Source of the DNA: Candidatus Aenigmatarchaeota archaeon | GTDB lineage: Archaea > Aenigmatarchaeota > Aenigmatarchaeia > CG10238-14 > SCSR01 | Reading direction: 5' to 3' | Assembly: GCA_018304615.1 (NCBI GenBank) | Contig: JAGVVV010000003.1 | Coordinates: 1 to 61,470 of the forward strand | DNA length: 61,470 nucleotides | Shown here: in pieces, positions 1 to 61,470 of the stretch | Position numbering within the stretch: position 1 is the first letter of the stretch | How the letters are laid out: each line of letters starts with the position of its first letter | The notes under the pieces: generated by a model | Database searches by the model: none | What the model was told of the DNA's origin: nothing | Seen by the model: the letters and a program-made list of their open reading frames with translations, nothing else | Position numbers and translations under genes: made by a program

Positions 1-15
1 GGAGAATGAAATCGA

Positions 16-297
16 ATGAAAAAAAGAATTTCTCTAGCAATTCTATCTCTTGGTTTAATTTTTATTTTTGTCTCCTTCGTTACTTTTTACTTCGTTGGAA
101 CGAGCTATTCTGATTGTGCGAGTGCATGCAGTGGTGTTAACTGGTTATCTGATTTGAGTCCATTAAATATGTTCACAGTTTGTATCAGAGTTTGTCGACA
201 AGGAATGATTCCTAATTCTATTTCAATACCAATTGGTCAACTCGGTATTTTGCTAGTAGTAATTGGTCTCCTGGTGAAAAAATTCGCCAAATCTTAG
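16..297 (+). CDS. hypothetical small membrane protein
   Basis: 93-aa ORF with N- and C-terminal hydrophobic helices and a Cys-containing loop (CASAC, CIRVC); converges on the DUF655 gene. Confidence 0.55.
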   Translation: MKKRISLAILSLGLIFIFVSFVTFYFVGTSYSDCASACSGVNWLSDLSPLNMFTVCIRVCRQGMIPNSISIPIGQLGILLVVIGLLVKKFAKS

Positions 298-839
298 ATC
301 CTTCCTGCAGCTACGAATAGTTTGTATCTGTCTTTTCCCTCAAGTTCGTCGAGAATTCTCTTGATTACAATTTTTTTAGGGTCAGGTAGCATCTCCACTC
401 TCTGCTGGATTTCTCCAAACGTATCGAACGGTTTCTTCTTTCTCTCGTTGATTATGTCCCACATGTGCTTCTTCCCAATTCCAGGGAGCAACTCCAAACT
501 GTGCAGTCTGGTTGTGATAGGTCCTGAGAGATTGAAGAAGTCTACGAACCTTTTTTGATCACTATTAACCATATCTGTTACAATCTGCTCCAACTCACCT
601 GTTGCATAATTTGTCAAATCCGAGTAGTTTATCCTCCCTCTTATGTATTTCACCTGTTCTCTCTTCTCGTCACCTATGTAGATCCTGTCTCTAGGCTTGA
701 GGGTGATTCCGTCTTTTATCGAAAGCTCTAAAAGATTGAAGAATTTTTCCCCGATTGTCTGTGCTACTGGTTCAGCTCTCCTGTCAGCAGCCTTTCCGCT
801 TGCAAGAAAATCCAATACTATCACGTATTCGTCTTTCAT
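294..839 (-). CDS. DUF655 family putative RNA-binding protein
   Basis: IVLDFL start, TTRLHSLELLPGIGKKHMWDI HhH-like motif; conserved position downstream of rpl21e-rpoF. Confidence 0.85.
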   Translation of the reverse strand: MKDEYVIVLDFLASGKAADRRAEPVAQTIGEKFFNLLELSIKDGITLKPRDRIYIGDEKREQVKYIRGRINYSDLTNYATGELEQIVTDMVNSDQKRFVDFFNLSGPITTRLHSLELLPGIGKKHMWDIINERKKKPFDTFGEIQQRVEMLPDPKKIVIKRILDELEGKDRYKLFVAAGRI

Positions 840-860
840 GTCTGGATCACCAGAGGAAAC

Positions 861-1187
861 TTAGATTGTATCCTTTACGATTTTAATTATAGAATCAGCA
901 TCTTCGGGGGTTAAGTTCGAGGATTCCTTGTGAAGAATAGCCCTCAAGTCATCCTTGTCTTCTGGAAGGAAGTTGGCTATAGCAATCACTTGTTTATCTC
1001 TTAGTTTACCCATCGCAGTCAATTGCTCGACTAGCTTCTTTATGTCAGCCGGATCTTTCTTGGCGAATTTCTTAAGAACGTCCGCAGAGTTCTTCTGCTG
1101 AGGCTTGAGCTCTGAGTCCTTCTCTTTCTTCTCGAGTATCTCTTTAGCCTCTACGTCTGCAATTATCTTCTCGCTCAATACGTTCAT
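861..1187 (-). CDS. rpoF: RNA polymerase subunit F (Rpo4)
   Basis: IANFLPEDKDDLRAIL HRDC-like C-terminus; sits between rpl21e and DUF655 as in the conserved archaeal cluster. Confidence 0.85.
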   Translation of the reverse strand: MNVLSEKIIADVEAKEILEKKEKDSELKPQQKNSADVLKKFAKKDPADIKKLVEQLTAMGKLRDKQVIAIANFLPEDKDDLRAILHKESSNLTPEDADSIIKIVKDTI

Positions 1188-1472
1188 TCACATCGCCTTC
1201 AGGTGCTCTGGAGCTGAAATAAGCTTCTTCACCTTATTTCCATCTACTATTTCAACAATATAACTTTTACCCCTGCGGCCAATTACTTTTCCCATCTTCC
1301 CCTTAAATCTTGGGTGGGGCATCCCCCTCTGGGAAGCAGGCTCCTGCAAAATTACGACTGCCTGGTTCTCTTTGAATTCCTGCAAAAACTTGGTTATAGG
1401 AGGCCTGTAGGCTACCTTCTGCTTTAACTTGAACCTTGTCTTTGCTCGAAAACCTCTCGTCTTCTTTACCAT
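1188..1472 (-). CDS. rpl21e: 50S ribosomal protein L21e
   Basis: GFRAKTRFKL, GMPHPRFKGKMGKV, KKLISAPEHLK motifs. Confidence 0.95.
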   Translation of the reverse strand: MVKKTRGFRAKTRFKLKQKVAYRPPITKFLQEFKENQAVVILQEPASQRGMPHPRFKGKMGKVIGRRGKSYIVEIVDGNKVKKLISAPEHLKAM

Positions 1473-1522
1473 CTTCTTACCTCAGTATATTCTTGAGTCT
1501 GTGAAGCTTATAAAATTACCTC

Positions 1523-2788
1523 CTAGAATTTGGAGTGTATCTTCACCACATCCAGAAGTATCCTCTTCACCTTGTTCCCAAGTATGTCTGACACGTTAGG
1601 CTTTGTCCTTCCCTCGTCTCCAGTTATTAGTTCCTTTATGTAAAGTCCTGATTCAGAATGAATCTTCAATTCCAGTTTCTTCTTTCCGAGAACTCTCCAA
1701 GAAATCCTCTTTACCATCCTTTTTCTCTGCAAATCAGCTCTCCTATGGGCAACTCTTGTCGGAGTCCTCTGCTCTATTTTCATCTCTAAACTTTTCAGGT
1801 CTTTCAACTTATTCTTGTCTACATTTTTTCCAAAATTCACAACTGCGATATACGTCTTGTCTATTTTTGCAGCCTTTATCTTCCTCACAAATTCCTTGTC
1901 GACAAATTTCAACGATTTTATCTTCACTTTTTTCGACTTTAGCTTCTGTATTTTCTTCAAATCCAGTTTCCTCACTTTCGGCTTTACTATTTCTATAACA
2001 AACGGCCTGTAAGCAAGGCATCTTGCATCTATGTCTTCCCTTCCTGCACCATGGAAACTAGATTCTCTCGCCTTAGCGAACTTGACAAATGGTTTTTCTA
2101 TCTCTTCCTGAACAGAAGTCTTGTAAAGTTTACCTGTTCCTTTGCAGACTTTACATCCTTTTCCTCCGCATTCAGGGCACAACCATTTCGTCTGCGGGAT
2201 TCCTCTAACCAATTTGCTGTAATATCCGAAAATGAACAAGGATCTTATCGACGTTCTTATCTTTTCTGCATCCAAGTCTACTAGAACTGTGACATCTGGA
2301 TTTTTCATGGAGAAAGTTTTTCCTGTCAGTTTCTCCAACCTCTTCCCAACTTCTCGATTAATCTCACTTTTTATAGGTTCTACGAAGTCTATCCCAGTCT
2401 TCTGCCAAATATCTTCTTCAGCTCTTGACATTTCAACAGAAGGTACGCTTCCGACAAGAAAAGTCCTGTATTCTATTCCTTCAAGTTTTTTTACAGTTTC
2501 TTCAGCTACATCATCTATTTTTTCGGGAAAAAAATTTTTACACACTTTGCACTTTTCCGGCTTGGGAGGTTTTATTTTAGAATTCCTGAATTTTATGCCG
2601 TAAAGATTTTTAGAATCTATTTCTATTTTTTCTCCTGCATCAACCATCATCGCAATTGTATTCCTGATCATTTTTCCTCTTTCCTCATTTGTCAAACCAG
2701 ATAGAAGCTGTCCAAACTGTCTTCCGAGGCATGAATCACATATGTAATCGTCTTTCAGAACTTCTACTGCCTTTTCGATAGTATTCAT
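1523..2788 (-). CDS. pus10: tRNA pseudouridine 54/55 synthase Pus10
   Basis: N-terminal ICDSCLGRQF, catalytic GAGREDIDAR, IEQRTPTRVAHRRAD and GLYIKELITGD motifs. Confidence 0.92.
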   Translation of the reverse strand: MNTIEKAVEVLKDDYICDSCLGRQFGQLLSGLTNEERGKMIRNTIAMMVDAGEKIEIDSKNLYGIKFRNSKIKPPKPEKCKVCKNFFPEKIDDVAEETVKKLEGIEYRTFLVGSVPSVEMSRAEEDIWQKTGIDFVEPIKSEINREVGKRLEKLTGKTFSMKNPDVTVLVDLDAEKIRTSIRSLFIFGYYSKLVRGIPQTKWLCPECGGKGCKVCKGTGKLYKTSVQEEIEKPFVKFAKARESSFHGAGREDIDARCLAYRPFVIEIVKPKVRKLDLKKIQKLKSKKVKIKSLKFVDKEFVRKIKAAKIDKTYIAVVNFGKNVDKNKLKDLKSLEMKIEQRTPTRVAHRRADLQRKRMVKRISWRVLGKKKLELKIHSESGLYIKELITGDEGRTKPNVSDILGNKVKRILLDVVKIHSKF

Positions 2789-2821
2789 AAATATCTTAAT
2801 TGAATTCTACTTAAAAACGAT

Positions 2822-2998
2822 TCAACCGAACCTTTTATCCTTACGATAAGCAGCTAAAGATGCCAGAGCACCAGCAGCTGTAAATGAGCCTAAAAGATTT
2901 GCGGCATTATATCTACCAGTAAAATAAGCATGAACGGTTTCAGCAAAAAGTAAAGCTGTGACGACTACCAATGGAACTGTAAGTGTGTATTTGAACAT
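2822..2998 (-). CDS. 58-aa two-helix membrane protein (below ORF-track cutoff)
   Basis: Read by hand: MFKYTLTVPLVVVTALLFAETVHAYFTGRYNAANLLGSFTAAGALASLAAYRKDKRFG*; fills the srp54-pus10 gap. Confidence 0.5.
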   Translation of the reverse strand: MFKYTLTVPLVVVTALLFAETVHAYFTGRYNAANLLGSFTAAGALASLAAYRKDKRFG

Positions 2999-3046
2999 AG
3001 TCAGTTACTATTAGGACAAGTATTTATGATTTTCTCTTACAAACAT

Positions 3047-4369
3047 TTAGAACTTGAACCCAAATTGTTTCCCCAAATTCTTCAGAGCTCCTCTTTGAAG
3101 GCCTGCTTGTCCTCCAAGCATCTTCATCATTTTCTTCATCTTCTCATACTGATCTAACAGTTCCCTGACTTCTGACTCAGGTCTTCCACTTCCTTTTGCA
3201 ATCCTCTTTATCCTGCTTGCATTGACTATTCCTGGATTCTCTTTCTCAGATTTTGTCATTGATTGCAATATATGTTTGAAGCGTTTCATCTTCTCTTCCT
3301 GCTTTTCCATCATGGCTTCTGGCATAGCAGCTCCGAGACCAGGGACCATTTTTGCTATTTGCCCCAAAGGACCCATCTTCTGCATGGCCTCAATTTGGTC
3401 ATAAAAATCTTGCAAGTTGAATCTGCCTTCGACTATTTTTTCCACAGATTCTTTCTTGATGTCAACTTCCTTCGCCTTCTCTAGAAGAGTTTCCAAATCT
3501 CCCAATCCGAGAAGTCTAGAAACGAATCTCTTCGGATCATATGATTCCAAATCATCAATCTTCTCACCCACTCCGATGAATTTTACTTTCGCTCCTGTTA
3601 CCGACGCGGCGGCCAATGCCCCACCTGCTTTCGCAGTCCCATCCATCTTAGATATAACCACCCCTGTCACTCCAGCAAGCTTGTGGAATTCTTCTGCCTG
3701 GACTTTCGCAACTTTACCCAAATCAGCAGGAATAACCAACAAAACTTCGTCAGGTTTTATTATTTCTGTAAGTTTCTTCAATTCCTCAGCAAGTTCCTTG
3801 TCCAGCGCGTTCCTGCCTGCAGTGTCGAAAATTACAGTATCATATTTCTCGAATTTCTTCATGCCTTCTGCCGCAGCTTCATATGGATTCTTGTTGGAAT
3901 TGATATGTACAGGAACCCCAATCTGTTTCCCCAACTGTTCTAACTGTTGTGGTGCGGCTGGCCTATGATAATCCAATGCTACAAGCGCGGGCTTCAATCC
4001 CTGTTTCATCAATGATTTCGATAATTTTCCTATCGTGGTGGTTTTTCCAGAACCGAAAAGTCCGACAAACATGATTCTTTTCTTTCCCATCAATGGAGCT
4101 GGATTTTCTCCAAGAAGCTTTACTAATTCTTCATAAATTGTCTTCAAAACATGCTCCCTCAAAGTCAATCCAGCAGGAGTCTTTTCTTCAAGAGTCTTCC
4201 TTCTTACATTGCTCACTAGTTCATCTGCAAGTTTGATGTCTACGTCTGATTGAAGAAGAAGTATCTTCAAGTCGTTCAAGATTTCTTCTACTAATTTCTT
4301 GTCTACTGATGTTCCTGTAGTCAGCTTCCTTATTAAACCGCTTAATCCTTTGCCTAGGCTATCAAACAT
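3047..4369 (-). CDS. srp54: signal recognition particle protein SRP54
   Basis: GLFGSGKTTT, DTAGR, SKMDGTAKAGG GTPase motifs and Met-rich M domain (NASRIKRIAKGSG). Confidence 0.97.
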   Translation of the reverse strand: MFDSLGKGLSGLIRKLTTGTSVDKKLVEEILNDLKILLLQSDVDIKLADELVSNVRRKTLEEKTPAGLTLREHVLKTIYEELVKLLGENPAPLMGKKRIMFVGLFGSGKTTTIGKLSKSLMKQGLKPALVALDYHRPAAPQQLEQLGKQIGVPVHINSNKNPYEAAAEGMKKFEKYDTVIFDTAGRNALDKELAEELKKLTEIIKPDEVLLVIPADLGKVAKVQAEEFHKLAGVTGVVISKMDGTAKAGGALAAASVTGAKVKFIGVGEKIDDLESYDPKRFVSRLLGLGDLETLLEKAKEVDIKKESVEKIVEGRFNLQDFYDQIEAMQKMGPLGQIAKMVPGLGAAMPEAMMEKQEEKMKRFKHILQSMTKSEKENPGIVNASRIKRIAKGSGRPESEVRELLDQYEKMKKMMKMLGGQAGLQRGALKNLGKQFGFKF

Positions 4370-4422
4370 AACTTTCTATTGTAAATGTGAAGCTTTTAAT
4401 ATTTTAACAGTTATCAAAACTT

Positions 4423-4833
4423 ATGGTCGATTTACAAGAAATTGAATATAGAAGAAAAGAAGCTTATACATCTATTGATATGTTCGAGAAGTCTTCAGTA
4501 GGATTACAGATGCAGTTAGTAAAAACTATGACCGAGAAGTCTCGATGTGTTTATTTTGAGCATGTTAGATCTGTAAAACCTGAGCATCCAGAATTCGTTC
4601 AAAAATTCGGAAGGCATCTACGATTGCTAAAAACTATTTCTCGTAATCTCTGGTATTACCGACCTAGTGTTCGCGATTCAAGATTATTAGACGAAGTCAA
4701 AGAATTAATCAACAATGCAAAAGATGCCTTGCTTGGAATTGCCGATACGTATGAAGAAATTCTGTCCTCTTACGGCATTTCTTCAATTAACTCAACAACA
4801 AATTCACAAATTCCTGAGCTTCAAATTTCTTGA
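4423..4833 (+). CDS. hypothetical protein
   Basis: 136-aa ORF occupying the ftsY-srp54 gap on the opposite strand; its 3' end overlaps the ftsY 3' end by 47 nt. Confidence 0.5.
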   Translation: MVDLQEIEYRRKEAYTSIDMFEKSSVGLQMQLVKTMTEKSRCVYFEHVRSVKPEHPEFVQKFGRHLRLLKTISRNLWYYRPSVRDSRLLDEVKELINNAKDALLGIADTYEEILSSYGISSINSTTNSQIPELQIS

Positions 4834-6034
4834 AATCTTTGTATTCCTGCCCTAATCCTATGAAAAGAATAGGTTTCTTCAGTTCATGAGTCACAGAAAG
4901 AATTGCTCCTCCCTTCTCGTTTACGTCAACTTTGGTAAAAATCAACCCATCGACTCCAACTTCATTGTACATCCTTGCCTGAATGACTGCGTCGTTACCT
5001 GTGAGAGAGTCTATCACCAGTAATTTCAAATCAGGTTTGTTGACTCTGATAATTTTCTGCATCTGGTCCATGAGATTTTTGTTCGTGTGAGCCCTTCCAG
5101 CTGTGTCTGCCAGAACAAAATCAATTCCGTTTGCCTTCGCATGCTCTACGGCATCAAAAATAACCGCAGCAGGATCAGCACCGTACTGATGCTTGATTAC
5201 TTTAACTCCAATTCTCTTCGCGTGCTCTTCCAACTGCTCTTCGGCTGCAGCCCTGAATGTATCAGCAGCAGCAAAGACGCACGAATATCCGTTTTCAATC
5301 AGCCACTTTCCTACTTTTGCCAGGCTTGTAGTCTTTCCAGATCCGTTAAAACCAAGGAAAACTATCAAAAATGGTTTCTTCTGCTTTGCAAGAGAGGCGA
5401 GATCAACAGCCGGAACATTCAGTATTTCCATCAGGCTGTTTCTGATAGATTCTGTGACGATTTTATTTTCAGTCCCCCTCTTGATTTCTCTGTCAAGAAG
5501 ATTGTTCTTCAAATCGTTCTTTATCTTTTCGGCAACTTCATAGGCAACATCAGATTCAATCAACCCAGTCTCCAAATCATTCAAAACAGGAACCACGTCT
5601 TTTTCAGAGAGTTTCTTCTCTACTACTTTCTTGACGACTTTCTCGAAAACTTTCTCGAAGAATCCCTTTTTCTTTGGTTTTTCTACTTCCTTTTCTACAA
5701 CCGCAAATTCAGGCTTTACTTCGATCGGTTTTTCCGAAGGAATCTCAGGACTTATCTTCTCAGTTTCCTCAACTAGTTCGGGGGCGAGAGTTTTTTCTAT
5801 CTCTTCAGTCTCTGGTATCTGTTCTAAAACTTCTTCCTTTATTTCTTCAACTATTTCTGGTTCTATTTTTTTTATCTCTTCTACTTCTTTCTGAATTTCA
5901 ATCTGCGGCTTGATTTTTTCTTCAACAACCGGTTTAATCTCTTGCGGTTCTTGAACTGGCTCCTCTTTTTTTTCGAACTTATCAGAAATAGACTGAACTG
6001 CCTTTTTGATTTTGTCTTTCAGAAAACCGAACAT
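4787..6034 (-). CDS. ftsY: SRP receptor FtsY
   Basis: Acidic Glu-rich N-region then GFNGSGKTT, ADTFRAAA, DTAGR, TKVD; start set at MFGFLK (6034), just after the pfdA stop. Confidence 0.95.
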   Translation of the reverse strand: MFGFLKDKIKKAVQSISDKFEKKEEPVQEPQEIKPVVEEKIKPQIEIQKEVEEIKKIEPEIVEEIKEEVLEQIPETEEIEKTLAPELVEETEKISPEIPSEKPIEVKPEFAVVEKEVEKPKKKGFFEKVFEKVVKKVVEKKLSEKDVVPVLNDLETGLIESDVAYEVAEKIKNDLKNNLLDREIKRGTENKIVTESIRNSLMEILNVPAVDLASLAKQKKPFLIVFLGFNGSGKTTSLAKVGKWLIENGYSCVFAAADTFRAAAEEQLEEHAKRIGVKVIKHQYGADPAAVIFDAVEHAKANGIDFVLADTAGRAHTNKNLMDQMQKIIRVNKPDLKLLVIDSLTGNDAVIQARMYNEVGVDGLIFTKVDVNEKGGAILSVTHELKKPILFIGLGQEYKDFKKFEAQEFVNLLLS

Positions 6035-6035
6035 T

Positions 6036-6458
6036 TCAACCACCTTCTAGGTTCTCGTGTCCTTCGACCATGGATTCCAGTTCAGGAGCCAAAATTTCCA
6101 ACCTGTTAGCAGTCTCGACCATCTGATCCTGTATCTTCCTTATCACATCTTCAACCTCATTCTTCCTCTCTTCCAGAATTTTCGCGGCTTCCTCAGGAGT
6201 TTTCTCAAGTGCGACTCCTGCACCAATTTCTACGATCATTTTGTTGCTGGTAATTTTTCCAAAAGTATAGGCTGTCGAACCTAAAGGAAATAACACTTCA
6301 TCCTTGTTCCTCCGAAGTTCATTGATACTTTCCAGAGTTGATTCTATCTCTGCCATTCTTTGCAGCAAAAGATCTCTTTGTTTGGACATTGGTTCCAATC
6401 TGCTCTCGAGAATCCTGTATGCTAGAGCTTTCTCCTGCAATTCCTTCTTATCTGCCAT
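6036..6458 (-). CDS. pfdA: prefoldin alpha subunit
   Basis: Coiled coils flanking LFPLGSTAY...IVEIGAGVALEK beta-hairpins; upstream of ftsY; start set at MADKK. Confidence 0.93.
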   Translation of the reverse strand: MADKKELQEKALAYRILESRLEPMSKQRDLLLQRMAEIESTLESINELRRNKDEVLFPLGSTAYTFGKITSNKMIVEIGAGVALEKTPEEAAKILEERKNEVEDVIRKIQDQMVETANRLEILAPELESMVEGHENLEGG

Positions 6459-6499
6459 CAAATCACAATTTAATTTGGGGGACAAGCTTAATAATTAAT

Positions 6500-6979
6500 A
6501 TGAACTACCCAGCCTTAGCTTTTCTAATCCTCTTTTTCCTCATCCTTGTGGTAGTAGTGAATGCTGCTAACGGGACGGTTTCTCTGAATGTCTACAACTC
6601 CACAGTCTGGTGGAACGACAGCGTGACAGTCAATGGAACTGCCACTTATACAAATGGCTCGACTTTCGGCTCAGGACAAACCGCCAATGTGACCTTGGAT
6701 AATGTGCAATATTGCACTGGAACCACGAATTCGACTGGTTTCTACAACTGCACTTTCAGAGCTCCGATCAGGCTTGGGACTTACACACTCCAAGTTACTG
6801 TCACAAATTCATCTGGGCAATCTGTTTCCAATTCTTCCTCATTCTATGTAAAACCGAACTTTGGAGAGACTGTCATAGGAAAGGTTGACAGGTCCGTCTT
6901 CGAAGTCCCGATGCTGATTGAAGACATGGACGGAACCATCAGGCAGATTTGGGCCCGCGTGATTGTCTGGAAGGCGTAA
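6500..6979 (+). CDS. secreted Ig-like beta-sandwich glycoprotein
   Basis: Signal peptide from MNYPAL (6500), many N-x-S/T sequons, TNSTGFYNCTF and GTYTLQVTVT strands; the longer ORF-track start overlaps pfdA. Confidence 0.7.
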   Translation: MNYPALAFLILFFLILVVVVNAANGTVSLNVYNSTVWWNDSVTVNGTATYTNGSTFGSGQTANVTLDNVQYCTGTTNSTGFYNCTFRAPIRLGTYTLQVTVTNSSGQSVSNSSSFYVKPNFGETVIGKVDRSVFEVPMLIEDMDGTIRQIWARVIVWKA

Positions 6980-7035
6980 CCACCACTCATGCAAGTTCTA
7001 AAATTATTTCAGAAAAATTTCAATATTTTTATTTC

Positions 7036-7779
7036 ATGCCTGTGATATCTGTTTTCAGGTTTGAGATGATTCCGGAAACTCATAAGATCTGCAGAATCCT
7101 CAATTCGAACAAGTTCGAAGGCAAGTGGTTCACAGCCAAGCCGAGCAAATACAACGAGAGCGAAGTGTTCATCCAATTTTGGTTCTATGAGGATGTGGAA
7201 GAGTCTTTCAAGAGGATTTATTCTGAGGACGATTTTTATGAGATAGTAACTTATCTGAAGGAAAACGGCAAGAACAAAGTGCTGAAAAGGATTTACATCT
7301 TCATGAACACCTTTCTCAAGACTCTGGAAGTTTACAGGGGAAATGATGAGAAAACAACTGAATTAGTTTCCATTCTGGAAAGTTTGTTGGATTGTAAATT
7401 CGAGCAGCTCAGCCTCCCGCCTGAGACTCTTGCGAAAATCTTCTCAGAACATTCGAATGAGCTGAAGCAGGTGATGTTCAGAAACGTCAACGGTTTCTTC
7501 TACGATATCATCAGGGGAAATTATCTTGAAGCGAACGACAAATTCATAGAGTACATGCAAACATTTCCTGACAAATTGCGTGTGATCAGCTTCAGGCCGA
7601 AGATAAAATTCCTGAACAATTTTAATAAATATCAAGTTACTGTAAACGGAGACAAAGGGACGATTAGATTATCTTCAAATGAAGTTTTCCAATGGCGCCC
7701 AAGATTTGAAATTAGGCAATTAGTTTTCATTTTAATTTCTTCACTTGGACTTTTGGGGAAGAGACAGACACCTTTATAA
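7036..7779 (+). CDS. hypothetical cytoplasmic protein
   Basis: Long ORF with protein-like composition; first ATG at 7036; no family recognised. Confidence 0.6.
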   Translation: MPVISVFRFEMIPETHKICRILNSNKFEGKWFTAKPSKYNESEVFIQFWFYEDVEESFKRIYSEDDFYEIVTYLKENGKNKVLKRIYIFMNTFLKTLEVYRGNDEKTTELVSILESLLDCKFEQLSLPPETLAKIFSEHSNELKQVMFRNVNGFFYDIIRGNYLEANDKFIEYMQTFPDKLRVISFRPKIKFLNNFNKYQVTVNGDKGTIRLSSNEVFQWRPRFEIRQLVFILISSLGLLGKRQTPL

Positions 7780-7802
7780 ATTATGTATTACATGTTATAC
7801 AT
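7773..7802 (+). promoter_or_regulatory. TATA box plus two overlapping palindromic operators of the vapBC pair
   Basis: TTTATAAA 7773-7780; ATGTATTACAT 7783-7793 and ATGTTATACAT 7792-7802 directly before the ATG. Confidence 0.55.
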
Positions 7803-8054
7803 ATGAAGAAGGAGATGATTGCCGTTAGAGGGGTTGATGAGGAAGTACTAAGGAAGTTCAAGGCGAAGACTTCTGAGGAGAGGATGAAAATGGGTCAAGC
7901 ACTTACAGAAGCGATGAAAATATGGGTAAAAGAGAAGGAAAAACGTATCGATATTGATCCTAGAAATATTCTCAAGATCAAGCCTTTCAAAGTTGGAAAG
8001 AAAGTTAGATGGAGCGAAGAGGTAGATGAGATTCTTTACGGGTGGAAAAAATGA
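7803..8054 (+). CDS. antitoxin, ribbon-helix-helix-like
   Basis: IAVRGVDEEVLRKFKA...MGQALTEAM RHH pattern, C-terminal SEEVDEILYG, ATGA overlap with the PIN gene. Confidence 0.75.
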   Translation: MKKEMIAVRGVDEEVLRKFKAKTSEERMKMGQALTEAMKIWVKEKEKRIDIDPRNILKIKPFKVGKKVRWSEEVDEILYGWKK

Positions 8055-8455
8055 TTATATTGGATTCGAGTTTTCTGATTGCATTTAAGATTTTAGACGA
8101 TGTGCATCACCAAAAGGCTGTCAAATTGATGGAGAAAATAGTTTCAGGAAGATACGGAAAATCTATTCTTACAGATTATATTTTCGATGAGACTGTGACA
8201 GGAATCTTGGCTCGCAGTAAAAAACTGAAATTGGCTATTGAATTCGGGGAGGAGATTTTGCAATCTTTGCCATTGGAGAAAATTACAGACAAACTGTTCT
8301 CGGATTCATGGGAAATTTTCAAGAAGCAGTCCATCGCGGATTTGAGTTTTACTGACGCCATAATAATTTCTGTGATGCGTGAAAACGAGATTAAGAATAT
8401 AGCCACATTCGATGGCGATTTTAAGAAAATCAATGGAATAAATGTAATCAGTTAA
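8051..8455 (+). CDS. vapC: PIN-domain VapC toxin
   Basis: IILDSSFLIA, IFDETVT, LSFTDA, IATFDGDF acidic PIN motifs. Confidence 0.9.
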   Translation: MIILDSSFLIAFKILDDVHHQKAVKLMEKIVSGRYGKSILTDYIFDETVTGILARSKKLKLAIEFGEEILQSLPLEKITDKLFSDSWEIFKKQSIADLSFTDAIIISVMRENEIKNIATFDGDFKKINGINVIS

Positions 8456-8907
8456 ATTTTTCTCGCTGCTTCTTTTAGCATCTTCATCAGTTTGTCGAGT
8501 TGGCTTTTTTTGATAGAGACAGCGCCGATTGATCTGTACTTGCTTGAGGATCTGACAAGATGGTCGTGCTTGGTCTGGTTTATCCTGATGGCTTCTTCCT
8601 CACCCGAATATCTCGGTTTTATAACATCTACCCAAATCTGCTCAGTGCCGCTTTGTGCTAATTTTCCGACGAACTTGCTCTTTCCAGCAGAGTAGAAAAT
8701 CTTCGCAGGTCCCTTCTCGTCATAATTGACCTTCTTCTCCATGAGCATCCTCTCCAGGAGTTTGGTGACAGTGTGCCTGTTGAGCTTCAGCTCGTTTGCT
8801 ATGTCCGTTATCGTCAGGCCTCTCTCACTTTTTTCCAGAGTATTAAGAACATTATGTGCGTTCTTGGTGTCGTATTCTACCTCTTCGGTAGTCCTCGGTT
8901 CTCTCAT
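8452..8907 (-). CDS. winged-helix DNA-binding protein with an extra C-terminal domain
   Basis: GLTITDIANELKLNRHTVTKLLERM HTH followed by wing GPAKIF. Confidence 0.75.
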   Translation of the reverse strand: MREPRTTEEVEYDTKNAHNVLNTLEKSERGLTITDIANELKLNRHTVTKLLERMLMEKKVNYDEKGPAKIFYSAGKSKFVGKLAQSGTEQIWVDVIKPRYSGEEEAIRINQTKHDHLVRSSSKYRSIGAVSIKKSQLDKLMKMLKEAARKI

Positions 8908-8981
8908 GACCCTCTACTCTAAAGAATAGACTCAACAAATAAATATACCCACCAATACATAGATATTAAATTGGTGACTCC

Positions 8982-10730
8982 ATGAAAAAATCTAGGAGGA
9001 TGAATCTAGAAGTTTTAATCCCTATAATAATTTTTCTCGTAGCTTTCTTCTCCAGGTTCGTCTACATAGGTAGATATTTCGGGCAGGACGAGGTCTACTA
9101 TGTCGGTTATACAAAAGATTTGATTACAGGAAGGTCGTTCACGTCAGTCTTTCCTCCATTCTTCTACTACTTCCTCTCGCCGTTCGTCGCAGCTTTCGGG
9201 GACAATTCGATAATGATCCACACGCTGATGACATTCCTCGGAGCGATTAATGTTTTAGTGGTCTATTACTTTGGGAAGAAATTCCTTAACCACACTGCCG
9301 GAATAATAGCCGCTATACTTCTCATCTTCAACACTACCCATTTCTTCTTCTCGGATTTTGCGATGCTTGATCTTCCTGTCACATTATTCTCGACAGTCGG
9401 TTTCTACTTCTTCTGGTCCTGGTACAAGGAGAGGAAAGATAGGGACTTGATTCTCGGAAGTTTGTTCACTATTTTCTCTGTGATGACTAAATATGGTTTC
9501 TTTGTAGCACTGGCCATGTTCGGATTCCTTTTCTTGTATGAAAGAAAGATTTTCAAGGACAAGAGATTCCTGCTCTTTACATTGCTTCCGTTGTTTGTCT
9601 TCGCTGCGTTCCTAGGGCTTACAAAATATTCTTCAACTTCGCAACTGATGTCACTTTTGTTCGAGGTCTCCAAGTACGCATTCCTCGGCTCTTTAGGGAT
9701 TGTCGTGGTCATACTAGCCTTCTATATCAAACTCACTCCAGACAGGAAAGCTGTGCTGATGACATTATTGCCTATGATTGTCTTCGTTGCCTGGATGTTT
9801 TTCTACATCTCCAGCCAGGGCTGGCTGTGGAACTGGTGGTCTTCCTATGTCACTGGCCAGCTCAGCATCAATCTTCCATTTTATATCTATCTTGAATCAA
9901 TCTACTCGGAGTACCTTCTCCCGATACTCACTTTGTTCATTCTGTTTGCAGTCGTGTTTCTCGAGGCAGAGAGAAGGAAAATCCACACAAAGGCAAGCTA
10001 CGTCTTTCTAGCCATATTCATTTTAGTCTATCTGTTTGTCTCTCCTCTCTATCTCCAACCGACCACAAAAGCTGTGATAGGATTCTTCTCAGTCCTGATA
10101 CTTGGAATGTACTACTTCCAGCAGAAGGACGTCTACAAGTATCTGATCTTCATCATACTCGGAGTTTTCCTTTTCTATTCTCCTCTGGGCGTGAAGTTTC
10201 CAAGATATGTCCTCCCTGCCCTCCCTGCACTTTATCTCCTTGTCGGACAGATGTTCTCTGACATCAAAAAATTCAAGTGGTTCTTCATAATCGGGATTGT
10301 TGTGTTGGTCTGGTTCGTAGTTTCGAATTTTGAGGACACTGTGAACAAGCTGATCGTCGACAAGGAGATCAATCGGGTGAAATTCCTCACGCAGGACTAC
10401 ATGAACAAGAACAGCGAGCAGTGCAGCCAAGTCTTTTCATCGACCTGGTATGGATTCTATTATGTGAGGACGAGAATTTCAGATTTGCCGAAAAACATTG
10501 ACGACCTCAAATCGACAATAAAGAATAGATGCAACTGCCCGCCTAAGTATGTGGTTTCAGAAGGTCTCCTATCTTCGAATATCAATTCTGTTCTCACGCT
10601 TGAGAAAGGATTCTCTGGCGCTGCCATCCAGTACAAGTATCTGGAAACTGGGAAGACTGATGTTACTTCTATTGCTCCTGTACAAGTCTACAGAATCAAC
10701 GATGATTTTATTAGTTCAGTTTGCAAATAA
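8982..10730 (+). CDS. GT-C membrane glycosyltransferase (GT39/PMT-ArnT-like)
   Basis: GQDEVYY acidic first loop, FPPFFYY, multiple TM helices, FPRYVLPALP motif, C-terminal extracellular domain. Confidence 0.8.
   Translation: MKKSRRMNLEVLIPIIIFLVAFFSRFVYIGRYFGQDEVYYVGYTKDLITGRSFTSVFPPFFYYFLSPFVAAFGDNSIMIHTLMTFLGAINVLVVYYFGKKFLNHTAGIIAAILLIFNTTHFFFSDFAMLDLPVTLFSTVGFYFFWSWYKERKDRDLILGSLFTIFSVMTKYGFFVALAMFGFLFLYERKIFKDKRFLLFTLLPLFVFAAFLGLTKYSSTSQLMSLLFEVSKYAFLGSLGIVVVILAFYIKLTPDRKAVLMTLLPMIVFVAWMFFYISSQGWLWNWWSSYVTGQLSINLPFYIYLESIYSEYLLPILTLFILFAVVFLEAERRKIHTKASYVFLAIFILVYLFVSPLYLQPTTKAVIGFFSVLILGMYYFQQKDVYKYLIFIILGVFLFYSPLGVKFPRYVLPALPALYLLVGQMFSDIKKFKWFFIIGIVVLVWFVVSNFEDTVNKLIVDKEINRVKFLTQDYMNKNSEQCSQVFSSTWYGFYYVRTRISDLPKNIDDLKSTIKNRCNCPPKYVVSEGLLSSNINSVLTLEKGFSGAAIQYKYLETGKTDVTSIAPVQVYRINDDFISSVCK
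10602..10645 (+). repeat. 44-bp exact direct repeat, copy 1
   Basis: GAGAAAGGATTCTCTGGCGCTGCCATCCAGTACAAGTATCTGGA, identical at 11496-11539. Confidence 0.95.
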
Positions 10731-10732
10731 AA

Positions 10733-10760
10733 CTTTAAATACTTTTCATATTAGTATGAA
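10733..10760 (+). promoter_or_regulatory. TATA box and palindromic operator of the AbrB/PIN pair
   Basis: CTTTAAATACTT 10733-10744; TTCATA-TTAG-TATGAA 10745-10760 overlapping the ATG. Confidence 0.55.
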
Positions 10761-11028
10761 TAGTATGATAAATAAGAAAATAGAGGATGTAGTTAAGGTT
10801 TCTACTAGAGGGCAGATAGTCATACCAAAAGAAATTAGGAAGAGGATGGGTGTTTCTGCTGGAGAAAGGCTTTTGGTTATGAGCGAGGATAGAGGAATTT
10901 TGATTAAAAAGCTAGAAAGTCTTTCAATGGAAGAGATAGGAGAAAGGATAGAAGCTACTGCGAAGAAGAAAGGCATAGATGTAGATAAGCTGATAGATGA
11001 GGCCACTAAATGGGCAAGGTCAAAGTAG
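10756..11028 (+). CDS. AbrB/MazE/SpoVT family antitoxin
   Basis: VSTRGQIVIPKEIRKRMGVSAGERL; true start at 10756, not the 10549 of the ORF track. Confidence 0.88.
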   Translation: MNSMINKKIEDVVKVSTRGQIVIPKEIRKRMGVSAGERLLVMSEDRGILIKKLESLSMEEIGERIEATAKKKGIDVDKLIDEATKWARSK

Positions 11029-11435
11029 TTTTTGATACCAATGTTTGGATATCAATTTTTACTAAAAAAACTCTAAGTAAAGAGTTCTCCGAAATCCTAG
11101 AGAAAGAACTTGTATCCGTTTATATCAGTGAAGAAATTCTTAAAGAAATTACCAAAGTCCTTTTTTATCCCAAAATCGAAGAACTATTAAACCTCTCAGG
11201 TGTGAATGAAAGGGACATTCTCAGGAATATCACTTCAATTTCCAATTTCGTCAAGCCTAAATTCAAATTGAAAGTCATAAAGGAAGATCCGGAAGATAAT
11301 AAAATTCTTGATTGTGCTATGCAAGTCAAAGTCGATTTTATTATAAGTGGAGATAGGCATTTACTAAAGCTTAAAAAGTTCAGGAATACTAAAATTGTAA
11401 CACCGAGAGAATTTTTGGATATAATTGTTGAATGA
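11010..11435 (+). CDS. vapC: PIN-domain toxin (putative TA toxin family)
   Basis: VVFDTNVWIS, DPEDNKILDCA, IISGDRHLL, IVTPREFL. Confidence 0.9.
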   Translation: MGKVKVVFDTNVWISIFTKKTLSKEFSEILEKELVSVYISEEILKEITKVLFYPKIEELLNLSGVNERDILRNITSISNFVKPKFKLKVIKEDPEDNKILDCAMQVKVDFIISGDRHLLKLKKFRNTKIVTPREFLDIIVE

Positions 11436-11486
11436 TTTATTTTTAAGTACTTTTCTGGATTTTACTTCCACTGATTTTCTTCGGAG

Positions 11487-11624
11487 TTAACTTTGGAGAA
11501 AGGATTCTCTGGCGCTGCCATCCAGTACAAGTATCTGGAGACTGGAAAAACTGACATGACTACTATAAATTCTGTTCAAGTTTACAGAATTGATGATTCG
11601 CTTGTCAGTTCTATCTGCAAGTGA
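11487..11624 (+). pseudogene. displaced duplicate of the glycosyltransferase 3' end
   Basis: Encodes LTLEKGFSGAAIQYKYLETGKTDMTTINSVQVYRIDDSLVSSICK*, 36/45 aa identical to the GT C-terminus; in-frame stop upstream at 11472-11474. Confidence 0.9.
11496..11539 (+). repeat. 44-bp exact direct repeat, copy 2
   Basis: Identical to 10602-10645; period 894 bp. Confidence 0.95.
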
Positions 11625-11625
11625 A

Positions 11626-13179
11626 TCACGGATATGGGAAAATCAGAGTTCTGTTTTCAATTGTCTGTGTGTGTTTTTTCCCAGAATTTATGAACGCCAG
11701 CCATTCGAACAGCTTTTCCTTCAATTCATCGGCTACTTGCGGTTCTTTGCCAATCAGATTATTTTGTTCGTATGGATCTGTTTTCAGATTGTAAAGCTCA
11801 AACTCAGGAATCGGGATGGTTTCGTTTATCACCCTTCCCCACATGGAAATGTTCTCAGAGACGTTTCTGCTCTGCCTGTAAATCAATTTCCATTCGTTCG
11901 TCCTGACAGCAAAGTCTTCATCCGGAGCAAGAGAATATCTTTCCTCCCACAGGGGCCTCTCCACGAAGACATACTTGTTGAAATCCTGAGGAGGATAATT
12001 CCCAAGAAGAGGCTTGATAGATTTTCCCTGGGCCTGGGTAGGAATCTCTATGTTCAGGAAGTCCAAGATTGTCGGGAGGATGTCTATCCCTTGGACTTGG
12101 GCATCTATGACTTTTCCGCCCGGGATTCCCGGGTTCTTGATTATCAGCGGTGAATGAATCTCAGTGTCGTATATGTCATAATGCCAGAAGTACCCATGCT
12201 CCCCCAGACCTTCGCCGTGTTCCGATTCTATTATGATGATAGTATTGTTTTCCAGTCCAAGTTCTTTCAGTTTATTGAAAAGCTTGCCTAGATATTGATC
12301 AACATAAAATATCCCGGCATCGTATCTGGCGTTTATGTATGCGACGTCCTGATCATCCAGATTAAACCCAGGATTCCTTGAGTCGTACATCAGAGTGTCT
12401 TCGAAGAAGGCGTAAGAGACGCTTATGTTCGAGACGTTCATTGTCGTTATGCTTTCGTTGGCTGTTATGTTGTAGAAAGTCCTGTTGTAGATCCTTGAAA
12501 ATAGCTCATAGTCCAAATCCAGACTTATGTTCTTCAGAGGGCCGTCGTAGTCCTTCGGGTCGAACTTGGACTTTATTTCCGGAGGGACATTTTTCGCGAA
12601 CGGCTCGTGGATTGTTCCCAATGCAAGATAGAGGAAGAAGCTGCTGTTGGTGTTGTTTTCAAGCCAACCAGAGACGTTTTCGAACTCTGGCAGAGTCCTG
12701 ATGCGTCTTTTGTTGAAGGAGTCGAAGCCGTAATGGAAGGCCGGGAACTGCCTATCTGCAGATATCTCCGGGGAAGTGGAGTAGGCTGCTGTCTTGTAAT
12801 TATAAATTTTCAGTATCTGGGCTATCGTGAGATAACTTTTGATGGTGTCATTCGGAAATTCAAGCTCATGAGCGAATGAGAGGGTGTTGTGGAAGCTCGG
12901 ATAAAGGGATGTCTGGAGTGAGGCTTCGCTGATTGGTGTTAGATAAGAATTGGAGATGTAATTCTTGAAGACTATTCCCTCTCGAGCCAGGTTATCTATG
13001 TTCGGGGATGTATCCCTAGAATATCCATATATCCCAAGGTGATCTGCGCGTAAACTATCCAGAGAAATCAGTACGACATTACACCTGTAGCAAGAGGACG
13101 TTTGATTATTTTGAGAAGGCAAGTCAATCGTGATTACTAAAATGATCAAGAAAAAGGAGAGCGCAATTTCTTCCTTCAT
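11626..13179 (-). CDS. secreted sulfatase-like hydrolase/transferase (alkaline phosphatase superfamily)
   Basis: NVVLISLDSLRADHL, SEHGEGLGEHG, HSPLIIK, ELYNLKTDPYEQNNL; nucleophile motif is LTPISEAS instead of CxPxR. Confidence 0.85.
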   Translation of the reverse strand: MKEEIALSFFLIILVITIDLPSQNNQTSSCYRCNVVLISLDSLRADHLGIYGYSRDTSPNIDNLAREGIVFKNYISNSYLTPISEASLQTSLYPSFHNTLSFAHELEFPNDTIKSYLTIAQILKIYNYKTAAYSTSPEISADRQFPAFHYGFDSFNKRRIRTLPEFENVSGWLENNTNSSFFLYLALGTIHEPFAKNVPPEIKSKFDPKDYDGPLKNISLDLDYELFSRIYNRTFYNITANESITTMNVSNISVSYAFFEDTLMYDSRNPGFNLDDQDVAYINARYDAGIFYVDQYLGKLFNKLKELGLENNTIIIIESEHGEGLGEHGYFWHYDIYDTEIHSPLIIKNPGIPGGKVIDAQVQGIDILPTILDFLNIEIPTQAQGKSIKPLLGNYPPQDFNKYVFVERPLWEERYSLAPDEDFAVRTNEWKLIYRQSRNVSENISMWGRVINETIPIPEFELYNLKTDPYEQNNLIGKEPQVADELKEKLFEWLAFINSGKKHTQTIENRTLIFPYP

Positions 13180-13233
13180 AGTTTAATATTTTATATCATC
13201 AAATAAAAACGTTGAAATAAAACCAAGTTCATA

Positions 13234-14175
13234 ATGATTTTAATGCCCATCAACACTATCACTGTAGAGCTTACAAACAAGTGTGATTTGGATTGCAAGT
13301 TCTGTGTTCCTGAAAGAGAGGAAAGCAGTCTGAAGTTCTCAACGTTCAAACACATTGTGAAAGAGAGCCAGAAGGTCGATCCGCCGATAAAGAATTTCGA
13401 GTTCGGATATTTCGGAAGCCCCTTGATGTATAAGAGATTTGAAGATGTTTTGAAGCTACTTCAAAAAAACAAACTGTCTGCCAATGTGGTTACTAACGGG
13501 TTTAATCTGAAATGGAATCTGGGTTTCATAGGCGACAAACTGATGAAAAATATCAGCGTTTCTGTATATCTAGAGAGTCTTGACGAGGCTAAATGCGACC
13601 AATTAACTGGAGTAAAGAAATATTACAAAAAAACCATCGAAGCCATGGAGTACATGAACGATAGAAGAATTCCCTACAACATATTCATGAGGATCACTTC
13701 GCTGAATTATCAGGAGATAGAGCAGATGCTGGATATTATGAAGTTCTACTACGGCCAAGGATTATTCCCAATAGAGATGTTTCCTTATACTGACGAGAGT
13801 CTGCTTCTGACGGACGAGATGAAGAAAGAAGCGATACAAAAGATAGTCGAACTACAGAATTATGGGGAAAGTATTCATAGGGTAATACAATTCTCAGAAG
13901 TTGAAGGTAATTGCAGCTATCAGAGGATGGAGAGGCTGTTTGTGAATTCTTCTGGGAATGTAGGATTTTGTCATTTTCTCACGCCATTAGAAAAAACGGG
14001 ACTTTTCAATGCAGGGAAGATGAAAATCTCCAAGATCATAGAACTGAACAACAAAGTGAGGAAGAAATACCTTACAAAAAAACCGAAGGAGTTGAAAATC
14101 TGGAAGAGGCCTAGGCAAACTGTCTCCCCGTGTAGTTACTGTTTGCACAATTTCGGGTTGAAAAAGAACTGGTGA
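13234..14175 (+). CDS. radical SAM protein with SPASM/twitch-like C-terminus
   Basis: VELTNKCDLDCKFC (CxxxCxxC), VVTNG, C-terminal NCSY...FVNSSGNVGFCHF...CSYC. Confidence 0.88.
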   Translation: MILMPINTITVELTNKCDLDCKFCVPEREESSLKFSTFKHIVKESQKVDPPIKNFEFGYFGSPLMYKRFEDVLKLLQKNKLSANVVTNGFNLKWNLGFIGDKLMKNISVSVYLESLDEAKCDQLTGVKKYYKKTIEAMEYMNDRRIPYNIFMRITSLNYQEIEQMLDIMKFYYGQGLFPIEMFPYTDESLLLTDEMKKEAIQKIVELQNYGESIHRVIQFSEVEGNCSYQRMERLFVNSSGNVGFCHFLTPLEKTGLFNAGKMKISKIIELNNKVRKKYLTKKPKELKIWKRPRQTVSPCSYCLHNFGLKKNW

Positions 14176-14176
14176 A

Positions 14177-14686
14177 CTATTTCTTCTTGTCAAAAAACCA
14201 GAAGACCACACAGATTATGAGATAAAGTAATACCAAGTTTAGGACTAGCATCCCGACATCAGCAGAATTGCACGAGTTTGTCATTCCTAGTATGTTCAGA
14301 TTCGTGCTTACGGAATTCTGGACTACCAGGGAGCTGACATCATTGTCTAGAATACAGGCCATGGCTCCTGAAGGAATGAACATTCTCGCATAGTCGAAAT
14401 TGGAGTTGAATTTTGAGAACCTGTCATATTTGGCGTTCAATTCATCTACAGTCTGGTTGAGCTGGGACTCCTTGTTGTATATCTCATTGGCATTGAGATA
14501 GCAGTTTGCTGCCGTAAGTTTGATGTCGCAGAAGGCCTGCTGGAACTCATTAGTTCCTATAATCATTATCGGAAGGGAATTAACTAGGATTTGAATCCAT
14601 AGGAATGAGAAGAACAGGATTACTATAAGGAAAATTGTCAATTTTCTCCAGTCTGGGTAAAGGAAGCTCCTCAATTTCTTGTCCAT
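14177..14686 (-). CDS. hypothetical membrane protein
   Basis: LYPDWRKL then a TM helix, a Cys-containing external loop and a C-terminal TM ending KKK. Confidence 0.65.
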   Translation of the reverse strand: MDKKLRSFLYPDWRKLTIFLIVILFFSFLWIQILVNSLPIMIIGTNEFQQAFCDIKLTAANCYLNANEIYNKESQLNQTVDELNAKYDRFSKFNSNFDYARMFIPSGAMACILDNDVSSLVVQNSVSTNLNILGMTNSCNSADVGMLVLNLVLLYLIICVVFWFFDKKK

Positions 14687-14807
14687 ATGCCTAAACTTAT
14701 TTTATTAAAAGTAGGGCTTAAAGGTGACGAATTCTTATTTTTGAAAAATCAATATTGTTTATTCCTAAAATGGAAATCTTTATATAGGGTATAACTACTA
14801 AAAAGTA

Positions 14808-16028
14808 ATGACTGTTATGGAAGAACAGTACAAAAGCCCAATTTCGAAACTTGGCCACCTAGCTGGGTCTGGAGTTAGAGACCTTTCCAAAGAACTCATG
14901 TCTCCTTTAAGTCCAATAGATGAGCAATTTAGATACACTACCGAGACTAAACAGGTTCAACGCAAGCCTGATTATTCAAGAAGACGGTTTGTTATCGGAG
15001 GTTTGGTTCTTGCAGGATTGGTTGCTGAAGAATATTTCATAGGTATTGGAAGAAAATCACTTTTTTCCTCTACCCCTACTCCTACCCCAACTAATTCTAG
15101 TACTTATTCGATGAGTTCTGGTTCTACTTCCGAGATAATTTCTCAAACTAAGACTACTCAAACTGCCACAACTAGAAGCTTGCCTGCACTTGAACTCGGG
15201 GAATATGATTTGGGCGGTTATTCTTTCCATGACTATAATGGAATGGGAAGTTTGGAAGAGAATGAACCCATTGTTGATGATATTGAAGTGGTTGCTAAAA
15301 GCGCCAACAATACATTCACAACTAAGCCTGATAATGGAGGTTTTATTTTCAGAGATTTACCAATAGCTCCTTATACTGTTACTGAAGTTCATCCTGAAAA
15401 TAAGTTTAGGTACATGTGGAGGTCTGGAGAAGAGGTTGTTAATACTAAAACTGGCTTTAAAATTGATTTTCGTGGTAAATTGAGGTTGGATATAGCAATG
15501 GGAGAAGGACTTTTAACATCACCTTATGATGTTAGAAATACATTTGTTAGTGAGAAAATTTATATGGACGAAGATCCTGCAAAAAATACCTACAAAGATT
15601 GGAGAGGTGATCCTGATCCATGTGGGGGATGTGCTGATGGTCACGAAGGTACTGATTTCTTTTTTCCAGTAGGTACTCCAGTTTATGCAGCTGCACCTGG
15701 TAAGGTTAAATATATCGATAATTGGGGTCCAGTAGGTCTTTTTCTTATTATCCAGCATGAAGATTCTTTGTCCACTCTTTCCGCTCATATGAGTGAGGTT
15801 GATGTAAGTAAAAATCAATCAATTTATAGGAGACAATATTTAGGCAAATCTGGGCAGGACAAAACAAAACGAGGAGCGATACAGTTGCATTTTGAACTTG
15901 ATCAGGGTTTTCATGGTAGTTTAACTAGGGATTCTTGGTATAGACCATTAGATCCTTATAAGTCATTATGGTTACCAAATGCACTAGGATACTGGACAGA
16001 GGAGAATAAACTTCATTTTCCAAATTAA
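14808..16028 (+). CDS. membrane-anchored M23 family metallopeptidase with an SdrD-B-like domain
   Basis: SRRRFVI + TM; GGYSFHDYNGMGSLEENEP (SdrD-B-like); HEGTDF, GTPVYAAAPGKV, AHMS, QLHFE. Confidence 0.85.
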   Translation: MTVMEEQYKSPISKLGHLAGSGVRDLSKELMSPLSPIDEQFRYTTETKQVQRKPDYSRRRFVIGGLVLAGLVAEEYFIGIGRKSLFSSTPTPTPTNSSTYSMSSGSTSEIISQTKTTQTATTRSLPALELGEYDLGGYSFHDYNGMGSLEENEPIVDDIEVVAKSANNTFTTKPDNGGFIFRDLPIAPYTVTEVHPENKFRYMWRSGEEVVNTKTGFKIDFRGKLRLDIAMGEGLLTSPYDVRNTFVSEKIYMDEDPAKNTYKDWRGDPDPCGGCADGHEGTDFFFPVGTPVYAAAPGKVKYIDNWGPVGLFLIIQHEDSLSTLSAHMSEVDVSKNQSIYRRQYLGKSGQDKTKRGAIQLHFELDQGFHGSLTRDSWYRPLDPYKSLWLPNALGYWTEENKLHFPN

Positions 16029-16315
16029 TTTGAAAACCAAATTTCTTTAATAGTAATTAAAGAACCAATCAAAATAAATATAAATGCAATAATCCCCAAT
16101 GGTAAGCCAATTATCTGACCTAAATTTGGAACATTTAACATATTACTTATATCTACGAAAGGTATATTATCATGTATTAAATAGAACAATCCACCTGTTA
16201 CAATCCATTTTAAACCTTTGTATTCTTTATCTTTTAAAAAAGAATACCTAAGTAAAGCTACCGCAAGAAAAACTATAACTGTAATATCCATTGTTGGCGT
16301 ATTGAATAATGACAT
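16025..16315 (-). CDS. small three-helix membrane protein
   Basis: 96 aa, three hydrophobic segments; follows the SDR gene in the AT-rich block. Confidence 0.6.
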   Translation of the reverse strand: MSLFNTPTMDITVIVFLAVALLRYSFLKDKEYKGLKWIVTGGLFYLIHDNIPFVDISNMLNVPNLGQIIGLPLGIIAFIFILIGSLITIKEIWFSN

Positions 16316-16355
16316 TTCTTACTTTTTAATTAGTATTTGTTAATTATAAAGATTT

Positions 16356-17108
16356 CTATGAATATCTTGTAAAAACACTATGGCCACCATCAATAATTAA
16401 AGTTTGCCCCGTTATAAAATCAGAATCTGATGATGCTAGAAAAACAACTAATTTTGCAACATCTTCAGGTTTTCCAACTCTTTTTAATGGTATAAGATTT
16501 TCAGCCCATTTTTGATATATTTTTTTGGGATAGTTAGCTTCTATTATTCCTGGAGCGATACAATTCACGTTTATATTATATTGTGCCATTTCCATAGCCA
16601 GATTCCTTGTAAAAGCAATTAATCCTGCTTTTGCTGCAGCATGAGCAGTATGTCCAATCGTTCCAGTAATTGCAACAATCGATGATATGTTTATTATCTT
16701 TCCATAATGTTGTTTTTTCATTGTAGGAATAACACTTTTTGAAAACAGAAATGATCCCTTTAAGTCTACATCAAATTGCATATCCCATCCTTCTTCGGTT
16801 ATAGTCTCTACCGGGCCCTTTACCCCTGAGCCAGCATTGTTTACGAGTATATCTATTTTTTTAAACTCATTAATTGTAGCTTCAACAACTTTCTTTATAT
16901 CTTCAAGTTTTCTAACATCACATCTCATTAATTTTACAGATTTATTGTATTTCGATTTTATTTGTTGTGATAGCAAATCAGCATTTATTTTATCAGTTAA
17001 AAAAGTAGAAACAACATCAGCCCCTTCTTTTACTAGTTCTTCGACAGCAGCTCTTCCTATGTGACCAGAGCCACCAGTTACTATTGCTACTTTGCCTAAT
17101 AATTTCAT
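16356..17108 (-). CDS. short-chain dehydrogenase/reductase (FabG-like) with His replacing the catalytic Tyr
   Basis: TGGSGHIG, LVNNAG, ISS, AHAAAKAG, INVNCIAPG, GQTLIIDGG. Confidence 0.92.
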   Translation of the reverse strand: MKLLGKVAIVTGGSGHIGRAAVEELVKEGADVVSTFLTDKINADLLSQQIKSKYNKSVKLMRCDVRKLEDIKKVVEATINEFKKIDILVNNAGSGVKGPVETITEEGWDMQFDVDLKGSFLFSKSVIPTMKKQHYGKIINISSIVAITGTIGHTAHAAAKAGLIAFTRNLAMEMAQYNINVNCIAPGIIEANYPKKIYQKWAENLIPLKRVGKPEDVAKLVVFLASSDSDFITGQTLIIDGGHSVFTRYS

Positions 17109-17177
17109 GTACTTCTATATTAATTTAATTCAAATAGTTTATATTTTCATATATCTACTAGTGATTTTATTAACATT

Positions 17178-17906
17178 TTGGGAAAAACATCAATTGTAAC
17201 TGGTGGAACAGGTAACCTCGGTAGTATTATAGTAAAAAAATTTCTAGAAGAAGGATCAGATGTAGTTTTTACTTATCTTAAAAATCAGAAGACAGTTGAA
17301 GTTCTTCAGCATCAAGCTAAGATTCTTAAAAGAAAAATACTTCCAATTAAATGTGACATTAGAAATCAAAATCATATTATAAAAGTTGTCGAGACAGCAA
17401 TCAAGAGTTTTAAAAAAATAGACATTCTTATCAATAATGCTGCCATTGAATACAGAGTTCCTACTTTAGAAACGACTAATGAAATGTTGAATGAAATTAT
17501 TGACGTCAATTTAAAAGGTCCATTTTACTTTAGTAAATTTGTCATTCCACATATGATTAAACAAAAATATGGTAAGATAGTGAATATAGCTTCCCTCGCA
17601 GGTTTAATTGGCGCTGATTCTTCTGCTGCTTATCACGCAACCAAAGCTGGTTTGATGGGCCTGACAAAAAAATTAGCTTTTGAATTTGGACCTTACAACA
17701 TCAATATCAATTCGATTGCTCCAGGTGTTATTCTTAGAAATACATTAGACAAAGAGTATATTGATTATATTGTAGCTTGGACTCCGTTAAGAAAAATGGT
17801 TAAACCAACTGACATTGCAAATGTTGCTTTATTCTTAGCTTCTCCTGAGTCAGATATGATAACTGGGCAGACTATCATTGTAGATGGTGGAACAGTAATG
17901 CTGTAA
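17178..17906 (+). CDS. short-chain dehydrogenase/reductase (FabG-like)
   Basis: TGGTGNLG, LINNAA, AYHATKAG (YxxxK), ININSIAPG; TTG start, exact start uncertain. Confidence 0.92.
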   Translation: MGKTSIVTGGTGNLGSIIVKKFLEEGSDVVFTYLKNQKTVEVLQHQAKILKRKILPIKCDIRNQNHIIKVVETAIKSFKKIDILINNAAIEYRVPTLETTNEMLNEIIDVNLKGPFYFSKFVIPHMIKQKYGKIVNIASLAGLIGADSSAAYHATKAGLMGLTKKLAFEFGPYNININSIAPGVILRNTLDKEYIDYIVAWTPLRKMVKPTDIANVALFLASPESDMITGQTIIVDGGTVML

Positions 17907-17907
17907 T

Positions 17908-19383
17908 TTACTTTACAAAACACATAGAGTTACAAATTCCACGTAAGTGATAAATACATTTTTTACATATTTCTGGAATTTTCATGTTACTGTGTACTGA
18001 ATTGAAATAATCAAATATTTGTTCTCTATTGTTTACTTGTTTTAACTCAGGCCCGAACTTATTTTTGAGCGGTTCGCAGAATTTTATTATCCCATTTTCC
18101 ACTGTGAACATTTCCCTGCATTCAAAACAGTTTTTCGGCTGTTTATCCATCTCCATTTTCAGACATGGAGGAAGAGGCCTACTTAAAACAAACTTGATTT
18201 TCTCATTCCTCAATTTTTCTAGGAAATTCTGAATTTTAATTCTTGTTTTCTGATTCCAAAGATCTTTTTCTTTTAATTCAAAAGATAATAAAAATTCCCT
18301 GTCACCGACTCCATAATGTCCGTGAAGTTTCTTTTTCTCCATCAACTCATTTAAAATAAAATCAAAATCATCATACGTTCTTATTCTAACAAATTTTCTC
18401 CCTATTGCTTCTTCATGGAAATTCTTATCAAAAGGAATGTTTCTTAACATATCAAAAATATCATCGAATTTCATAGGAACGAAATTTTGAATTTCCCAAT
18501 AATTTTCTCTTGAAAATAAAAAGTTTCCCGAGTATGTGTTCTTGAATTTCTCTATCATGTTGGAAAGATTTCCCTCAGCGATATTTCCCATGAACTCAGA
18601 TTTGAAAGTAAATGAAGTAGCGTAAACGTTTCCATTTGGAAAAGTAGTTGGAAAGAATCTAGCTCCAAACTTCACTTTAGTCGAGTTGGTGAGGTAGTAT
18701 CTATAATCATTGGGAGTTTTATATTTCTTAGCATAATAACTGATTTTTTTAAAAATGTAATCTTCAACCTGATTAAAATTCTGCCGGGGAGTAGTATCTA
18801 GGTTTTCAGCCCTTCCAACAACTCCCCATGTGTGAACTTCTATAGGTGTCTCATGCTTTACTATGATTTCAGCTATTTTGTCTATAAGTGGAAAACTTAA
18901 CATGTCAAGGCTGAGTCTCAGAATAATTTCTATATCCATTTCTTTACATACTTCAGCTACATTGTTTATTTTTGTAAGTGGGACTCTAGGCAAATGAAAT
19001 CTGTCGACACTAACTATCATTGTATCGAAATCGGCATTTTTTATTACATTCAAGTTTCTTCTTGTGTTTCCGATACTTCCAGCAAACACAGCAGAACTAA
19101 TTATGTTAAGGTCAAATGGCTTATAATATTCCAACAAAATATCGATGCATCTCTTCAATTTATCTAAATTGTAAAATGGTTCTCCCCCGCAAATTCTTAT
19201 TGCAATATCATTTTTTGAATATTCTTCTGCAACTCTTCTGATAGTTTCTTCAGGCATCCATTTCTGCGGTTCAAGAGATGGAAGACACGAATAAACACAA
19301 AAATCACAATTAACAGGACATGCCATCGTTATTAGCAAATCCCCGTCTACAGGCTTGTGCCTGACATCTTTTTTAATGACCAT
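17908..19383 (-). CDS. radical SAM protein with a Cys-rich C-terminal extension
   Basis: ITMACPVNCDFC, ICGGEP; C-terminal RPLPPCL, CFEC, FCEP, CKKC...ICNSMC. Confidence 0.88.
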   Translation of the reverse strand: MVIKKDVRHKPVDGDLLITMACPVNCDFCVYSCLPSLEPQKWMPEETIRRVAEEYSKNDIAIRICGGEPFYNLDKLKRCIDILLEYYKPFDLNIISSAVFAGSIGNTRRNLNVIKNADFDTMIVSVDRFHLPRVPLTKINNVAEVCKEMDIEIILRLSLDMLSFPLIDKIAEIIVKHETPIEVHTWGVVGRAENLDTTPRQNFNQVEDYIFKKISYYAKKYKTPNDYRYYLTNSTKVKFGARFFPTTFPNGNVYATSFTFKSEFMGNIAEGNLSNMIEKFKNTYSGNFLFSRENYWEIQNFVPMKFDDIFDMLRNIPFDKNFHEEAIGRKFVRIRTYDDFDFILNELMEKKKLHGHYGVGDREFLLSFELKEKDLWNQKTRIKIQNFLEKLRNEKIKFVLSRPLPPCLKMEMDKQPKNCFECREMFTVENGIIKFCEPLKNKFGPELKQVNNREQIFDYFNSVHSNMKIPEICKKCIYHLRGICNSMCFVK

Positions 19384-19424
19384 TTTATCAATATAATATA
19401 CAATTGTATATTATATTGATAAAT

Positions 19425-20009
19425 TCAATAAAATATTGATGTTTTTGCATCGAGTATAACCCAAAATCCAGTATAAACAATGGGATTATTTTCTTGTGTT
19501 TTTTTAATACAATCAAGATAATAATCAGAAGGTTCAGGAACATCAGATAGGTGAAATTTTTTGCATCCAAAGTAAAAAACATAATAATCATCCATATTAT
19601 CTTGTATTCCAGAATTTCCGTAAAAGATGCAATTTGGACCATTTCTAATTGCATCATCTATTAATTTGGCTGATTGTTCATTACAATTTTTAATATAGCC
19701 AAGGTAAACATAAGAATTATTTTTATCTTGATAATAGATTTCTGAATACAGCTTTCCGAACTCGCAAGTTATTTCATAATTTGAGCCGATTTTTTTAATA
19801 TGAGCTGCGTTGACTAAAGATTCATTTGCAGGGTTATCGCATTTCCAACTATTATCCCAATTCGATAAAAACCAAAAATCAACATTTCTTAATTCCGAAA
19901 AATTGTCAGAAAATGAAACATGAACAGGTTTATGAGAATATAAAATTATAAAAGCTAATACTATTCCTATAACAATAACAATACCAAATATTTTTTTTTC
20001 ACTTATCAT
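19425..20009 (-). CDS. membrane-anchored exported hypothetical protein
   Basis: N-terminal TM then a six-Cys soluble domain; co-oriented directly downstream of the precursor gene. Confidence 0.65.
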   Translation of the reverse strand: MISEKKIFGIVIVIGIVLAFIILYSHKPVHVSFSDNFSELRNVDFWFLSNWDNSWKCDNPANESLVNAAHIKKIGSNYEITCEFGKLYSEIYYQDKNNSYVYLGYIKNCNEQSAKLIDDAIRNGPNCIFYGNSGIQDNMDDYYVFYFGCKKFHLSDVPEPSDYYLDCIKKTQENNPIVYTGFWVILDAKTSIFY

Positions 20010-20057
20010 TAATTATAATTATTTTGACGATTTAGATATTTTTGTTTATACTGTTAT

Positions 20058-21365
20058 TTAACAACCACCGGTAGTGGCAGTAGTACTGATAGTAGTACTG
20101 ACAGTAGTACTAGTAGTATCACAACTTATATTATGTACCAATACTCCATCAGCAAAGAACGAATGCGTCCTGGTAATATTCTTAATTGTGTATGTCTGTA
20201 TCACTCCATATTCAAAGTCTATCTTGACAACCGTCTTAAACTTCAAATCACTCGTCATTACCATATCTCCGATTTGTAATTGAAGTACTCTTGATTTCTG
20301 CAATAACAATGAATTCTGTCCTCCCTTTGACTGAACTTCACTTCTCATATAAGCCTCTTCGCTTCCAGTAGGATCGACAGCCTTCCATCCACCAGCCGTG
20401 TAAATGGGATGATCCCTACTTATTCTCAGTTTACTGTTATCGTCGAAAGTAATCTTACAAATATAATCATGAACTACACTTTCTAATCCAAGAACTTTTC
20501 CTATTGCAAGTTGATTAGTATTTTCATCATAACCCATCACCCTCTCACCAATCTGCACATCCTCAATATTCTTCAGACTCCCATTCCCCATGAGTACCTT
20601 CGTCCCTCCCGGAAGACATGTATAAGCTGAGGTCGCCGGTCCTGTAGTAAATATATTATGTACCAATACTCCATCAACAAAGAACGAACACGTCCCTTGG
20701 AGGGTGTATGTCTGTATCACTCCATATTCAAAGTCTATCTTGACAACCGTCTTAAACTTCAAATCACTCGTCATCACTCTATCTCCTGTCTGTAGTTGCA
20801 GTACTCTAGATTTCTGTAAGAGTAAGGAGTTTTGTCTACCTTTCGATTGAACTGTTTCGTCACCGAAATAAGTTTCTTCACTTTTGCTCGGGTCAATAGC
20901 CTTCCATCCACCGGCCGTATAAATCGGATGGTCATTTGTTATTCTCAATTCAGTGTTGTCATCAAAAGTAATCTTACAGACATAATCACGTAATGGCCTC
21001 TTCAACCCAAGAACCTCCTTTATGGTCATGTTGTGGGTATTTTCATCATAACCCATCACCCTCTCACCAATCTGCACATCCTCAATATTCTTCAGACTCC
21101 CATCCCCCATGAGTACCTTCGTCCCTCCCGGAAGACAGCAGCTTCCAGTAGTTCCAGTAGTGCTCACAGAACTAGAATGTGACCCTTGGATATTAGGTTT
21201 TGCATAATTGATATTTGTGGAGGAAGTGTGTGTGGCTGCAGTAGCGGCAGTAACTCCAGCAAGTGCAGTTCCTATGGCGACTAGAGCCTTCTTTGATATT
21301 TTTCCTTCCTCACCAGTAAGGAAATCGGATATGTTTTTCTTAATCTTAGGAAGATTCAAAGTCAT
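20058..21365 (-). CDS. His-Xaa-Ser-type peptide precursor containing two tandem Hint (BIL-like) domains
   Basis: Leader DFLTGEEGKISKKALV, HTS (aa46-48) and HSS (aa63-65); Hint1 aa77-237, spacer aa238-249, Hint2 aa250-412, tail aa413-435. Confidence 0.85.
   Translation of the reverse strand: MTLNLPKIKKNISDFLTGEEGKISKKALVAIGTALAGVTAATAATHTSSTNINYAKPNIQGSHSSSVSTTGTTGSCCLPGGTKVLMGDGSLKNIEDVQIGERVMGYDENTHNMTIKEVLGLKRPLRDYVCKITFDDNTELRITNDHPIYTAGGWKAIDPSKSEETYFGDETVQSKGRQNSLLLQKSRVLQLQTGDRVMTSDLKFKTVVKIDFEYGVIQTYTLQGTCSFFVDGVLVHNIFTTGPATSAYTCLPGGTKVLMGNGSLKNIEDVQIGERVMGYDENTNQLAIGKVLGLESVVHDYICKITFDDNSKLRISRDHPIYTAGGWKAVDPTGSEEAYMRSEVQSKGGQNSLLLQKSRVLQLQIGDMVMTSDLKFKTVVKIDFEYGVIQTYTIKNITRTHSFFADGVLVHNISCDTTSTTVSTTISTTATTGGC
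20079..20114. repeat. 12-bp tandem repeat, three copies, encoding STT(V/I/A)
   Basis: AGTAGTACT(G/A) units at 20079, 20091 and 20103. Confidence 0.8.
20130..20618 (-). other. Hint domain 2 (163 aa, no endonuclease)
   Basis: Starts CLPGGTKV, block B SRDHP, ends HSFFADGVLVHN; +1 residue Ile. Confidence 0.92.
20655..21137 (-). other. Hint domain 1 (161 aa, no endonuclease)
   Basis: Starts CLPGGTKV, block B TNDHP, ends SFFVDGVLVHN; +1 residue Ile. Confidence 0.92.
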
Positions 21366-21392
21366 ATTCCCTTATTAATATTTGCAAAAAGC

Positions 21393-22142
21393 CTAACTTA
21401 AATGTTCCCCATCTCTCATCTTTTGGTATACATCCAAATTAGTTACCATCTCAGCTTTTATTTCCATGCTTTTGACTAGCTTGAACCCCAACGAAAGCAT
21501 AAGTGCCTGAAGTATCTGAGACGACCAGACATACATCTTGAATTTTACCATCCCCTTTCCTTTAAAAGAAACCCTGATTAATTCAATTGAATTATCTAAA
21601 TGGGAATAATTTCCATTAATGTTAAGGAAATTATCTGATGTGGAGATAGAATACTGATCCCTCAAGACAGATTTGAGAGAATCATTATAACTAATCAACA
21701 CATTTCCTTTTTTCCTCAAGTTCTTGTTCAAATTCCTCATTATTTTGACGAACGAGATTAATGAGATATTAGCCAAGGTATTACCAAACATTGTGAAAGA
21801 ATCAAACATTTTATCCAATTTCACAGTTCCAGCATCTGCATTTTTGAACTCTGATTTGAATTTTAACTTTTTCTTCTCCCCAAGTGCAATTTTTATCATC
21901 TTTTTATTGTTGTCTATCCCTACGATCGAATACCCCTTTGATTCAAGCCATAAAGACAAAAGACCTCCGCCACAACCTATGTCTAAAATTCTACCTTTTA
22001 TCATGCGTTTATTTCCACTCAAGAAAGGTTCAATTTCCTTGTAATTGGCTTCCATCTCAGCAATCCTTTTCTTCCCCCACCGGGAGGAATAAGTATATTT
22101 TTCATAACCTTCAACATCTTTCCAGAAATCAATCACAACCAT
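21393..22142 (-). CDS. class I SAM-dependent methyltransferase
   Basis: ILDIGCGGG, VGIDNN, FKNADA, FDSFTMFGNT. Confidence 0.88.
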   Translation of the reverse strand: MVVIDFWKDVEGYEKYTYSSRWGKKRIAEMEANYKEIEPFLSGNKRMIKGRILDIGCGGGLLSLWLESKGYSIVGIDNNKKMIKIALGEKKKLKFKSEFKNADAGTVKLDKMFDSFTMFGNTLANISLISFVKIMRNLNKNLRKKGNVLISYNDSLKSVLRDQYSISTSDNFLNINGNYSHLDNSIELIRVSFKGKGMVKFKMYVWSSQILQALMLSLGFKLVKSMEIKAEMVTNLDVYQKMRDGEHLS

Positions 22143-22177
22143 AATCTACAATTGTCAACTCTATTTATTAAAATGAA

Positions 22178-23638
22178 CTAAATCGAAGAATTCTTCACCC
22201 AGTTCATCATGATTTTGGCGTCTTCAGGATTGAAAATCAGCTTCCTGAACATGTGCTCTATCTGCAAGTCATGTACCTGCAATATGTAGTCTTGCTTCGT
22301 CTTAGTGATTAGATTCTTCTGCTGGCCGTACGAACTGACATGGCATGGGGAAGAATACGGGTGCCAAGGAGAAGTATCGTCCTGAACAGTAGTAGTCAGC
22401 CCTATAAAGTTAATCGCATCCTTTGAAGTGAAAACTTCCCTGTAAGTGTTCTCTTTCACATTTCCCAGTTTGAAAACATCTGAATTCTTCCCTTCGTCAC
22501 ATGTGAAGACATCACCCCACTGGTTGTATCCGGCTTGTGTAATGCAAGCACCGCAAGGGGCTCCAAGACAAGTGTAAGAAGAAGGCTGCAATGTCACGAT
22601 CCTCCTCAGCAAAATGATTATGTCATCCCCCACCATGTTAACTCCTTTCCTGTTTAGTTCCAAAAGATATTCCAGATAATTCTTCCATCCCTCTACAAAC
22701 TCCTCGGCAGTATATCCTATCTTATCCCAAGTCTGTTCAGCCCTACCTGCTATGAAAATAGGCCTGAAACTGATGTGATTCAATCCGTGTTTGATATACT
22801 CATCAACGAGTTCTCTCACATAAGGAAGAGTATACCTTGTGACTGTTGGCATGGCAGTCGAGAAGAAAGGATATTTCAACTCTTTCAATTTATCTATCCA
22901 ATAAACAACCTTTTCATGAGAACTTCCTTTGACCCAAGGCCTGTTCTTGTCGTGAATTTTCTTCGGCCCGTCAAGCGAAGTGCAGATATGGACTTTATTC
23001 ATCATCAAATATTCAAGTTTCTCTTCGTCCATCAAAGTCAAATTTGAAACCAACTGGAAAGTGATTTTCTTAATGCCGTTCCACCATCCGCTTTCATCAG
23101 CCTCCTTACTTTTGTTTATTTTCTTCGCTCGTTCAATCATGAATTCAATCATTGGAAAATTAAGTAAAGGCTCTCCTCCTGTGAATTCAATTGTCAGATA
23201 CGGGGACGGAGATTGGAAGATGAAATCTATAGTAGCCTTTGCAGTCTTCTTATCCATGTCAACCCCTTTCTTGTTTTCATGGACTGCATAAGGATAGCAG
23301 TACAAACAACCTTGGTTACATCTCAAAGTTGGAGTGATAATGTGAAGATTAGTTCCAGTGAAGATCCTGTTGAATCTCATCCTATACATGTTGGTAAGTT
23401 TGTCATGGTTCCTCTCAGTGATTATTACCCCTTTCTCTTCCAAAACAGAAAACAAATTAAGATCTTCTTCTAACTTGTCCATTTTGAAAAGTCTGAATTC
23501 TTTTCCATCAAGTACAACCCAACTTCCATGTTCTGTAGTAATCAGATGATGATTCTCATCAAACTTTTTCACCCAATGCTTGTTGATCTCATGCAATGGA
23601 GCAGAAGTCTCAGAATTTACTGAAAGTGAGAGTGCCAT
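22178..23638 (-). CDS. hxsB: His-Xaa-Ser system radical SAM maturase HxsB-like
   Basis: LHIITPTLRCNQGCLYCY, TIEFTGGEPLLNF, ICTSLDGPKKIHDKNR, TCLGAPCGACITQAGYNQWGDVFTCDEG. Confidence 0.82.
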   Translation of the reverse strand: MALSLSVNSETSAPLHEINKHWVKKFDENHHLITTEHGSWVVLDGKEFRLFKMDKLEEDLNLFSVLEEKGVIITERNHDKLTNMYRMRFNRIFTGTNLHIITPTLRCNQGCLYCYPYAVHENKKGVDMDKKTAKATIDFIFQSPSPYLTIEFTGGEPLLNFPMIEFMIERAKKINKSKEADESGWWNGIKKITFQLVSNLTLMDEEKLEYLMMNKVHICTSLDGPKKIHDKNRPWVKGSSHEKVVYWIDKLKELKYPFFSTAMPTVTRYTLPYVRELVDEYIKHGLNHISFRPIFIAGRAEQTWDKIGYTAEEFVEGWKNYLEYLLELNRKGVNMVGDDIIILLRRIVTLQPSSYTCLGAPCGACITQAGYNQWGDVFTCDEGKNSDVFKLGNVKENTYREVFTSKDAINFIGLTTTVQDDTSPWHPYSSPCHVSSYGQQKNLITKTKQDYILQVHDLQIEHMFRKLIFNPEDAKIMMNWVKNSSI

Positions 23639-23899
23639 TCACTGACCTCTTTCCTTCACAGCATTTAGCAAATGATTGTAAAACTCATATCCCAGCAATT
23701 CCATCTCCTCCGGTTTTAGATTCTTTTTCGGCTGCATTTCAACGAATATCCTAGACTTTTCATCTGCCGCAACTACATGGCAAACCTGCTCGAATTCTTC
23801 TTTCACCTTTTTCACAGACTCGAAATCATAGAATTTTGGATTTATGAACAACTGGACTCTATTTCCGTTTACCTTTATTTTTTCTGCTAACTTTGGCAC
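23639..23899 (-). CDS. HxsD-like small protein
   Basis: FINPKFYD...GYEFYNHLL, paralogous pattern to the adjacent 139-aa protein. Confidence 0.65.
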   Translation of the reverse strand: MPKLAEKIKVNGNRVQLFINPKFYDFESVKKVKEEFEQVCHVVAADEKSRIFVEMQPKKNLKPEEMELLGYEFYNHLLNAVKERGQ

Positions 23900-24278
23900 T
23901 CTTTACTTTCCCCCTTTTAACTGGAGCACTCTTTACTTCAGATTCTTGTGATTGAGTCTCAAACGCTTTCTGGATTATCATTCCCCTAAGAACAGCATTT
24001 TTCTCCACCTGAGTATTGTAAACAGAATAACTGACTAACTCATTGTTGAACTGCCTCCCCAATTCTTCCAGGTTTATTTTAGCGTCTTTCCTCCTCAACT
24101 GGACTATTATTTCCTCATTGGGGTCTCCGTCAATCAGCACCCACGCCTTGTCTACAAGAATATATGCGGCAGAAAAAATCGTGTTCATCGGGTAAATCTT
24201 GGGATTCACAGAAATGACGACATTTCCAGTCTTCTCATCGACTTCCAGATTATCTACAGACAAAATTCCTTCTGCCAT
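23859..24278 (-). CDS. hxsD: His-Xaa-Ser system protein HxsD-like
   Basis: VNPKIYPMNTIFSAAYILVDKAWVLIDGD...LGRQFNNELV pattern; first gene of the cluster. Confidence 0.72.
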   Translation of the reverse strand: MAEGILSVDNLEVDEKTGNVVISVNPKIYPMNTIFSAAYILVDKAWVLIDGDPNEEIIVQLRRKDAKINLEELGRQFNNELVSYSVYNTQVEKNAVLRGMIIQKAFETQSQESEVKSAPVKRGKVKSAKVSRKNKGKRK

Positions 24279-24319
24279 GAAATCCTCTTTAAATTATCTT
24301 AACAGTTAATTTATATTAA

Positions 24320-25351
24320 ATGGTCGATTTAATACTTATTGCTATTATTGTCTTCGGATTTATTAATTCCTATACCGATTTGAAATATTCCAAAATAAAA
24401 AACGTTTTAATAATTCTAATGATTCTTTCATCAGCAGTCCTTAACTTCTATCTGAATTCATTCACATACGAAACGATAATCAACTCTTCAATATCCCTTG
24501 CTCTAGGATTCTTTCTTTTTTATCTGAACTACTGGTCTGCCGGAGACGCCAAACTATTTTTCGCATTCTCCCTTCTTGTTCCAATCTCAGTCTACCACTT
24601 TGGCAAAGTAAGCTACTTCCCATCCATCAGCATCTTGATCAACGCCTTCGTCCCAGTTACAATTTACTATTTGCTCAAATCGGTTACAACCCTGAAAATA
24701 AAAAACCTTGTCAATATCCTAAAAGATCAATTGAAACCAAAAACACTACTCGCAACAGTTCTATTCCTTTTCGGTTTTCCTTTCATATTCAATTTTTTCA
24801 ATCTGAAACTCGATGTAATCTCCTCAGTGTTCATCTTGCTCCTTCTTTTCCAGGTTCTTAAGAAATTTCCCAAAAAATATTCCCTTGTCTTCTTCGTTTC
24901 ACTTTCCATCCTCAATCTACTCTTCTATCCGGATAAAATTCTAGTTCCTCCTTTCTTTTACAATTTCATCCTTTCAGTAATTATCTATCAGATATTCAAC
25001 TTAGCCCTAAGTTTCCTATTTACCCTATCTTTTTCAAACCAGTTCTTAATTGACAAATTGAAACCTGGGATGATCCTAGGCGAGCCATTATTCGAACTTG
25101 GAAATAAATTCAGCAAAAAATCAAAAAAAGGAGAAAAGATAACGAAACTCTCGCAAGAAGACATCTCGTTGCTTAACAAATTGTACAAATCTGGGAAACT
25201 GGATTTTAAAACTCTCCTGATTGAGAGAACAGTTCCATTCGCACCTTTCATTTTCATAGGAGTTCTTCTCACATACTTAGTCCAAGGAAACCTGTTTTCT
25301 TACGTCTACCTCATCTATCTGAAACCTTATTTTGCGACTTTACTAAGTTGA
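24320..25351 (+). CDS. class III signal (prepilin) peptidase, A24/FlaK-PibD-like
   Basis: YTDLK first Asp, WSAGDAKL GxGD-type motif, C-terminal VPFAPFIFIG. Confidence 0.85.
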   Translation: MVDLILIAIIVFGFINSYTDLKYSKIKNVLIILMILSSAVLNFYLNSFTYETIINSSISLALGFFLFYLNYWSAGDAKLFFAFSLLVPISVYHFGKVSYFPSISILINAFVPVTIYYLLKSVTTLKIKNLVNILKDQLKPKTLLATVLFLFGFPFIFNFFNLKLDVISSVFILLLLFQVLKKFPKKYSLVFFVSLSILNLLFYPDKILVPPFFYNFILSVIIYQIFNLALSFLFTLSFSNQFLIDKLKPGMILGEPLFELGNKFSKKSKKGEKITKLSQEDISLLNKLYKSGKLDFKTLLIERTVPFAPFIFIGVLLTYLVQGNLFSYVYLIYLKPYFATLLS

Positions 25352-25352
25352 T

Positions 25353-25721
25353 TTGATGAAAAGGAGGAAGAAGAATAAGAAATCTAATAAAAACCTCATG
25401 ATTCTAATTGGAATCCTGCTTGCGGTTTCATTCTTTTTGCTTATCAATTTCAAACCCCAGGTATCCACTTTCTCTATCAATTCACCTGAAAACATAACAT
25501 ATGATGACGGAGACATTTTTCTCAGCGTCTCCTCTAACAGGCTGATGGTCTGGATGAACGACTCTCTAGATGGAGAGAATCTGAAAAACCAGTGCACGTT
25601 CTGCTATGATTTCAGGATAGATGGCTACAAACTCAAACCCGGAACCCACAGCTATTCCGTAGACGCCATGACAGAGGACGGGATAATCCTTTCACAAACA
25701 GTCGTCTTCACAGTCAAATAA
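25353..25721 (+). CDS. membrane-anchored small Ig-like protein
   Basis: Basic N-terminus + TM; INSPENITY, GTHSYSVDA, QTVVFTVK strands. Confidence 0.65.
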   Translation: MMKRRKKNKKSNKNLMILIGILLAVSFFLLINFKPQVSTFSINSPENITYDDGDIFLSVSSNRLMVWMNDSLDGENLKNQCTFCYDFRIDGYKLKPGTHSYSVDAMTEDGIILSQTVVFTVK

Positions 25722-25753
25722 TCTTAATTTGGAGAAAAAAAGGAATAACAAAT

Positions 25754-28465
25754 ATGAAAAAACTGATAATAGGAATAATTTTTACTTTCATTTTCATTTC
25801 CATAATTTCTTCTGCTTCCTTTGCTCAGTGTGCTGCTTGCGCTAACCAAGTCTGCATAAACGGATGCGGATTATCCAAATGCTGTACAATCTCCTGTACA
25901 GGAACCTGTTCCCAGACTTGCCCGAGCGGATATACTGACCAATGCAGCATCAACGGAGTCTGGGGTTCCTCACCAAACCAATTCACATGCAATCCATCAG
26001 GAACTTACAACCAGTGCAGTTCCACAGGAGGATCATTCCCAACAACTGCTAATGCAACTTACAACGGAGTCTTATGTAGCTCTTTCAGCGGAACTTCCTA
26101 CTACAACAATTATATTAATCCCAACATTTGCATCTCAACTTACTGCACCGGGACCGCTACCCCTTGTTCCTCATTTACTAGTCAAACAGCCTGCCAAGCC
26201 CAGAGCGTTTGTAGTTGGTCCAGTTCTTGCAGCGGTACTTATTCTTGCAGTCAATTCAGTTCTTCGACCTCTTGCACTGCTTATGGATGCACATGGAATA
26301 TAGGTAGGCCGAGGTTAGAAGAAGACCCCTATTGCAGTGGAACTAGTAAATCATGCAGCGGCTTCTCCCAATCCCAATGCACACCAATCGGATGCACATG
26401 GACTTCACAATGCCAAGGAACAGCAACTTCTTGTAACAGCTTCAGCACCCAGACTCCCTGCCAGAATCAGGTGGGATGCAAATGGATTGGTTGCTCAGCA
26501 GATTCTGCATGCAACGGAACTGCTCCCAATTCCCAGATATCCGGTGGTTACTGCGACTCGAACTGCAAATTCAGCATATCAATAGCTTTATCTGCAAACC
26601 CGTCTTCTGTTTCCAATAACCAGCCATCAACAATAACAGCTTCCACCTCTGACATCAAATCTGGAGTTTTAATTTCCCTCACGACAAATCTCGGTTCAGT
26701 CACTCCGACTAGTTGCACTACTAATTCCTCAGGCCAGTGTTCAGTTAGTTTCAGCTCTCCAACTACAGGAACAGCAACAATAACTGGTTCTGCTCCTTCT
26801 CCATATACTTCCGGAACAACTCAAGTGACAATAAGCAACACACTTTCTCTGTCAGCCTTTCCAAAAGTCTTAACTATAAACCGCATATCAACAATAACAG
26901 CTACAACTCCAGACACAAGATCCGGAGTTTCTATCTCATTCGCGACCAACCTCGGTGTTCTCAACCCAACAATTTGCTCAACCAATTCATCAGGTCAGTG
27001 TTCAGTCACCTTAAACTCAACAACAGCTGGAAACGCAACAGTCACAGGATCTGCCTCAGGTTATAATTCCAATTCAACATGGGTCTGGTTTACATCAAGT
27101 GGCTGCACATTCTCGCTAACAATAAATCCCGCTTCTGCCAACTATACCGATACTTCAAATTCTTGGACCATTAATGCAACAGATTCCTCCTCAGCCTCGT
27201 GTCCAACTCCAATTACATATACGATCACAAACACAACTTCAGGAACATGCGCATCCACATCAGCTCCATCTTCAATCACTGTCAACAGGGGGGGTTCGAC
27301 AACCTATCCAGTCTCAGTGACAAGATCAACTTCATCTTGTACTCTCACAACCACTCACAACGATTTGAACCTCAATACAGTTGCCACTGGGAGCTATAGT
27401 GTTAGTTCAATAGTGCCGGCCACATGCGGAAACGGTGTAGTCGATCCTGGAGAGAACTGCTACAACTGTCCTGCCGATTCAGGCTGCTCTTACGGCCAGC
27501 TGTGCTGTCAAGACAATTCATGCCAATCTAATTGTGTGACAAATGGCTGCAACAACAACGGAATCTGCGAACCGACTGAAACTTGCGATTGCGCAGACTG
27601 CTATTACAAGCAAGAAGGATGTTTGCCAGGCGACATGTGTAACCCACTCTCAAACAAATGCGGTTGCATCCCAACTGCTGATGGTATTTGTCCGATTGGA
27701 GATCCTGTCTGCTCCAACCAAGATCCTGACTGCACTGCCAATCTCACTTCAATATATCTCAGAGGAAATAAAGATTATCTGTACATCTATTGGAACGCCA
27801 GCGCCATGTCCCAGCCACCTTCAACTATCGGTTTGGACTGTTTCTTGAACTGCGATCCGACAAAATCCAGCTGCGGCCTGCCATCATGCTCGCAAGTAGT
27901 CTCGCCTTCATCCGGCCTTTGCCAAATCAATAAACCCAATTATCTGTACGACTCAACAAACCAGGTAGCTTGCAGGATGTACAACCAGACCTCCAACTAC
28001 ACCTTCGGATATGCACGCTCATCGTTCAAGCCTTACGACTCTTCACTCGGAGTCTCCTCGTTTGCAGTCACGGTCGGCCAGGATTTTTTCCTTCCTGTCA
28101 CGATCAGAAACACCGGATTATTTTCTGATTCCTTCACAGTCAACATCTCCCAGAACAACCTCCTGTACAATCCAAACCCCGTCCAGACGACAAACTCATC
28201 TCCAGCCGGTCCTATCCTCTTAGGGATGCCGGAGAATGAGAACACACAGTTGCTTTTCAACATGAAAGTCCTGGCATTGACAGGCTCACCGATCGGCCTG
28301 CTTGTCATTGCAAATTCTACTACAAATACAACTCATGGAAACGCTTTATTTGTCCAACTACAGTCAGGATCAGCCAGCCTGCCAGACTTTGACATCTTCG
28401 GAGTCTTCCAACTGATTCTCATCTCTACTCTGATTTTCTCCTACGTAATCCTGAGGAAGAAATAG
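25754..28465 (+). CDS. large Cys-rich cell-surface protein with tandem Ig-like domains and a C-terminal sorting signal
   Basis: Signal peptide; four CxGTx(2-3)CxxF...CxW repeats; two TNLG...CxTNSSGQCSV domains; CGNGVVDPGENC; LPDF + TM + RKK. Confidence 0.85.
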   Translation: MKKLIIGIIFTFIFISIISSASFAQCAACANQVCINGCGLSKCCTISCTGTCSQTCPSGYTDQCSINGVWGSSPNQFTCNPSGTYNQCSSTGGSFPTTANATYNGVLCSSFSGTSYYNNYINPNICISTYCTGTATPCSSFTSQTACQAQSVCSWSSSCSGTYSCSQFSSSTSCTAYGCTWNIGRPRLEEDPYCSGTSKSCSGFSQSQCTPIGCTWTSQCQGTATSCNSFSTQTPCQNQVGCKWIGCSADSACNGTAPNSQISGGYCDSNCKFSISIALSANPSSVSNNQPSTITASTSDIKSGVLISLTTNLGSVTPTSCTTNSSGQCSVSFSSPTTGTATITGSAPSPYTSGTTQVTISNTLSLSAFPKVLTINRISTITATTPDTRSGVSISFATNLGVLNPTICSTNSSGQCSVTLNSTTAGNATVTGSASGYNSNSTWVWFTSSGCTFSLTINPASANYTDTSNSWTINATDSSSASCPTPITYTITNTTSGTCASTSAPSSITVNRGGSTTYPVSVTRSTSSCTLTTTHNDLNLNTVATGSYSVSSIVPATCGNGVVDPGENCYNCPADSGCSYGQLCCQDNSCQSNCVTNGCNNNGICEPTETCDCADCYYKQEGCLPGDMCNPLSNKCGCIPTADGICPIGDPVCSNQDPDCTANLTSIYLRGNKDYLYIYWNASAMSQPPSTIGLDCFLNCDPTKSSCGLPSCSQVVSPSSGLCQINKPNYLYDSTNQVACRMYNQTSNYTFGYARSSFKPYDSSLGVSSFAVTVGQDFFLPVTIRNTGLFSDSFTVNISQNNLLYNPNPVQTTNSSPAGPILLGMPENENTQLLFNMKVLALTGSPIGLLVIANSTTNTTHGNALFVQLQSGSASLPDFDIFGVFQLILISTLIFSYVILRKK

Positions 28466-28500
28466 GCTTTTTATTGATTAGCAGTGAAAGAATATTCTAT

Positions 28501-28586
28501 GGGCTCATAGTCTAGTGGTAGGACGTGGCGCTTTCAAATACGGCGCATACAACGCCAGAACAGGAGTTCGATTCTCCTTGAGCCCA
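28501..28586 (+). tRNA. tRNA-Val(UAC) with a 15-nt intron at position 34/35 (28534-28548)
   Basis: Acceptor GGGCTCA/TGAGCCC, discriminator A, T-loop TTCGATT; BHB with central helix GCGC 28528-31/28543-46 and bulges TTT and ATA; spliced loop CT-TAC-AA. Confidence 0.88.
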
Positions 28587-28612
28587 CTTTACCACGCGAT
28601 TCAGTTCCAAAT

Positions 28613-28645
28613 CTTTAAATACTTCTATTATAATAAATTATAATA
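28613..28645 (+). promoter_or_regulatory. TATA box and palindromic operator of the second AbrB/VapC pair
   Basis: CTTTAAATACTT 28613-28624; TATTATAA-TAAA-TTATAATA 28626-28645. Confidence 0.55.
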
Positions 28646-28656
28646 CGTGATGAAAA

Positions 28657-28878
28657 ATGTCCCAAATGTTCAAAGCTAAAGTGAGAAAAGTAGGGACTTC
28701 TCTAGGAGTTTTGATTCCGAAAGATTTTGCCCAAAAAGAGAAAATAAAAGAAGGGGAAGAAATTGAAGTCGGCGTTCTGAAAAAAAGGAACATAGAGGAT
28801 GTATTGAGACTGGTTGGAGCGATCAAAGGTTCTAGACCTTTTGTAAGAGATAGAACCGATCGGGTAGATAGATACTAA
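28657..28878 (+). CDS. AbrB/MazE family antitoxin
   Basis: KVRKVGTSLGVLIPK...IKEGEEIEV. Confidence 0.88.
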   Translation: MSQMFKAKVRKVGTSLGVLIPKDFAQKEKIKEGEEIEVGVLKKRNIEDVLRLVGAIKGSRPFVRDRTDRVDRY

Positions 28879-29255
28879 TGTTATTCGACACTTCGGCATG
28901 GTTAGAATTGTTCCAAGAATCAGAAAAGTCTAAAAAAATAGAGGATATCTTGAAAAAAGAAGAAAATTTTACTAGCATTGTAACTTTTGCAGAAATTATC
29001 AACTGGTGCCTGAAAAATAACTATGAGAATAAAATAAGTTCTTTCATCGATGGAATAAAAAAAGGTTCGAAAATTCTCATTTTGGATGAATCAATGACCA
29101 TTGCTGCTGGAAAAGTAAACTATGAACGAAAAAAAATTATAAGGAATTGGGGAATGATCGATTCATTTATTCTCACTACTGCATTGTTCTACAATTTAGA
29201 AATTTTGACTGGCGATTCCCATTTCAAAGATTTACCTATTGTTAGATTGATTTAG
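28878..29255 (+). CDS. vapC: PIN-domain VapC toxin
   Basis: LFDTSAW, TFAEI, WGMIDS, ILTGDSHFKDL. Confidence 0.9.
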   Translation: MLFDTSAWLELFQESEKSKKIEDILKKEENFTSIVTFAEIINWCLKNNYENKISSFIDGIKKGSKILILDESMTIAAGKVNYERKKIIRNWGMIDSFILTTALFYNLEILTGDSHFKDLPIVRLI

Positions 29256-29260
29256 TTTTT

Positions 29261-29644
29261 ATGACAATAGAAGAAACTTTCGGAAGAACTGTCAACATCT
29301 CAATCAATAAAGGAATGAACGAATCTCTGAAATTTTTGAAAATCTCCAACACAAAATTAGAGGAGACAATAAGAAAGAAGAAGAAAATCATAGAAGATAA
29401 GAGTTATGATCTCCTCATAGATTACAAGCCGAAGATCAACCACCTCTATCTATATCTCTCTCCGAAAAAATCCAGCAAGAAGACTCTGAAAACTCTAAAG
29501 CCAAATTCACTTGAATTCAAATCTTTGGTTATACTTATCGGAAGCATCCTCCTGTTCGGAAAAAGAACTGAAGTGAGACTGGGAGCTATCGGTCCGACTT
29601 CCTCAGAACTGGCAAGAGCAGTGATAGAACACAAAAAGGTTTAA
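29261..29644 (+). CDS. hypothetical Lys-rich protein
   Basis: 127-aa ORF 5 nt after vapC; no motif recognised. Confidence 0.5.
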   Translation: MTIEETFGRTVNISINKGMNESLKFLKISNTKLEETIRKKKKIIEDKSYDLLIDYKPKINHLYLYLSPKKSSKKTLKTLKPNSLEFKSLVILIGSILLFGKRTEVRLGAIGPTSSELARAVIEHKKV

Positions 29645-29668
29645 TTTTATTCCCACATCTTAAATTAG

Positions 29669-30937
29669 ATGCAACTCACGCAGCAATACGTGGCTTCTAG
29701 ACATATATCAAACTCCGTTATTCGTCATTTGGATCAAGAGATCTTATCTCAATGTAATCCTGAATTAGACGATTATTTAGCATTCAAAGATTATTTCATA
29801 GGAGCAGGTCATGATTTTGATTGGCTCATCACAAAAAGGTATGAAGAGCCTCTGGCCGAGACCTGGCTGATAATATTATTCGGAAAACCTCTAATGGAAA
29901 AAATTACAGCACCCTTAAAAGATGTTAGACGTGGGTATGTTTTGATTCCGGTTTCAAAATATTTGAATAATTTCTATGAAGCGGCAAAGTCTAAAGGAAT
30001 AACGTACCGAGACAGCCAGGAAGCTGGTGCTGAGGCAGCCTTAAAGGTTCCAGTAGTAGACGGGACATGGGATTATTTTGTTTGGTTGTACCATCTGAGA
30101 AAGAAACCTTTTGTTGTTTCTACCTCACCTAAAGAAGCACTAGATGCCTCTGCAAAATTGAAACTAGGCATTCCTACAAACGATGTAGCTGGATCAAGAT
30201 ATTTCAAAAAAATTAACGGTCAGTATGCTTTGACATGTAACATGGATGATATGTGTATCGCAGAAGGGAAAACAAGGGAATACACAAGACTTAGAGGAGC
30301 AACAACTCATGCTTATCTCCGCTATATTTTCACAGACGATCTAATTTGGGATGAAAACTGGATCAGAGATGCTGGATACGGATTGGTTGGAATTGCTGAA
30401 GAAAATGAAAGTAGGATAGCCTTGGCCCAAATAGGCAAATATGAATGCCCTGCTCGCTTTTTTGTTGTAGTCCCCGAAGCCAGACAAAATATAAACGCTT
30501 TCAGAAGACCGATACTGTCATGCGACTTAGGGCACTTCAAAGCATCACTAAAAGACCCATCTGCAACTTTGAGGATGAGGGAAGCATCAATGGAAGTTGA
30601 AGATGCTTTCAGAAATTGCCTCACGGCAGACGAATCTGATTTTGTTTTTAGAAAGCAGGTAACAATTAAAAAATTCCAAAAGTTTTTATCTGAATATAGA
30701 GTTCCTCTAGGAAAAGAAGAAATCTCTTTATTTCCAATTCTAAGAACTGGAATTTTGAACCTAGTATCCAAATTCACTTCTTCAGAAAGCCTATCAGATT
30801 CGAAAGAACTTTCAAAAGAATTTCTTAAAAGATTTAGGGCGAATAACTTTGAAATAAGCATGAAAGAGGCACACAGAGTTGAAATTGAAGAACTTGCAGC
30901 CATTCTTGAAAAAAATCCAGAACTCAGGTGGGATTAA
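29669..30937 (+). CDS. hypothetical protein, possibly HAD-like
   Basis: 422-aa ORF; PVVDG...FVVSTSP...LGIP resembles a HAD motif II region, but no DxD motif I was seen. Confidence 0.55.
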   Translation: MQLTQQYVASRHISNSVIRHLDQEILSQCNPELDDYLAFKDYFIGAGHDFDWLITKRYEEPLAETWLIILFGKPLMEKITAPLKDVRRGYVLIPVSKYLNNFYEAAKSKGITYRDSQEAGAEAALKVPVVDGTWDYFVWLYHLRKKPFVVSTSPKEALDASAKLKLGIPTNDVAGSRYFKKINGQYALTCNMDDMCIAEGKTREYTRLRGATTHAYLRYIFTDDLIWDENWIRDAGYGLVGIAEENESRIALAQIGKYECPARFFVVVPEARQNINAFRRPILSCDLGHFKASLKDPSATLRMREASMEVEDAFRNCLTADESDFVFRKQVTIKKFQKFLSEYRVPLGKEEISLFPILRTGILNLVSKFTSSESLSDSKELSKEFLKRFRANNFEISMKEAHRVEIEELAAILEKNPELRWD

Positions 30938-31725
30938 GATGCATACTTGCTTAATACTTCCTTCAATAATCTCCTGTCCATTTCTTTTTTATCGAGCCAG
31001 CCCTCTACAGCGTCAGCAAGTTCTGTAACTTTGTCAAATGCAGCTGGATAACTTCTAACTTGTTTGAATCCCAAGTCATTAAGCATGATTGAAGTTCCAA
31101 CAAATAAATGCATTAAGCTCTCATCAACGTCTCCATATTGTTTAAACAAATCATGAGCTTCCTCTACAAAACGCTTGACAGTTGAGGCGGGTTGCCACAT
31201 TGCTGAATAGTATACAGCACTTGCTGTAAGTGATGATGTGAATTCTACCTGCTTTGGCACGGTAATAATTTGTTGTGGGGATATAAGCAATGACTCAATT
31301 TCTGGTGATCTTTTTTCTTGCATTTCTTTAGGGACTTGGATTGTAATTTCTATCGGGGCTGGAGCTATCACAACAGGTGAGTCTCGATCTATCACTACAT
31401 GTGGCACTAGCTCCAAACTTTTTTCCAAATCCCATAAATAAATTTTTGATTCTATTCGAAGGTCAAGCACTGCTTGTTCGTATCTATCATCAGTAGGTGC
31501 ATTTAAATGGAATCTCTCCAAGTAATCTTGTAGTGTATGTACTGCTTTCTTAATTTCTGGGTATACTAGAAATTTATCATATAAATAATCTTTTCTTTTT
31601 ATTTCCTGGTGTGACCATATCATCTGTCTAACTGCGTCCTCTTTTCCCAGTCGTCCTGGCCCATCAATAAATACTGGTCCGAGTTCGATTTTAGTTCCTG
31701 AAAAGGGTATTGTTGGAACATACAT
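30934..31725 (-). CDS. hypothetical protein
   Basis: 263-aa ORF; frame stays open 42 codons upstream of the ATG. Confidence 0.6.
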   Translation of the reverse strand: MYVPTIPFSGTKIELGPVFIDGPGRLGKEDAVRQMIWSHQEIKRKDYLYDKFLVYPEIKKAVHTLQDYLERFHLNAPTDDRYEQAVLDLRIESKIYLWDLEKSLELVPHVVIDRDSPVVIAPAPIEITIQVPKEMQEKRSPEIESLLISPQQIITVPKQVEFTSSLTASAVYYSAMWQPASTVKRFVEEAHDLFKQYGDVDESLMHLFVGTSIMLNDLGFKQVRSYPAAFDKVTELADAVEGWLDKKEMDRRLLKEVLSKYAS

Positions 31726-31861
31726 AGGTTTGAAGTTCGGAGTTCCCGCTTCAATATATTTGATGGCAGCTCTCCAGTATGCAATCGCAGTTAAAATCTC
31801 TGCTTTTAATAACGCCCTTTTTAGTTCTGGTCTAATAAAATTATTCTTATTTTAAAAGTAT

Positions 31862-32914
31862 TCATACTTTAGAAATTACTCTAGTTCTACCCCTGATTCC
31901 CCACTTTCTATATCTGGCATGTAGAAGTTTTATTTCTATCAGATGGTTCAAAATGTCCCTGAAACCTCTTTCAGTTATTTTGTCTTCGCTCATTCTCAAA
32001 TATTCTTCATATAATTCGCCTGATTTCAAATTCCTTTTTCCTTCGACTATTTTGAGAATAATTTTCTCCTTCTCATTTATTTTTTCCTCAAGAATCTTCG
32101 GCTTCACTTTTCCTATAGACGGAAGAACATATTTCACGTGTTCTACTTTCAATTTTAGAGAATTATCTTTCTCAGCCAGTCTTCCGGCTTTCATCAAGCA
32201 TTCAAGACCAGTCCTCACATCCCCACCATTAACAATCGCATGATTGGCACAAAGGAAAACAACCCCATCTTCAATAACTCCTGCATGGAAAGCCTCCCTG
32301 CCCCTAGCAGTCAAAATATTCTTCATCTCATCTAGTGTATACGGCTTGAACTCAACTTCATCCACATCAGCGCTACTCTTCACCCTCGGTTCCAAATCCA
32401 AAAACAAGTCGGCAAAATTCGAGATGAAAACAACTCCGACAGGATTGGATATGTATTGATTGATCCTGAACAAATCGTAAAGAGAATTCTTATCTTTGAT
32501 TTGATCTGCCTCGTCCAGACAAATCACCAAACCTTTCCTGTTTTTCTTGCAGGCTTCCACGAACTTCTCCATGACTTCGTCTTTTGCCATCCCCTTCCTC
32601 GCAACAAAGATTCCCATCCCCACAGACAGTTTGGTAAGGATAGAATGGATTGTTCTATAGTCCCAGCAGTTGACATAGAAAGTCTTCACTCCAGAATATT
32701 CTTCGAACTGCCTGAACACATGCTTCACCGACGCAGTCTTCCCAATTCCTGGAGTCCCATAAACGAATGTGTTCTGGGGCTTTCTTCCGTGGGCTGCAGG
32801 GCGAAGGTTGCCGGCAAGAATCTCTATCTGGCTCTCCCTGTGCGGAAGTACTTCTGGAAGAAATTCAGTTGACAAAACCTTCTCGTTCTTGAAAATCCTT
32901 GATTCAGAAATCAT
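31862..32914 (-). CDS. cdc6: Orc1/Cdc6 family AAA+ ATPase
   Basis: FLPEVLPHRE, GTPGIGKT, YVNCW, CLDEAD, FKPYT, GGDVR, C-terminal winged helix GIRGRTR. Confidence 0.93.
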   Translation of the reverse strand: MISESRIFKNEKVLSTEFLPEVLPHRESQIEILAGNLRPAAHGRKPQNTFVYGTPGIGKTASVKHVFRQFEEYSGVKTFYVNCWDYRTIHSILTKLSVGMGIFVARKGMAKDEVMEKFVEACKKNRKGLVICLDEADQIKDKNSLYDLFRINQYISNPVGVVFISNFADLFLDLEPRVKSSADVDEVEFKPYTLDEMKNILTARGREAFHAGVIEDGVVFLCANHAIVNGGDVRTGLECLMKAGRLAEKDNSLKLKVEHVKYVLPSIGKVKPKILEEKINEKEKIILKIVEGKRNLKSGELYEEYLRMSEDKITERGFRDILNHLIEIKLLHARYRKWGIRGRTRVISKV

Positions 32915-32931
32915 CATAATTATGATTGTGT

Positions 32932-33639
32932 TCAATCTTTAAGTTTATAATACAGCCTTCGATTGTTCTTCCCCTTGTTCTCCAAACGAGTGAGTTCTAT
33001 CTCTCCTATCTCCTTCAAGGAATTCACATGGCATCCACCGTCAGGCTGCCTGTCAAATCCCACTATATCAACTATTCTCAATTCTGGGACATTCGGAGGA
33101 AGAACATCAGCAAGTTTTACCATAGATGGATCTGCTAGAGCTTCTTCTCTTTTCATGGAGTAGATTTTTATCTGCAAATCTTTTTCAACCAATTCGTTTG
33201 CCTTCTTACAAAAACTATCTATCAAATTTCTGTCAAAGTTATCCATGTTGAAATCCATTCTAGATTCGTCAACATCAATCTGATTCCCGGTAATCTGGAT
33301 TTTTGCTTCGTGAAAGAACACTCCACTCAATAAATGGGCTGTTGTGTGCATCCTCATGAGCTTGTATCTTCTCTCCCAGTCCAAAACACCGTGAACAGAA
33401 TCTCCAACTTTCAAACTGCCCCCTTTGATTTCATGCCAAACTTTTCCAGAATTTTTCATAACATTAATCACAGTGAATTCTTTTCCATTAGAAATTAATT
33501 TTCCAGTGTCGTGCATCACTCCTCCACCAGTCGGATAGAAAGCAGTCTTATCTAATTCAACAGAATTCCCATTAACGGAAACCTCTTTCGCGTCAAATTC
33601 TGTAAGATAGCAGTCTTTCATGAAGAGCAGTTCTGTCAT
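32932..33639 (-). CDS. alaX: AlaX-M alanyl-tRNA editing protein
   Basis: LDKTAFYPTGGG, LMRMHTTAHLL (HxxxH), DGGCHV (CxxxH region); start at MTELLF. Confidence 0.9.
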   Translation of the reverse strand: MTELLFMKDCYLTEFDAKEVSVNGNSVELDKTAFYPTGGGVMHDTGKLISNGKEFTVINVMKNSGKVWHEIKGGSLKVGDSVHGVLDWERRYKLMRMHTTAHLLSGVFFHEAKIQITGNQIDVDESRMDFNMDNFDRNLIDSFCKKANELVEKDLQIKIYSMKREEALADPSMVKLADVLPPNVPELRIVDIVGFDRQPDGGCHVNSLKEIGEIELTRLENKGKNNRRLYYKLKD

Positions 33640-33643
33640 ATCA

Positions 33644-34747
33644 TCACAAAAGACTTCCGTCGTCTCCAACTATCAAATCAACAGGTCTGCCTGTAACTGT
33701 GAAATTTTTTAACCAGCCAGTTGCAAAATCTTCAATATTTTTAGGAACTCCGTCTTCCATATGAATTCTCACAATTTTGTATCCAGTCGGAATGTTTCTG
33801 TTCCATGAACCGTGGAAAGCTACAAACAGATTTCCCTGATATTCTTCCGGAAAATTGTTCCCATTATAGAAAGTCAAACCTAAGGGTGCAGAATGTGCCT
33901 GCATCTCAAAAACTGGAGGTTCTGTATCTTCACATGGATTTCTAATGTAAACATTCTTGTCAAAATCTGTATCATGAATTCTATTTCCATAACAAACTGG
34001 CCAGCCGTAGTTCTTTCCTTCTCTTATTATGTTGATTTCTTCTGGCGGAACATCCTCTCCTATCATGTCTCTTCCATTATCAGTAGCCCACAACTTCCCA
34101 TCGTAGAAAATCATTCCCACAGAATTCCTCAAACCTTTTGCGATCACTAGACAAGTTTTGTTTTCAATACTGCATGCAGAAATTGCAGCCCTTCTTTCGT
34201 CTTCCTCGTAACAGACATTGCAGCTTGACCCTATACTCAAATAAAGAGTATCATTGCTAATTCTAATCGTTCTGGTAATATGACCTCCAGAAGGTAGGTT
34301 GTCAAAAAGAACTTCCAAAGTATTCTTATCAGCCTTCAATCCTTCAAGTTTGAATCTCGAAATCCTGTTTTCTTCTGCAACATAAAACCAACCATCAGAA
34401 AAAACTATTCCATGTGGATTCCTCAATCCTTCAATCACCGTTACTGCTCCATCTGCTTTACCGTTCCCATCTTTGTCTGGAAGAGCCACTACTTTCCCTT
34501 GTCGCATCAGCGAAGTAAACAAAACACCATCTTTTATTTCCAGAAATCTCGGCCCGTCATTCGGTCCTGGATACGAAGCAGGGCTTGCTGATAATCCTTC
34601 GGCAAAAACTTCAATCTTGAATCCAGGTGGGACTTTTATCTCACTTGCATTTTGTTCCACTCTTGGTCTTATTCCTAATTGGAAATATCCAAAAACAAAA
34701 ACCGCCAAAATAATTAGAAGGAAAATAATAATCCTTAATTTCTTCAT
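33644..34747 (-). CDS. PQQ-dependent sugar/sorbosone dehydrogenase family, apparently C-terminally truncated
   Basis: GGHITR, SIGSSCN, GLRNSVG, NYGWP, AHSAPLGL, AFHGSWNR, GRPVD; stops at DGSLL. Confidence 0.85.
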   Translation of the reverse strand: MKKLRIIIFLLIILAVFVFGYFQLGIRPRVEQNASEIKVPPGFKIEVFAEGLSASPASYPGPNDGPRFLEIKDGVLFTSLMRQGKVVALPDKDGNGKADGAVTVIEGLRNPHGIVFSDGWFYVAEENRISRFKLEGLKADKNTLEVLFDNLPSGGHITRTIRISNDTLYLSIGSSCNVCYEEDERRAAISACSIENKTCLVIAKGLRNSVGMIFYDGKLWATDNGRDMIGEDVPPEEINIIREGKNYGWPVCYGNRIHDTDFDKNVYIRNPCEDTEPPVFEMQAHSAPLGLTFYNGNNFPEEYQGNLFVAFHGSWNRNIPTGYKIVRIHMEDGVPKNIEDFATGWLKNFTVTGRPVDLIVGDDGSLL

Positions 34748-36360
34748 ACATACTCTTCCAATATCTGTATGACTTCACTTTTTCCTCTGTCAATTATGTA
34801 CGGTCCGAGCCTCGGCCCTCTCTCAGAATTTAATAGAATCTTGTATATGTTCTTGAAAAACTCAATCGGCTTCACTCCATGCCTCTTAGCTATTTCAAAA
34901 ATTTCTTTTTGCAGCTTCTCTCCGTCTTTTTCCTTTTTTATCAACTCAATTAAATCAGAAATCCCAGCTTTGATGTCTCTGGACAATTCTATTCTCACAG
35001 TTTCTTTCTGCCCATATTTCTGATACCAGATCTTCGCGTATTCTAATCTTTCTTTAATTCCTTTCTCATCTTTGGCTTTATGCCCGAACTCTTTCAGCTT
35101 GTTCATTGCAAATTTCAGCTGATTTTTTTCCGGAAGTATTTTCACAATCTCGACAAAGACTGAAAATGGAGCTGTGTGTTCAAACTTCTTTGGAATCGGT
35201 TTTATCTGAAGCATCGTGAAAAGTCTCTTGAAATTAATTTCGTCTCTTTCATTCGGAGCTTTCTTCAACCCGTAATAAATCTCTGCGAGCTTGTCATACT
35301 CGTCATTCATCGATGGAATGTCAGCCCATCTGAAATTCCTCTCCCTCATAGGATCTTTTAAAAATAGCAATCTGAGTAATTCAGCAGTTGCAACCTTCAG
35401 CCATTCGCGAGGATAGACTATATTTCCAAGAGAAGCAGACATCTTCTTCCCATCTATAACCAAATGCTCGTAAAAAATAGGGATTGAAGACGGGAAATTC
35501 AAAATCTTTTCCATAATTTCAGTTGCGACCCAAAAAGCCGAACCGGGAACTATATATTCTTTTCCGAACCCTTCAGCCCTAACTTTCCAGTGTACGTGCT
35601 GAGCTGCCAACTCGCTTCTGTAAAGTAATTTTCCATTTCCTTTAGATGGATCATCCACCCCTTGATATTTACAGCCAACTGCAGTTTGGGTTTTGAACGA
35701 ATAGTCTTTGCAAATGTAATGTACTTTCCCTTTTTCAACTTTAGTTACCCGAGTGGTGATTATCTTTCCACAGTTTTTGCAAATTGGCTGCCAGGGACTC
35801 CAATCTTTAGGCAAAGGATCCTCCTTCGGCCTGTGGCTGTTCAATATCTGAACAACCTTTTCGTAATCATTCAAAATAATTTTTATTTCTTTCTTGAAAG
35901 TTCCCTTGAGATACTCTTCTCTCATCGAATAAACTTTCATCTTACTTTGAATGAATTGGTTTACAACTTCCAGATACAATAATCTGTGATGCTCTTCGTA
36001 TGACTTGTGGCAACCATCAGAATCAGGAATCTCAGTGACAGGCACGCCAATGTATTGTTTGTAATTTTCCGGAACGCCTTTTGGAATTTTTCTCAACGGA
36101 TCAACATTATCTGCAGACCAAATGAAATCCGATTTGAATCCTAAATCAGTCAATGACCTGTGAACAGTTTCCACTCTTATCGTATCGCTTAATCTTCCTA
36201 TGTGGAGAACTCCAGAGATTGAGGCAGCAGACTTTACTACAAACCTCTTGAATTTCGGAACTGATTTATCCAAATATCTGAATTTTTTCATCTCAACGAT
36301 TTCTTTTGCTATTTTGTCAGTCCAAAACTCGTACTTGTTTTTCATATTCTCTAATTTCAT
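34744..36360 (-). CDS. lysK: class I lysyl-tRNA synthetase
   Basis: SGVLHIGRL (HIGH), KMSASLGN (KMSKS), RGPRLGPYI; start may be 36345. Confidence 0.95.
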   Translation of the reverse strand: MKLENMKNKYEFWTDKIAKEIVEMKKFRYLDKSVPKFKRFVVKSAASISGVLHIGRLSDTIRVETVHRSLTDLGFKSDFIWSADNVDPLRKIPKGVPENYKQYIGVPVTEIPDSDGCHKSYEEHHRLLYLEVVNQFIQSKMKVYSMREEYLKGTFKKEIKIILNDYEKVVQILNSHRPKEDPLPKDWSPWQPICKNCGKIITTRVTKVEKGKVHYICKDYSFKTQTAVGCKYQGVDDPSKGNGKLLYRSELAAQHVHWKVRAEGFGKEYIVPGSAFWVATEIMEKILNFPSSIPIFYEHLVIDGKKMSASLGNIVYPREWLKVATAELLRLLFLKDPMRERNFRWADIPSMNDEYDKLAEIYYGLKKAPNERDEINFKRLFTMLQIKPIPKKFEHTAPFSVFVEIVKILPEKNQLKFAMNKLKEFGHKAKDEKGIKERLEYAKIWYQKYGQKETVRIELSRDIKAGISDLIELIKKEKDGEKLQKEIFEIAKRHGVKPIEFFKNIYKILLNSERGPRLGPYIIDRGKSEVIQILEEYV

Positions 36361-36375
36361 TTCATCACATTTAAT

Positions 36376-36486
36376 TGGGCCGGGAGGGATTCGAACCCTC
36401 GACCTGCCGATTTCCTAGCCTCGACATATAAGTCGGCTGCATATCAACACTTGGTAGTGTTTCTAACCAGGCTAAGCTACCGGCCC
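36376..36486 (-). tRNA. tRNA-Ile(UAU) with two introns: 23/24 (21 nt, 36441-36461) and 37/38 (15 nt, 36412-36426)
   Basis: GGGCCGG/CCGGCCC acceptor, GCCGA/TCGGC anticodon stem, loop CT-TAT-A|A; both introns form bulge-helix-bulge motifs. Confidence 0.9.
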
Positions 36487-36543
36487 GTATACTTACACAC
36501 ACATTTTTATCCTTATCCGCTACCAATAAGGTTTTAGATAAAG

Positions 36544-37452
36544 ATGTTTAATAAATCTCTTTTGGTGAATAAGCTAGTTAATTCTTTGCTTTCAAAACAA
36601 TTTCAAGTTTTACTAAGCCAGGGGTCTTTCGACATAGCAGCTAAGAGAGAGAATCTCATGCTCGTGAAATCGGCACTGAATGTCGACAGTGTGAATGAAG
36701 GGCAGATGAAAAGCCTGAAATCCATTTCATTTTTCCTTTCTGCCTATCCCCTGATAGTTTCTGTGAAGAACAACAGGGAATTTCTGAACGATCAGATGGT
36801 CTATTCAAGATTCGACCTCCCTGTGATTACACCAACTCTTTTTGAGAATTTCTTAGATGAGGAAAAAATCCCTGTGGTTGATTCTTCGAGAGGGAGACAC
36901 ACGATAAAAATCGACACTACTTCTCTAAGAAAGAAAAGAGAAGATCTGGGTTTCAGTTTGAGGCAATTGTCATCCTTGGTTGGTATTTCCAAGAAGGCCC
37001 TCTATGAAATCGAAAAGAACAGAGTGAATCCAACAGAAGATACAGTCAGCAAACTTGAAACGACATTGAAGATCGAGCTGAGAAATAATTTCAAGCTGAA
37101 TAAAACTTCAGAACCTGTTTACTTGAAACCAAAGAACGAGTTCCAAAACGAAGTTTCGAACGAATTCAAGAGAATCGGGATTGATAATTCTCCAGTTTAT
37201 TCCTCACCATTTGAAATAATTGGTAAAAGTAATTTCTCGTTGATAACTCATCTATCAAAAACTGAAACAAGAATGGAGAAAGATGCAAGTGTAGTTAAAC
37301 AGTTGTCGAATGTATTCTCCAGCAAGGCTGTTCTAGTACTCAAGAAATCCAAAGAAGAAAATGTAGAGGGCGTTCCGATAATTCTTGAAAAAGAACTTTC
37401 TGAACTAGAATCTTCTAAAGATCTCAACAATAGAATGAAAGAAAAACTTTAA
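36544..37452 (+). CDS. archaeal Cro/C1-type HTH transcriptional regulator (COG1395-like)
   Basis: SFDIAAKR, LRKKREDLGFSLRQLSSLVGISKKALYEIE, SSPFEII. Confidence 0.85.
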   Translation: MFNKSLLVNKLVNSLLSKQFQVLLSQGSFDIAAKRENLMLVKSALNVDSVNEGQMKSLKSISFFLSAYPLIVSVKNNREFLNDQMVYSRFDLPVITPTLFENFLDEEKIPVVDSSRGRHTIKIDTTSLRKKREDLGFSLRQLSSLVGISKKALYEIEKNRVNPTEDTVSKLETTLKIELRNNFKLNKTSEPVYLKPKNEFQNEVSNEFKRIGIDNSPVYSSPFEIIGKSNFSLITHLSKTETRMEKDASVVKQLSNVFSSKAVLVLKKSKEENVEGVPIILEKELSELESSKDLNNRMKEKL

Positions 37453-37493
37453 ATATGTATACCCACATACACATATATTGAGTTCTAGGAGGT
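37448..37493 (+). promoter_or_regulatory. thermosome TATA box and ribosome-binding site
   Basis: TTTAAATA 37448-37455; GGAGGT 37488-37493, 6 nt before the ATG. Confidence 0.55.
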
Positions 37494-37499
37494 ATACAC

Positions 37500-39155
37500 A
37501 TGGCAAATGCAATGATGGGAAATCTAGGCGGACAACCTATTCTAATTTTACCTGAGGGAACGCTCAGACAGATGGGCAAAGACGCTCAGCGTAACAACAT
37601 AGCTGCAGCGAAGGGAGTGGCAGACGCCGTAAAAACCACTCTAGGTCCGAAGGGAATGGACAAGATGCTGGTTGATTCCATCGGAGATATAGTGATCACA
37701 AACGACGGAGTTACAATTTTGGAAGAGATGGAGATCGAACATCCTGTTGCGAAGATGATGGTTGAAGTAGCAAAGACGCAGAACGAGGAAGTAGGCGACG
37801 GGACAACTACATCAGTAGTTTTGGCCGGGGAACTTTTGAAGAAGGCCGAAGAGCTTCTCGAGCAGGACATTCATCCCACGGTAATCACCAGAGGGTTCAA
37901 GATTGGCAAAGATGAAGCTTTGAAAATTTTGGAAGAGATAGCAAGACCGATTAGCCTCGGAGATACTGATACTTTGAAGATGATAGCATTGACTTCCATG
38001 TCCGGAAAATCAGTCGAAAGGGCATCGCCACATCTCGCAGATGTTGTAGTGTCTGCAGTTAAGGAAGTAGCAAGAATGGAAGGAAGTAAAATCGTGATTG
38101 ATACTGATGACATTAAGAGGGAAAAGAAACATGGAGGTTCTGCCGAAGACACCGAATTGATAAAGGGAATTGTGGTAGACAAAGAAGTAGTCCATCCTAG
38201 TATGCCGAAGAAAATCGACGACGCAAAAATCGCACTTTTGGACGTAGCACTCGAAGTCAAAGAGACAGAAACAGATGCTGAAATCAGGATTACTTCACCT
38301 GAACAGATGCAGGCTTTCCTCGAGACAGAGCAGAAGATGCTGAAGGACATGGTAGAGAAAGTCGTGGCATCAGGCGCAAACGTCTTGATGTGCCAGAAGG
38401 GAATCGACGACGTCGCACAACACTACCTTGCAAAGAAAGGAATTCTCGCAACCAGAAGAGTGAAGAAATCTGACATGGAACTTTTAGCCAAAGCAACAGG
38501 CGGTAAAATTATTTCTAATCTTGACGATTTGCAATCAAATGATTTAGGATTCGCCAAGTTGGTCGAGGAAAAGAAAATCGGCGGAGAGGCGATGACATTC
38601 ATAAGAGAAGCTAAAAATCCTAAAGCGGTCACTATTCTTGTCAGAGGTTCAACTGAACATGTCGTCGATGAGATTGACAGGTCTGTCGAAGACGCGGTCG
38701 GAGCAGTTTCTTCAGCACTAGAAATAGGAAAAATAGTCGCAGGTGCAGGCTCTCCAGAAGAGGAAGTCGCGATGAGATTGAGAAAAATTGCTGAAAAATA
38801 TTCTGGCAGAGAACAACTCGCAATAAAGGCATTCGCAGAAGCTCTTGAAGTCATTCCGAGAACTCTTGCAGAAAACGGAGGTTTGGATCCTATTGACACT
38901 CTAGTCGAAATGAGAGTTGCGCACGACCAAGGAAAAATCACATGGGGAATTAATGTTTTTAGCGGAAAAGTCGATGACGCTCTTGCCGATGGAGTTGTCG
39001 AACCTTTGAAAGTGAAGACTCAGGCAATAAAATCAGCCGCCGAAGCTGCTGAGATGATCTTGAGAATCGATGATGTGATTTCCGCAAACAAACTCTCTAG
39101 AGGCGGAGGAATGCCTCCAGGCGGAATGCCCGGCGGAGAGGACATGGGCGAGTAG
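37500..39155 (+). CDS. ths: thermosome subunit (group II chaperonin)
   Basis: [28 protein letters not shown]-rich tail. Confidence 0.97.
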
Positions 39156-39590
39156 TCACTTTACGAATTTGTTCAACCCTTCTTCCAAAAACACATGCGC
39201 CTTTTCAAAAACTTTTCTGGTATTCTCCTTCGTTCTTTTCAAAGCCTCTTCGTACGAAACCCATTCAAACGAATTGTGTTCAGGCGAAATTTTCACATCT
39301 TCTGTCTTGCTCTCCACTAGAAAGAAAATTACCTCCTTGAAAACAGTATCCGCATCCTTCTTGTAAAAATAGTTTATCTTCTCCTTGAAGCCAGGAGTGA
39401 ACTTCAAATCCTTCAGTCCTGTCTCCTCTTCTATCTCCCTCTCCACAGTCTCCTCCTCCTTTTCCCCCTTTTCTATATTCCCTTTAGGCAAATCCCAGTA
39501 TTCTGTCTTGTACTTCTTCCTTAAAAACAGATACTTGACCTTCCCGTTCTTCTTAAAGATTATCGCACCCGCGGATTTTTCCTTTATCAT
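39156..39590 (-). CDS. NUDIX hydrolase, Ap4A hydrolase-like
   Basis: EKSAGAII, WDLPKGNIEKGEKEEETVEREIEEETG Nudix box, SPEH. Confidence 0.9.
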   Translation of the reverse strand: MIKEKSAGAIIFKKNGKVKYLFLRKKYKTEYWDLPKGNIEKGEKEEETVEREIEEETGLKDLKFTPGFKEKINYFYKKDADTVFKEVIFFLVESKTEDVKISPEHNSFEWVSYEEALKRTKENTRKVFEKAHVFLEEGLNKFVK

Positions 39591-39641
39591 AAGCTCAGAT
39601 AAACTTTTATTTACCTATTAAAAGAAATATAGTTAGGTGGA

Positions 39642-40127
39642 TTGATGGCTGAGAAGCATGGCGAAGAGTTTGAACTTATTCCCATGTCACCGATAAGGCG
39701 TATGGAAAAGAGATTAGAGCAGCTCGAATCTAATACAGGCTCTAACAGCACAAATTTCATGAAGGACATTCTTGACATAATCAGGATGAACCAGCAGCTC
39801 GTCGACGAGCTGGCAAAGGCCAACGACGCATTGAGGATAGAACTTTCTAAACTGCCAGGAAGACTAGAAGAATTGATTAATGATATCCACGAACTTCTTT
39901 CTTATATCAAAGCTTCTGCAACCGAGGAGCTGGGCGTTGCTCCGAATGTTGACATGACTCCTCTTGCGCAGAAACTCGACCAACTCATCGAAGGAAACAA
40001 GAAGATAGTCGAGACAAACCAGTCCCTCATGGGAAGTCTGGACGATTTGGAGAGAAAACTCAGGAGACCTCCAATGCCTATGCCGCCTCCAACGAGAAGG
40101 CCAATGCCTCTGACCCCTATAACATAG
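39642..40127 (+). CDS. coiled-coil protein heading the pilus operon
   Basis: ELIPMSPIRRMEKR, heptad repeats, Pro-rich tail. Confidence 0.7.
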   Translation: MMAEKHGEEFELIPMSPIRRMEKRLEQLESNTGSNSTNFMKDILDIIRMNQQLVDELAKANDALRIELSKLPGRLEELINDIHELLSYIKASATEELGVAPNVDMTPLAQKLDQLIEGNKKIVETNQSLMGSLDDLERKLRRPPMPMPPPTRRPMPLTPIT

Positions 40128-40135
40128 GTTTACTT

Positions 40136-40750
40136 ATGAAAGGACAGACTGATATAATCTCTGTTGTAATCATTTTTGTGATTTCTCTCGGTCTGGTTTC
40201 TACCGCATACCTCTGGGGTATTCCCCTCATCCAAAAACGTCAGGACACAGCATTAGTCGACAGGATCGGAAAGTCTTTCGACAAGAACAATGCCAACTCT
40301 CTTGAGAAGAAAATCGAGTATGTGGCAAACAACGGAGGCAGCGACACTTTCGTTGCAGACACCGACGGAATATGGCAATACAATTCCACAAACAATTCTC
40401 TTGACTTCTCATTCACTGCCAAAGCTTCCAAGATTGCAACAGCAATAGGATGGGTTGCTGTCAGCTCGGGGAACACAAATCTCAACGGAACTCTTGGACT
40501 CGACGATTCATACATAATTTTTGCAAAGGCCGACATCGCGAATTCAGGGCTCTACAACATTACATACAGAGTCCAGTTCAGAACCCTCTGGGACAACACC
40601 CAGACAAACGGGTTCAAGATCGTCCTCACAAATCAAAATCCTTCCCCATATGTTCTTGGAAAATACGTCAGGATTTCTCGAGGCACTGTCGCACCTGACC
40701 CTTCCAACGGCAATTTAATTAACACAGAAATCAAAATTCTTTTAGGTTGA
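40136..40750 (+). CDS. type IV pilin-like protein
   Basis: Class III signal MKG|QTDII followed by a hydrophobic helix. Confidence 0.8.
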   Translation: MKGQTDIISVVIIFVISLGLVSTAYLWGIPLIQKRQDTALVDRIGKSFDKNNANSLEKKIEYVANNGGSDTFVADTDGIWQYNSTNNSLDFSFTAKASKIATAIGWVAVSSGNTNLNGTLGLDDSYIIFAKADIANSGLYNITYRVQFRTLWDNTQTNGFKIVLTNQNPSPYVLGKYVRISRGTVAPDPSNGNLINTEIKILLG

Positions 40751-40751
40751 G

Positions 40752-41177
40752 ATGAAAGGCCAGTCATTGGTCATCCAGTTCGTCCTTTTTTTCATAATCG
40801 GGTTTGGTCTATATCTTGCCATAGGGAATTTTTTCAAAATACAATCAGAAAGCTTTCGTAGCGAGATAACTGACGACAGCATCAAGCTTGCAAACAGCTA
40901 CCTCACTTCGAACATTCTTGTGGCAGCAGACAGCTGCAAGATGTGCGATTATGTCAATCTAACATTCAAGATAGAGAACACGACTGCCGGTTACTATTAT
41001 GCTTTAGATTTGTCAAAGCCTCAAGTAAACATTTCCGTCGTGCCATTCGCAAACAAAAGCTTCATCACATCAGGACACAATATGAACACGAGTTTCTCTT
41101 TCAAGGGCAATTCCAGTTCAATTAAAACATTAACTTTAACATTAAACAGAACCAAAAATGAGATAGGGATAAGCTGA
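40752..41177 (+). CDS. type IV pilin-like protein
   Basis: MKG|QSLVIQF followed by a hydrophobic helix. Confidence 0.8.
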   Translation: MKGQSLVIQFVLFFIIGFGLYLAIGNFFKIQSESFRSEITDDSIKLANSYLTSNILVAADSCKMCDYVNLTFKIENTTAGYYYALDLSKPQVNISVVPFANKSFITSGHNMNTSFSFKGNSSSIKTLTLTLNRTKNEIGIS

Positions 41178-43009
41178 TGCGGGTCTTGAAAAATATTGTC
41201 AGGAGACTGCGATTAGGATACCTCATCCTTAACGCTCCCAAACCAGTCTTCCAACCGCAGATAATCCAACAAATTATAGAAGAAAGAGTGCAGCCAGTAG
41301 TCCAAACTATCCCAATTCAGATACCTCAGATAATCAGGCCGATTGTCCAGCCTGTAATCTATCAAGCACCTGCGAAGCAGGAAATAAAATCAGATTTGAT
41401 TGAAGAGACAGTAGGATATGACATTCCTATTTTTTCCGAATCCCATATGAAACTCGGTTACAGCGGGATGAGATCCGAATCAGCGCCTATCAAATTAAGT
41501 TATCCATTGATTCCGAACAAGCCACAGAAAGGGGAAAAGATTTTGGCTTACGCAAAAATCGAGTGGGACCCGCAGAAGAACAAATACATATACACAGTCG
41601 TCGAGCCTCCACTCGATGATAAACTCAAGTCAATTATCTTGAAAATTAAAGAGCTTATCGAACAAAGACTCGATATTGATTTTTCTAAACTGAAAAAATT
41701 CGAGGCAATAGAATACCTTCACAAGAACATCAACGAACTGCTGAGTTATTATTCTTTCAAACTCACTGATGAAGAAAAAGCCGCAGTCAACTACTACATT
41801 GAAAGAGACTTTGTCGGTTTAGGAAAAATAGAACCATTCATGAAAGATCCCAACATCGAAGACATTAGTTGCGACGGAATCGGAATTCCTATCTTCGTTT
41901 TTCACAGAAGCCCTAGAATCGGATCACTCGAAACTAATGTCGTGTTCCCGACAGACGAGGAATTGGACTCAAACATAATCAGGCTCTCTCAGTTGAGCGG
42001 GAAATCAATATCGGTAGCCTCGCCACTCATCGACGGGTCTCTTCCTGACGGAAGCAGAATTCAGGCGACACTTGCCACAGACATCGCAAGAAAGGGCAGC
42101 AATTTCACGATAAGGAAATTTACCGAAGAGCCCTTGACACCTGTTCACCTTCTGGAATTCGGGACAGTCGATGTTGCAAGTCTTGCTTATCTCTGGATGG
42201 CAGTTGATTTCGGAAGGAGCATTCTCGTTTCTGGAGGAACTGCTTCCGGCAAAACAACTTTTCTTAATGTCCTCTCTCTCTTCATCAAGCCTGACAAGAA
42301 AGTAATTTCAATCGAGGACACGCCTGAACTGAAACTCCCGCATCCGCACTGGGTGCCTCAAGTTGCCAGAACCTCCCTCACGGTTGAAGGCTCTAAAAAA
42401 ATAGGAGAGATTGATCTTTATGACTTGTTGAAGGAGACGATGAGGCAGAGACCAGATTACATTATAGTAGGTGAGGTGAGAGGCAAGGAGGCTTTCGTCC
42501 TCTTCCAAGAAATGGCCACTGGGCATCCTTCACTTTCCACAATCCATGCAGAAAATCCTTCCAAGTTGATCGACAGGTTGACTACAGCTCCCATAAGTTT
42601 GCCACCGAGTCTTCTGGGAAGCCTCGACATCATAGTTTTCCTCACGAGAGTTAATTACCGAAATGTGAACGTCAGGAAAGTCAACGAGATTTTTGAGGTG
42701 ACCGGAATAGATCCGAAGACGAAGCAACCTAGAACAAACAGGGTGTTCAGATGGAATCCTTCAACTGACAAATTCGAGGTCGTCGGCAAAAGTATCATGA
42801 TGAAAAAAATAGCTGATTTGACAGGAATGAAAGAGCAAGAGGTCTCCGAAGAATTAAAGAGGAGAATGTTTGTCCTGAACTGGATGAAGGAGAGGAACAT
42901 AATCAATTACAAGGATGTGTTCAATGTTCTGAACATGTATTACACATATCCTGATAGGACAATTTCAGTAATGAGTGGTGAGAGGCCTTGGGTTTCTACA
43001 CGCGCGTGA
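41177..43009 (+). CDS. type IV pilus assembly ATPase (VirB11/FlaI-like)
   Basis: IEDISCDG, GGTASGKTT, SIEDTPEL, RQRPDYIIVGEVRG, TGHPSLSTIHA. Confidence 0.95.
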   Translation: MRVLKNIVRRLRLGYLILNAPKPVFQPQIIQQIIEERVQPVVQTIPIQIPQIIRPIVQPVIYQAPAKQEIKSDLIEETVGYDIPIFSESHMKLGYSGMRSESAPIKLSYPLIPNKPQKGEKILAYAKIEWDPQKNKYIYTVVEPPLDDKLKSIILKIKELIEQRLDIDFSKLKKFEAIEYLHKNINELLSYYSFKLTDEEKAAVNYYIERDFVGLGKIEPFMKDPNIEDISCDGIGIPIFVFHRSPRIGSLETNVVFPTDEELDSNIIRLSQLSGKSISVASPLIDGSLPDGSRIQATLATDIARKGSNFTIRKFTEEPLTPVHLLEFGTVDVASLAYLWMAVDFGRSILVSGGTASGKTTFLNVLSLFIKPDKKVISIEDTPELKLPHPHWVPQVARTSLTVEGSKKIGEIDLYDLLKETMRQRPDYIIVGEVRGKEAFVLFQEMATGHPSLSTIHAENPSKLIDRLTTAPISLPPSLLGSLDIIVFLTRVNYRNVNVRKVNEIFEVTGIDPKTKQPRTNRVFRWNPSTDKFEVVGKSIMMKKIADLTGMKEQEVSEELKRRMFVLNWMKERNIINYKDVFNVLNMYYTYPDRTISVMSGERPWVSTRA

Positions 43010-43860
43010 GCATGAGGCTCTTCGGTCAGGTTGGGGATGTAATATCTCCGTACTTCACTGACCTGAAGGGAGAACTGAAAAAGACCAGGCTCAGGACCAC
43101 AGTCCAAGAATATTTCAGCATTGCAACCTTCACGAGCCTGCTGATTTTCATTTTCGAGCTCCCTCTCCTGTCTTTTATTTTCACCCTGCTCCTTCAAGAC
43201 ATTATGTTCAGTTTCATCTCCGCATTCACAGTCTCGATATTCCTGACGATTCTGTTCTTCCTTGCTTTCATCAATTACCCCAAAGTGATCGTAAGCGAGC
43301 GTGCGAAAAAGATTGATACAATTCTCCCCTTTGCCTCACTTTATTTGGCAACGATTTCAAGCACGAAGCTTTCTCTTGCAAAGGTTTTCAATCTGTTTTC
43401 AAAATTCTCCAACTTCGGCGAAATCACAAACCAGTTTAAATCATTAACCAATGACATGGAAATATTCGGGATGGATGTCAACACCTCGCTCGAGAGGGCG
43501 ATTGAAAGGACGCCATCAAAAAATCTGAAGGAGATTTTGTACGGAATCTTGTCTGTCAACAAGAGCGGTGGAGATTTGGACGTCTATCTCAAGGAAAAGG
43601 CAAAGACTTACATAGGTGAGTACAGAAGAAAACTCTACGAGTTCTCTCACCAACTTTCGCTTTACATCGAAGTTTATCTCACGTCAATAGTTCTCGGTGC
43701 AATCTTCTTCACAGTGTTGACTTCAATAATCAGCAGCATAAGCACATCGAACACAAGCAACATAGTAGTCTTGCAGTTCATACTCATCGTCGTATTCCTT
43801 CCATTGATTTCCGCTGCGTTTATCATACTAATCAAATCCATTTCACCAGGTGAGACATGA
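42988..43860 (+). CDS. TadC/T2SS-F membrane platform protein
   Basis: IDTILPFASLYL, LERAIERTPSKNLKE, SGGDL, flanking TM helices. Confidence 0.88.
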   Translation: MGFYTRVSMRLFGQVGDVISPYFTDLKGELKKTRLRTTVQEYFSIATFTSLLIFIFELPLLSFIFTLLLQDIMFSFISAFTVSIFLTILFFLAFINYPKVIVSERAKKIDTILPFASLYLATISSTKLSLAKVFNLFSKFSNFGEITNQFKSLTNDMEIFGMDVNTSLERAIERTPSKNLKEILYGILSVNKSGGDLDVYLKEKAKTYIGEYRRKLYEFSHQLSLYIEVYLTSIVLGAIFFTVLTSIISSISTSNTSNIVVLQFILIVVFLPLISAAFIILIKSISPGET

Positions 43861-44798
43861 TGAAATTCCAACTTACCCAGAGCAGCAGACTCTTGTTCAT
43901 AACCGCTGGAGTTTCCTTGATTTTGATACTCGGAGCAATTCTCACTCACCAGACTGGGATCCTCGGCAACATGATAATCCTATCTGTCTTCATAGTCTCT
44001 GTCCCGCAATTCTTTTTCGGTTATCAGGAGTTCAAAGACATAAAAGAGATGGAAGAGAAGTTCCCTCTTTTCTTGAGAGACATGATCGAATCCTTGAGAT
44101 CAGGGATGCCTTTCCACCAGGCGGTCATGTACAACAGTAAACTAGATTACGGGAGACTCTCTGTCGAAATCAAAAAAATGTCCAACCAAATTTCATGGGG
44201 AGTCCCGTTCAACAGAGTGATCGATCAATTCGGGGAGAGACTGAAGAAAAGCAAAAATATCAGCATCGCCCTCAAAATCATCAGGGAGAGTTACTTTTCT
44301 GGAGGAGATGTAGTTTCCACACTCGAGGCTGTCGCAGATGCAAACCTCACTCTCGATGAAGCAGACAAAGAGAAGAAGAGCCTGCTGAATCAGTATGTTG
44401 TCCTCATGTACGGTCTGGCCTTCCTCTTCGTCGGGATAGTGGTCGCCATAAACAAACTAATGATTCCTATTTTCCAAGCTTCTTCTCTTCCAGGCGGAGC
44501 TGAAGCACTCGGCCTTACAAATCCATGCAACCGTTGTAACGGTTTCACATGCACCATTTGCGGCGGTTACTCTGCAATGTCAAGCAACCTGTTTTCAATC
44601 GATCCCTCGACAATCGGAGCATATTACACATCCCTGTTCTTCCTGATGAGCATCATCGTCTCTTTCTCCTCAGGACTTGTCGCTGGCCAAATAAGCGAGA
44701 ATTCCATCTTCGCCGGCCTCAAACACAGTTTGATAATGACTTTCAGTGTAGTCGGAGCTTTCTACATTTTAATTTATGTAAAGCTGTTGGGCGTTTAG
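43857..44798 (+). CDS. TadC/T2SS-F membrane platform protein
   Basis: EEKFPLFLRDMIESLRSGM, ISWGVPF, SGGDV, GLKHS. Confidence 0.9.
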   Translation: MMKFQLTQSSRLLFITAGVSLILILGAILTHQTGILGNMIILSVFIVSVPQFFFGYQEFKDIKEMEEKFPLFLRDMIESLRSGMPFHQAVMYNSKLDYGRLSVEIKKMSNQISWGVPFNRVIDQFGERLKKSKNISIALKIIRESYFSGGDVVSTLEAVADANLTLDEADKEKKSLLNQYVVLMYGLAFLFVGIVVAINKLMIPIFQASSLPGGAEALGLTNPCNRCNGFTCTICGGYSAMSSNLFSIDPSTIGAYYTSLFFLMSIIVSFSSGLVAGQISENSIFAGLKHSLIMTFSVVGAFYILIYVKLLGV

Positions 44799-45311
44799 AT
44801 GAAAGGCCAATTAAACCTCGAGCAGATCGTGGCTATGACACTCTTCATCGCATTCTCCTCATACGTTTTCTTCACGGTCTTCAATCTCGTTCCAAGATAT
44901 ACTTCAGAAGTCAGGTCTGAAAGACTGAGGTCAGAGGCATATCAGATGTCCGAACTTCTGATAAACGATCCCGGAAGTCCTGCAAACTGGGACAAAAGCG
45001 TGAAGCCGTCTAGACTAGGACTTTCAGATGAGACTGCCAATCTCACGAATTTCATTTCAAAATCAAAAGTGGCTGCGCTTGCAGGAAACTGCTCAGCTCC
45101 AAATTATGCAGGATTCTCTCAAGTCGGTCAATGGCTTGGAACAGACAGGCAGTTTTCTCTTCTGATTCTTAGCAGGAACTGTGCCATCACTGGTGTGGAC
45201 TGCAGGCCTAATGCGTCTGTTTTCCGGTCATCACCAATCAATATCTCAATCCGCAGATTCGTCGCATTCGACAACACCTGCTACGGAGAGTTGGATATGG
45301 AGGTCTGGTGA
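44799..45311 (+). CDS. type IV pilin-like protein
   Basis: MKG|QLNLE (Glu at +5) followed by a hydrophobic helix; LINDPGSPANW. Confidence 0.82.
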   Translation: MKGQLNLEQIVAMTLFIAFSSYVFFTVFNLVPRYTSEVRSERLRSEAYQMSELLINDPGSPANWDKSVKPSRLGLSDETANLTNFISKSKVAALAGNCSAPNYAGFSQVGQWLGTDRQFSLLILSRNCAITGVDCRPNASVFRSSPINISIRRFVAFDNTCYGELDMEVW

Positions 45312-45312
45312 C

Positions 45313-46704
45313 ATGAAAGGATTCGTACAGATTTTAGAACTGATTGCCGTGATATTGGCAGTGGTTGTGGCCATGAGCGTCTTCTTCCCAGGATTTCTCT
45401 ACAACAACAAGTGGAGCCAGGCAAACCTTCTATTGAATGGGAGGGATCTGATACTGACCATGGACAGGACGGGCAATTTGTACAACTTCTCATTTTCAAA
45501 AAATGATCTGCAGACTTTTTTCAGAAGCATCACACCATCTACAAACATCATCAGTTGGTCTGAAGTTGAAGGAACTTTCAAGGACAAACTCATAATAGCT
45601 TGCAACTGCTCCAATGATGCATTCAACCAAATCAGTTCATGGTTCGGTCCTCAAAGCCAATTCATTGTCAATGGAAGAAATGTCGCCGTCCAAATGTGTC
45701 AGACTAACTTGGACAAGATAAACTCTTGCCCAGATGGATTGAACCCCAAGCACACAAGCGACGTCCTGATCATTTGGGGTTATAAAGATCTAACTTCCTA
45801 TTCCACCCAATTGAACCAATTCATATCCGGCGGAAACGGAATCGTCGAAGTCGTCGATTTCAATCAAAGCAGTTGGGTCGATTCAACCCAGAATTCCATT
45901 TTCGGATTGCAATATGTGGATAATAATCACAAGACTGCTGTCGACTATGATTATTTCCCGAGGAAGCCTGACAACTCTTCTGACATAATCTACGGGCCGT
46001 ACAAATATTTCTTCAATGTTCCGTTCCCTGAGAATACATCTTCTTCTGTTCCTTCTTTCCAGATTGAAGGTAATATTTCTTCCTGCGCAACCTCCGCTTA
46101 CCCAGGATTCTTCACTTTGAATAGTACAGGTTACGGTTTTTGGATATGTAATTCCACTTCAGTTTATTTTGACACCAATAACAACGCAAAGGCAGATGTG
46201 ATTGTTTCAGCTAAACAGAATTTCATAATCAACAGCACAGTATTTACTCTGTCTTACATAGTTTTTCCTAAAGCCATAGGAATAAAATTCAATCCTCCCT
46301 ACATTTTTGCCGATTTCCTAGTTAACCAAAAGCCCCCAGGTTCTCCTCCTGGAAATGCATGGGGTACTTATTACGCGACTGAGCTCGCTCCAATAGATGG
46401 AAATGTCAAAAGAATTCTCTTGAATGGAAGCATAAACCGTGGACAAGAAAAAGACGTGCCAGTCGTGATTCTGAACAACACTAATGGGAAAACAGCGTGG
46501 ATGGCCGACTTCTCTGACAATGGATATTCTGATGACGAGAAACATCTCTTCTTCTCATTAGTCCTTTGGGCATCCAACAAAAGACCTGTCGCAGTTCTAG
46601 CTCCGAATCTGCAGGTCGGTTACTTGACTTCCTACATCAACATCAACAACACAGATGTCTTCGAAGTTTACAGACTTGGTTTAGGATTAGGATATGCCTA
46701 TTAA
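45313..46704 (+). CDS. large pilin-like protein (possible adhesin or minor pilin)
   Basis: True start MKG|FVQILE at 45313; large glycosylation-rich soluble domain. Confidence 0.78.
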   Translation: MKGFVQILELIAVILAVVVAMSVFFPGFLYNNKWSQANLLLNGRDLILTMDRTGNLYNFSFSKNDLQTFFRSITPSTNIISWSEVEGTFKDKLIIACNCSNDAFNQISSWFGPQSQFIVNGRNVAVQMCQTNLDKINSCPDGLNPKHTSDVLIIWGYKDLTSYSTQLNQFISGGNGIVEVVDFNQSSWVDSTQNSIFGLQYVDNNHKTAVDYDYFPRKPDNSSDIIYGPYKYFFNVPFPENTSSSVPSFQIEGNISSCATSAYPGFFTLNSTGYGFWICNSTSVYFDTNNNAKADVIVSAKQNFIINSTVFTLSYIVFPKAIGIKFNPPYIFADFLVNQKPPGSPPGNAWGTYYATELAPIDGNVKRILLNGSINRGQEKDVPVVILNNTNGKTAWMADFSDNGYSDDEKHLFFSLVLWASNKRPVAVLAPNLQVGYLTSYININNTDVFEVYRLGLGLGYAY

Positions 46705-46705
46705 A

Positions 46706-48580
46706 TTATTTCAATCTTATCCCTTCTAGATTTCTTGGAGTTGCTGTTTCAACTCTGAAAAGCTTGTGGACAGTCCTTGCCAACTCTACTACCTTGCTTG
46801 CTTCTCCGTGGCAGAATAATATTTTGTCCGGTCTCGATCCCAGATTGTTTATGTAATTTAATAATTGTTTCCTGTCCGAGTGACCAGACAGACCTTCAAT
46901 CGTCGTAATCTCCATCTGCAAGTTCATTGTCGCAGTCTTTCCACCGTCGACTCTGATAGGAATCTCTCTCCATCCTTTCTGTATCCTTCTTCCCATGGTT
47001 CCTTCTGCCTGGTAACCTGCAAACAAGAGTGAGTTCTTAGGATCTTCCCCAAGTTGTTTCAAATGTTCCATGGCCGGTCCGCCCATCAGCATTCCTGAAG
47101 TCGAAATTATCACCGACGGGCCTTCGTTCCATGCCTTCTCCCTGTCCTGCGAGGAAGCGATTCTCCTGAAAATTTCGTTCTTGAAAGGATCCTCGTTGTT
47201 GAAAATCTTGTTCTGCATCTGTCTTGAGAGATATTCTGGGTATGCAGTGAAAATCCCATTGGCATCCCAGATCATCCCGTCCAGAAAAACTGGCAAATCG
47301 AATTTATGTTCCACCAAAATAGCCATCAGCTCCTGCGCTCTTTCAACTGAGAATGATGGAATCAAAACTTTTCCACCTTTTTCTATAGTCCTTCTGATTG
47401 TATCCATCAATTGTTTCTCCATTTCTAATCTCGGCGGTATTATGTCCTCAGGATTTCCGTATGTGGATTCCATGATCAGAGTCTCAACTCTCTGGAAATC
47501 AGTGAACGCTGAATCCAATAAATTTGTCTTTGCATATTTCTGGTCTAAAGCGTAGACGATGTTATGCAGTCCTTCTCCTATGTGCAAGTGAACTAATGCA
47601 GAACCGAGAATGTGTCCAGCATTCTGGAAAGTCAGTCTGACATCAGGAGCCACATCCGAAACTTCTCCATAATCAAGAGTAATCGAATGCCTGACCGCTT
47701 CCTTCACACCTTTCGCAGTAAAGATAGGAGTTGAAGCATTTCTCTGAATGACATCGATGAAATCCAAATTCAAAAGTGCGAACAAATCCAAAGTCGGAGT
47801 AGTGCAGTACATAGGTCCTTGGTAGCCATATTCGTACAAATAAGAAACAAACCCGCAATGATCTAGATGTGCATGAGAGAGAATTATCGCGTCGAGTTCT
47901 GCAGGATCAAATTCCTTTGTCATCAGATAAGGATAACCGCCACTCCCGCTTGAGAGTCCGCCTGGAGAAACCCCGCAGTCTATCAAAATTTTCGATTTCG
48001 GAGTCTCAATTAATAAGCAACTTCTCCCCACTTCCCTGAAACCACCGAGAGGTATTAACCTAATCCAATCTCTTCCTGTCTTTCTTTCTGTGAAAATCTT
48101 TTCTCCGATCTTGTTCAAGAATTCCTTCCTGAACTTGACTTCTGAGTGGATGACATTCCTGATTCCGTTAATGACATCTGATTTTATGGCCGGGACTCTT
48201 TCTATTCTCGGAACCCAGAAGGTCTCCGCACGGACTTTTCTGAAGGTTTCCCCTCCTCTTCCTATCACAAGTCCTGGCTTCTCTGCTACAATTATCACAA
48301 GGCTTCTTTCGACTTCAAAATAAATCTCATGTATGTTCGCCTCAGGAGGAACCATCTCCATGATCAATTTTTTTGTGGCTTCTTGATCGAGACAGATTGA
48401 GGCCTCAGGTCTGACTTCGATCCTTTTCTTCAGCTGGGAGACAACCTGTTTTACTTCTTCTTCGTGCTTTACAAACCAATCTCTGTCTTTAGTGTAAACG
48501 ATTATTTCCGATCCTTCTACCTCTACCCTGCTTATGGATTCACTAGGCAGGCTAGCTTTTACTTTTTCCAGAATTTCCAT
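46706..48580 (-). CDS. aCPSF1 beta-CASP ribonuclease with KH domains (FttA)
   Basis: KPGLVIGRGG KH, GGFREVGRSC, SHAHLDH, AGHILGS, MESTYG, SGHSDR. Confidence 0.95.
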   Translation of the reverse strand: MEILEKVKASLPSESISRVEVEGSEIIVYTKDRDWFVKHEEEVKQVVSQLKKRIEVRPEASICLDQEATKKLIMEMVPPEANIHEIYFEVERSLVIIVAEKPGLVIGRGGETFRKVRAETFWVPRIERVPAIKSDVINGIRNVIHSEVKFRKEFLNKIGEKIFTERKTGRDWIRLIPLGGFREVGRSCLLIETPKSKILIDCGVSPGGLSSGSGGYPYLMTKEFDPAELDAIILSHAHLDHCGFVSYLYEYGYQGPMYCTTPTLDLFALLNLDFIDVIQRNASTPIFTAKGVKEAVRHSITLDYGEVSDVAPDVRLTFQNAGHILGSALVHLHIGEGLHNIVYALDQKYAKTNLLDSAFTDFQRVETLIMESTYGNPEDIIPPRLEMEKQLMDTIRRTIEKGGKVLIPSFSVERAQELMAILVEHKFDLPVFLDGMIWDANGIFTAYPEYLSRQMQNKIFNNEDPFKNEIFRRIASSQDREKAWNEGPSVIISTSGMLMGGPAMEHLKQLGEDPKNSLLFAGYQAEGTMGRRIQKGWREIPIRVDGGKTATMNLQMEITTIEGLSGHSDRKQLLNYINNLGSRPDKILFCHGEASKVVELARTVHKLFRVETATPRNLEGIRLK

Positions 48581-48599
48581 TCAAATCACAAGAGATAAA

Positions 48600-49244
48600 T
48601 TATTTGATAAACTTTTCTGCGAAGTCGTGCCTGGTGAGCTTGATCCCGTCTTTAGTGATAATAGCGACATCAATCGCCTTACCACCAGAGCCGATGTCTC
48701 TCTCAATTGCTGCACGGATTGCCCTGAGAGCAAGATTGGTTCCTTCCTGAGTTGACATCCCCTCTCTGTATCCGTCCTCAAGAACTCCAAGCGCCATTGG
48801 AGAGCCTGATCCTGTGGAAAAGAATTTCTTCTCCTGTTCTATCGATCCGATCGCGTCGAGGCTAAAGACCATAGGACCCTCATCATCATAACCGGCAAGA
48901 ATGAGCTGAACCATGTAAGGCATGTAAGTCCATCTTCCGCCTTGTAAGATGTTTGATAATAAAGAAGCTGCGCCTTTCACAGAAATTTTCCTGTTGTTTT
49001 GTATCATGAACAATTTCAATTCGGCCTTCAATAATTTTCCAAGGGCTTGAGCGTCACCACTCGCGCCTGCGATTGTCATTGCAATGTGGTCTGCAACCAG
49101 GTCAATCTTCTCGGATTCCTTCGAAGCTACCAGATATCCGAGGGTGGATTTCTTCTCAGCAGCGACGACCACTCCCTCCTTGCAAACCATTCCCAGAGTA
49201 GTAGTCCCTGTCTTTCTTATTTCCGGTCTCATTTCTTCTTCCAT
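48600..49244 (-). CDS. psmB: proteasome beta subunit
   Basis: Propeptide KTG|TTT, GSGS, RDIGSG; start ATG 49244 or TTG 49253. Confidence 0.95.
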   Translation of the reverse strand: MEEEMRPEIRKTGTTTLGMVCKEGVVVAAEKKSTLGYLVASKESEKIDLVADHIAMTIAGASGDAQALGKLLKAELKLFMIQNNRKISVKGAASLLSNILQGGRWTYMPYMVQLILAGYDDEGPMVFSLDAIGSIEQEKKFFSTGSGSPMALGVLEDGYREGMSTQEGTNLALRAIRAAIERDIGSGGKAIDVAIITKDGIKLTRHDFAEKFIK

Positions 49245-49311
49245 TTTACTCAAGCAACTCACCTAGGATGAGATAAATAAAATTCGATAAGTGGGTTTAA
49301 ATATTTAACTC

Positions 49312-50757
49312 TTAATACGACTTTCCGAAATAGACAACTTCTTTTGCGGACTTCTCACAATAAACGCATTTGCTAAATCCGCTTTCTCTTTTTAATGGAA
49401 TTACTCTTATGGTTGCACTAGTCTCAATTTTTATTTGCTCCTCACAATGAACATCACCACACCATCCAGCTCTTATGAAACCACCATTTTCAACGGCCTT
49501 TTTGAATTCAGAATAATTTTTGGCGTCATGTGTCATTTTCTCCATTTCATTCTTAGATTTTTCGTGCAAACTTTGTTGGATCATATCTAATGTCTTCCCA
49601 GCTTCTTTTTCTATTTCTTTATCTTCCACCATTGTTTTTTTCTTTTTCTCAGCTTCGTCTCTTCTGGCAAAGACAACATGCTTCTTTTCCACATCCTTAG
49701 GGCCGATTTCTATCCTCAACGGCACACCTTTCAGCTCCCATTCGTTGAATTTCCATCCAGGACTATACTCTGTTCTTCCATCAAAATGGACTCTGAATTC
49801 TTTCAAGATTTCCTTCACCTTCTCAGCCTTTTTCAACACATCTTTTCTTTCCTTCTCATTATAATAGACTGGAACAATCACAATCTGTATCGGCGCAATT
49901 TTTGGAGGAATTACTAATCCTCTGTCATCTCCATGAACCATTATCAACGCTCCGAGCAGTCTGGTCGAAATTCCCCATGAGGTAGTCCAGACAAATTTCT
50001 CTTTCTTGTCCTTGTCCAGAAACTTTATTTTAAAAGGTTTGGAAAAATTCTGGCCTAGATTGTGCGAAGTTCCCATCTGCAACGCCCTCCCATCTGGCAT
50101 CATGCTTTCGAAGGTAGTAGTCGTCAATGCCCCTGGGAATCTTTCCATCTCGCTCTTCTTTCCTTTCAAAACTTCAAGTGCCAGATAACTCTCAGCCAAG
50201 TCTACATATTCGTCAAGAATGGCAAACATCTCCTTGTCAGCATCTTCTTTAGTTGCATGGGCCGTGTGACCTTCCTGCCACAAGAATTCACTTGCTCTGA
50301 TGAAAGGTTTGGTCGACTTTATCTCTGCTCTGAGTACGCTGCACCATTGGTTCAACAGCAATGGCAGATCTCTCCAGCTTCTTATCCATTTTGAGTAAAA
50401 GTGGTAAATCATAGTCTCAGAAGTAGGCCTGACAACCAGTCTTTCTCCCAGCTTGTTATCTCCAGAATGAGTAACCCAGAAAACCTCAGGATCAAATCCC
50501 TTGAAATGCTCGGCCTCTTTCTTCAAGAATCCCTCTGGAATTAATGTAGGGAAATAGGCGTTCTTGTGCCCTGTCTTTTTTATCTTCTCATCGAAAATCT
50601 TCTGAATCATCTCCCAAATCGCATAAGAGTATGGTCTCATCGCAATTGTTCCCTGGACAGGACCGTAATCTGCCAATTCCGCCTTCTGAACTACCTGTGT
50701 GTACCAATCAGTGAAGTTCTCCATTTTCTTTACAGTAATCCCCTGCTCTTCAGCCAT
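49312..50757 (-). CDS. proS: prolyl-tRNA synthetase, archaeal type
   Basis: VRPTSET, FLWQEGHT, GTSHNLGQNF, WGISTRL, WELKGVPLRIEIG. Confidence 0.96.
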   Translation of the reverse strand: MAEEQGITVKKMENFTDWYTQVVQKAELADYGPVQGTIAMRPYSYAIWEMIQKIFDEKIKKTGHKNAYFPTLIPEGFLKKEAEHFKGFDPEVFWVTHSGDNKLGERLVVRPTSETMIYHFYSKWIRSWRDLPLLLNQWCSVLRAEIKSTKPFIRASEFLWQEGHTAHATKEDADKEMFAILDEYVDLAESYLALEVLKGKKSEMERFPGALTTTTFESMMPDGRALQMGTSHNLGQNFSKPFKIKFLDKDKKEKFVWTTSWGISTRLLGALIMVHGDDRGLVIPPKIAPIQIVIVPVYYNEKERKDVLKKAEKVKEILKEFRVHFDGRTEYSPGWKFNEWELKGVPLRIEIGPKDVEKKHVVFARRDEAEKKKKTMVEDKEIEKEAGKTLDMIQQSLHEKSKNEMEKMTHDAKNYSEFKKAVENGGFIRAGWCGDVHCEEQIKIETSATIRVIPLKRESGFSKCVYCEKSAKEVVYFGKSY

Positions 50758-50893
50758 AGAAATCTCCAATGTAAATTTTGAAAACCGTAAAGATAAAGCT
50801 AAGAATCAGATTAGTATTTTGGAAGGCTACCACGCATGTTGTTCACTTCAATTCTAGTTGAAAACTCAAATATTTAAACCTCTAATTAATCTT

Positions 50894-51514
50894 ATGCCTA
50901 AATTGATTCTTTCTTTCCTCGGCCTTCCTGGTTCTGGCAAGACTACCATCGGGGAGAAAATAGCTCAGAATCTCGGTTTCAAGTACATCCCAGAAATCGG
51001 AACAAAGCTAATTCTCGAACGGAAATACAAGACTGGGATTGATGCTCCTTTTGAATTCGACAACACTGTTTTCATGAAGACTAAGAGTCTCGCCCAAGAA
51101 GTTCTGAACTCGAAGGACAAGAAAATTATTCTCGAAGCAGGACCGCCTATGCCTCAATTATATGTCAAAACGAGAGCCGAACTGGGAAAGCACAAGGATC
51201 CGAGGAAGAGCCTTCTTCAGGCATACGACCATCACGACATCAACAACCTGATGGAGAACACGTTCTACTTCTTCCTCTTCATGCCGCCTCAGATTGCAAT
51301 CAGCAGGCAGGAAGAAAGGAACATGCAGGAGCTCGACACCATGAACATGGATTTCCTTCATCTGATGCACAAGAATATGTGGGATTTTTACAAGGCTCAC
51401 AAGGATAGAGTAATTTTAGTTGATGTTGTCGGGAAGACTGAAAATCAGGTTTACAACCAAATAGAAAAAAAGGTTCAGGCCTTAGTTCAAAAGGAATTCG
51501 GGACTTCAACATAA
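50894..51514 (+). CDS. thymidylate/deoxynucleoside kinase family P-loop protein
   Basis: GLPGSGKTT, YIPE, PPQIAISR lid region. Confidence 0.75.
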   Translation: MPKLILSFLGLPGSGKTTIGEKIAQNLGFKYIPEIGTKLILERKYKTGIDAPFEFDNTVFMKTKSLAQEVLNSKDKKIILEAGPPMPQLYVKTRAELGKHKDPRKSLLQAYDHHDINNLMENTFYFFLFMPPQIAISRQEERNMQELDTMNMDFLHLMHKNMWDFYKAHKDRVILVDVVGKTENQVYNQIEKKVQALVQKEFGTST

Positions 51515-51541
51515 ATAATTTTTCGTGTATAGAATTACTGT

Positions 51542-52762
51542 ATGAAAATAGCCGTATTCTCTGACCTTCATTTCGGGTATGCCTACAATTCTGAGACTGA
51601 GAACGATTCTTTTGAAAATGCGGCTGAGGCCTTTGAAATCTCAAAGGATGCCGACTTGATTCTGATTCCAGGGGATCTGTTCGATTCTCGAGTTCCTAAG
51701 ACAAGCGTGTGGGCGAATGCTATAAGGGTCATGGTGAAGCCGCTTCTCAGGAGTTCTACAGGAGCAGAACTAGTGGACACGGATAAAAAGATGAAAGAAA
51801 TTTCAAAAAGAACAACTAATCACCAGCCTGTCATCGCTCTTCATGGAACTCACGAGAGAAGAGGCAAGGGAGAGATAAATGCGATTGAAGCCCTGGAGGA
51901 TGCTGGAATCTTAATCCATCTCCACTGCAACTATGTCGTTTTTGAAAAGGACGGGAAGAAAGTCGCAATCCATGGAATGAGCGGAGTTCCTGAGAGGTAT
52001 GCTTATGAAATTCTCAGTAAATGGAATCCGCAGCCTATACCCAACTGCATAAACATCCTCATGGTGCATCAGAGCATCGACCCTTTTGTATATTCACCAC
52101 TAGAACCTCCGAGTTTGACTCTTGCCAATCTTCCGAAAGGTTTTGACATAATCATCAACGGCCACATCCACGGCCATACTCAGCAGAAGATAGAAGACAC
52201 CATTCTGTTGTTTGGAGGAAGCACTCTGATAACACAGATGGAAAAAAACGAATCCGAATCTCTTAAAGGCGTTCATAAAATAATTGTTGAGAATGGGATT
52301 AGAATAGAATTTGTCTCACTTTCAGGCAACAGAAAATTCTACTATGAGGAAGTTGATGCTTCTCAGGATTTGAAGGAGACTGTCGAAGCCAGAATCAAAA
52401 CAATCCTGATGAAAGAGAACAAGAAGAAACCTCTTGTGAAGATAAAGATAACCGGGAAAGATGAGGACGTTTTTGATAATGATTTGAAAGAACTTGCAAA
52501 GAAGTACGAGAACGAAGCACTGATTGTTTTTTCAAAAGTTACAGAATCCACGGAGATGCAAGAGAAGATAGATTTTCTCAGAAATGCCCGCGATCAGAGA
52601 TTCTCGACCGAAGAAATGGGTCTTCAGATACTGAAGAAGAACTTGGATGTTTTAGGCTTTCACGAAACCTTTGACCATGATTTAATTTTCAGCCTTTTGA
52701 GCGAAGGAGAGGTCGACAAATCATTCCAAATCGTCCTTGGCGAGCAGAAGACTTTGAAGTGA
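51542..52762 (+). CDS. mre11: Mre11 nuclease
   Basis: SDLHFG, GDLFD, HGTHE, MVHQS, NGHIH; directly upstream of rad50. Confidence 0.92.
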   Translation: MKIAVFSDLHFGYAYNSETENDSFENAAEAFEISKDADLILIPGDLFDSRVPKTSVWANAIRVMVKPLLRSSTGAELVDTDKKMKEISKRTTNHQPVIALHGTHERRGKGEINAIEALEDAGILIHLHCNYVVFEKDGKKVAIHGMSGVPERYAYEILSKWNPQPIPNCINILMVHQSIDPFVYSPLEPPSLTLANLPKGFDIIINGHIHGHTQQKIEDTILLFGGSTLITQMEKNESESLKGVHKIIVENGIRIEFVSLSGNRKFYYEEVDASQDLKETVEARIKTILMKENKKKPLVKIKITGKDEDVFDNDLKELAKKYENEALIVFSKVTESTEMQEKIDFLRNARDQRFSTEEMGLQILKKNLDVLGFHETFDHDLIFSLLSEGEVDKSFQIVLGEQKTLK

Positions 52763-52766
52763 TGTT

Positions 52767-55136
52767 ATGATAACAAATGTCAAATTAAAGAACTGGAGAT
52801 CGCACTTAGACTCTGAGTTCAATTTCTCAAGCGGAACTAATGCCCTGCTAGGGTCGATGGGTAGTGGCAAGTCTTCGACTATGGATGCCATCTGCTTCGC
52901 CTTCTTCGGCACATTCCCGAATCTTCAGACAAAAAAATTGAAGCTTGATGATGTGATAATGAAAAAGCCTTCTGAGAAAGACCATGCCGAAGTTGAGATA
53001 GAATTCAAATCCGGAAATTCAACCTACTCATTGAAAAGAATTGTAGAGAAAGGGAAAGGAACCACATATTCTGAGATAAGGGAAAACGGAAAACTTTTAG
53101 AGGCCCCGAACTCCCAGAGGGTGACTGAGATTGTCGAGAACTCTCTTAAAGTGAATTACGAACTTTTCAGCAAGGCAATTTACTCTGAGCAGAATGCCAT
53201 AGATTATTTTCTGACTATTCCGAAAGGTCAGAGGATGAAGAAAATCGACGAGCTTCTTGCCATCGACAAGTTCGAGAAGGCGAGAGCCTCTTCAGTCAGC
53301 CTATCAAACAAGATATCAGAGAGGAAGTCTGCTAGACAAACTCTCCTCGACCAGACTGATACAAAGGAGATTGAAAAAATAGTTTTTGAAATAAAAAATT
53401 CCCTTACAGAAGCAATCAAAGAGAAAGAGACAATCTCTGAGGAACTCTTGAAGATTTCTGAGGAAAAGTCTGAGATGGAAAACGAACTGAAGATTCTAGA
53501 ATCAATCAAAGAGAAATGGGAGGTTGTCAGGACTGAACAAAGCAATCTCGACTCCTTGATAGGAGAGACCAAAAAATCTCTTGTTCTGATGCAAGATACA
53601 ATCAAAGGAAAATCCAAGGAGGAGGTTGAAAAATCTCTGCAGGAGTTGAGTTCCAAGTTAGATTCGTTGGAAAAATCATTGAAGGAGAAAAGGTCCATGT
53701 ACGAGAAGACTGCATCCTCCGTCAATGAATCCAAGGGTAAACTCCAATTCATGAGGAAGGAGAAGATTCTACTTTTGGAAAAAGAAATCCAGGAAAAAAT
53801 GAATACGAAGTTGAAGCTGGATGAAATCAGGAAAAAAACAGGGGATGACATCTCGAAACAAGTTGATGACAGGAAGAAAGGATATGAAAAAATCTTTTCC
53901 GAATTCCAAGAATTGAACATGAAGATAAAAGATTTGTCCGAAGTCATCAATTATATTAATTCATCTGAAGGACTTTGTCCTGTTTGCGATACCAGATTAT
54001 CCGAGGAAAGGAAGAACCTTCTCATCCAACAAAAGCAGCTCAAGATCACAGAGTTCAAGGGAAAACTGCAAGAGGTGGCTCAGAATAAAGAGATCAATGA
54101 AAAGCAGCTGAAGACTTTGGAGGAACTTTCCAACACCCTGCAGCAGATGTTCAACGAAGTCAAGAATCTGGAAGAAATGAAGATGAATCTTGATAATTCC
54201 AAGAGAATGTTCATCGAGCTGACAGAATTAGTATTGAAGACTGAGAATGAATTGACAGACGTGAGAAGAACCATCGAGCAATCAGAGGATGAGTTCAAGA
54301 GGATGAGTGGCTACAAACAGAACCTGGACATCCTTGTGTTCCAAATGAAAGAATATGAAGTGAAAGAGAAACGATTTGTTGAATTGATGAAAGAGAAAGA
54401 GCATATAGAGACTCGGGCATGGGAACTTGAGGAACAAATCACGGAAGGGAATCTTGAAAACAAAAGGGAGAAATACAACCAACTGATTTTGAATGACAAA
54501 GAATTGCAGACTAGATCATCTGGTCTTGAACGGCTGATCAAAGAAAAAGAGACCAGAGCCGGTGAGTATGAAACTGAACTCCAGCAGATATACAAGCACA
54601 AGCATGAGATTGAAACTTTTGACAAACTCGTGAGGGATCTGAAGGTTTTCGAGAAAGCCCTTCAAGAAACCCAACTCGAACTCAGGAAGGAATTCATTGT
54701 AGCAGTGAATTTCACGATGAACGATCTTTGGTCCACTCTATATCCATATCAAGATTTTGCAGGAATCAGGCTGAATACTGAGGAAGGGGATTACATTCTC
54801 CAACTCAATGAGAAGAGCGGAAGATGGGTGAATGTCGAGGGGATTGCTTCTGGTGGTGAAAGAAGTATCGCAGCACTTGCGTTGAGGATTGCATTTTCAT
54901 TAGTTTTGGTTCCGCAGCTGAGGTGGTTGGTTTTGGATGAGCCGACTGCAAACTTGGATCGTCAGGCAATTTCAGTCCTTGCTACAACCCTGAGAGAAAA
55001 AATTGGGAATGTCGTCGACCAAACATTTCTTATCACACATGAAGAGGAATTGGAAGGCGCGATTACTGGAAATGCCTATGTTCTTTCAAGGAACAAAGAG
55101 AGAGATGGGATAACCAAAGTCACACCTTTAGATTAA
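52767..55136 (+). CDS. rad50: Rad50 ATPase
   Basis: GSMGSGKSS, central CPVC zinc hook in a coiled coil, ASGGE, LDEPT, ITH. Confidence 0.95.
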   Translation: MITNVKLKNWRSHLDSEFNFSSGTNALLGSMGSGKSSTMDAICFAFFGTFPNLQTKKLKLDDVIMKKPSEKDHAEVEIEFKSGNSTYSLKRIVEKGKGTTYSEIRENGKLLEAPNSQRVTEIVENSLKVNYELFSKAIYSEQNAIDYFLTIPKGQRMKKIDELLAIDKFEKARASSVSLSNKISERKSARQTLLDQTDTKEIEKIVFEIKNSLTEAIKEKETISEELLKISEEKSEMENELKILESIKEKWEVVRTEQSNLDSLIGETKKSLVLMQDTIKGKSKEEVEKSLQELSSKLDSLEKSLKEKRSMYEKTASSVNESKGKLQFMRKEKILLLEKEIQEKMNTKLKLDEIRKKTGDDISKQVDDRKKGYEKIFSEFQELNMKIKDLSEVINYINSSEGLCPVCDTRLSEERKNLLIQQKQLKITEFKGKLQEVAQNKEINEKQLKTLEELSNTLQQMFNEVKNLEEMKMNLDNSKRMFIELTELVLKTENELTDVRRTIEQSEDEFKRMSGYKQNLDILVFQMKEYEVKEKRFVELMKEKEHIETRAWELEEQITEGNLENKREKYNQLILNDKELQTRSSGLERLIKEKETRAGEYETELQQIYKHKHEIETFDKLVRDLKVFEKALQETQLELRKEFIVAVNFTMNDLWSTLYPYQDFAGIRLNTEEGDYILQLNEKSGRWVNVEGIASGGERSIAALALRIAFSLVLVPQLRWLVLDEPTANLDRQAISVLATTLREKIGNVVDQTFLITHEEELEGAITGNAYVLSRNKERDGITKVTPLD

Positions 55137-56632
55137 GAAAATGCCTGCAAATCTTCCGAAGTCTTCAATTTATCCTGGTTGAAAGAGCTCATCGCGTCTT
55201 CCAGATTTTTAGTTTTCTCAAACTTCTTGCTGCTTCTATTTCTGATATTTACAAGAAGAGGATAATTCACTGCTTCTCCGACAATCAACGCCTCTCCAAC
55301 TTTTAATCCGGGAATCATGTTCAGAACGTCTCTTGTTATTCCCTCGCTGCTTTTTCCTATGTGGTCCAAATCGTAAGGATTGGTAACTCTGAGAATTATA
55401 TGTGTGTTACATTGACTAAGAGCTGTAGTAGAAAGTCTGATCGGTCTCTGGCTGATCAAGACAAGGCACGCGTTGAACTTCCTTCCCTCTCTTGAAATCT
55501 GTTCTATGACGGACCTGGAAATTGCAGATTCCCTTTCTACGCCCTCAGGACAAAATTGATGGGCTTCCTCTACAAATAAAACAAATGGAGATATTTTTCC
55601 ATTCCTTCTCGCATCGAAAAGTTTTCTGGAAATACTTGTCGCAATCAACTGCCTGTCTCTCAAATGGACAAATTCTGAAAGATCGAAAACGGAAATCTGT
55701 CCTGGTTTCGCCAATTCTTCAACAGAAGGAGAATCCACATTGCTGAACAATCCGCTGGAATTCAGTTCCATCAGCCATGAGATCATAGGCTCCTTAGTCG
55801 CAGGTTTAATCTCGCTCGCTTCCACTTCTTGGATTAGTTCTTCCAGATTGTATACATGTTTCTTGGTTCGAATGGTTTGAATTACCTGATTTAATTCTCT
55901 TCGTTGAACAGAACTGAAGTGAGGCATCAATTCCGAAAGCTGGAAGGCAGAAAGGTTGCTCGCGGCAATGCTGATGCTCTTCTCATTGAAAATTTTTGTC
56001 TTGTGTGCGAAATTCTCGTCATGAGAGAATCCTTTATACTCTCCGTGGGGATCTAAGATGACAACAGCCGGTGCTTGATTTCTTTTCAGAATTTCTTCGA
56101 TCAGAACAGATGCAAGATAACTCTTTCCCCCACCTGAGATTGCAAGAATGGCAACATGCTTTTGGAATAATTTGCTCAAATCCAATTTCACATCCATGTC
56201 ATGAGAAGAAATCTTACCTATGTGAATTCCATTTTCATTGAATCCGAGAAAACTGGAAAGAATCTTTTCATCAACATTGAAAACCTTTTCACCAGGCGAA
56301 GGAGGAAAGCTTATTCTCTTCTGACTTCCTTCATTCAAAACTCCCAACGGAACTGATTTTGCGACAAGATACTCCCACCTGTCGACAGGGAAGACATCCA
56401 TCAACGGCTTTCCGGACCTCTCATACTCCCTGACAGATTCAGCCCTCATGAAGTATCTGTTCGTCTTGTAAATCTCAGAAACCCTCGCTACCAATAATCC
56501 TTCTTCTGTATTCAATTGTACGAACTGCCCCTTCCTGACAGGCATCTTACCTTTTTCTTCCTTGATAACGAAGGAGAATTCACTGCTGTTCGGCCCTTCA
56601 ATAGTTGCGATAACAGTTCCGATCTCAGACAT
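55133..56632 (-). CDS. herA: HerA-like helicase/translocase
   Basis: N-terminal HAS barrel, HVAILAISGGGKS, LDPHGEY, VEEAHQF, SREGRKF, ISQRP. Confidence 0.9.
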   Translation of the reverse strand: MSEIGTVIATIEGPNSSEFSFVIKEEKGKMPVRKGQFVQLNTEEGLLVARVSEIYKTNRYFMRAESVREYERSGKPLMDVFPVDRWEYLVAKSVPLGVLNEGSQKRISFPPSPGEKVFNVDEKILSSFLGFNENGIHIGKISSHDMDVKLDLSKLFQKHVAILAISGGGKSYLASVLIEEILKRNQAPAVVILDPHGEYKGFSHDENFAHKTKIFNEKSISIAASNLSAFQLSELMPHFSSVQRRELNQVIQTIRTKKHVYNLEELIQEVEASEIKPATKEPMISWLMELNSSGLFSNVDSPSVEELAKPGQISVFDLSEFVHLRDRQLIATSISRKLFDARRNGKISPFVLFVEEAHQFCPEGVERESAISRSVIEQISREGRKFNACLVLISQRPIRLSTTALSQCNTHIILRVTNPYDLDHIGKSSEGITRDVLNMIPGLKVGEALIVGEAVNYPLLVNIRNRSSKKFEKTKNLEDAMSSFNQDKLKTSEDLQAFS

Positions 56633-56686
56633 ACTTTAACATTTACTGACTAACAAATAAATAGTATTTCCACTTTGGTGAGTGGT

Positions 56687-57445
56687 ATGACAGTAAGATT
56701 CATAACAGACTATCCGGCTGCATTCATCCCAGAGATTAAGACATTGGTAGTGGCAGAACTTCACTTGGGAATAGAATACGATCTTTACAAGTCAGGAATC
56801 TACATAGAAGCCCAGAGAAAGACATTTTTGAAAACCATTGACAAACTTGTTAAGATGACAAAGGCAAAGAAGATTATTTTGCTTGGGGACGTGAAGCACA
56901 AGGTGCCTGGATCTACAATTCGCGAAGATCGGGAAATTCCACTTTTCCTTCAAGAACTGTCAAAGACTCTGAAAGTTATTCTCGTGAAAGGGAATCATGA
57001 CGACAGATTGGAGGAGATAATTCCTTCAGGAATAAAGATGGTCTCTTCGCACGGGATAAAAATCGGAAAGTATGGTTTCTTCCATGGGCATGCTTGGCCT
57101 TCCAAAAAGCTTCTCTCATGCGAATATTTGCTAATGGGTCATATCCATCCGGCTTTGGAATTTGTCGACAAGTTCGGATTCAGATCCATAGAGCAAGTCT
57201 GGGTTAAGGGAAATCTAAATCAGGAAAAAGTGAAAAAGAAGTTTGATATGAAGAAAGTTGGAAAACTGAACTTGGTAATTCTTCCTGTGTTCAACAAGAT
57301 GCTAGGCGGAGTTCCAATCAACAAAATAAAAAGACAAGAACTGATTGGACCCATTCTTTCAAGCGACTTGGTTGATCTGGAGAAATCGAACATCTACCTT
57401 CTCGACGGGACTTACTTGGGAAACCTGAAGAATTCCATGAAGTGA
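56687..57445 (+). CDS. metallophosphoesterase (calcineurin-like, COG1407-like)
   Basis: VAELHLG, LGDVKH, KGNHD, FHGH, MGHIHP. Confidence 0.85.
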   Translation: MTVRFITDYPAAFIPEIKTLVVAELHLGIEYDLYKSGIYIEAQRKTFLKTIDKLVKMTKAKKIILLGDVKHKVPGSTIREDREIPLFLQELSKTLKVILVKGNHDDRLEEIIPSGIKMVSSHGIKIGKYGFFHGHAWPSKKLLSCEYLLMGHIHPALEFVDKFGFRSIEQVWVKGNLNQEKVKKKFDMKKVGKLNLVILPVFNKMLGGVPINKIKRQELIGPILSSDLVDLEKSNIYLLDGTYLGNLKNSMK

Positions 57446-57482
57446 AAATCATTTTAAATAGTTTACTTTTTATTTCAATACC

Positions 57483-57875
57483 ATGAACTCGAGAGTCAAG
57501 AAGGATATCAGAGCATATATACAGAGAGAGCTGACCCAAAGAAGTTCTGTATCTTTTTACACCTGCATAGTTCCTAGATTTTGTGTTAACGGCGTATCAG
57601 TATTAGACGTTGCAGACTATGTTGTTGAACGTGGATGCGGAAGAAGACTTGCAGCTATTGGGGCCTTCTCCCCTAAAGACTCTTCATACGAGTGGTTCAT
57701 CGGCGGGCGGGATAATATTAAGACCTGTGTTGCTGCAATTAAAAGAAAAGGTTTTGAGGTCGATGATGTCTTTATACGAGGAGAGAGATTCGATTATTTC
57801 ACAGGAGAGAAAACCAGCTCTGAGGCTGTCCCAAGTTCAAAAAAAGGAAAATATGATTTATTTAATGAACCTTAG
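57483..57875 (+). CDS. hypothetical protein
   Basis: 130-aa ORF with TATA-like TTTAAATA upstream; no motif recognised. Confidence 0.5.
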   Translation: MNSRVKKDIRAYIQRELTQRSSVSFYTCIVPRFCVNGVSVLDVADYVVERGCGRRLAAIGAFSPKDSSYEWFIGGRDNIKTCVAAIKRKGFEVDDVFIRGERFDYFTGEKTSSEAVPSSKKGKYDLFNEP

Positions 57876-57895
57876 AAGCACGATTTTAATCCTAA

Positions 57896-58900
57896 TTATC
57901 CAGAACTAAAAGCACTCAATATGTTTGATTCGTACCCATCTTTTTTAAACTCACCGTAGTACATTCTGTAGCCATTATCAATTTTTATCACATCCGGATC
58001 AGTTACTAATCCACCAGATGTATTTGGTTCAATCAATTTACCTTCATCTATTACAAAATTAACCCCGTCTGTAGAACTAGCACTCATCACCCATTGTTCA
58101 CCAAATCCAAATTCATCTGCAAAGGTTGTGAAGAAGAGTTTGTATGTACCATCATCTAATAGCACAATATCAAGATCTATTGCAACTTTTCTAAAGAGTT
58201 CTAAATTTGTTTCTTTGGTCCAAGTCAATCCTTCGTCACTTGACAAAGCTGTAGCAGAAGTTGCACCTCTTGTATAGTACATACGTAGCCTACCATCTGG
58301 TAATTTAATAACATCCGGAACAGATGTGAATATCTCACCAGGCTTTCCGTCCCCGTAATCCCAAAATCTCACTCCCCACTCTTTTTCCCACATCTTGGCA
58401 TCAATAGAAACTGCACTGTAAAGTTTTCTATCGGTTTGATATCGTTTTCCCATTTCATCTTCGGCCCATTTACTGCCTTCATAAATCATCCTGTATCTGC
58501 CATCCGATAGTCTAAAAACAGTAGGATTTGTAACCATTTCCTGCTCAGAACCAATAGGACCGTTCTTAACCACGTTTTGTCTATTTGCAAAATTCAAACC
58601 GTCTGTAGATGTAGCTAATTCAATCCCATCCCACGTGTAATACATCCAGTACTCGTCGTCTTTAATAATGGCAGAAGGGCTAACGCCACTAGTTCTTATT
58701 CCCTCTTCTTTGCTCCATTTTATTAGTTTGCCAGTCTGAGCTGTAATGGCTGTAGTAGGTGATGTACTAGTAGAGGTTGTTATAGAAGAAGGTGTGGTGG
58801 TTATTTCATTTGTTGTGACATTAGACTGTTGATAAAAGAAAAAGGCGGCTATTGAGATTATCGCGACGAGTAAAATTATGATTTCAATATTTTTCCCCAT
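57896..58900 (-). CDS. membrane-anchored beta-propeller protein (five-bladed glycoside hydrolase-like repeats)
   Basis: TM + Thr/Ser linker, then repeated P(D/T/S)V...(YW/YR/LR)MY(Y/E) and SxDG blades. Confidence 0.7.
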   Translation of the reverse strand: MGKNIEIIILLVAIISIAAFFFYQQSNVTTNEITTTPSSITTSTSTSPTTAITAQTGKLIKWSKEEGIRTSGVSPSAIIKDDEYWMYYTWDGIELATSTDGLNFANRQNVVKNGPIGSEQEMVTNPTVFRLSDGRYRMIYEGSKWAEDEMGKRYQTDRKLYSAVSIDAKMWEKEWGVRFWDYGDGKPGEIFTSVPDVIKLPDGRLRMYYTRGATSATALSSDEGLTWTKETNLELFRKVAIDLDIVLLDDGTYKLFFTTFADEFGFGEQWVMSASSTDGVNFVIDEGKLIEPNTSGGLVTDPDVIKIDNGYRMYYGEFKKDGYESNILSAFSSG

Positions 58901-59006
58901 GAATCATATTTAGGTTTTTTTAATAATCTATTTGACAGATGGTTAGAGTTTGCTAACCTGCATAGCATAACATCATATTCTAATCTTTAATGTCCATCCT
59001 TTATTC

Positions 59007-59303
59007 ATGGAAGAATACATTAACCGCAGAGGAAGAAAAATATTCTTTCCCAGCTCTGAATGGGACAGGATTGAAAAAGTGAGGGAAGAAATTGGTCCTT
59101 CTGTATATCATCGAACTCTGAAATATCTATTGTCGCCCACTGGCAAATCAGAGCCTTTGGATCAGGATTGCCTTTCAGCATTAAGCAGATCTGGCTGCAT
59201 TCTTCCAGGAGAAAATGGCGGATATGCCATTACATCAACAGGTCTATATTTTTTTCATATCTTAGATGAATTTTTTGTCAGATTCGGGGCTTTGGACGAG
59301 TGA
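59007..59303 (+). CDS. hypothetical protein, possibly winged-helix-like
   Basis: 98-aa ORF with GGYAITSTG wing-like motif. Confidence 0.45.
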   Translation: MEEYINRRGRKIFFPSSEWDRIEKVREEIGPSVYHRTLKYLLSPTGKSEPLDQDCLSALSRSGCILPGENGGYAITSTGLYFFHILDEFFVRFGALDE

Positions 59304-59322
59304 TTCTAGCCTGCCTTAGACG
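59299..59322 (+). repeat. 24-bp imperfect direct repeat, copy 1
   Basis: AGTGATTCTAGCCTGCCTTAGACG; 20/24 identical to 60188-60211. Confidence 0.6.
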
Positions 59323-59383
59323 ATTTGCGTGAGAAATGCGTGTTATTTGGAGGCCCCATAAATCACGCATATTTTACGCATTT
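59323..59383. repeat. imperfect inverted repeat with four TGCGT boxes
   Basis: Arms 59323-59342 and 59364-59383, 15/20 Watson-Crick pairs plus 2 G-T. Confidence 0.65.
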
Positions 59384-59467
59384 GTTCCTGAAGCCATCTC
59401 AGTTTAATCTCACAATTTACAGCTATTTATGTTTAAGAATATTTGTTGATTTCAAACTAGTGATGAA

Positions 59468-60169
59468 ATGACACAAAGAAGAGTAGCGATTCAAAGACCT
59501 ATAGAAGGCCAGAAGTCATTAGATATCGAACTAGCAATCCACTCTTATTCTAATGGAGTAATTGTTGTCAATTATCCAGGTATAACTGGAAACATCGATG
59601 GTTATAATAACAAATATGGTAAATTAGCAGATCTTATCCAAGAAAAAGGTATTGGAACAGTTGTTAGAATGGGTAATGAAGACTTTCCAAACTTGCCTTA
59701 TCCTAAAGGAATGATTGATAATTTCAGATACGTACTTGATTATTGCCTCTCAAATGGTAGAGAACTAAGTGGTAAAAGAGATCCAAAACTTTATCTAATG
59801 GGATTTTCTGCAGGCTCAAGCGTAATCGCTGCGGTTTCTGGCGATTATTTAGCGGTTGAAAAAATACTGTTAATGGCTCCGTCCGGAGATGTTGGTCAAG
59901 ACGCAGTAGAAAGAGGCTTAGCTAAATTCAGAGGAGAAGTTTATGTAGCAGTAGGTGCTGACGACGAAGTTGTTGGAGCTCATGCAGGAAAGATATTCTA
60001 TGATTTGGCTGTTGCTGCTAAATTAAGAAAATTAGAAGTAGTTCCTAGTTGCGATCATCAATTCCGTGGAGAAAGAAACGGAAGAATTATGAGTAAAGCA
60101 CCACTATGGGCTTTTGCAAACGATAGAACATTTCCATCGCCAAATGGTGGAATAAAATTATATGATTGA
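59468..60169 (+). CDS. alpha/beta hydrolase
   Basis: GFSAG nucleophile elbow, GADDEVV Asp, CDHQF His. Confidence 0.85.
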   Translation: MTQRRVAIQRPIEGQKSLDIELAIHSYSNGVIVVNYPGITGNIDGYNNKYGKLADLIQEKGIGTVVRMGNEDFPNLPYPKGMIDNFRYVLDYCLSNGRELSGKRDPKLYLMGFSAGSSVIAAVSGDYLAVEKILLMAPSGDVGQDAVERGLAKFRGEVYVAVGADDEVVGAHAGKIFYDLAVAAKLRKLEVVPSCDHQFRGERNGRIMSKAPLWAFANDRTFPSPNGGIKLYD

Positions 60170-60187
60170 TAAGACGATATATCAAAA

Positions 60188-60211
60188 AGTGATTTTAGCC
60201 CACCTTAGATG
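60188..60211 (+). repeat. 24-bp imperfect direct repeat, copy 2
   Basis: AGTGATTTTAGCCCACCTTAGATG. Confidence 0.6.
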
Positions 60212-60315
60212 TAAATTACAAAAAGTCATCTAGCGAAGAAACAAACATCAATTTATCATTAGATAGAAACAAATGGTTAAGTTTATTGCGTCAAAGTTTA
60301 AAGAACTAATTGATA

Positions 60316-61013
60316 ATGACTAGTGAAAATGAAAGAACGAAGATTGAACTCGAGCACGATTCTTATGTCCAACTTCTGCAAGCTTTAATGTTAGTATTAG
60401 TTACAATTAGTGTTTATTTGCTCGGTCAGGCTCAAAACTCAAAAGATCCTAACACCATCTACTATGCGTTTGCTATTATTTTGGCATTCGGTGGTGGTTT
60501 GCTCTTACTCTTTAATGGAATGATACTTCCATATGTCAGAAGAAAATTGGATTCAATAAAAAGTGTTAGAAGAAAAGGTCAAGCTATACCTTCGGCGATA
60601 ATTGTTATTGTGTTTTTCGCAGCAATATTTTTTGTTCTTGCCAATTTTTCGGCATTGATGACTTTATCACTACCTTTTCTTACGGTCAAGAATTTTTCTT
60701 GAATTTAGTAATTAGTAACCCAACAGGTAGTAATTATACCCCATCATTGAGTTTGTATTTTGATAAAAACTGTGTTTCTTCTGGTATTTTTATGCCCAAT
60801 GCTCCATTTAGTATTGTATCGCCTATTGTTAATCAGAAAAGTGAAAATAATTATGCCTTTAATTTTACAATTTCAAACGGTTGTAATTCAGGAACTTCAA
60901 ATATGAGTCTCACCCTTTTTTACCCGAACCTATCAAGTATTGTAGATTATAAATCAGTTTCTTTCAATATAATCCAAACAAACCCAAACACAACAGGTAC
61001 TTCGCATCCTTAG
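60316..61013 (+). pseudogene. frameshifted membrane protein with an internal pilin-like signal (joins ORFs 60310-60702 and 60699-61013)
   Basis: Second frame is open from 60570; one extra T in the T5 run at 60645-60649 gives ...LANFFGIDDFITTFSYGQEFFLNLVISNPT... Confidence 0.6.
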
Positions 61014-61070
61014 ATTAAATGATAAAAAGGTTTTTTATTATTAATAAGGCTGATAGGAAAATATATAATC

Positions 61071-61470
61071 ATGTCCGATGTAATCATTTTAAAAAAAGAC
61101 GAATCAAAAGAAATCTGGGATAAAAACTATAAAGGAAAATCTTTGAGAATTTTTGTAAGCTATTCTTCAAATGATAGAAAAGTTGTTGGAGAAATCAAGA
61201 ATTCTATAGAGCGCTTTGGCTTATCTGTTTTTTTGGCTCATGAAGATATCATACCATCTTCAGATTGGCAGATAGAAATTATTAAAAATTTAAAGGGTTG
61301 TGATATTTTTTTGCCGTTCCTAACTAATAATTTTATAAGTTCTGATTGGACAGACCAAGAATCTGGAATGGCTGTTGCTTTAGATAAATTTATTCTTCCT
61401 ATAAATGTTGAAACTGTTCCTTATGGTTTTATTAACAGATGGCATGCTTTTAAATTTGATATCTCTAATT
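61071..61470 (+). CDS. TIR-domain protein (partial; runs off the window edge, absent from the ORF track)
   Basis: Hand translation: RIFVSYSSND...VFLAHEDI...WQIEIIKNLKGCDIFLPFLTNNFISSDWTDQESGMA. Confidence 0.88.
   Translation, partial: MSDVIILKKDESKEIWDKNYKGKSLRIFVSYSSNDRKVVGEIKNSIERFGLSVFLAHEDIIPSSDWQIEIIKNLKGCDIFLPFLTNNFISSDWTDQESGMAVALDKFILPINVETVPYGFINRWHAFKFDISN

Follow-up and report, generated by a model that had tools for sequence, protein, structure and literature searches.

How did a toxin–antitoxin (TA) pair come to lie between two copies of the same gene end with no integrase at hand? The question arises from a locus in the window, by which we mean the whole 61,470-nucleotide stretch of contig JAGVVV010000003.1 that was analysed. 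A gene for a membrane glycosyltransferase (GT) of the PMT_2 / GT-C type (8982..10730, plus strand, 582 aa; PF13231 at 40.4 bits with a cut-off of 26.1, and PF02366) ends in tail copy A (10596..10730, plus strand), which comprises its last 44 codons plus the stop and is in use. Tail copy B (11490..11624, plus strand) is an orphan: 44 codons plus stop in an open frame, without a GT body upstream. A first-pass annotation had reported that the last 45 GT codons occur twice, 894 bp apart, with a 44-bp exact core, and this was correct to the base. Translations of 10596-10730 and 11490-11624 are identical at 36 of 45 positions with the stop counted, and the longest exact run common to both tails is 44 nt (10602-10645 = 11496-11539). 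A repeat search of the window gave a 130-nt direct repeat (10602-10731 / 11496-11625) with 79% identity and a spacing of 894, and self-BLAST of the whole 785-kb genome returned the tail pair with E = 1e-24. The repeat is unique in the genome, and the insert contains no mobility genes. Core copy A (10602..10645, plus strand, 44 nt) includes the 20-nt near-palindrome ATCCAGTACAAGTATCTGGA; core copy B (11496..11539, plus strand, 44 nt) forms the left edge of the copy B homology, and the sequence upstream of it contains nothing GT-like and has no nucleotide homology to the GT gene. As was also noted at first pass, the stop of copy B (11622-11624) is 1 nt away from the stop (11626-11628) of a sulfatase gene that is convergent with tail B (11626..13179, minus strand, 517 aa; PF00884, 142 bits).

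The segment between the tails had been described as an AbrB/PIN pair, and profile matches above the cut-offs bear this out for both partners. The antitoxin (10765..11028, plus strand, 87 aa, with an alternative in-frame ATG at 10756) is of the AbrB/SpoVT type with a MazE fold (PF04014, 39.6 bits, cut-off 24.7; TIGR01439, 51.7 bits, cut-off 28.3), and the toxin (11010..11435, plus strand, 141 aa) is an RNase-type protein of the PIN_3 family (PF13470, 73.6 bits, cut-off 27; TIGR00305, 82.3 bits, cut-off 29.15). The two genes are co-oriented with the antitoxin first, overlap by 19 nt, and encode a toxin whose PIN acidic residues D9, E46, D96 and D115 do not vary among 10 aligned homologues. Judged from these features, the pair is an intact predicted type II TA system with an AbrB/MazE-fold antitoxin and a PIN_3 toxin. 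The preceding region (10731..10764, plus strand) contains a TATA-like TTTAAATA at 10734-10741, is kept in five unrelated module copies, and probably serves as the TA promoter. Together with this promoter the pair recurs as a unit of about 700 bp (10729-11438) at 71-73% nucleotide identity in unrelated contexts. Homology between copies begins at 10721-10730, where the left end of the module adjoins the GT stop codon, and stops at 11422-11438. By this comparison, the TA pair and its putative promoter are a discrete portable module. [quoted passage not shown] None of the module copies L034-L039 and J has a GT-like flank. The AT-rich spacer with a T-run that separates the toxin gene from tail B (11436..11489, no strand assigned) has no detectable homology to the GT gene or to the other modules (408 of 500 shuffles matched the observed score); it may contain an illegitimate junction or the junction of a circle.

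The arrangement itself is not an assembly artefact. Contigs from five further ENA samples contain it at 99.95-100% identity, and these k141 contigs show 0-5 mismatches over 2-11 kb. Independent assemblies of at least five metagenome samples gave this arrangement, which excludes a chimera, and since the 44-nt repeat is shorter than k = 141, a false join by the repeat is impossible. The identical GT protein, the sole sequence in its 90% cluster, occurs on 10-11 contigs, and the insert is present in every one that reaches the locus. An assembly chimera of two strains was one of two findings that the first-pass annotation had named as fatal to its own reading. The other, the decay in situ of a complete tandem GT paralogue, would be in keeping with the many orphan gene fragments of this clade (the GT fragment in L040 and the radical-SAM fragments in J). 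We rejected this candidate as well, because nothing GT-like precedes copy B and the divergence is that of selected alleles; either history is now highly improbable.

The character of this divergence is central to the argument. Outside the core, tails A and B are 67% identical with pS 0.70 and pN 0.20, values that resemble those for the orthologous tails of A and relative L021 (0.64/0.17) and of A and relative J (0.60/0.19). The dN/dS outside the core is about 0.12, equal to the value between orthologous tails. Within the core, A and B differ at 0 of 44 positions, as compared with 6 of 44 in every other tail pair. On this evidence, A and B appear as two functional alleles with a sharp recombination boundary at the core, and the 44-nt identical block has the marks of a recombination signature. 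Allele-like divergence outside the core rules out that a duplicate decayed in place, and likewise that the target was simply duplicated. Furthermore, since the copies are only 79% identical and their synonymous divergence is saturated, one of them must be a foreign allele.

Saturated synonymous sites outside the core also imply a long divergence, and in J the GT gene is followed by an AbrB/PIN_3 pair of this family. Both observations would suit an insertion or duplication of long standing, whichever route produced it, after which the orphan tail persisted while recurrent gene conversion from the working tail kept the core identical. We consider this distinctly unlikely: an untranslated 130-nt relic should lose its frame and its dN/dS signal, whereas the frame of copy B is open and its dN/dS of 0.12 is that of functional orthologues. 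L021, J, G019 and G023 have one GT tail each, and no orphan GT tail was seen in L021 or J. In addition, the TA pair of J is just 48-56% identical to the one described here, which is below the 67-75% of unrelated copies.

The history that we favour, to which we give somewhat less than an even chance, is that a TA unit with a foreign GT tail was inserted by a homology-driven single crossover. We infer that the TA module arrived from a related lineage on a short, probably circular DNA that also bore the GT tail of that lineage. A single exchange with the resident GT gene would have followed within the 44-nt block identical in both alleles, and the host's homologous recombination (RadA) could have catalysed it without an integrase. 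In the product, the GT body and the first core would be followed by the incoming tail A, the TA pair, the junction spacer, the second core, the displaced resident tail B and the sulfatase gene; the GT is left intact with a new and different C-terminus of 27 residues. Loss of the segment would then be penalised by the addictive TA pair, and precise excision would have the 44-nt direct repeat as its sole obvious route. The absence of homology upstream of the core in copy B is expected if the incoming homology arm began there, and the orphan tail retains its 1-nt junction with the sulfatase gene, which also speaks for a single crossover. Against this reading, a crossover between alleles of about 86% identity cannot itself make 44 nt identical; the block was either shared beforehand or converted. 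Also, the TA pair beside the GT gene of J means that the module may predate the core identity at this locus. The first-pass annotation had proposed the same single crossover, and the two alleles, the recombination block and the portable module sustain that part of it. A donor with tail A and the TA pair at high identity was not found in any collection searched. Comparison with relatives, suggested at first pass as the place to look for an empty allele, and with contigs revealed neither this allele nor an excised form.

The question of which tail came in hinges on polarity. All polarised nonsynonymous changes fall on orphan tail B (9:0). In the variable part, tail A matches the tails of relatives at 13-16 of 22 positions and tail B at only 8-9 of 22, so that B is the outlier of five tails. 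Because the changes are on B, with a GT body and a tail A that look like those of the rest of the clade, the incomer could be the TA pair with tail A or tail B with the sulfatase gene, and tail B as the foreign piece fits the polarity at least equally well. Trees can contribute little here, since the GT gene shows a mosaic pattern when compared with L021 and J.

The genes to the right of tail B provide further information. Next to the sulfatase gene is a conserved neighbour for a radical SAM (SPASM-like) protein (13243..14175, plus strand; PF04055, with no NCBIfam model above its cut-off) with 77% identity to its counterparts in L021 and L025. A further in-frame ATG lies upstream of it, at 13234, but lacks conservation: in L021 the corresponding ATG runs into a stop. 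The closest homologue of the sulfatase (55%), in L024/L025, is likewise divergent from an orthologous radical-SAM gene, and the adjacency of a minus-strand sulfatase gene to a plus-strand radical-SAM gene is common to J. This shared adjacency fits an older order of GT, sulfatase and radical-SAM genes, and to that extent agrees with the tail-to-tail arrangement of GT and sulfatase genes that the first-pass annotation took as original; no relative or contig examined has these two genes directly tail to tail.

These neighbours bear on an event in the reverse direction, which we judge unlikely. According to this alternative, the GT gene with tail A, the TA pair and the radical-SAM gene were resident, and a fragment from a more distant lineage, extending from a GT tail through the sulfatase gene, was imported beside the TA pair. 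Its right side would have joined by homology (in the radical-SAM gene or beyond) and its left side illegitimately, the core would have been converted later, and TA addiction may have selected against simple replacement. The polarity described above, with a typical GT body and tail A and an outlying tail B, is what such an import would leave. It is also consistent with the TA pair of J, which is fused directly to a radical-SAM head, and with sulfatase genes being the cargo in this genome's second case of tail duplication. Moreover, the HTH and GT genes are nearer L021, whereas the radical-SAM gene lies at equal distance from L021 and J, a contrast that may point to a breakpoint between the GT and radical-SAM genes. 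On the other hand, an extra conversion event is needed to account for an exact core right at the left edge of copy B. The synteny of sulfatase, radical-SAM and 169-aa genes with J at ordinary divergence (55%, 77% and 56% identity) makes the sulfatase look resident, and neither possible trace of such a history, a TA-promoter remnant in L021 or a vestige of the radical-SAM leader behind the toxin gene, reaches significance.

Whether the insertion was site-specific is a separate matter. As the first-pass annotation had stated, there is no integrase near the TA locus. The one tyrosine recombinase in the genome is a XerA equivalog (NF040815, 244 bits with a cut-off of 220), no serine recombinase or resolvase was found in this genome, where 89% completeness makes the absence less than absolute, and there are no viral or mobile-element matches. 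These results disfavour site-specific integration of an integrase-less, CIME-like TA mini-element that used the 44-nt core in the GT 3' end as its att site, carried a replacement tail, and depended on a recombinase acting in trans that is absent, unsampled or lost. An exact core at the edge of homology followed by a replacement gene end does resemble phage 21 and e14 at icd. In L034, an array that is bounded by tRNA-3'-end repeats and has an integrase gene at its end includes a homologous TA module among its units. The near-palindrome in the core is also conserved in the L021 and J tails, and with one mismatch in L040. Yet within the genome the 20-nt motif occurs at the two tails only, a search of 118 genomes of the order and of viral contigs found it in none of the 117 other genomes or the contigs, and the other module copies lack GT sequence. 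We regard this explanation as very unlikely, also in light of the parallel cases.

On contig C9 of the same genome, the tail of a HerA-like gene (194 nt) is repeated at 87% identity and brackets 3.2 kb with sulfatase genes; the differences between its copies are nearly all synonymous, and the orphan copy adjoins a convergent methyltransferase gene. In J, a RHH-PIN module lies between radical-SAM 5' fragments (74-82% identity and a 49-nt exact block), and an NTase-HEPN module lies between radical-SAM 3' fragments (80%). Because these cases involve different genes and repeat lengths of 61-194 nt, homology explains them better than a fixed site. More broadly, and with the balance of probability against so general a scheme, ultra-small archaea might move TA pairs and sulfatase genes between lineages as recombinase-free, homology-armed cassettes, each with 60-200 nt of a conserved neighbour gene. 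A single crossover, carried out by the host at a short stretch of identity, would bring such a cassette in and repair the target gene with a foreign end, after which TA addiction would retain it. Repeated rounds would yield TA arrays interleaved with gene fragments as in J, surface enzymes would exchange their C-terminal domains as a side effect, and recombination between arms would regenerate the circle.

The spread of chromosomal TA modules without transposases or integrases is poorly documented, above all in DPANN archaea. This locus offers a concrete and testable route for the recombinase-free gain of selfish modules, with a C-terminal swap in a membrane GT as by-product. It also carries a warning for annotation: short orphan gene ends beside TA pairs are scars, not genes.

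Several known systems share parts of this architecture. In Campbell-type integration, circular DNA enters by a single crossover through host homologous recombination, and a second parallel is homology-facilitated illegitimate recombination. As in such events, direct repeats of a short homologous arm bracket the insert without a dedicated recombinase, and the proposed combination of one homologous exchange in an identical block with one illegitimate junction is a further likeness. What differs is that we observe a natural scar in an uncultured DPANN archaeon, that the cargo is an addiction module, and that the arm is a diverged allele of a gene 3' end, so that the target receives a different C-terminus. 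Integrative elements such as phage 21 and e14 at icd target the 3' end of a protein gene and supply a replacement end, and archaeal integrative elements with cores of about 44 bp are known, as are CIMEs. These share with our locus an identical core at both junctions, a displaced original end and an element-borne end that keeps the gene intact; here, however, no integrase lies in or near the unit, XerA is the only recombinase found in the genome, and the core does not accompany the module elsewhere. CDI and Rhs loci are said to undergo C-terminal displacement that leaves orphan modules. In both settings a conserved motif is the entry point for a new 3' end with a protective gene set, and the displaced 3' end stays downstream as an orphan, which in CDI and Rhs is able to recombine back. 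Unlike in these systems, the main gene encodes a PMT_2 glycosyltransferase instead of a polymorphic toxin with a cognate immunity gene, and the TA module that was inserted is autonomous and bears no relation to the tail that was exchanged. Finally, restriction–modification (RM) gene complexes reportedly insert with long target duplication. The locus resembles such insertions in that a small selfish complex of low GC content and without mobility genes sits at or near a gene end between long direct repeats (>30 bp) that are unique in the genome. In the survey by Furuta et al. 2010 (PMC2853133) of RM complexes inserted with long target duplication, no archaeal case survived the screen, and the repeats in Table 2 are identical at 43-47 of 46-47 positions. 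RM repeats are near-identical copies of a single target (e.g., 44/46 or 417/423), whereas the GT tails are 79% identical, the cargo is a TA pair and the host is an archaeon. Since the two copies on either side of the pair are diverged alleles that meet in an exact block, they record an exchange between lineages and not simple copying of a target. The locus is a genuine recombination scar, and the underlying event a variant of a type already known.

We first describe the locus as it reads in the window. The gene of the membrane glycosyltransferase (GT, 582 aa, 8982-10730, with PMT_2 and PMT matches) is followed by an AbrB/MazE-fold antitoxin gene (10765-11028; another possible ATG start lies at 10756) and by the gene of a PIN_3 toxin (11010-11435), which overlaps the antitoxin gene by 19 nt. 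An AT-rich spacer of 54 nt directly after the toxin gene leads to an open frame of 44 codons (11490-11624), in which the GT end occurs a second time. We refer to the GT end in use as tail A and to the orphan copy as tail B. Tail B converges with a sulfatase gene (11626-13179), the two stop codons lying 1 nt apart, and the next gene after the sulfatase codes for a radical-SAM protein (13243-14175). A repeat search returned one 130-nt direct repeat (10602-10731 and 11496-11625, 79% identity, spacing 894), in which the longest exact run between the copies is a core of 44 nt (10602-10645 = 11496-11539). The translated tails agree at 36 of 45 positions, stop counted, and self-comparison of the whole 785-kb genome scored the pair at E = 1e-24. 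Reading the locus directly, listing its ORFs and recomputing the repeat confirmed all figures on repeat and locus in the first-pass annotation. An Rfam search of 10300-11900 gave no match near gathering scores.

To characterize the two tails we aligned them codon by codon with those of the two closest relatives at this locus, L021 and J (the overlapping contigs L022 and L023), whose GT proteins are 82% identical to that of the window and 76% identical over the aligned part, respectively. Outside the core, tails A and B differ with pS 0.70 and pN 0.20 (dN/dS ~0.12). This is the same pattern as between orthologous tails (pS/pN 0.64/0.17 for A-L021, 0.60/0.19 for A-J and 0.80/0.20 for L021-J). 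Within the core, A and B show no differences and every other pair shows six; given 86% identity of the other pairs in this stretch, 0 of 44 has a probability of ~0.001. In a copy that decays in place, nonsynonymous changes should outnumber synonymous ones by about three to one, and no block of 44 nt should be spared. The allele-like dN/dS and the intact core therefore rule out a tandem GT paralogue that decayed in place, an alternative raised in the first-pass annotation, and the same divergence pattern rejects a plain target duplication. Tails A and B are thus two distinct alleles, with a recombination block joining them. Upstream of the core in copy B, 60 nt have no nucleotide similarity to GT (408 of 500 shuffles reach the score), so the exact block lies at the left edge of this copy; an in-frame S-x-L-T-L resemblance in this upstream stretch is too short to count as GT homology.

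The core also contains a 20-nt near-palindrome, ATCCAGTACAAGTATCTGGA (10626-10645 and 11520-11539), whose synonymous sites are the same in both tails of the window as well as in L021 and J; L040, the only match of a JGI scan, has a single mismatch. This conservation may merely reflect fixed codons of the conserved IQYKYLE motif. In the genome of the window the element occurs at the two tails only, and neither it nor the tail motif is present in any of 117 other genomes of the order.

A chimeric assembly of two strains, the other alternative raised at first pass, was rejected because the same arrangement recurs in independent data. The exact GT protein was found on 10-11 contigs, and the order GT, antitoxin, toxin, tail B, sulfatase is repeated in contigs of five other ENA samples with 0-5 mismatches across 2-11 kb; no listed mismatch (L017-L020) falls in the repeat. 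Contig names starting with k141_ in those samples suggest assembly at k = 141. A 44-nt repeat is too short to cause a false join at this k, and a chimera across the core should have produced a hybrid tail, not a duplication. The genome itself measures 785 kb in 22 contigs (89% complete, 39.6% GC); its named relatives are "archaeon FW215_bin.29" and a Pacearchaeota MAG, and the host is a DPANN-type archaeon.

The toxin-antitoxin (TA) pair looks functional by sequence: both proteins score above Pfam and NCBIfam cut-offs, and the acidic PIN residues D9, E46, D96 and D115 are invariant in 10 homologues. From 10721/10730 to 11422/11438 the insert aligns as one unit, at 71-73% nucleotide identity, with loci of other metagenomes. 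This unit comprises a conserved TATA-type putative promoter and both TA genes, and its left boundary falls on the GT stop codon. None of the GT, sulfatase or radical-SAM neighbours occurs at those other loci. The insert has 31-36% GC and the flanks 42-47%, and PIN_3 is patchy in the family (6 of 61 genomes). The pair is a portable module. Short direct repeats occur within other PIN_3 loci of the family at L041 and L046-L048, and are absent from L042, L044 and L045. At L034:3590-6430, a homologous AbrB/PIN_3 module stands in an array with a 111-aa ORF, a HicA pair and other small genes, the units being separated by ~50-nt repeats that are tRNA 3' ends (GGTTCAAATCCCACCTCCCGCA); the array terminates at the gene of a 396-aa tyrosine integrase. 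It looks as if mini-elements without an integrase had accumulated in tandem at a tRNA attachment site, and its boundaries indicate that the TA module can ride integrase-dependent elements elsewhere. The claim that no integrase accompanies the window's copy was borne out at the scale of the genome (89% complete), which contains a XerA equivalog as its sole tyrosine recombinase (244 bits, cut-off 220) and no serine recombinase. No viral contig or mobile element carried the tail motif or the toxin.

Comparison with related genomes bears on the arrangement before the event. Among 41 genomes (40 relatives and the window's own), orthologues of the GT region were found in G019 and G023 only (44-47% identity over aligned segments). 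These more distant genomes have a single GT tail each, with different neighbours, and the region is absent from the same-genus genome G001. In G019 the orthologous GT is split over two contigs (end of C5 and start of C6, L015 and L014) whose ends overlap by exactly 141 nt in the GT tail; strains that differ at the same site may be behind this break in the assembly graph. L021 has the order HTH, GT, radical SAM, with 31 nt separating the last two, no TA pair, no sulfatase, and a nitroreductase gene after the radical-SAM gene. An apparent remnant of the TA promoter in its GT/radical-SAM spacer, first taken as support for an older TA pair, was not significant (218 of 1000 shuffles), and L021 therefore gives no evidence of a past TA pair. 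In J, GT is followed by 660 nt with a 93-aa ORF and then by an AbrB/PIN_3 pair that is 48-56% identical to the window's, which is below unrelated copies. A radical-SAM 5' fragment is fused to this pair, and three more TA modules come after it. A decayed GT tail upstream of this pair, likewise first taken to support an older TA pair, was not significant in a shuffle test. In the window, a supposed vestige of the radical-SAM leader 3' of the toxin stop codon was only a T-rich run.

L024, from the same sample as L023, ends with a radical-SAM 3' fragment that also follows the TA island in L022. It is probably the continuation of the island of J, since L023 stops just short of that fragment. L024 and L025 (the latter from the sample of L022) hold an intact orthologous radical-SAM gene, divergent from a sulfatase gene (55%) and upstream of a homologue of the 169-aa gene (56%). 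Because the window and J share this adjacency, sulfatase(-)/radical-SAM(+) is probably the older arrangement. The original flank proposed at first pass agrees with this. No contig has GT directly tail-to-tail with the sulfatase, and no empty allele was found. The shared adjacency of the sulfatase gene and the divergent radical-SAM/SPASM-like gene (11626-14175) in such a distant relative suggests a sulfatase/maturase pair. However, the anaerobic sulfatase maturase model, with a cut-off of 349 bits, gives the radical-SAM protein a score of only 22.5. A second TA-like pair, an 83-aa ORF and a 137-aa PIN protein, lies just upstream of the HTH and GT genes (7803-8455), and at its position J has a single 104-aa ORF matching parts of both genes.

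As to how the two tails came together, the first-pass annotation had proposed a small circle with the TA pair and an arm of GT tail sequence. A single crossover between this circle and the resident GT within the identical block would leave the incoming tail A in use and the resident tail B displaced beside its old neighbour, the sulfatase. This is the simplest single event, and it accounts for the core, the edge of homology, the tight junction of tail B and sulfatase, and the parallel cases described below. The proposal is supported in part only. All polarised nonsynonymous changes (9:0) fall on tail B, with synonymous ones on both branches; at 22 variable positions tail B matches the tails of the relatives at 8-9 and tail A at 13-16, and the body of GT is a typical one for the clade. 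In J, too, a TA pair of this family comes after GT. Tail B and the sulfatase may thus be an imported piece whose core was converted later, or an old duplication may have undergone a recent conversion of its core. Nucleotide identity between the window and L021 reaches 80-90% only in the middle third of GT (8982-10730) and in the adjacent HTH gene; elsewhere in GT it is 67-80%, about the identity to J, and the radical-SAM gene is equidistant among the three. This mosaic suggests that these lineages often recombine with one another over stretches of a few hundred bp. It also puts the direction of the event beyond what trees of pieces this short can decide, and we discarded a tree-based assignment. 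Excision and addiction may follow, and the swapped C-terminus may lie at the cell surface.

Similar architectures recur. The island of J (L022:8900-12530, overlapped by L023 and L024) contains four modules (AbrB-PIN_3, RHH-PIN, HEPN-NTase and NTase-HEPN), and at least six radical-SAM gene fragments are interspersed among them. Diverged direct repeats of the radical-SAM head or tail flank two of these modules on both sides. RHH-PIN lies between two heads (8937-9068 and 9920-10052, spacing 984) that are 74-82% identical and share a 49-nt exact block; NTase-HEPN lies between two tails (61 nt, 80%). A 103-nt tandem duplication (8968-9010/9071-9113) distinguishes L022 from L023. On C9, a contig of the same genome outside the window, a HerA-like (DUF87) ATPase gene has its last 194 nt in two copies (24783-24976 and 28032-28225; 87% identity, 3 of 63 residues different). 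Between them lie 3.2 kb that contain an intact sulfatase gene and a split one, and the orphan copy adjoins a convergent methyltransferase gene; this is the second insertion of a tail-duplicating kind in this genome. Finally, L040:11025-11318 is an orphan C-terminal fragment of the GT family (97 codons, start-less but open, 74% over 94 aa) that shares 4 nt with the end of a convergent 145-aa ORF, with no GT body within 11 kb upstream.

Orphan C-terminal modules of CDI/Rhs loci are similar, but this locus contains no polymorphic toxin; integrase-borne replacement of a gene 3' end is similar too, but here there is no integrase. The mechanism would be Campbell-type or homology-facilitated recombination. 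The closest phenomenon is the "insertion with long target duplication" of restriction-modification systems, a class defined by near-identical duplicate copies (PMC2853133). In contrast, the copies at this locus are diverged alleles, and cargo and host differ as well.

What the first reader, a model, noticed from the sequence alone, without database searches (positions are those of the whole stretch)
16025..24278. Expanded Hxs-type biosynthetic cluster with unusual tailoring genes
Seen: a co-oriented minus-strand run of hxsD, hxsD-like, hxsB, methyltransferase, Hint precursor, exported six-Cys protein and a second radical SAM. It is followed by a divergent SDR pair and a small membrane protein. 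The 16.0-20.05 kb part is visibly more AT-rich than the housekeeping genes. Known: described Hxs loci have HxsA/B/C/D and their product is unknown. Inference: a methyltransferase and two SDRs point to further tailoring, and no stand-alone HxsC or dedicated peptidase or transporter is evident, which fits self-processing by the Hints.
Basis: partly seen in the sequence, partly recalled or inferred. Interest (0 to 1): 0.7.

Follow-up and report, generated by a model that had tools for sequence, protein, structure and literature searches.

The report
Archaeal Hxs system with Hint-fused precursor
A tiny symbiotic-type archaeon carries a variant of the radical-SAM "His-Xaa-Ser" system, shown in 2026 to block phage DNA entry in E. 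coli. Here the target protein is fused to two self-cleaving intein-like domains, and the system has its own membrane peptidase and extra enzymes in place of HxsC.

Summary
A seven-gene minus-strand operon (24278 to 17908) encodes HxsD, an HxsD-like protein, HxsB, a methyltransferase, a Hint-bearing precursor, a six-Cys membrane protein (p194) and a second radical SAM enzyme. Two SDRs and a small membrane protein follow. Bases 16025-20050 are the second most AT-rich 4-kb stretch of the genome.

- No HxsC exists in this 89%-complete genome.
- The methyltransferase, p194 and second radical SAM enzyme recur in the same order in close relatives. An orthologous SDR follows that enzyme in one contig.
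- A dedicated peptidase is present just outside the coordinates (24320-25351). This A24 aspartyl-peptidase paralogue flanks 25 of 32 related HxsB loci and forms its own clade.
- The Hxs function is no longer unknown. HXS is an antiphage system (Nat Commun 2026).

The precursor has an HxsA3-type leader, a hydrophobic segment and a conserved core with two His-x-Ser motifs. Its Ser/Thr-rich tail carries two Hint domains that lack a +1 nucleophile. At least four lineages fuse such Hints to HxsA-type cores, mostly at the very C-terminus. I therefore read them as autoprocessing modules, not inteins. The second radical SAM enzyme resembles the peptide epimerase EpeE/YydG.

Verdict: new variant of a known kind. 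The chemistry and role are untested.

The parts
24320..25351 (+).
   Evidence: PF01478 scores 33.3 bits against a cut-off of 26.5. It is the second A24 gene of the genome; the 304-aa housekeeping copy is on contig C19. A long paralogue flanks 25 of 32 HxsB loci. Its count per genome matches the number of Hxs loci. It is absent from 60 HxsB-less genomes of the same taxonomic family. It forms a clade separated from housekeeping copies by a branch with 100/100 support. D20, N28, D76 and K78 are invariant in 32 of 32 sequences.
23859..24278 (-). HxsD homologue, 139 aa
   Evidence: TIGR03976 scores 42 bits against a cut-off of 50. An HxsD homologue is present in 28 of 32 related loci.
23639..23899 (-). 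Small HxsD-like paralogue, 86 aa, overlapping hxsD by 41 nt
   Evidence: NF038315 (HxsD_rel) scores 35.8 bits against a cut-off of 41. A homologue is present in 25 of 32 related loci.
22178..23638 (-). HxsB-type radical SAM enzyme, 486 aa, twitch-like (second auxiliary-cluster cysteines lost)
   Evidence: TIGR03978 scores 341 bits against a cut-off of 370, aligned full length. The CxxxCxxC motif is at C107, C111 and C114. Four SPASM cysteines kept in about 85% of 34 archaeal HxsB sequences are missing here and in L105, L090 and L092.
21393..22142 (-). Class I SAM-dependent methyltransferase, 249 aa, inserted between hxsB and the precursor gene
   Evidence: It hits several Pfam methyltransferase families. 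Orthologues at 62-65% identity lie between HxsB and an HxsA-type precursor in L108, L109 and L111. It is absent from 32 more distant HxsB loci.
21138..21365 (-). Precursor residues 1-76: HxsA3-type leader (LPKIKK..FLxGEEGxISK), hydrophobic segment, conserved core H46-T-S-S-T-N-I-N-Y...H63-S-S-S-V, and Ser/Thr linker ending in Cys76
   Evidence: NF038309 scores 28 bits over residues 5-39. Forty columns are invariant across six subclade precursors. P6, K9, E19, G21, K25 and H63 are invariant across 16 precursors. The same leader lies next to HxsB in DPANN, Patescibacteria and other phyla.
20655..21137 (-). Hint domain 1 (aa 77-237): Cys77, block B T143-N-D-H146, terminal H236-N237, +1 residue Ile
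   Evidence: Pfam Hint, Hom_end_hint and Intein_splicing hits. Cys1 aligns with Cys1 of PI-SceI. Residue census.
20619..20654 (-). 12-residue spacer IFTTGPATSAYT between the two Hint domains
   Evidence: Read directly from the sequence. Spacers in related tandem-Hint proteins are 2-23 residues long, differ in sequence and are not conserved.
20130..20618 (-). Hint domain 2 (aa 250-412): Cys250, block B S316-R-D-H319, terminal H411-N412, +1 residue Ile
   Evidence: It shares 128 of 164 aligned positions with Hint 1. Residue census.
20061..20129 (-). 23-residue Ser/Thr-rich C-terminal tail, ISCDTTSTTVSTTISTTATTGGC
   Evidence: It resembles the Ser/Thr/Cys tail of the Hint-less orthologue in L105 and the tail of L108, which ends in SGC.
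19425..20009 (-). p194: membrane-anchored protein with six Cys, of unknown fold
   Evidence: It has no Pfam or NCBIfam family. The family has 36 representative clusters. The AF2 model has pLDDT 92, with an N-terminal helix at residues 4-24. No PDB fold matches; the best E-value is 0.69. Orthologues follow the precursor in L108 and precede the second radical SAM enzyme in L107.
17908..19383 (-). rSAM2: EpeE/YydG-like radical SAM enzyme, 491 aa, with a C-terminal domain carrying eight conserved Cys
   Evidence: TIGR04078 scores 65 bits against a cut-off of 300. A family profile hits YydG at 99.6 bits, E 1.7e-27. The AF2 model has pLDDT 92. The best PDB match is EpeE 8ai6, E 8e-12, TM 0.65. Seventy-six DPANN homologue clusters were found. 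It lies next to the precursor in L008 and L112, and next to HxsB or rSAM3 in L047, L090 and L105.
17178..17906 (+). SDR family oxidoreductase, 242 aa, convergent with rSAM2
   Evidence: PF13561 scores 197.6 bits. It is 45% identical to the neighbouring SDR, and these two are the only such genes in the genome.
16356..17108 (-). SDR family oxidoreductase, 250 aa
   Evidence: PF13561 scores 209.8 bits. An orthologue (357 of 542 self-bits) directly follows rSAM2 in L107.
16025..16315 (-). Small membrane protein, 96 aa; membership in the cluster is weak
   Evidence: It has no family hit. Weak homologues (18-25 bits) lie after rSAM2 in L008 and near the rSAM3-like gene in L105.
   Evidence: PF04055 hit. 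HxsC scores only 26.7 bits. Orthologues lie directly beside HxsB or rSAM2 in L047, L049 and L090, beside a p194-like gene in L092, and after the SDR in L107; L105 carries two copies further from HxsB.

Best explanation
The locus is an archaeal HxsA3-type member of the His-Xaa-Ser radical SAM protein-maturation systems. The organism is probably an Aenigmatarchaeota DPANN archaeon.

The conserved core of the system is a dedicated A24 aspartyl peptidase, HxsD, a small HxsD paralogue, HxsB and a precursor.

The precursor has four parts:
- a charged leader (LPKIKK..FLxGEEGxISK);
- a hydrophobic export or anchor segment;
- a strongly conserved core with two His-x-Ser motifs (H46-T-S ... H63-S-S);
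- a Ser/Thr-rich tail into which two Hint domains are inserted.

Proposed order of events, all inferred:
1. HxsB, here reduced to a single auxiliary cluster, acts with the HxsD proteins. They recognise the leader and modify the His/Ser core.
2. The methyltransferase, the EpeE/YydG-like rSAM2, rSAM3 and the SDRs are a subclade-specific accessory set. They add further modifications and stand where HxsC stands in canonical systems.
3. The hydrophobic segment takes the product to the membrane, where the dedicated A24 peptidase removes the leader.
4. The Hint domains act as BIL/Hedgehog-type autoprocessing modules. An N-S acyl shift at Cys77 and Cys250 and cyclisation of Asn237 and Asn412 cut the modified N-terminal peptide from the tail. 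They do not splice like classical inteins.

By analogy with E. coli HXS, the product would be a cell-surface His-rich effector, possibly antiviral.

Shown here: gene content, homologies, conserved neighbourhoods, catalytic-residue conservation and absence of HxsC. Inferred: every biochemical step and the biological role.
For: Family hits for HxsB, HxsD, HxsD_rel, the HxsA3 leader and Hint are.

HxsB occurs in 35 of 371 genomes of the phylum. Among 32 non-redundant loci, HxsD is present in 28, HxsD-like in 25, the long A24 in 25, and a leader-bearing precursor in at least 13.

A24 evidence:
- copy number tracks the number of Hxs loci;
- it is absent from 60 HxsB-less genomes of the same taxonomic family;
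- it forms a separate clade with 100/100 support;
- both catalytic Asp residues are invariant.

The leader and core are conserved. The same leader lies next to HxsB and HxsD in 49 named genome loci across DPANN, Patescibacteria and others.

No HxsC above the cut-off was found in this genome or in 34 Hxs-bearing relatives.

Subclade synteny:
- L108: HxsB-MTase-HxsA::Hint-p194.
- L111: HxsB-MTase-HxsA.
- L112 and L008: HxsA::Hint followed by rSAM2.
- L107: p194-rSAM2-SDR-rSAM3.
- L047 and L090: HxsB with rSAM3 and rSAM2.

Hint evidence:
- Cys1 in 25 of 25 domains, block B Thr in 23 of 25 and His in 25 of 25, and a terminal His-Asn in the 23 domains delimited correctly.
- The +1 residue is Lys, Ile, Ala, Tyr, Arg, Phe or Glu, never Cys, Ser or Thr, in the 23 correctly delimited domains.
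- HxsA-Hint fusions also occur in L007/L009, L101 and L116. There the protein ends 1-4 residues after His-Asn, so only N-junction cleavage is meaningful.

rSAM2 resembles EpeE/YydG.

The E. coli HXS precedent is maturation and N-terminal processing of an exported HxS effector (PMC13128918). BIL domains cleave without a +1 nucleophile (PMC7765530).
Against: - None of the Hxs models reaches its curated cut-off.
- The precursor has only two HxS motifs rather than a repeat array.
- HxsC, shown to be essential in E. coli and the partner of HxsD there, is absent.
- The leader does not show the usual class III [KR][GA]-hydrophobic cleavage site. An Ala-x-Ala-like stretch before H46 could be cut by signal peptidase instead.
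- The A24 gene also sits beside a p122 and Cys-rich surface-protein pair in several loci, and these could be its substrates.
- L108 has Thr at +1, and the Hint-less orthologue L105 has a continuous tail. Both fit an intein-like insertion.
- The AT-rich accessory block has a different composition from the core. In L107 it is seen without HxsB on a 9.6-kb contig that is cut on the side upstream of p194.
- No expression data were found.
- An antiviral role in a DPANN archaeon is pure analogy.
Confidence: 0.6

Rival explanations
1. The two Hints are mini-inteins, possibly decaying. On this reading they are selfish insertions in the Ser/Thr tail of an ordinary HxsA3 precursor. They splice out, or once did, to restore an L105-like protein, and have no role in maturation.
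For: - The Hint-less orthologue L105 has the same leader and core followed by a continuous Ser/Thr/Cys tail.
- L108 has Thr at +1.
- Cys1, TxxH and His-Asn are all intact.
- The two copies are a recent tandem duplication, sharing 128 of 164 aligned positions.
Against: - The +1 residue is not a nucleophile in the 23 correctly delimited family domains. Close relatives differ at this position: Ile, Ala, Tyr and Thr.
- There is no homing endonuclease.
- The host site is a low-complexity tail, not a conserved site of an essential protein.
- In L007/L009, L101, L116 and the second Hint of P0003 there is no C-extein to ligate.
- The same Hint subfamily ends many DPANN and CPR surface proteins.
- The genome has no other Hint or intein.
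- No Hint-less allele was found in four metagenome runs.
Confidence: 0.2
2. The cluster makes a small, diffusible, heavily tailored peptide natural product. The methyltransferase and SDRs are tailoring enzymes. The Hints replace both the peptidase and the need for a transporter.
For: - The MTase is conserved between hxsB and the precursor gene in three other contigs.
- An SDR orthologue is operonic with rSAM2 in L107.
- No ABC transporter lies in the locus.
Against: - A dedicated A24 peptidase is a conserved component.
- The precursor has a hydrophobic export or anchor segment.
- In E. coli the product is an exported protein effector, not a small RiPP (PMC13128918).
- The MTase and SDRs are absent from 32 of 32 other HxsB loci.
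- The Hints lie C-terminal to the core and cannot remove the leader.
Confidence: 0.25
3. Two independent cassettes lie side by side. On this reading the AT-rich block (p194, rSAM2, two SDRs, small membrane protein, perhaps rSAM3) is a separate radical SAM system with its own substrate. It landed next to an Hxs core that lacks HxsC.
For: - GC is 0.26-0.33 for these genes against about 0.40 for HxsD, HxsB and the precursor. The block is the second lowest of 1407 windows.
- L107 shows p194-rSAM2-SDR-rSAM3 with no HxsB on a 9.6-kb contig.
- The rSAM2 family is large, with 76 clusters, and is sometimes fused or adjacent to a prenyltransferase-like domain.
Against: - rSAM2 directly follows the HxsA::Hint gene in L008 and L112.
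- p194 directly follows the HxsA::Hint gene in L108.
- rSAM3 and rSAM2 directly follow HxsB in L047 and lie in the same loci in L090 and L105.
- In the window, p194 and rSAM2 continue the hxs operon with gaps of 41-48 nt.
- L107 is cut upstream of p194, so HxsB may lie just off the contig.
Confidence: 0.2

Closest known systems
HXS antiphage system of E. coli, Klebsiella and other Pseudomonadota (HxsD-HxsB-HxsC-HxsA; TIGR03976-03979; Li et al., Nat Commun 2026, PMC13128918)
   Same: - It has HxsB-type and HxsD-type proteins.
- The substrate has an N-terminal export-type segment and His-x-Ser motifs.
- In both, the precursor gene lies downstream of hxsD and hxsB (canonical order D-B-C-A).
- Maturation in E. 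coli includes N-terminal processing.
   Different: - There is no HxsC.
- There are two HxsD paralogues.
- HxsB lacks the second auxiliary-cluster cysteines.
- The substrate has only two HxS motifs and no peptidoglycan-binding domain, and it carries two Hint domains.
- A dedicated A24 peptidase, a methyltransferase, an EpeE-like radical SAM enzyme, a third radical SAM enzyme and SDRs are added.
- The host is an archaeon, whereas 99.7% of described HXS systems are in Pseudomonadota.
- All model scores fall below their cut-offs.
NCBIfam variant families HxsA3 (NF038309), HxsA4 (NF038313), HxsD_rel (NF038315) and HxsC4 (NF038332), which are annotation-only and unstudied
   Same: The leader matches HxsA3 model positions 2-38. 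The small second HxsD matches HxsD_rel. Related archaeal precursors match HxsA3 or HxsA4 over nearly the whole model.
   Different: Scores are below the cut-offs (28 against 65, and 35.8 against 41). None of the models describes a Hint fusion or an A24 partner.
Bacterial intein-like (BIL) domains and Hedgehog Hog-Hint autoprocessing domains (Amitai 2003 and Dassa 2004, as reviewed in PMC7765530)
   Same: - The Hint fold has Cys1, TxxH and a terminal His-Asn.
- There is no +1 nucleophile and no endonuclease.
- The domains sit in variable regions or at the C-terminus of exported proteins.
- The expected activity is self-cleavage through a thioester.
   Different: - The hosts are archaeal or CPR.
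- The domains are fused to a radical SAM-modified precursor.
- There is no sterol-recognition region.
- The copies are in tandem.
- Membership of the A-type or B-type BIL sequence families was not tested.
EpeE/YydG radical SAM peptide epimerase of Bacillus subtilis (PDB 8ai1-8ai6; TIGR04078)
   Same: rSAM2 has it as best match by sequence profile (99.6 bits) and by fold (E 8e-12, TM 0.65).
   Different: Identity is only 18-19%. TIGR04078 scores 65 bits against a cut-off of 300. rSAM2 has an extra C-terminal domain of about 170 aa with eight conserved Cys. The catalytic H-donor Cys was not mapped, and the substrate is unknown.
Archaeal prepilin/preflagellin peptidases PibD and FlaK (Peptidase A24, PF01478)
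   Same: It is a polytopic membrane protein. Both catalytic Asp motifs are invariant (D20...N28 and G/A-D76-x-K78).
   Different: It forms a separate clade about 50-90 aa longer than the housekeeping copy. It is found only with Hxs loci. The putative substrate leader lacks the classical [KR][GA] cleavage motif.

Membership tests
Canonical HXS system (HxsABCD) | HxsB radical SAM/SPASM maturase reaching the TIGR03978 equivalog cut-off | tested here: not met
   It scores 341 bits against 370, although it aligns over positions 7-466 of 466. Four AuxII cysteines are missing. It is a clear homologue (37% identity to L007 HxsB) but a divergent subclade.
Canonical HXS system (HxsABCD) | HxsC radical SAM maturase (TIGR03977), adjacent to HxsB | tested here: not met
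   The best hit in the whole genome scores 44 bits against a cut-off of 267.9, on another contig. In-window radical SAM enzymes score 20-27 bits. The genome is 89% complete.
Canonical HXS system (HxsABCD) | HxsD (TIGR03976) present | tested here: inconclusive
   It scores 42 bits against a cut-off of 50 over model positions 3-86 of 90. A second paralogue matches HxsD_rel at 35.8 bits against 41.
Canonical HXS system (HxsABCD) | HxsA effector with a tandem His-Xaa-Ser repeat array (TIGR03979) and a peptidoglycan-binding domain | tested here: not met
   There is no TIGR03979 hit. Only two HxS motifs are present (H46-T-S, H63-S-S). There is no peptidoglycan-binding domain; Hint domains stand in its place.
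Canonical HXS system (HxsABCD) | Blocks phage DNA entry | not testable with these tools
   This is known only for E. coli (PMC13128918). PADLOC 2.0 has no Hxs models.
HxsA3-type variant (NF038309 with HxsD_rel) | Leader or precursor matching NF038309 above the cut-off | tested here: not met
   It scores 28 bits against 65, covering the leader only. Related archaeal precursors score 18-43 bits. The leader motif is shared with 49 genome loci next to HxsB and HxsD.
Class 1 intein | Cys/Ser at position 1, block B TxxH, and C-terminal His-Asn | tested here: met
   Hint 1 has C77, T143-xx-H146 and H236-N237. Hint 2 has C250, S316-xx-H319 and H411-N412.
Class 1 intein | Cys, Ser or Thr at +1 of the C-extein | tested here: not met
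   The +1 residue is Ile for both Hints. No Cys, Ser or Thr occurs at +1 in the 23 correctly delimited family domains. The single exception is L108, with Thr.
Class 1 intein | Insertion in a conserved site of a conserved host protein, often with a homing endonuclease | tested here: not met
   The domains sit in a low-complexity Ser/Thr tail. Each is 161-163 aa with no endonuclease.
BIL / Hog-type autoprocessing Hint | Hint domain without a +1 nucleophile in variable exported proteins, often C-terminal | tested here: met
   Related proteins carry pilin-like or membrane-helix N-termini and a terminal Hint.
BIL / Hog-type autoprocessing Hint | Autocatalytic N- or C-terminal cleavage | not testable with these tools
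   This needs protein expression and mass spectrometry.
YydG/EpeE radical SAM epimerases | TIGR04078 equivalog score | tested here: not met
   It scores 65 bits against a cut-off of 300. Fold and profile similarity are nonetheless best to EpeE.
Peptidase A24 | Pfam gathering score and two catalytic Asp motifs | tested here: met
   PF01478 scores 33.3 bits against 26.5. D20 and D76 are invariant in 32 of 32 Hxs-linked paralogues.

The most novel reading that the evidence does not exclude
The Hint thioester may be used for more than hydrolysis.

(a) As in Hedgehog, the thioester at Cys77 could transfer the radical SAM-modified His/Ser peptide onto a lipid or surface acceptor. This would anchor an antiviral 'gatekeeper' peptide covalently to an archaeal envelope that has no peptidoglycan. 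It would be the counterpart of the peptidoglycan-binding domain of E. coli HxsA.

(b) The two tandem Hints could release the 12-residue spacer with a free amine and an activated carboxyl, giving a natural head-to-tail cyclic peptide.

Either outcome would be the first ribosomal peptide pathway that couples radical SAM modification to intein-type chemistry.
Probability: 0.12. Interest if true: 0.85.

Novelty: new variant of a known kind. Interest (0 to 1): 0.62.

Why it matters
HXS was shown only in 2026 to be an antiphage system, and it was reported as almost confined to Pseudomonadota. This locus and its roughly 80 relatives examined here show a much wider HxsA3-type branch in DPANN archaea and Patescibacteria, with different parts.

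Three differences stand out:
- The branch has its own membrane peptidase clade, which gives a testable answer to how the leader is removed.
- It has alternative second maturases in place of HxsC.
- In at least four lineages the substrate is fused to self-cleaving Hint domains.

A radical SAM-modified precursor that carries its own intein-type protease has no precedent in the literature I could search. It would give a compact, self-releasing scaffold for studying the still-unknown Hxs chemistry (the +8 Da change on SHRSS in E. coli).

Tried and rejected
- PADLOC 2.0 has no Hxs models, so it gave no defence-system call.
- The fold search of p194 gave no PDB match despite a confident model.
- No RNA runs hold the locus, so expression is untested.
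It worked with eight sequences.
- The idea that the L007 401-aa gene corresponds to the window methyltransferase was rejected, as the two show no similarity.
- A polymorphic-toxin reading of the Hints (PT-HINT) was rejected, because the C-terminal piece is a 23-residue Ser/Thr tail and not a toxin domain.
- The idea that the second radical SAM enzyme or rSAM3 is a divergent HxsC was rejected at sequence level (20-27 bits).
- A contig-length match suggesting that P0108 lies on G219:C14 did not hold, because no rSAM2 is in L049. That label was not used for taxonomy.
- A first GC3 calculation ignored strand and is not used.

Full report
**What is there.** The window is contig C6 of a 785-kb, 22-contig, 89%-complete archaeal genome. 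Its tRNA genes carry introns. Contigs of same-order and same-class genomes are identical in length and content to records labelled Candidatus Aenigmatarchaeota. Examples are G050:C8 = WJKS01000028.1 and G218:C7 = JAGGVU010000001.1. The organism is therefore most likely an Aenigmatarchaeota DPANN archaeon from groundwater or soil.

- HxsD, 23859-24278 (TIGR03976, 42 bits against 50).
- A small HxsD-like paralogue, 23639-23899 (NF038315, 35.8 against 41).
- HxsB, 22178-23638 (TIGR03978, 341 against 370, aligned full length).
- A class I methyltransferase, 21393-22142.
- A 435-aa Hint-bearing precursor, 20058-21365.
- A 194-aa six-Cys membrane protein (p194), 19425-20009.
- A 491-aa radical SAM enzyme (rSAM2), 17908-19383.
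- Two SDRs, 17178-17906 (+) and 16356-17108 (-).
- A 96-aa membrane protein, 16025-16315.

From hxsD to rSAM2 the genes overlap or lie at most 48 nt apart, so they look like one operon. Bases 16025-20050 have GC 0.304. Genome 4-kb windows average 0.396 with SD 0.026, and this stretch is the second lowest of 1407. All components are single-copy, and the genome holds no other Hint domain. Unitigs from three independent metagenome runs span the Hint1-spacer-Hint2 junction without mismatch, so the tandem arrangement is real.

**Literature.** Li et al. (Nat Commun 2026, PMC13128918) showed that HxsD-HxsB-HxsC-HxsA is an antiphage system. HxsB, HxsC and HxsD mature HxsA, which has a signal peptide, five HxS repeats and a peptidoglycan-binding domain. 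Maturation includes N-terminal processing and a +8 Da change on an SHRSS motif. The periplasmic product blocks phage DNA entry. That paper reports 99.7% of systems in Pseudomonadota, almost always as four genes in the order D-B-C-A.

**Neighbourhood analysis.** HxsB homologues occur in 35 of 371 genomes of this phylum, and 27 of these exceed the cut-off. None occurs in the other sampled genomes of the window's own taxonomic family, which suggests horizontal acquisition. I collected 32 non-redundant HxsB loci with flanks.

| Feature within the flanks | Loci out of 32 |
|---|---|
| HxsD | 28 |
| Small HxsD-like paralogue | 25 |
| A24-family peptidase | 25 |
| Precursor with the window's leader | at least 13 |
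| Window-type methyltransferase | 0 |
| SDR | 0 |

**The A24 peptidase.**
- Each Hxs-bearing genome has one short housekeeping A24 of about 280-315 aa, plus one long A24 of 343-395 aa per Hxs locus.
- Sixty HxsB-less genomes of the same taxonomic family have only the short one.
- In a maximum-likelihood tree the 17 short copies form one clade, separated from all Hxs-linked copies by a branch of length 2.96 with 100/100 support.
- D20, N28, D76 and K78 are invariant in 32 of 32 long copies.

Earlier notes of this scan saw the same A24 link in other phyla. I treat that as agreement, not as independent support.

**HxsC and its substitutes.** No HxsC reaches the cut-off in this genome; the best hit scores 44 bits, elsewhere in the genome. 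None reaches it in 34 Hxs-bearing relatives either. Those relatives do hold many HxsC-like radical SAM enzymes of about 300 aa scoring 100-214 bits, often beside HxsB. The window's genome has none of these.

A different accessory set recurs instead:
- rSAM2 directly follows the HxsA::Hint gene in L008 (59% identity) and in L112.
- rSAM3, the orthologue of window 13234-14175, and rSAM2 follow HxsB in L047 and lie in the loci L090 and L105.
- L107 shows p194-rSAM2-SDR-rSAM3.
- The methyltransferase recurs between HxsB and an HxsA-type precursor in L108, L109 and L111. In L108 the order is HxsB-MTase-HxsA::Hint-p194.

It is met only indirectly for the SDR. All these genes are accessory to one subclade, not part of the conserved system.

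rSAM2 belongs to a DPANN-wide family of 76 clusters. A profile of that family hits YydG at 99.6 bits. A confident model (pLDDT 92) matches the peptide epimerase EpeE/YydG best (8ai6, E 8e-12, TM 0.65). rSAM2 adds a C-terminal domain with eight conserved cysteines.

p194 has a confident model but no PDB fold match.

HxsB of the window, L105, L090 and L092 lacks four SPASM cysteines that about 85% of archaeal HxsB sequences keep. It therefore looks twitch-like, which explains its sub-threshold score.

**The precursor.** Residues 1-73 are almost invariant within the subclade. They comprise:
- a leader, LPKIKKxISxFLxGEEGxISKK;
- a hydrophobic segment;
- a core, H46-T-S-S-T-N-I-N-Y-x-x-P-N-x-Q-x-x-H63-S-S-S-V.

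Across 16 more distant precursors, P6, K9, E19, G21, K25 and H63 stay invariant. Relatives match HxsA3 or HxsA4 over nearly the whole model, though below the cut-off.

A scan of named genomes with the leader found 49 loci. They come from Aenigmatarchaeota, Woesearchaeota/Nanoarchaeota, Patescibacteria, Myxococcota, Omnitrophota and other phyla. About 35 have HxsB nearby. All Aenigmatarchaeota loci, most Woesearchaeota/Nanoarchaeota loci, and some Saccharibacteria loci also have the long A24.

After the core comes a Ser/Thr-rich tail. In the closest full relative, L105, this tail is continuous and Cys-containing, with no Hint. In the window it is interrupted by two Hint domains, at aa 77-237 and 250-412, which share 128 of 164 aligned positions.

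**Nature of the Hints.** Both keep Cys1, block B (TNDH and SRDH) and a terminal His-Asn. Cys1 aligns with Cys1 of PI-SceI. The +1 residue is Ile in both. In 23 correctly delimited domains of this subfamily it is Lys, Ile, Ala, Tyr, Arg, Phe or Glu, never Cys, Ser or Thr. The one exception found is L108, with Thr. There is no endonuclease.

The subfamily typically ends exported or pilin-like proteins of DPANN and CPR organisms. HxsA-type cores are fused to such Hints in at least four lineages:
- the window subclade;
- L007/L009, where the HxS repeats run directly into CCFPAGT and the protein ends HN-KGM;
- L101, which ends HN-K;
- L116 from a Woesearchaeota genome, which ends HN-KDGR.

With no C-extein in three of these lineages, splicing cannot be the function. 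I conclude that the Hints are BIL/Hog-type autoprocessing modules (background in PMC7765530). They would cut the modified N-terminal peptide from what follows through a thioester at Cys1. The decaying mini-intein reading keeps about 0.2 probability, because of the L105 and L108 comparison.

**How it most likely works.** All steps below are inferred.
1. HxsB and the two HxsD proteins recognise the leader and modify the His/Ser core.
2. The methyltransferase, EpeE-like rSAM2, rSAM3 and the SDRs add subclade-specific changes and fill the place of HxsC.
3. The hydrophobic segment targets the product to the membrane, and the dedicated A24 peptidase removes the leader.
4. The Hints cleave at their junctions.

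The product would be a surface His-rich peptide. An antiviral role is only an analogy to E. coli HXS, at about 0.3 probability.

Weak points:
- Every Hxs model scores below its cut-off.
- The precursor has only two HxS motifs.
- The leader lacks a classical class III cleavage motif, and an Ala-rich stretch before H46 could serve signal peptidase instead.
- The A24 gene also neighbours a p122 and Cys-rich surface-protein pair in several loci.
- No expression data were found.

**Novelty.** This is a new variant of a known kind. The HxsA3-type branch exists only as NCBIfam model names. A full-text search for Hint domain, radical SAM and precursor peptide together returned nothing. The Hint fusion, the dedicated A24 clade and the EpeE-like/rSAM3/SDR/MTase accessory set have no description in the literature I could search.

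Noticed in passing
L042/L113:4104-5741, L120:7992-9566, L125:7992-9521, L141:3311-4825: Other HxsA3-type precursors, from Aenigmatarchaeota, Pseudomonadales, Saccharibacteria and Paceibacterota, carry an unknown C-terminal domain of about 340 aa after the HxS repeats. It begins 'CCPF(I/L)xxWNGxxF..ENN(I/L)LP' and has no Pfam or NCBIfam family. The Cys-Cys junction resembles the Cys-Cys junction before the Hint domains.
   Followed up: partly
window 25353-28465: A 122-aa membrane-anchored protein and a 903-aa Cys-rich surface protein (68 Cys) follow the A24 gene. Comparable p122-like and/or large Cys-rich proteins flank the A24 gene in L043, L051, L090, L092, L105, L058 and L041. They may be further substrates or partners of the peptidase.
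   Followed up: partly
L007:10822-15372 and L009:4300-8846: In the single-Hint lineage, HxsC-like and HxsC4-like domains (195.6 and 110.7 bits) are fused to B12-binding radical SAM methyltransferase-like domains, giving proteins of 728 and 786 aa.
   Followed up: partly
L105:10405-12114 and protein P0108: rSAM2 homologues lie next to a prenyltransferase alpha-alpha toroid domain (PF00432, 118 bits) in L105. In P0108 (742 aa) the two are fused.
   Followed up: no
L105:17019-19825: The closest full relative of the cluster also carries ThiF, YcaO and nitroreductase genes beside p169 and rSAM3 orthologues. This is an azoline-type RiPP gene set next to the Hxs locus.
   Followed up: no
window 14808-16028: An exported M23-family peptidase lies in an archaeon, between the accessory block and rSAM3. 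It has no homologue in the related Hxs loci examined.
   Followed up: no
genome contig C22, about 10000-14000: This is the only stretch of the genome as AT-rich as 16-20 kb of the window (GC 0.30-0.31 in 4-kb windows). Its content was not examined.
   Followed up: no
window 28501-28587 and 36376-36486: Two intron-containing tRNA genes. ARAGORN could not assign the first one (anticodon read as 'tcaa').
   Followed up: no
G334:C2:84000-100000 (L103) and other relatives: Arrays of up to about ten HxsC-like radical SAM paralogues of about 300 aa surround a long A24 gene, away from HxsB, in several Aenigmatarchaeota genomes. These look like split or expanded Hxs systems.
   Followed up: partly

Follow-up and report, generated by a model that had tools for sequence, protein, structure and literature searches.

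The window analysed here, a 61,470-nucleotide stretch of the 785-kb DPANN-type genome of an uncultured archaeon, contains no rRNA and carries an operon in the order hxsD, hxsD-like, hxsB-like, methyltransferase, precursor, hypothetical gene and second radical SAM enzyme (coordinates below are on the minus strand unless marked otherwise). The precursor gene lies at 20058..21365, where a first-pass annotation had placed an open reading frame; in the ORF list this frame is intact (435 aa plus a stop codon at 20058-20060) but runs on the minus strand, the plus-strand frame across 20058-21365 being full of stops. Its product is identical to cluster P0001, which was found on 6 contigs. Reading the sequence recovered every element of the layout described earlier, namely leader, hydrophobic stretch, HTS and HSS motifs, TTGSC, Hint1, spacer, Hint2 and tail. 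The leader n-region (residues 1-26, MTLNLPKIKKNISDFLTGEEGKISKK; 21288..21365) is classed as an HxsA3/A4-type recognition leader by its NF038309 match (residues 5-39) and contains DFLTGEEGKISKK upstream of the hydrophobic stretch ALVAIGTALAGVTAATAA (residues 27-44; 21234..21287), an order common throughout the leader family; the stretch itself reads as a signal-peptide or membrane-anchor h-region with an AxA-like end, and cleavage sites are predicted there. The core (residues 45-76; 21138..21233; T-HTS-STNINY-AKPNIQGS-HSS-SVSTTGTTGSC) comprises a conserved bipartite HxS...Y...HxS module, seen also in relatives of the order, and an S/T-rich linker whose last residue, Cys76, is the -1 residue of Hint1. 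The precursor has only two HxS motifs, HTS (46-48) and HSS (63-65), 14 residues apart. Hint1 (residues 77-237; 20655..21137) is followed by a 12-residue spacer, IFTTGPATSAYT, between Asn237 and Cys250 (residues 238-249; 20619..20654), by Hint2 (residues 250-412; 20130..20618) and by the S/T-rich tail ISCDTTSTTVSTTISTTATTGGC (residues 413-435; 20061..20129).

The hxsB-like gene (22178..23638) encodes a 486-aa radical SAM/SPASM maturase whose residues 24-481 align with positions 7-466 of the 466 in TIGR03978 (E = 1e-101) at 341 bits against a cut-off of 370; by sequence it is a close relative, slightly under the curated cut-off, and its orthologues adjoin precursors in L001, L002, L025-L027, L030, L033 and L115. 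The hxsD product (139 aa; 23859..24278) matches TIGR03976 at E = 8.7e-11 and 42 bits against a cut-off of 50, and is kept in related loci, where its orthologues carry the precomputed Pfam assignment PF27806 HxsD. A second small HxsD-related protein (86 aa; 23639..23899) matches NF038315 HxsD_rel (E = 6.6e-9; 35.8 bits against a cut-off of 41), with a gene of 70-86 aa occupying the same position in L001, L002, L033 and L115. Between the hxsB-like gene and the precursor lies a class I SAM methyltransferase (249 aa; 21393..22142; Pfam Methyltransf_31/25/11) that was not found in related loci and is a candidate lineage-specific tailoring enzyme. On the other side of the precursor, a hypothetical membrane or exported protein (194 aa; 19425..20009) had no family match among Pfam and NCBIfam profiles, and its only homologue found forms the C-terminal half of an ORF of 466 aa in L029. 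The second radical SAM enzyme beyond it (491 aa; 17908..19383) has a YydG-like N-terminal half (TIGR04078, 65 bits) and a Cys-rich C-terminus; YydG is its best match, the HxsC model TIGR03977 giving 20.4 bits against a cut-off of 267.9, and orthologues lie downstream of precursors in L003 (59% identity), L005, L026 and L115 (65%).

Divergent from hxsD, on the plus strand (24320..25351), is a gene for an A24-family prepilin-peptidase-like membrane aspartyl peptidase (PF01478, 33.3 bits, above the 26.5 cut-off) in which both catalytic Asp motifs (SYxDIKxGKIKN and WSAGDAKLF) are conserved. Homologues flank hxsD in nine loci (L001, L002, L025, L026, L027, L029, L030, L033 and L115), and we regard the enzyme as a candidate leader peptidase. 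The initial proposal that the protein matures without a peptidase is hard to maintain beside a catalytically intact A24 gene conserved next to hxsD, and the leader also has an AxA-like signal-peptidase site.

The leader places the precursor in a large family. It conforms to LPKIKKxxxxFLxxEEGxISKx followed by a hydrophobic stretch in a gene beside HxsD/HxsB, with L5, P6, K7, K9, K10, F15, L16, E19, E20, G21, I23, S24 and K25 invariant, and its NF038309 (HxsA3) match over residues 5-39 covers the leader only (E = 1.3e-6; 28 bits, below the 65-bit cut-off). A profile built from five leaders (threshold E <= 1e-3) retrieved 478 cluster representatives, mostly of 70-150 aa and His- or HxS-rich, and Hint-less members match HxsA3/A4 (NF038309/NF038313) at E values from 1e-6 to 5e-15, all below the cut-off. 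Leader-profile and whole-protein searches found no second conventional Hxs precursor in the genome; the Hint-carrying gene is its sole leader-bearing gene. The earlier reading of the gene as an Hxs precursor is supported. In the HMM searches, Hint families are clear and relatives of HxsB, HxsD and HxsA3 are present; all Hxs family scores at the locus lie below NCBI curated cut-offs, so that function is carried over from a distant relative. PADLOC gave no informative defence match; its 2023 library is older than HXS.

The HXS anti-phage system of E. coli and Klebsiella (HxsD-HxsB-HxsC-HxsA; Li et al., Nat Commun 2026, PMC13128918) shares with this cluster a gene order that starts D-B, a radical SAM/SPASM enzyme of the HxsB type and small proteins of the HxsD type; the substrates of both carry His-Xaa-Ser motifs and an export signal at the N-terminus, where they are processed, as predicted for the archaeal one. 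By contrast, the archaeal cluster lacks a canonical HxsC (20 bits), has a second HxsD-like gene as well as an A24 peptidase, and scores below curated cut-offs in every family, and its substrate has an HxsA3/A4-like leader, two HxS motifs, two Hints and no peptidoglycan-binding domain. Hxs precursors had been taken to be short peptides, which does not hold throughout, as the characterised E. coli HxsA is an exported protein of 214 residues (PMC13128918). The cluster extends the recently described HXS family to DPANN archaea, with a large and diverse precursor family and, as a candidate, a dedicated A24 peptidase.

Separate proteases normally do the trimming of peptides and proteins modified by radical SAM enzymes. 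Known settings of Hint/BIL domains are inteins, Hedgehog, polymorphic toxins and a ciliate ubiquitin-like locus. In the precursor the matches are far too strong for chance: Pfam families each cover two stretches (Hom_end_hint, E = 7.5e-21; Hint, 2.4e-17; Intein_splicing, 5.4e-14), Intein_splicing spans Hint2 at full length (residues 259-412, model positions 3-155 of 155), and NCBIfam intein_Nterm and the polymorphic-toxin family PF07591 (49.7 bits) exceed their cut-offs. Both Hints have the class 1 intein residues Cys1 (C77, C250), block B TxxH-like motifs (T-N-D-H and S-R-D-H) and a terminal His-Asn (FFVDGVLVHN237 and THSFFADGVLVHN412), but, as the first reading had described for both domains, Ile238 and Ile413 occupy the +1 position; the relatives likewise lack Cys, Ser or Thr there (A, Y, K, D, H). 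Hint1 and Hint2 share 80% amino-acid identity (dN/dS 0.18) and are sisters in the tree (support 100/97); they are read as in-paralogues from a lineage-specific duplication. Hint1 differs from Hint2 in block F by a 3-residue deletion and by a Cys at the position of Hint2's His.

Against L003 counterparts, dN/dS is 0.06-0.10, so that the Hints are under purifying selection (0.06-0.18 overall), and Cys1, the block-B (T/S)xxH His and the terminal His-Asn are invariant over 30 aligned members. Decay of the domains, with loss of catalytic residues, had been named as a refutation of the original idea, and was rejected on the grounds of this low dN/dS and invariance. The same two observations are hard to explain without catalysis, and we therefore consider it very improbable that the protein stays intact and membrane-anchored on the surface, with the Hint folds as structural or binding modules. 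That reading would draw on the fusion of leader and core to non-Hint C-terminal domains in L025 (545 aa), L029 and L030, among which Hints might be another 'cargo', and on tandem Hint arrays with 1-6-residue linkers elsewhere in the clade (P0033, L065).

An AlphaFold2 model of Hint1 built from the 30-row alignment adopts a Hint fold (pLDDT 84); a single-sequence model of the whole precursor (pLDDT 32) was discarded. The best Foldseek matches of the Hint1 model are to Tetrahymena BIL2 (6TMM/6Y75; E = 3.5e-12; TM 0.83-0.88 on target), the C. thermocellum BIL 2LWY being the fifth-ranked chain and second distinct protein, while Hedgehog (1AT0) ranks 26th, behind BIL domains and inteins. Hedgehog, at first offered as the parallel, is on this model a more distant one than BIL domains. 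It shares with the Hints the fold and, as predicted here, the freeing of an N-terminal exported product via a Cys thioester; unlike them it has no terminal His-Asn, takes its nucleophile from a sterol-recognition region, and is a much weaker structural match than BIL domains or inteins. A Hedgehog/Hog layout is absent from the precursor, in which His-Asn closes each Hint and an S/T-rich peptide of 12 or 23 residues comes next, as is a PT-HINT layout, no toxin or other domain lying downstream of the Hints. Class 1 mini-inteins (gp41-1, Ssp DnaB) resemble the Hints in blocks A, B, F and G, a size of 161-163 residues, the lack of an endonuclease and the full-length Intein_splicing match, but the Hints have Ile at +1 and sit in a variable linker instead of a conserved active site. 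BIL2 of Tetrahymena thermophila BUBL1 is a weak sequence match (18-19% identity) that, like the Hints, is flanked by short or small polypeptides in a polyprotein and combines a thioester with Asn cyclisation in the absence of a +1 Cys, Ser or Thr (predicted for the Hints); it joins a ubiquitin-like domain to Lys, whereas the Hints of the window have +1 Ile and no Ubl neighbours. A-type BIL domains (Amitai 2003; Dassa 2004; 2LWY) share with the Hints Cys1, block-B TxxH, the C-terminal His-Asn, the missing +1 nucleophile and endonuclease, and a location in a hypervariable part of a non-conserved protein that is probably secreted. They differ in that the host here is a radical-SAM-modified archaeal peptide precursor and in the +1 Lys hallmark of the Hint clade. 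The Hints fit the A-type BIL definition (PMC7765530, PMC7664689), with structural proximity to 2LWY as the only proxy for the motifs of Amitai 2003.

The combination of Hint and Hxs precursor recurs in several uncultured lineages. Hints occur in 8 of the 150 best of the 478 leader-family members (P0001, P0002, P0003, P0011, P0093, P0108, P0215 and P0224), and Hint-bearing precursors of the same leader family come from five or more further divergent metagenomic lineages, in three of which they adjoin HxsD/HxsB. Leader-family precursors are syntenic with HxsD/HxsB in 10 loci, and the arrangement HxsD/small HxsD-like/HxsB/precursor is found with Hint-bearing (L001, L002, L033/L034) and Hint-less precursors (L025-L030, L115). 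The search for leader-Hint fusions near hxsB in metagenomes that the first-pass annotation had called for thus found them repeatedly beside hxsB/hxsD in unrelated lineages. Its statement that no Hint-containing Hxs precursor had been described agrees with our literature searches, which returned nothing relevant on Hint, intein or BIL domains with RiPPs, precursor peptides or radical SAM; the HXS paper (PMC13128918) has no mention of Hint, intein or archaea. With varied Hint placement in at least six lineages, nature offers a set of variants in which the in vivo action of BIL domains (cleavage, splicing or ligation) and the role of the conserved Cys-Cys junction can be compared.

The position of the Hint differs among these precursors, lying before the core (between leader and core in P0108), after it, or inside a C-terminal motif. 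A single origin of the fusion was rejected, the tree needing five label changes (two forced by starred branches), and the two Hints of P0003 fall in different clades; on the tree, Hints were gained more than once, at least twice. The clade they belong to is common to DPANN archaea, Patescibacteria, Thermoplasmata and Bacteroidota. In a background sample of 65 GTDB Hints from this clade, the hallmark Lys is at +1 in 51; a consistently C-terminal location was rejected (median tail 150 residues; 22/65 within 30 residues of the end). The Hxs-associated Hints have I, I, A, Y, K, K, K, D, K and H at +1, none a nucleophile, and a -1 Cys precedes 8/9 of their first Hints versus 9/65 background Hints. 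The closest comparison is P0082, a Hint-less precursor of 115 aa whose own cluster has HxsB and HxsD 88% and 93% identical to those of the window; it is 79% identical to the precursor over residues 1-70, nothing is alignable past residue 70, and its S/T/Cys-rich tail resembles ISCDTTSTTVSTTISTTATTGGC in composition. As to the use of another precursor by hxsB neighbours, a further refutation foreseen at the outset, the genome itself has a single precursor, and a near-identical cluster uses P0082. Varied position, repeated gains and this Hint-less near-identical cluster make the Hints look more like BIL-type insertions in a hypervariable tail than like a dedicated C-terminal maturation device.

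These relatives also bear on whether the flanks are re-joined. The Hints could be intein-like insertions in which the alpha-amine freed by Asn cyclisation attacks the thioester, restoring a 111-residue S/T-rich precursor equal to the Hint-less allele, the Hints being passengers (neutral or selfish) or a switch for timing; we consider this unlikely for the window, though several observations point towards it. KGGWC and HGGPCGW, the peptides past the Hint of P0215 and P0224 respectively, match the usual C-terminal ends of Hint-less members, GGWC and GGPCNW, which argues from sequence for re-joined exteins, and against cleavage, in at least some members. The leader-to-core site of the P0108 Hint, the 111 aa of exteins in the window compared with 115 aa of P0082 in an orthologous cluster, the acquisition of Hints at least twice and the re-joining shown for a C. 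thermocellum BIL domain point the same way, as do two titles: that of Aranko et al. 2013 on BIL trans-splicing 'without nucleophilic side chains' (as cited in PMC7664689) and that of Dassa et al. 2004 (as cited in PMC7765530). However, BIL domains yield predominantly cleaved products (PMC7664689), a +1 nucleophile is missing from all Hxs-associated Hints, in which this position varies greatly, the tail past residue 70 is not alignable to P0082, and P0011 and P0013, which have the same leader, a Hint and classical HGSHSSHGSHGSHSS repeats, end in only KGM past the Hint.

A thioester at Cys77, and perhaps Cys250, might instead be resolved by a specific nucleophile and not by water. This could be the amine exposed at the N-terminus of the core once the leader is gone (head-to-tail cyclisation), a lipid, or a Lys or hydroxyl of some surface, host or viral target, resembling Hedgehog cholesteroylation or Tetrahymena BIL2 Lys conjugation. 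BIL2, the closest solved structure, makes an isopeptide with Lys and attaches its N-extein to other proteins (PMC8616854), +1 Lys predominates in the clade, the enrichment of -1 Cys suggests that junction chemistry matters, and an export signal on the precursor could bring the reaction to the cell surface. We nevertheless judge capture quite unlikely: the window's Hints have +1 Ile and not Lys, no acceptor, sterol-recognition-like region or adaptor domain lies downstream of them, the Hint-less close relative implies that the system works without a thioester, and the case is one of analogy throughout. It is equally doubtful that the Hints are a natural 'expressed protein ligation' device in a ribosomal peptide pathway, in which a defined nucleophile would take the Cys77 thioester once the radical SAM enzymes had crosslinked the core. 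If they were, the product would be a peptide with its backbone cyclised through the new N-terminus of the core, or one anchored to an amine or hydroxyl of the cell envelope, host cell or virus particle, covalently and independently of ATP or a dedicated ligase, and the conserved -1 Cys would be part of the chemistry; such a ligase-free route to cyclised or conjugated peptides would be of biotechnological interest.

The reading we favour, with a probability of roughly 0.55, is that BIL-type self-excising Hints, mainly cleaving, sit in the hypervariable tail of an Hxs-type precursor. This precursor would be the only substrate of the maturation cluster, an archaeal radical-SAM system related to Hxs, and its working part would be the conserved N-terminal 70-76 residues with charged leader, hydrophobic export/anchor segment and bipartite core. 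The HxsB-like enzyme, together with the HxsD proteins, would probably modify the H-x-S...Y...H-x-S core; the methyltransferase and the second radical SAM enzyme may also take part. Past the core, the variable region carries the two Hints, A-type-like BIL domains on this reading, each predicted to form a thioester at its Cys1 (C77, C250) through an N-S acyl shift and, by cyclisation of Asn237 or Asn412, to cleave at its C-terminal junction. Since Ile at +1 makes canonical trans-esterification impossible, self-excision by cleavage would be the main outcome; judged by these residues, cleavage is most likely, and re-ligation or thioester capture less so. The predicted products are the Hxs module to Cys76 (at first a transient thioester and later a carboxylate), the 12-residue spacer, the 23-residue tail and both Hints in free form. 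Removal of the leader would be a separate step, by the conserved A24 peptidase and/or signal peptidase. BIL domains have no +1 nucleophile, yield mostly cleaved products (PMC7664689) and are located in hypervariable regions (PMC7765530), a siting that agrees with the Hint-less P0082 in a near-identical cluster. Because this close relative manages without Hints, they may have no adaptive role. Export through Sec might also not tolerate a Hint that has already folded. A radical-SAM substrate with its own self-cutting domains, predicted to form thioesters, links two fields.

Two further leader-family proteins were not counted as full Hint bearers: P0209 has a block-A-like remnant only, before a sulfatase-C/CHB_HEX_C-like region, and P0213 has the N-terminal half of a Hint only. 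For Hint1, the block-F deletion and missing block-F His were counted against the cleavage reading.

The precursor (P0001) is a 435-aa ORF on the minus strand (21365..20058); the coordinates of the first-pass annotation (20058-21365) stand, with the strand corrected to minus, the plus-strand frame being full of stops. Every element it had named is found in this minus-strand ORF: as read from the protein, a leader (MTLNLPKIKKNISDFLTGEEGKISKK), a hydrophobic stretch (ALVAIGTALAGVTAATAA) and a core with the HTS and HSS motifs (T-HTS-STNINYAKPNIQGS-HSS-SVSTTGTTGSC76), followed by Hint1 (C77-N237), a spacer (IFTTGPATSAYT), Hint2 (C250-N412) and a tail (ISCDTTSTTVSTTISTTATTGGC). Residues 5-39 match the NCBIfam HxsA3 leader below the curated cut-off (E 1.3e-6), and Pfam recovers two stretches of the Hint/intein type (Hom_end_hint E 7.5e-21, Hint 2.4e-17, Intein_splicing 5.4e-14, PT-HINT 5.7e-13). 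The gene lies in a single minus-strand run comprising an HxsD-like gene (24278-23859), a second HxsD-related gene (23899-23639), an HxsB-like radical SAM/SPASM gene (23638-22178; full-length alignment to TIGR03978, 341 bits, the cut-off being 370), then genes for a SAM methyltransferase, the precursor and a hypothetical protein of 194 aa, and a further radical SAM gene whose product has a YydG-like N-terminus; an A24 (prepilin-peptidase family) gene is divergent and upstream (24320-25351, plus strand). The host is a DPANN-type archaeon with a genome of 785 kb in 22 contigs (~89% complete); TBP and RNase P p30 genes occur at related loci, and the Hint's nearest named relatives are in MAGs of Woesearchaeota, Pacearchaeota and Nanoarchaeota. 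No further leader-profile or Hint matches were found in the whole ~89% complete assembly, which leaves the HxsB-like enzyme without another substrate in that 89%.

Cys1, the block-B His (TNDH in Hint1, SRDH in Hint2) and the terminal His-Asn do not vary across an alignment of 30 sequences, and dN/dS is 0.18 between Hint1 and Hint2 (dS 0.70) and 0.06-0.10 between the window Hints and the Hint of P0002, a one-Hint relative. Judged from these sequences, the window Hints are maintained and not decaying; decay, the outcome that would have counted against the first-pass reading, is ruled against by the same values, and we consider non-catalytic Hints very improbable. Hint1 and Hint2 share 80% protein identity, with DNA identity ranging from 60% to 100% across 60-nt windows. 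An AlphaFold2 model of Hint1 with its flanks (pLDDT 84) has as its best Foldseek matches the Tetrahymena BUBL1-locus BIL2 (6TMM/6Y75, E 3.5e-12) and a C. thermocellum BIL (2LWY), BIL domains preceding mini-inteins and Hedgehog ranking 26th. None of the Hxs-associated Hints has Cys, Ser or Thr at +1 (residues I, I, A, Y, K, K, K, D, K, H). BIL domains, which lack a +1 nucleophile, give predominantly cleaved products, A-type BILs have a conserved C-terminal His-Asn, and BIL sites are hypervariable regions of non-conserved proteins (PMC7664689, PMC7765530); the window Hints fit these published traits in lacking the nucleophile, in their C-terminal His-Asn and in their hypervariable site, and cleavage is their predicted outcome.

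The wider Hint clade is large, with no fewer than 465 loci among GTDB species genomes, spread over DPANN archaea, Patescibacteria, Thermoplasmata, Bacteroidota and further groups, and +1 Lys is its hallmark (51/65 domains), which is notable beside the Lys isopeptide formed by Tetrahymena BIL2 (PMC8616854), the closest solved structure. The clade may, by analogy, use this Lys as a nucleophile; the window's sub-clade has lost it. For the window precursor, a thioester put to productive use in cyclisation or conjugation would be improbable. Many proteins at 79 GTDB loci of the clade (L036-L114) terminate exactly in ...VHNK. Other clade members (P0004-P0006, P0016-P0028) are proteins of ~750-760 aa with an ATP-grasp-like N-terminus and two or three tandem Hints at the C-terminus, one cluster holding 210 member sequences.

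The leader-Hint fusion is real and recurrent, several other leader-sharing precursors carrying Hints. Searching 1.84 billion cluster representatives with a profile built on residues 1-60 gave, at E<=1e-3, a leader family of 478 proteins. The best 150 of the 478 match HxsA3/HxsA4 below cut-off; with a median length of 108 aa, a core that is His-rich/HxS or Cys-rich and a C-terminus that is mostly Tyr, Trp or Cys, they are typical short precursors. Pfam confirms Hints in eight of them (P0001, P0002, P0003, P0011, P0093, P0108, P0215 and P0224). P0002 (280 aa) has the same leader and core as the window precursor and one Hint, P0003 (433 aa) has a window-type leader and two Hints, and in P0011 and P0013 (272 aa) the leader and a classical HGSHSSHGSHGSHSS repeat run directly into a Cys-Cys-Hint with a VHN-KGM C-terminus. 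Fusions beside hxsB, for which a metagenome search had been suggested, were found at L001, L002 and L033/L034: in the first two, whose surroundings are archaeal, a small gene separates HxsD from HxsB and one further gene separates HxsB from the precursor, and the P0224 operon (L033/L034) runs from an A24 peptidase through HxsD, a gene of 79 aa and HxsB to the precursor, which a 207-aa gene and a radical SAM enzyme follow. At L001/L002, a 400-aa gene without family match lies between HxsB and the precursor, and two large B12-binding radical SAM genes (~730 and ~785 aa; L001 8822-13372, L002 4300-8846) are tail-to-tail with the P0011/P0013 precursor. A Woesearchaeota MAG (JACPMX010000005.1; L065 3020-4969, plus strand) encodes a 649-aa frame in which an HxsD-like domain and an Hxs-type leader are joined to three tandem Hints with KDGSC / KDESGC linkers; archaeal pilin-like genes adjoin it and HxsB is absent within 8.4 kb. 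The leader-profile match P0209 (215 aa) has an Hxs-type leader, then 'DDCCFVAGT', resembling a Hint block-A remnant, and then a sulfatase-C / CHB_HEX_C-like region; it could represent either a chimera or a Hint that has degraded.

The earlier view of the Hint as a dedicated C-terminal maturation domain is changed by four observations: its position varies, the tree does not unite it, a sister cluster is Hint-less and other C-terminal fusions exist; on the same grounds, the region beyond residue ~70 is hypervariable, with Hints as one recurrent occupant. The Hint follows the HxS repeats in P0011, whereas that of P0215 and P0224 sets apart a tail of 5-7 residues (KGGWC, HGGPCGW) matching the normal C-termini of Hint-less members (GGWC, GGPCNW). 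In P0108 (L031 2026-3012 / L032 2475-3461, both short contigs with no HxsB) it sits between the leader/hydrophobic segment and a His-rich core (...HFNGIHFSY...HHHHASHNSY), where Asn cyclisation would free the core and make the Hint a self-cutting leader junction. Hxs-associated Hints are not united in a maximum-likelihood tree of 38 Hints (five label changes, two forced by well-supported branches): Hint1 and Hint2 pair as sisters (100/97), P0002 and the first Hint of P0003 belonging to the same clade (97/92), and the second Hint of P0003 groups apart with P0093 and an Elusimicrobia protein. Cys at -1 is a specific junction feature: it precedes 8/9 Hxs-associated first Hints versus 9/65 background Hints, counts that lack phylogenetic independence but span about six lineages.

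The sister cluster (L115/L116) shares 88% (HxsB), 93% (HxsD), 59% (A24 peptidase) and 65% (second radical SAM) identity with the window, and its precursor P0082 (115 aa) is Hint-less, with 79% identity over residues 1-70 and then a S/T/Cys-rich tail. An alternative interpretation is that the flanks are re-ligated without a nucleophilic side chain into a P0082-like product of 111 residues, the sum of the window exteins, but we consider this unlikely with Ile at +1. In L115 (L116 likewise) an extra 636-aa radical SAM gene immediately follows the Cys-rich precursor, and the cluster also has a prenyltransferase/terpene-cyclase-like gene of 566 aa (5388-7298 and 10414-12114). In same-order relatives the C-terminal part joined to a window-type leader and core is an unrelated one (L025, 545 aa; L029; L030); in L025 (4104-5741, plus strand), a (STT)n linker ending in SGC precedes a ~400-residue region without Pfam match.

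We favour, at a probability of about 0.55, a reading in which the leader would be recognised by the radical SAM machinery and the H-x-S...Y...H-x-S core modified in the cytoplasm, the BIL-type Hints would self-excise, C77 and C250 undergoing an N-S acyl shift and the Asn residues N237 and N412 cyclising, the flanks would mostly not be re-joined because +1 is Ile, trimming the precursor to a conserved module ending at Cys76, and the leader would be removed separately, on export, by the A24 peptidase and/or signal peptidase. The Hints could be either of host benefit or tolerated passengers. Self-maturation without a peptidase, as the first-pass annotation proposed, is not supported in view of the A24-family gene adjoining hxsD in the window and at L001, L002, L025, L026, L027, L029, L030, L033 and L115, with both catalytic Asp motifs kept in 9/9 aligned sequences, and of AxA-like sites ending the hydrophobic stretch across the leader family (for instance VQA|H and ASA|H, with TAA|T for the window precursor), which would be compatible with signal peptidase I. 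Enzymes acting on class III signal peptides cut between the charged n-region and the hydrophobic stretch; by analogy, an A24 cut in the window precursor would fall around K26/A27.

Hxs-type maturation and BIL-type Hint domains are already known separately; like the first-pass annotation, our literature search met no account of a radical-SAM-modified precursor that contains Hint domains. The case is of real interest to specialists in RiPPs and inteins. The only functional HXS study found in the literature describes E. coli HxsD-HxsB-HxsC-HxsA as an anti-phage system, reported almost only in Pseudomonadota, in which HxsB, HxsC and HxsD must be present for HxsA (exported, 214 residues long, and carrying a signal peptide plus five HxS repeats) to be processed at its N-terminus and for a +8 Da modification to occur on SHRSS (PMC13128918). 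That paper has no mention of Hints, inteins or archaea, and none of a dedicated peptidase was found in it. Compared with the E. coli system, the archaeal cluster is a distant relative: it lacks a canonical HxsC, has a pair of HxsD-like genes as well as an A24 peptidase, and its precursors belong to a different family. A defence role for it would be conjecture by analogy; an accessory role fits its patchy distribution, the leader occurring in 24/371 species genomes of the phylum and the Hint-fused leader in the window genome only.
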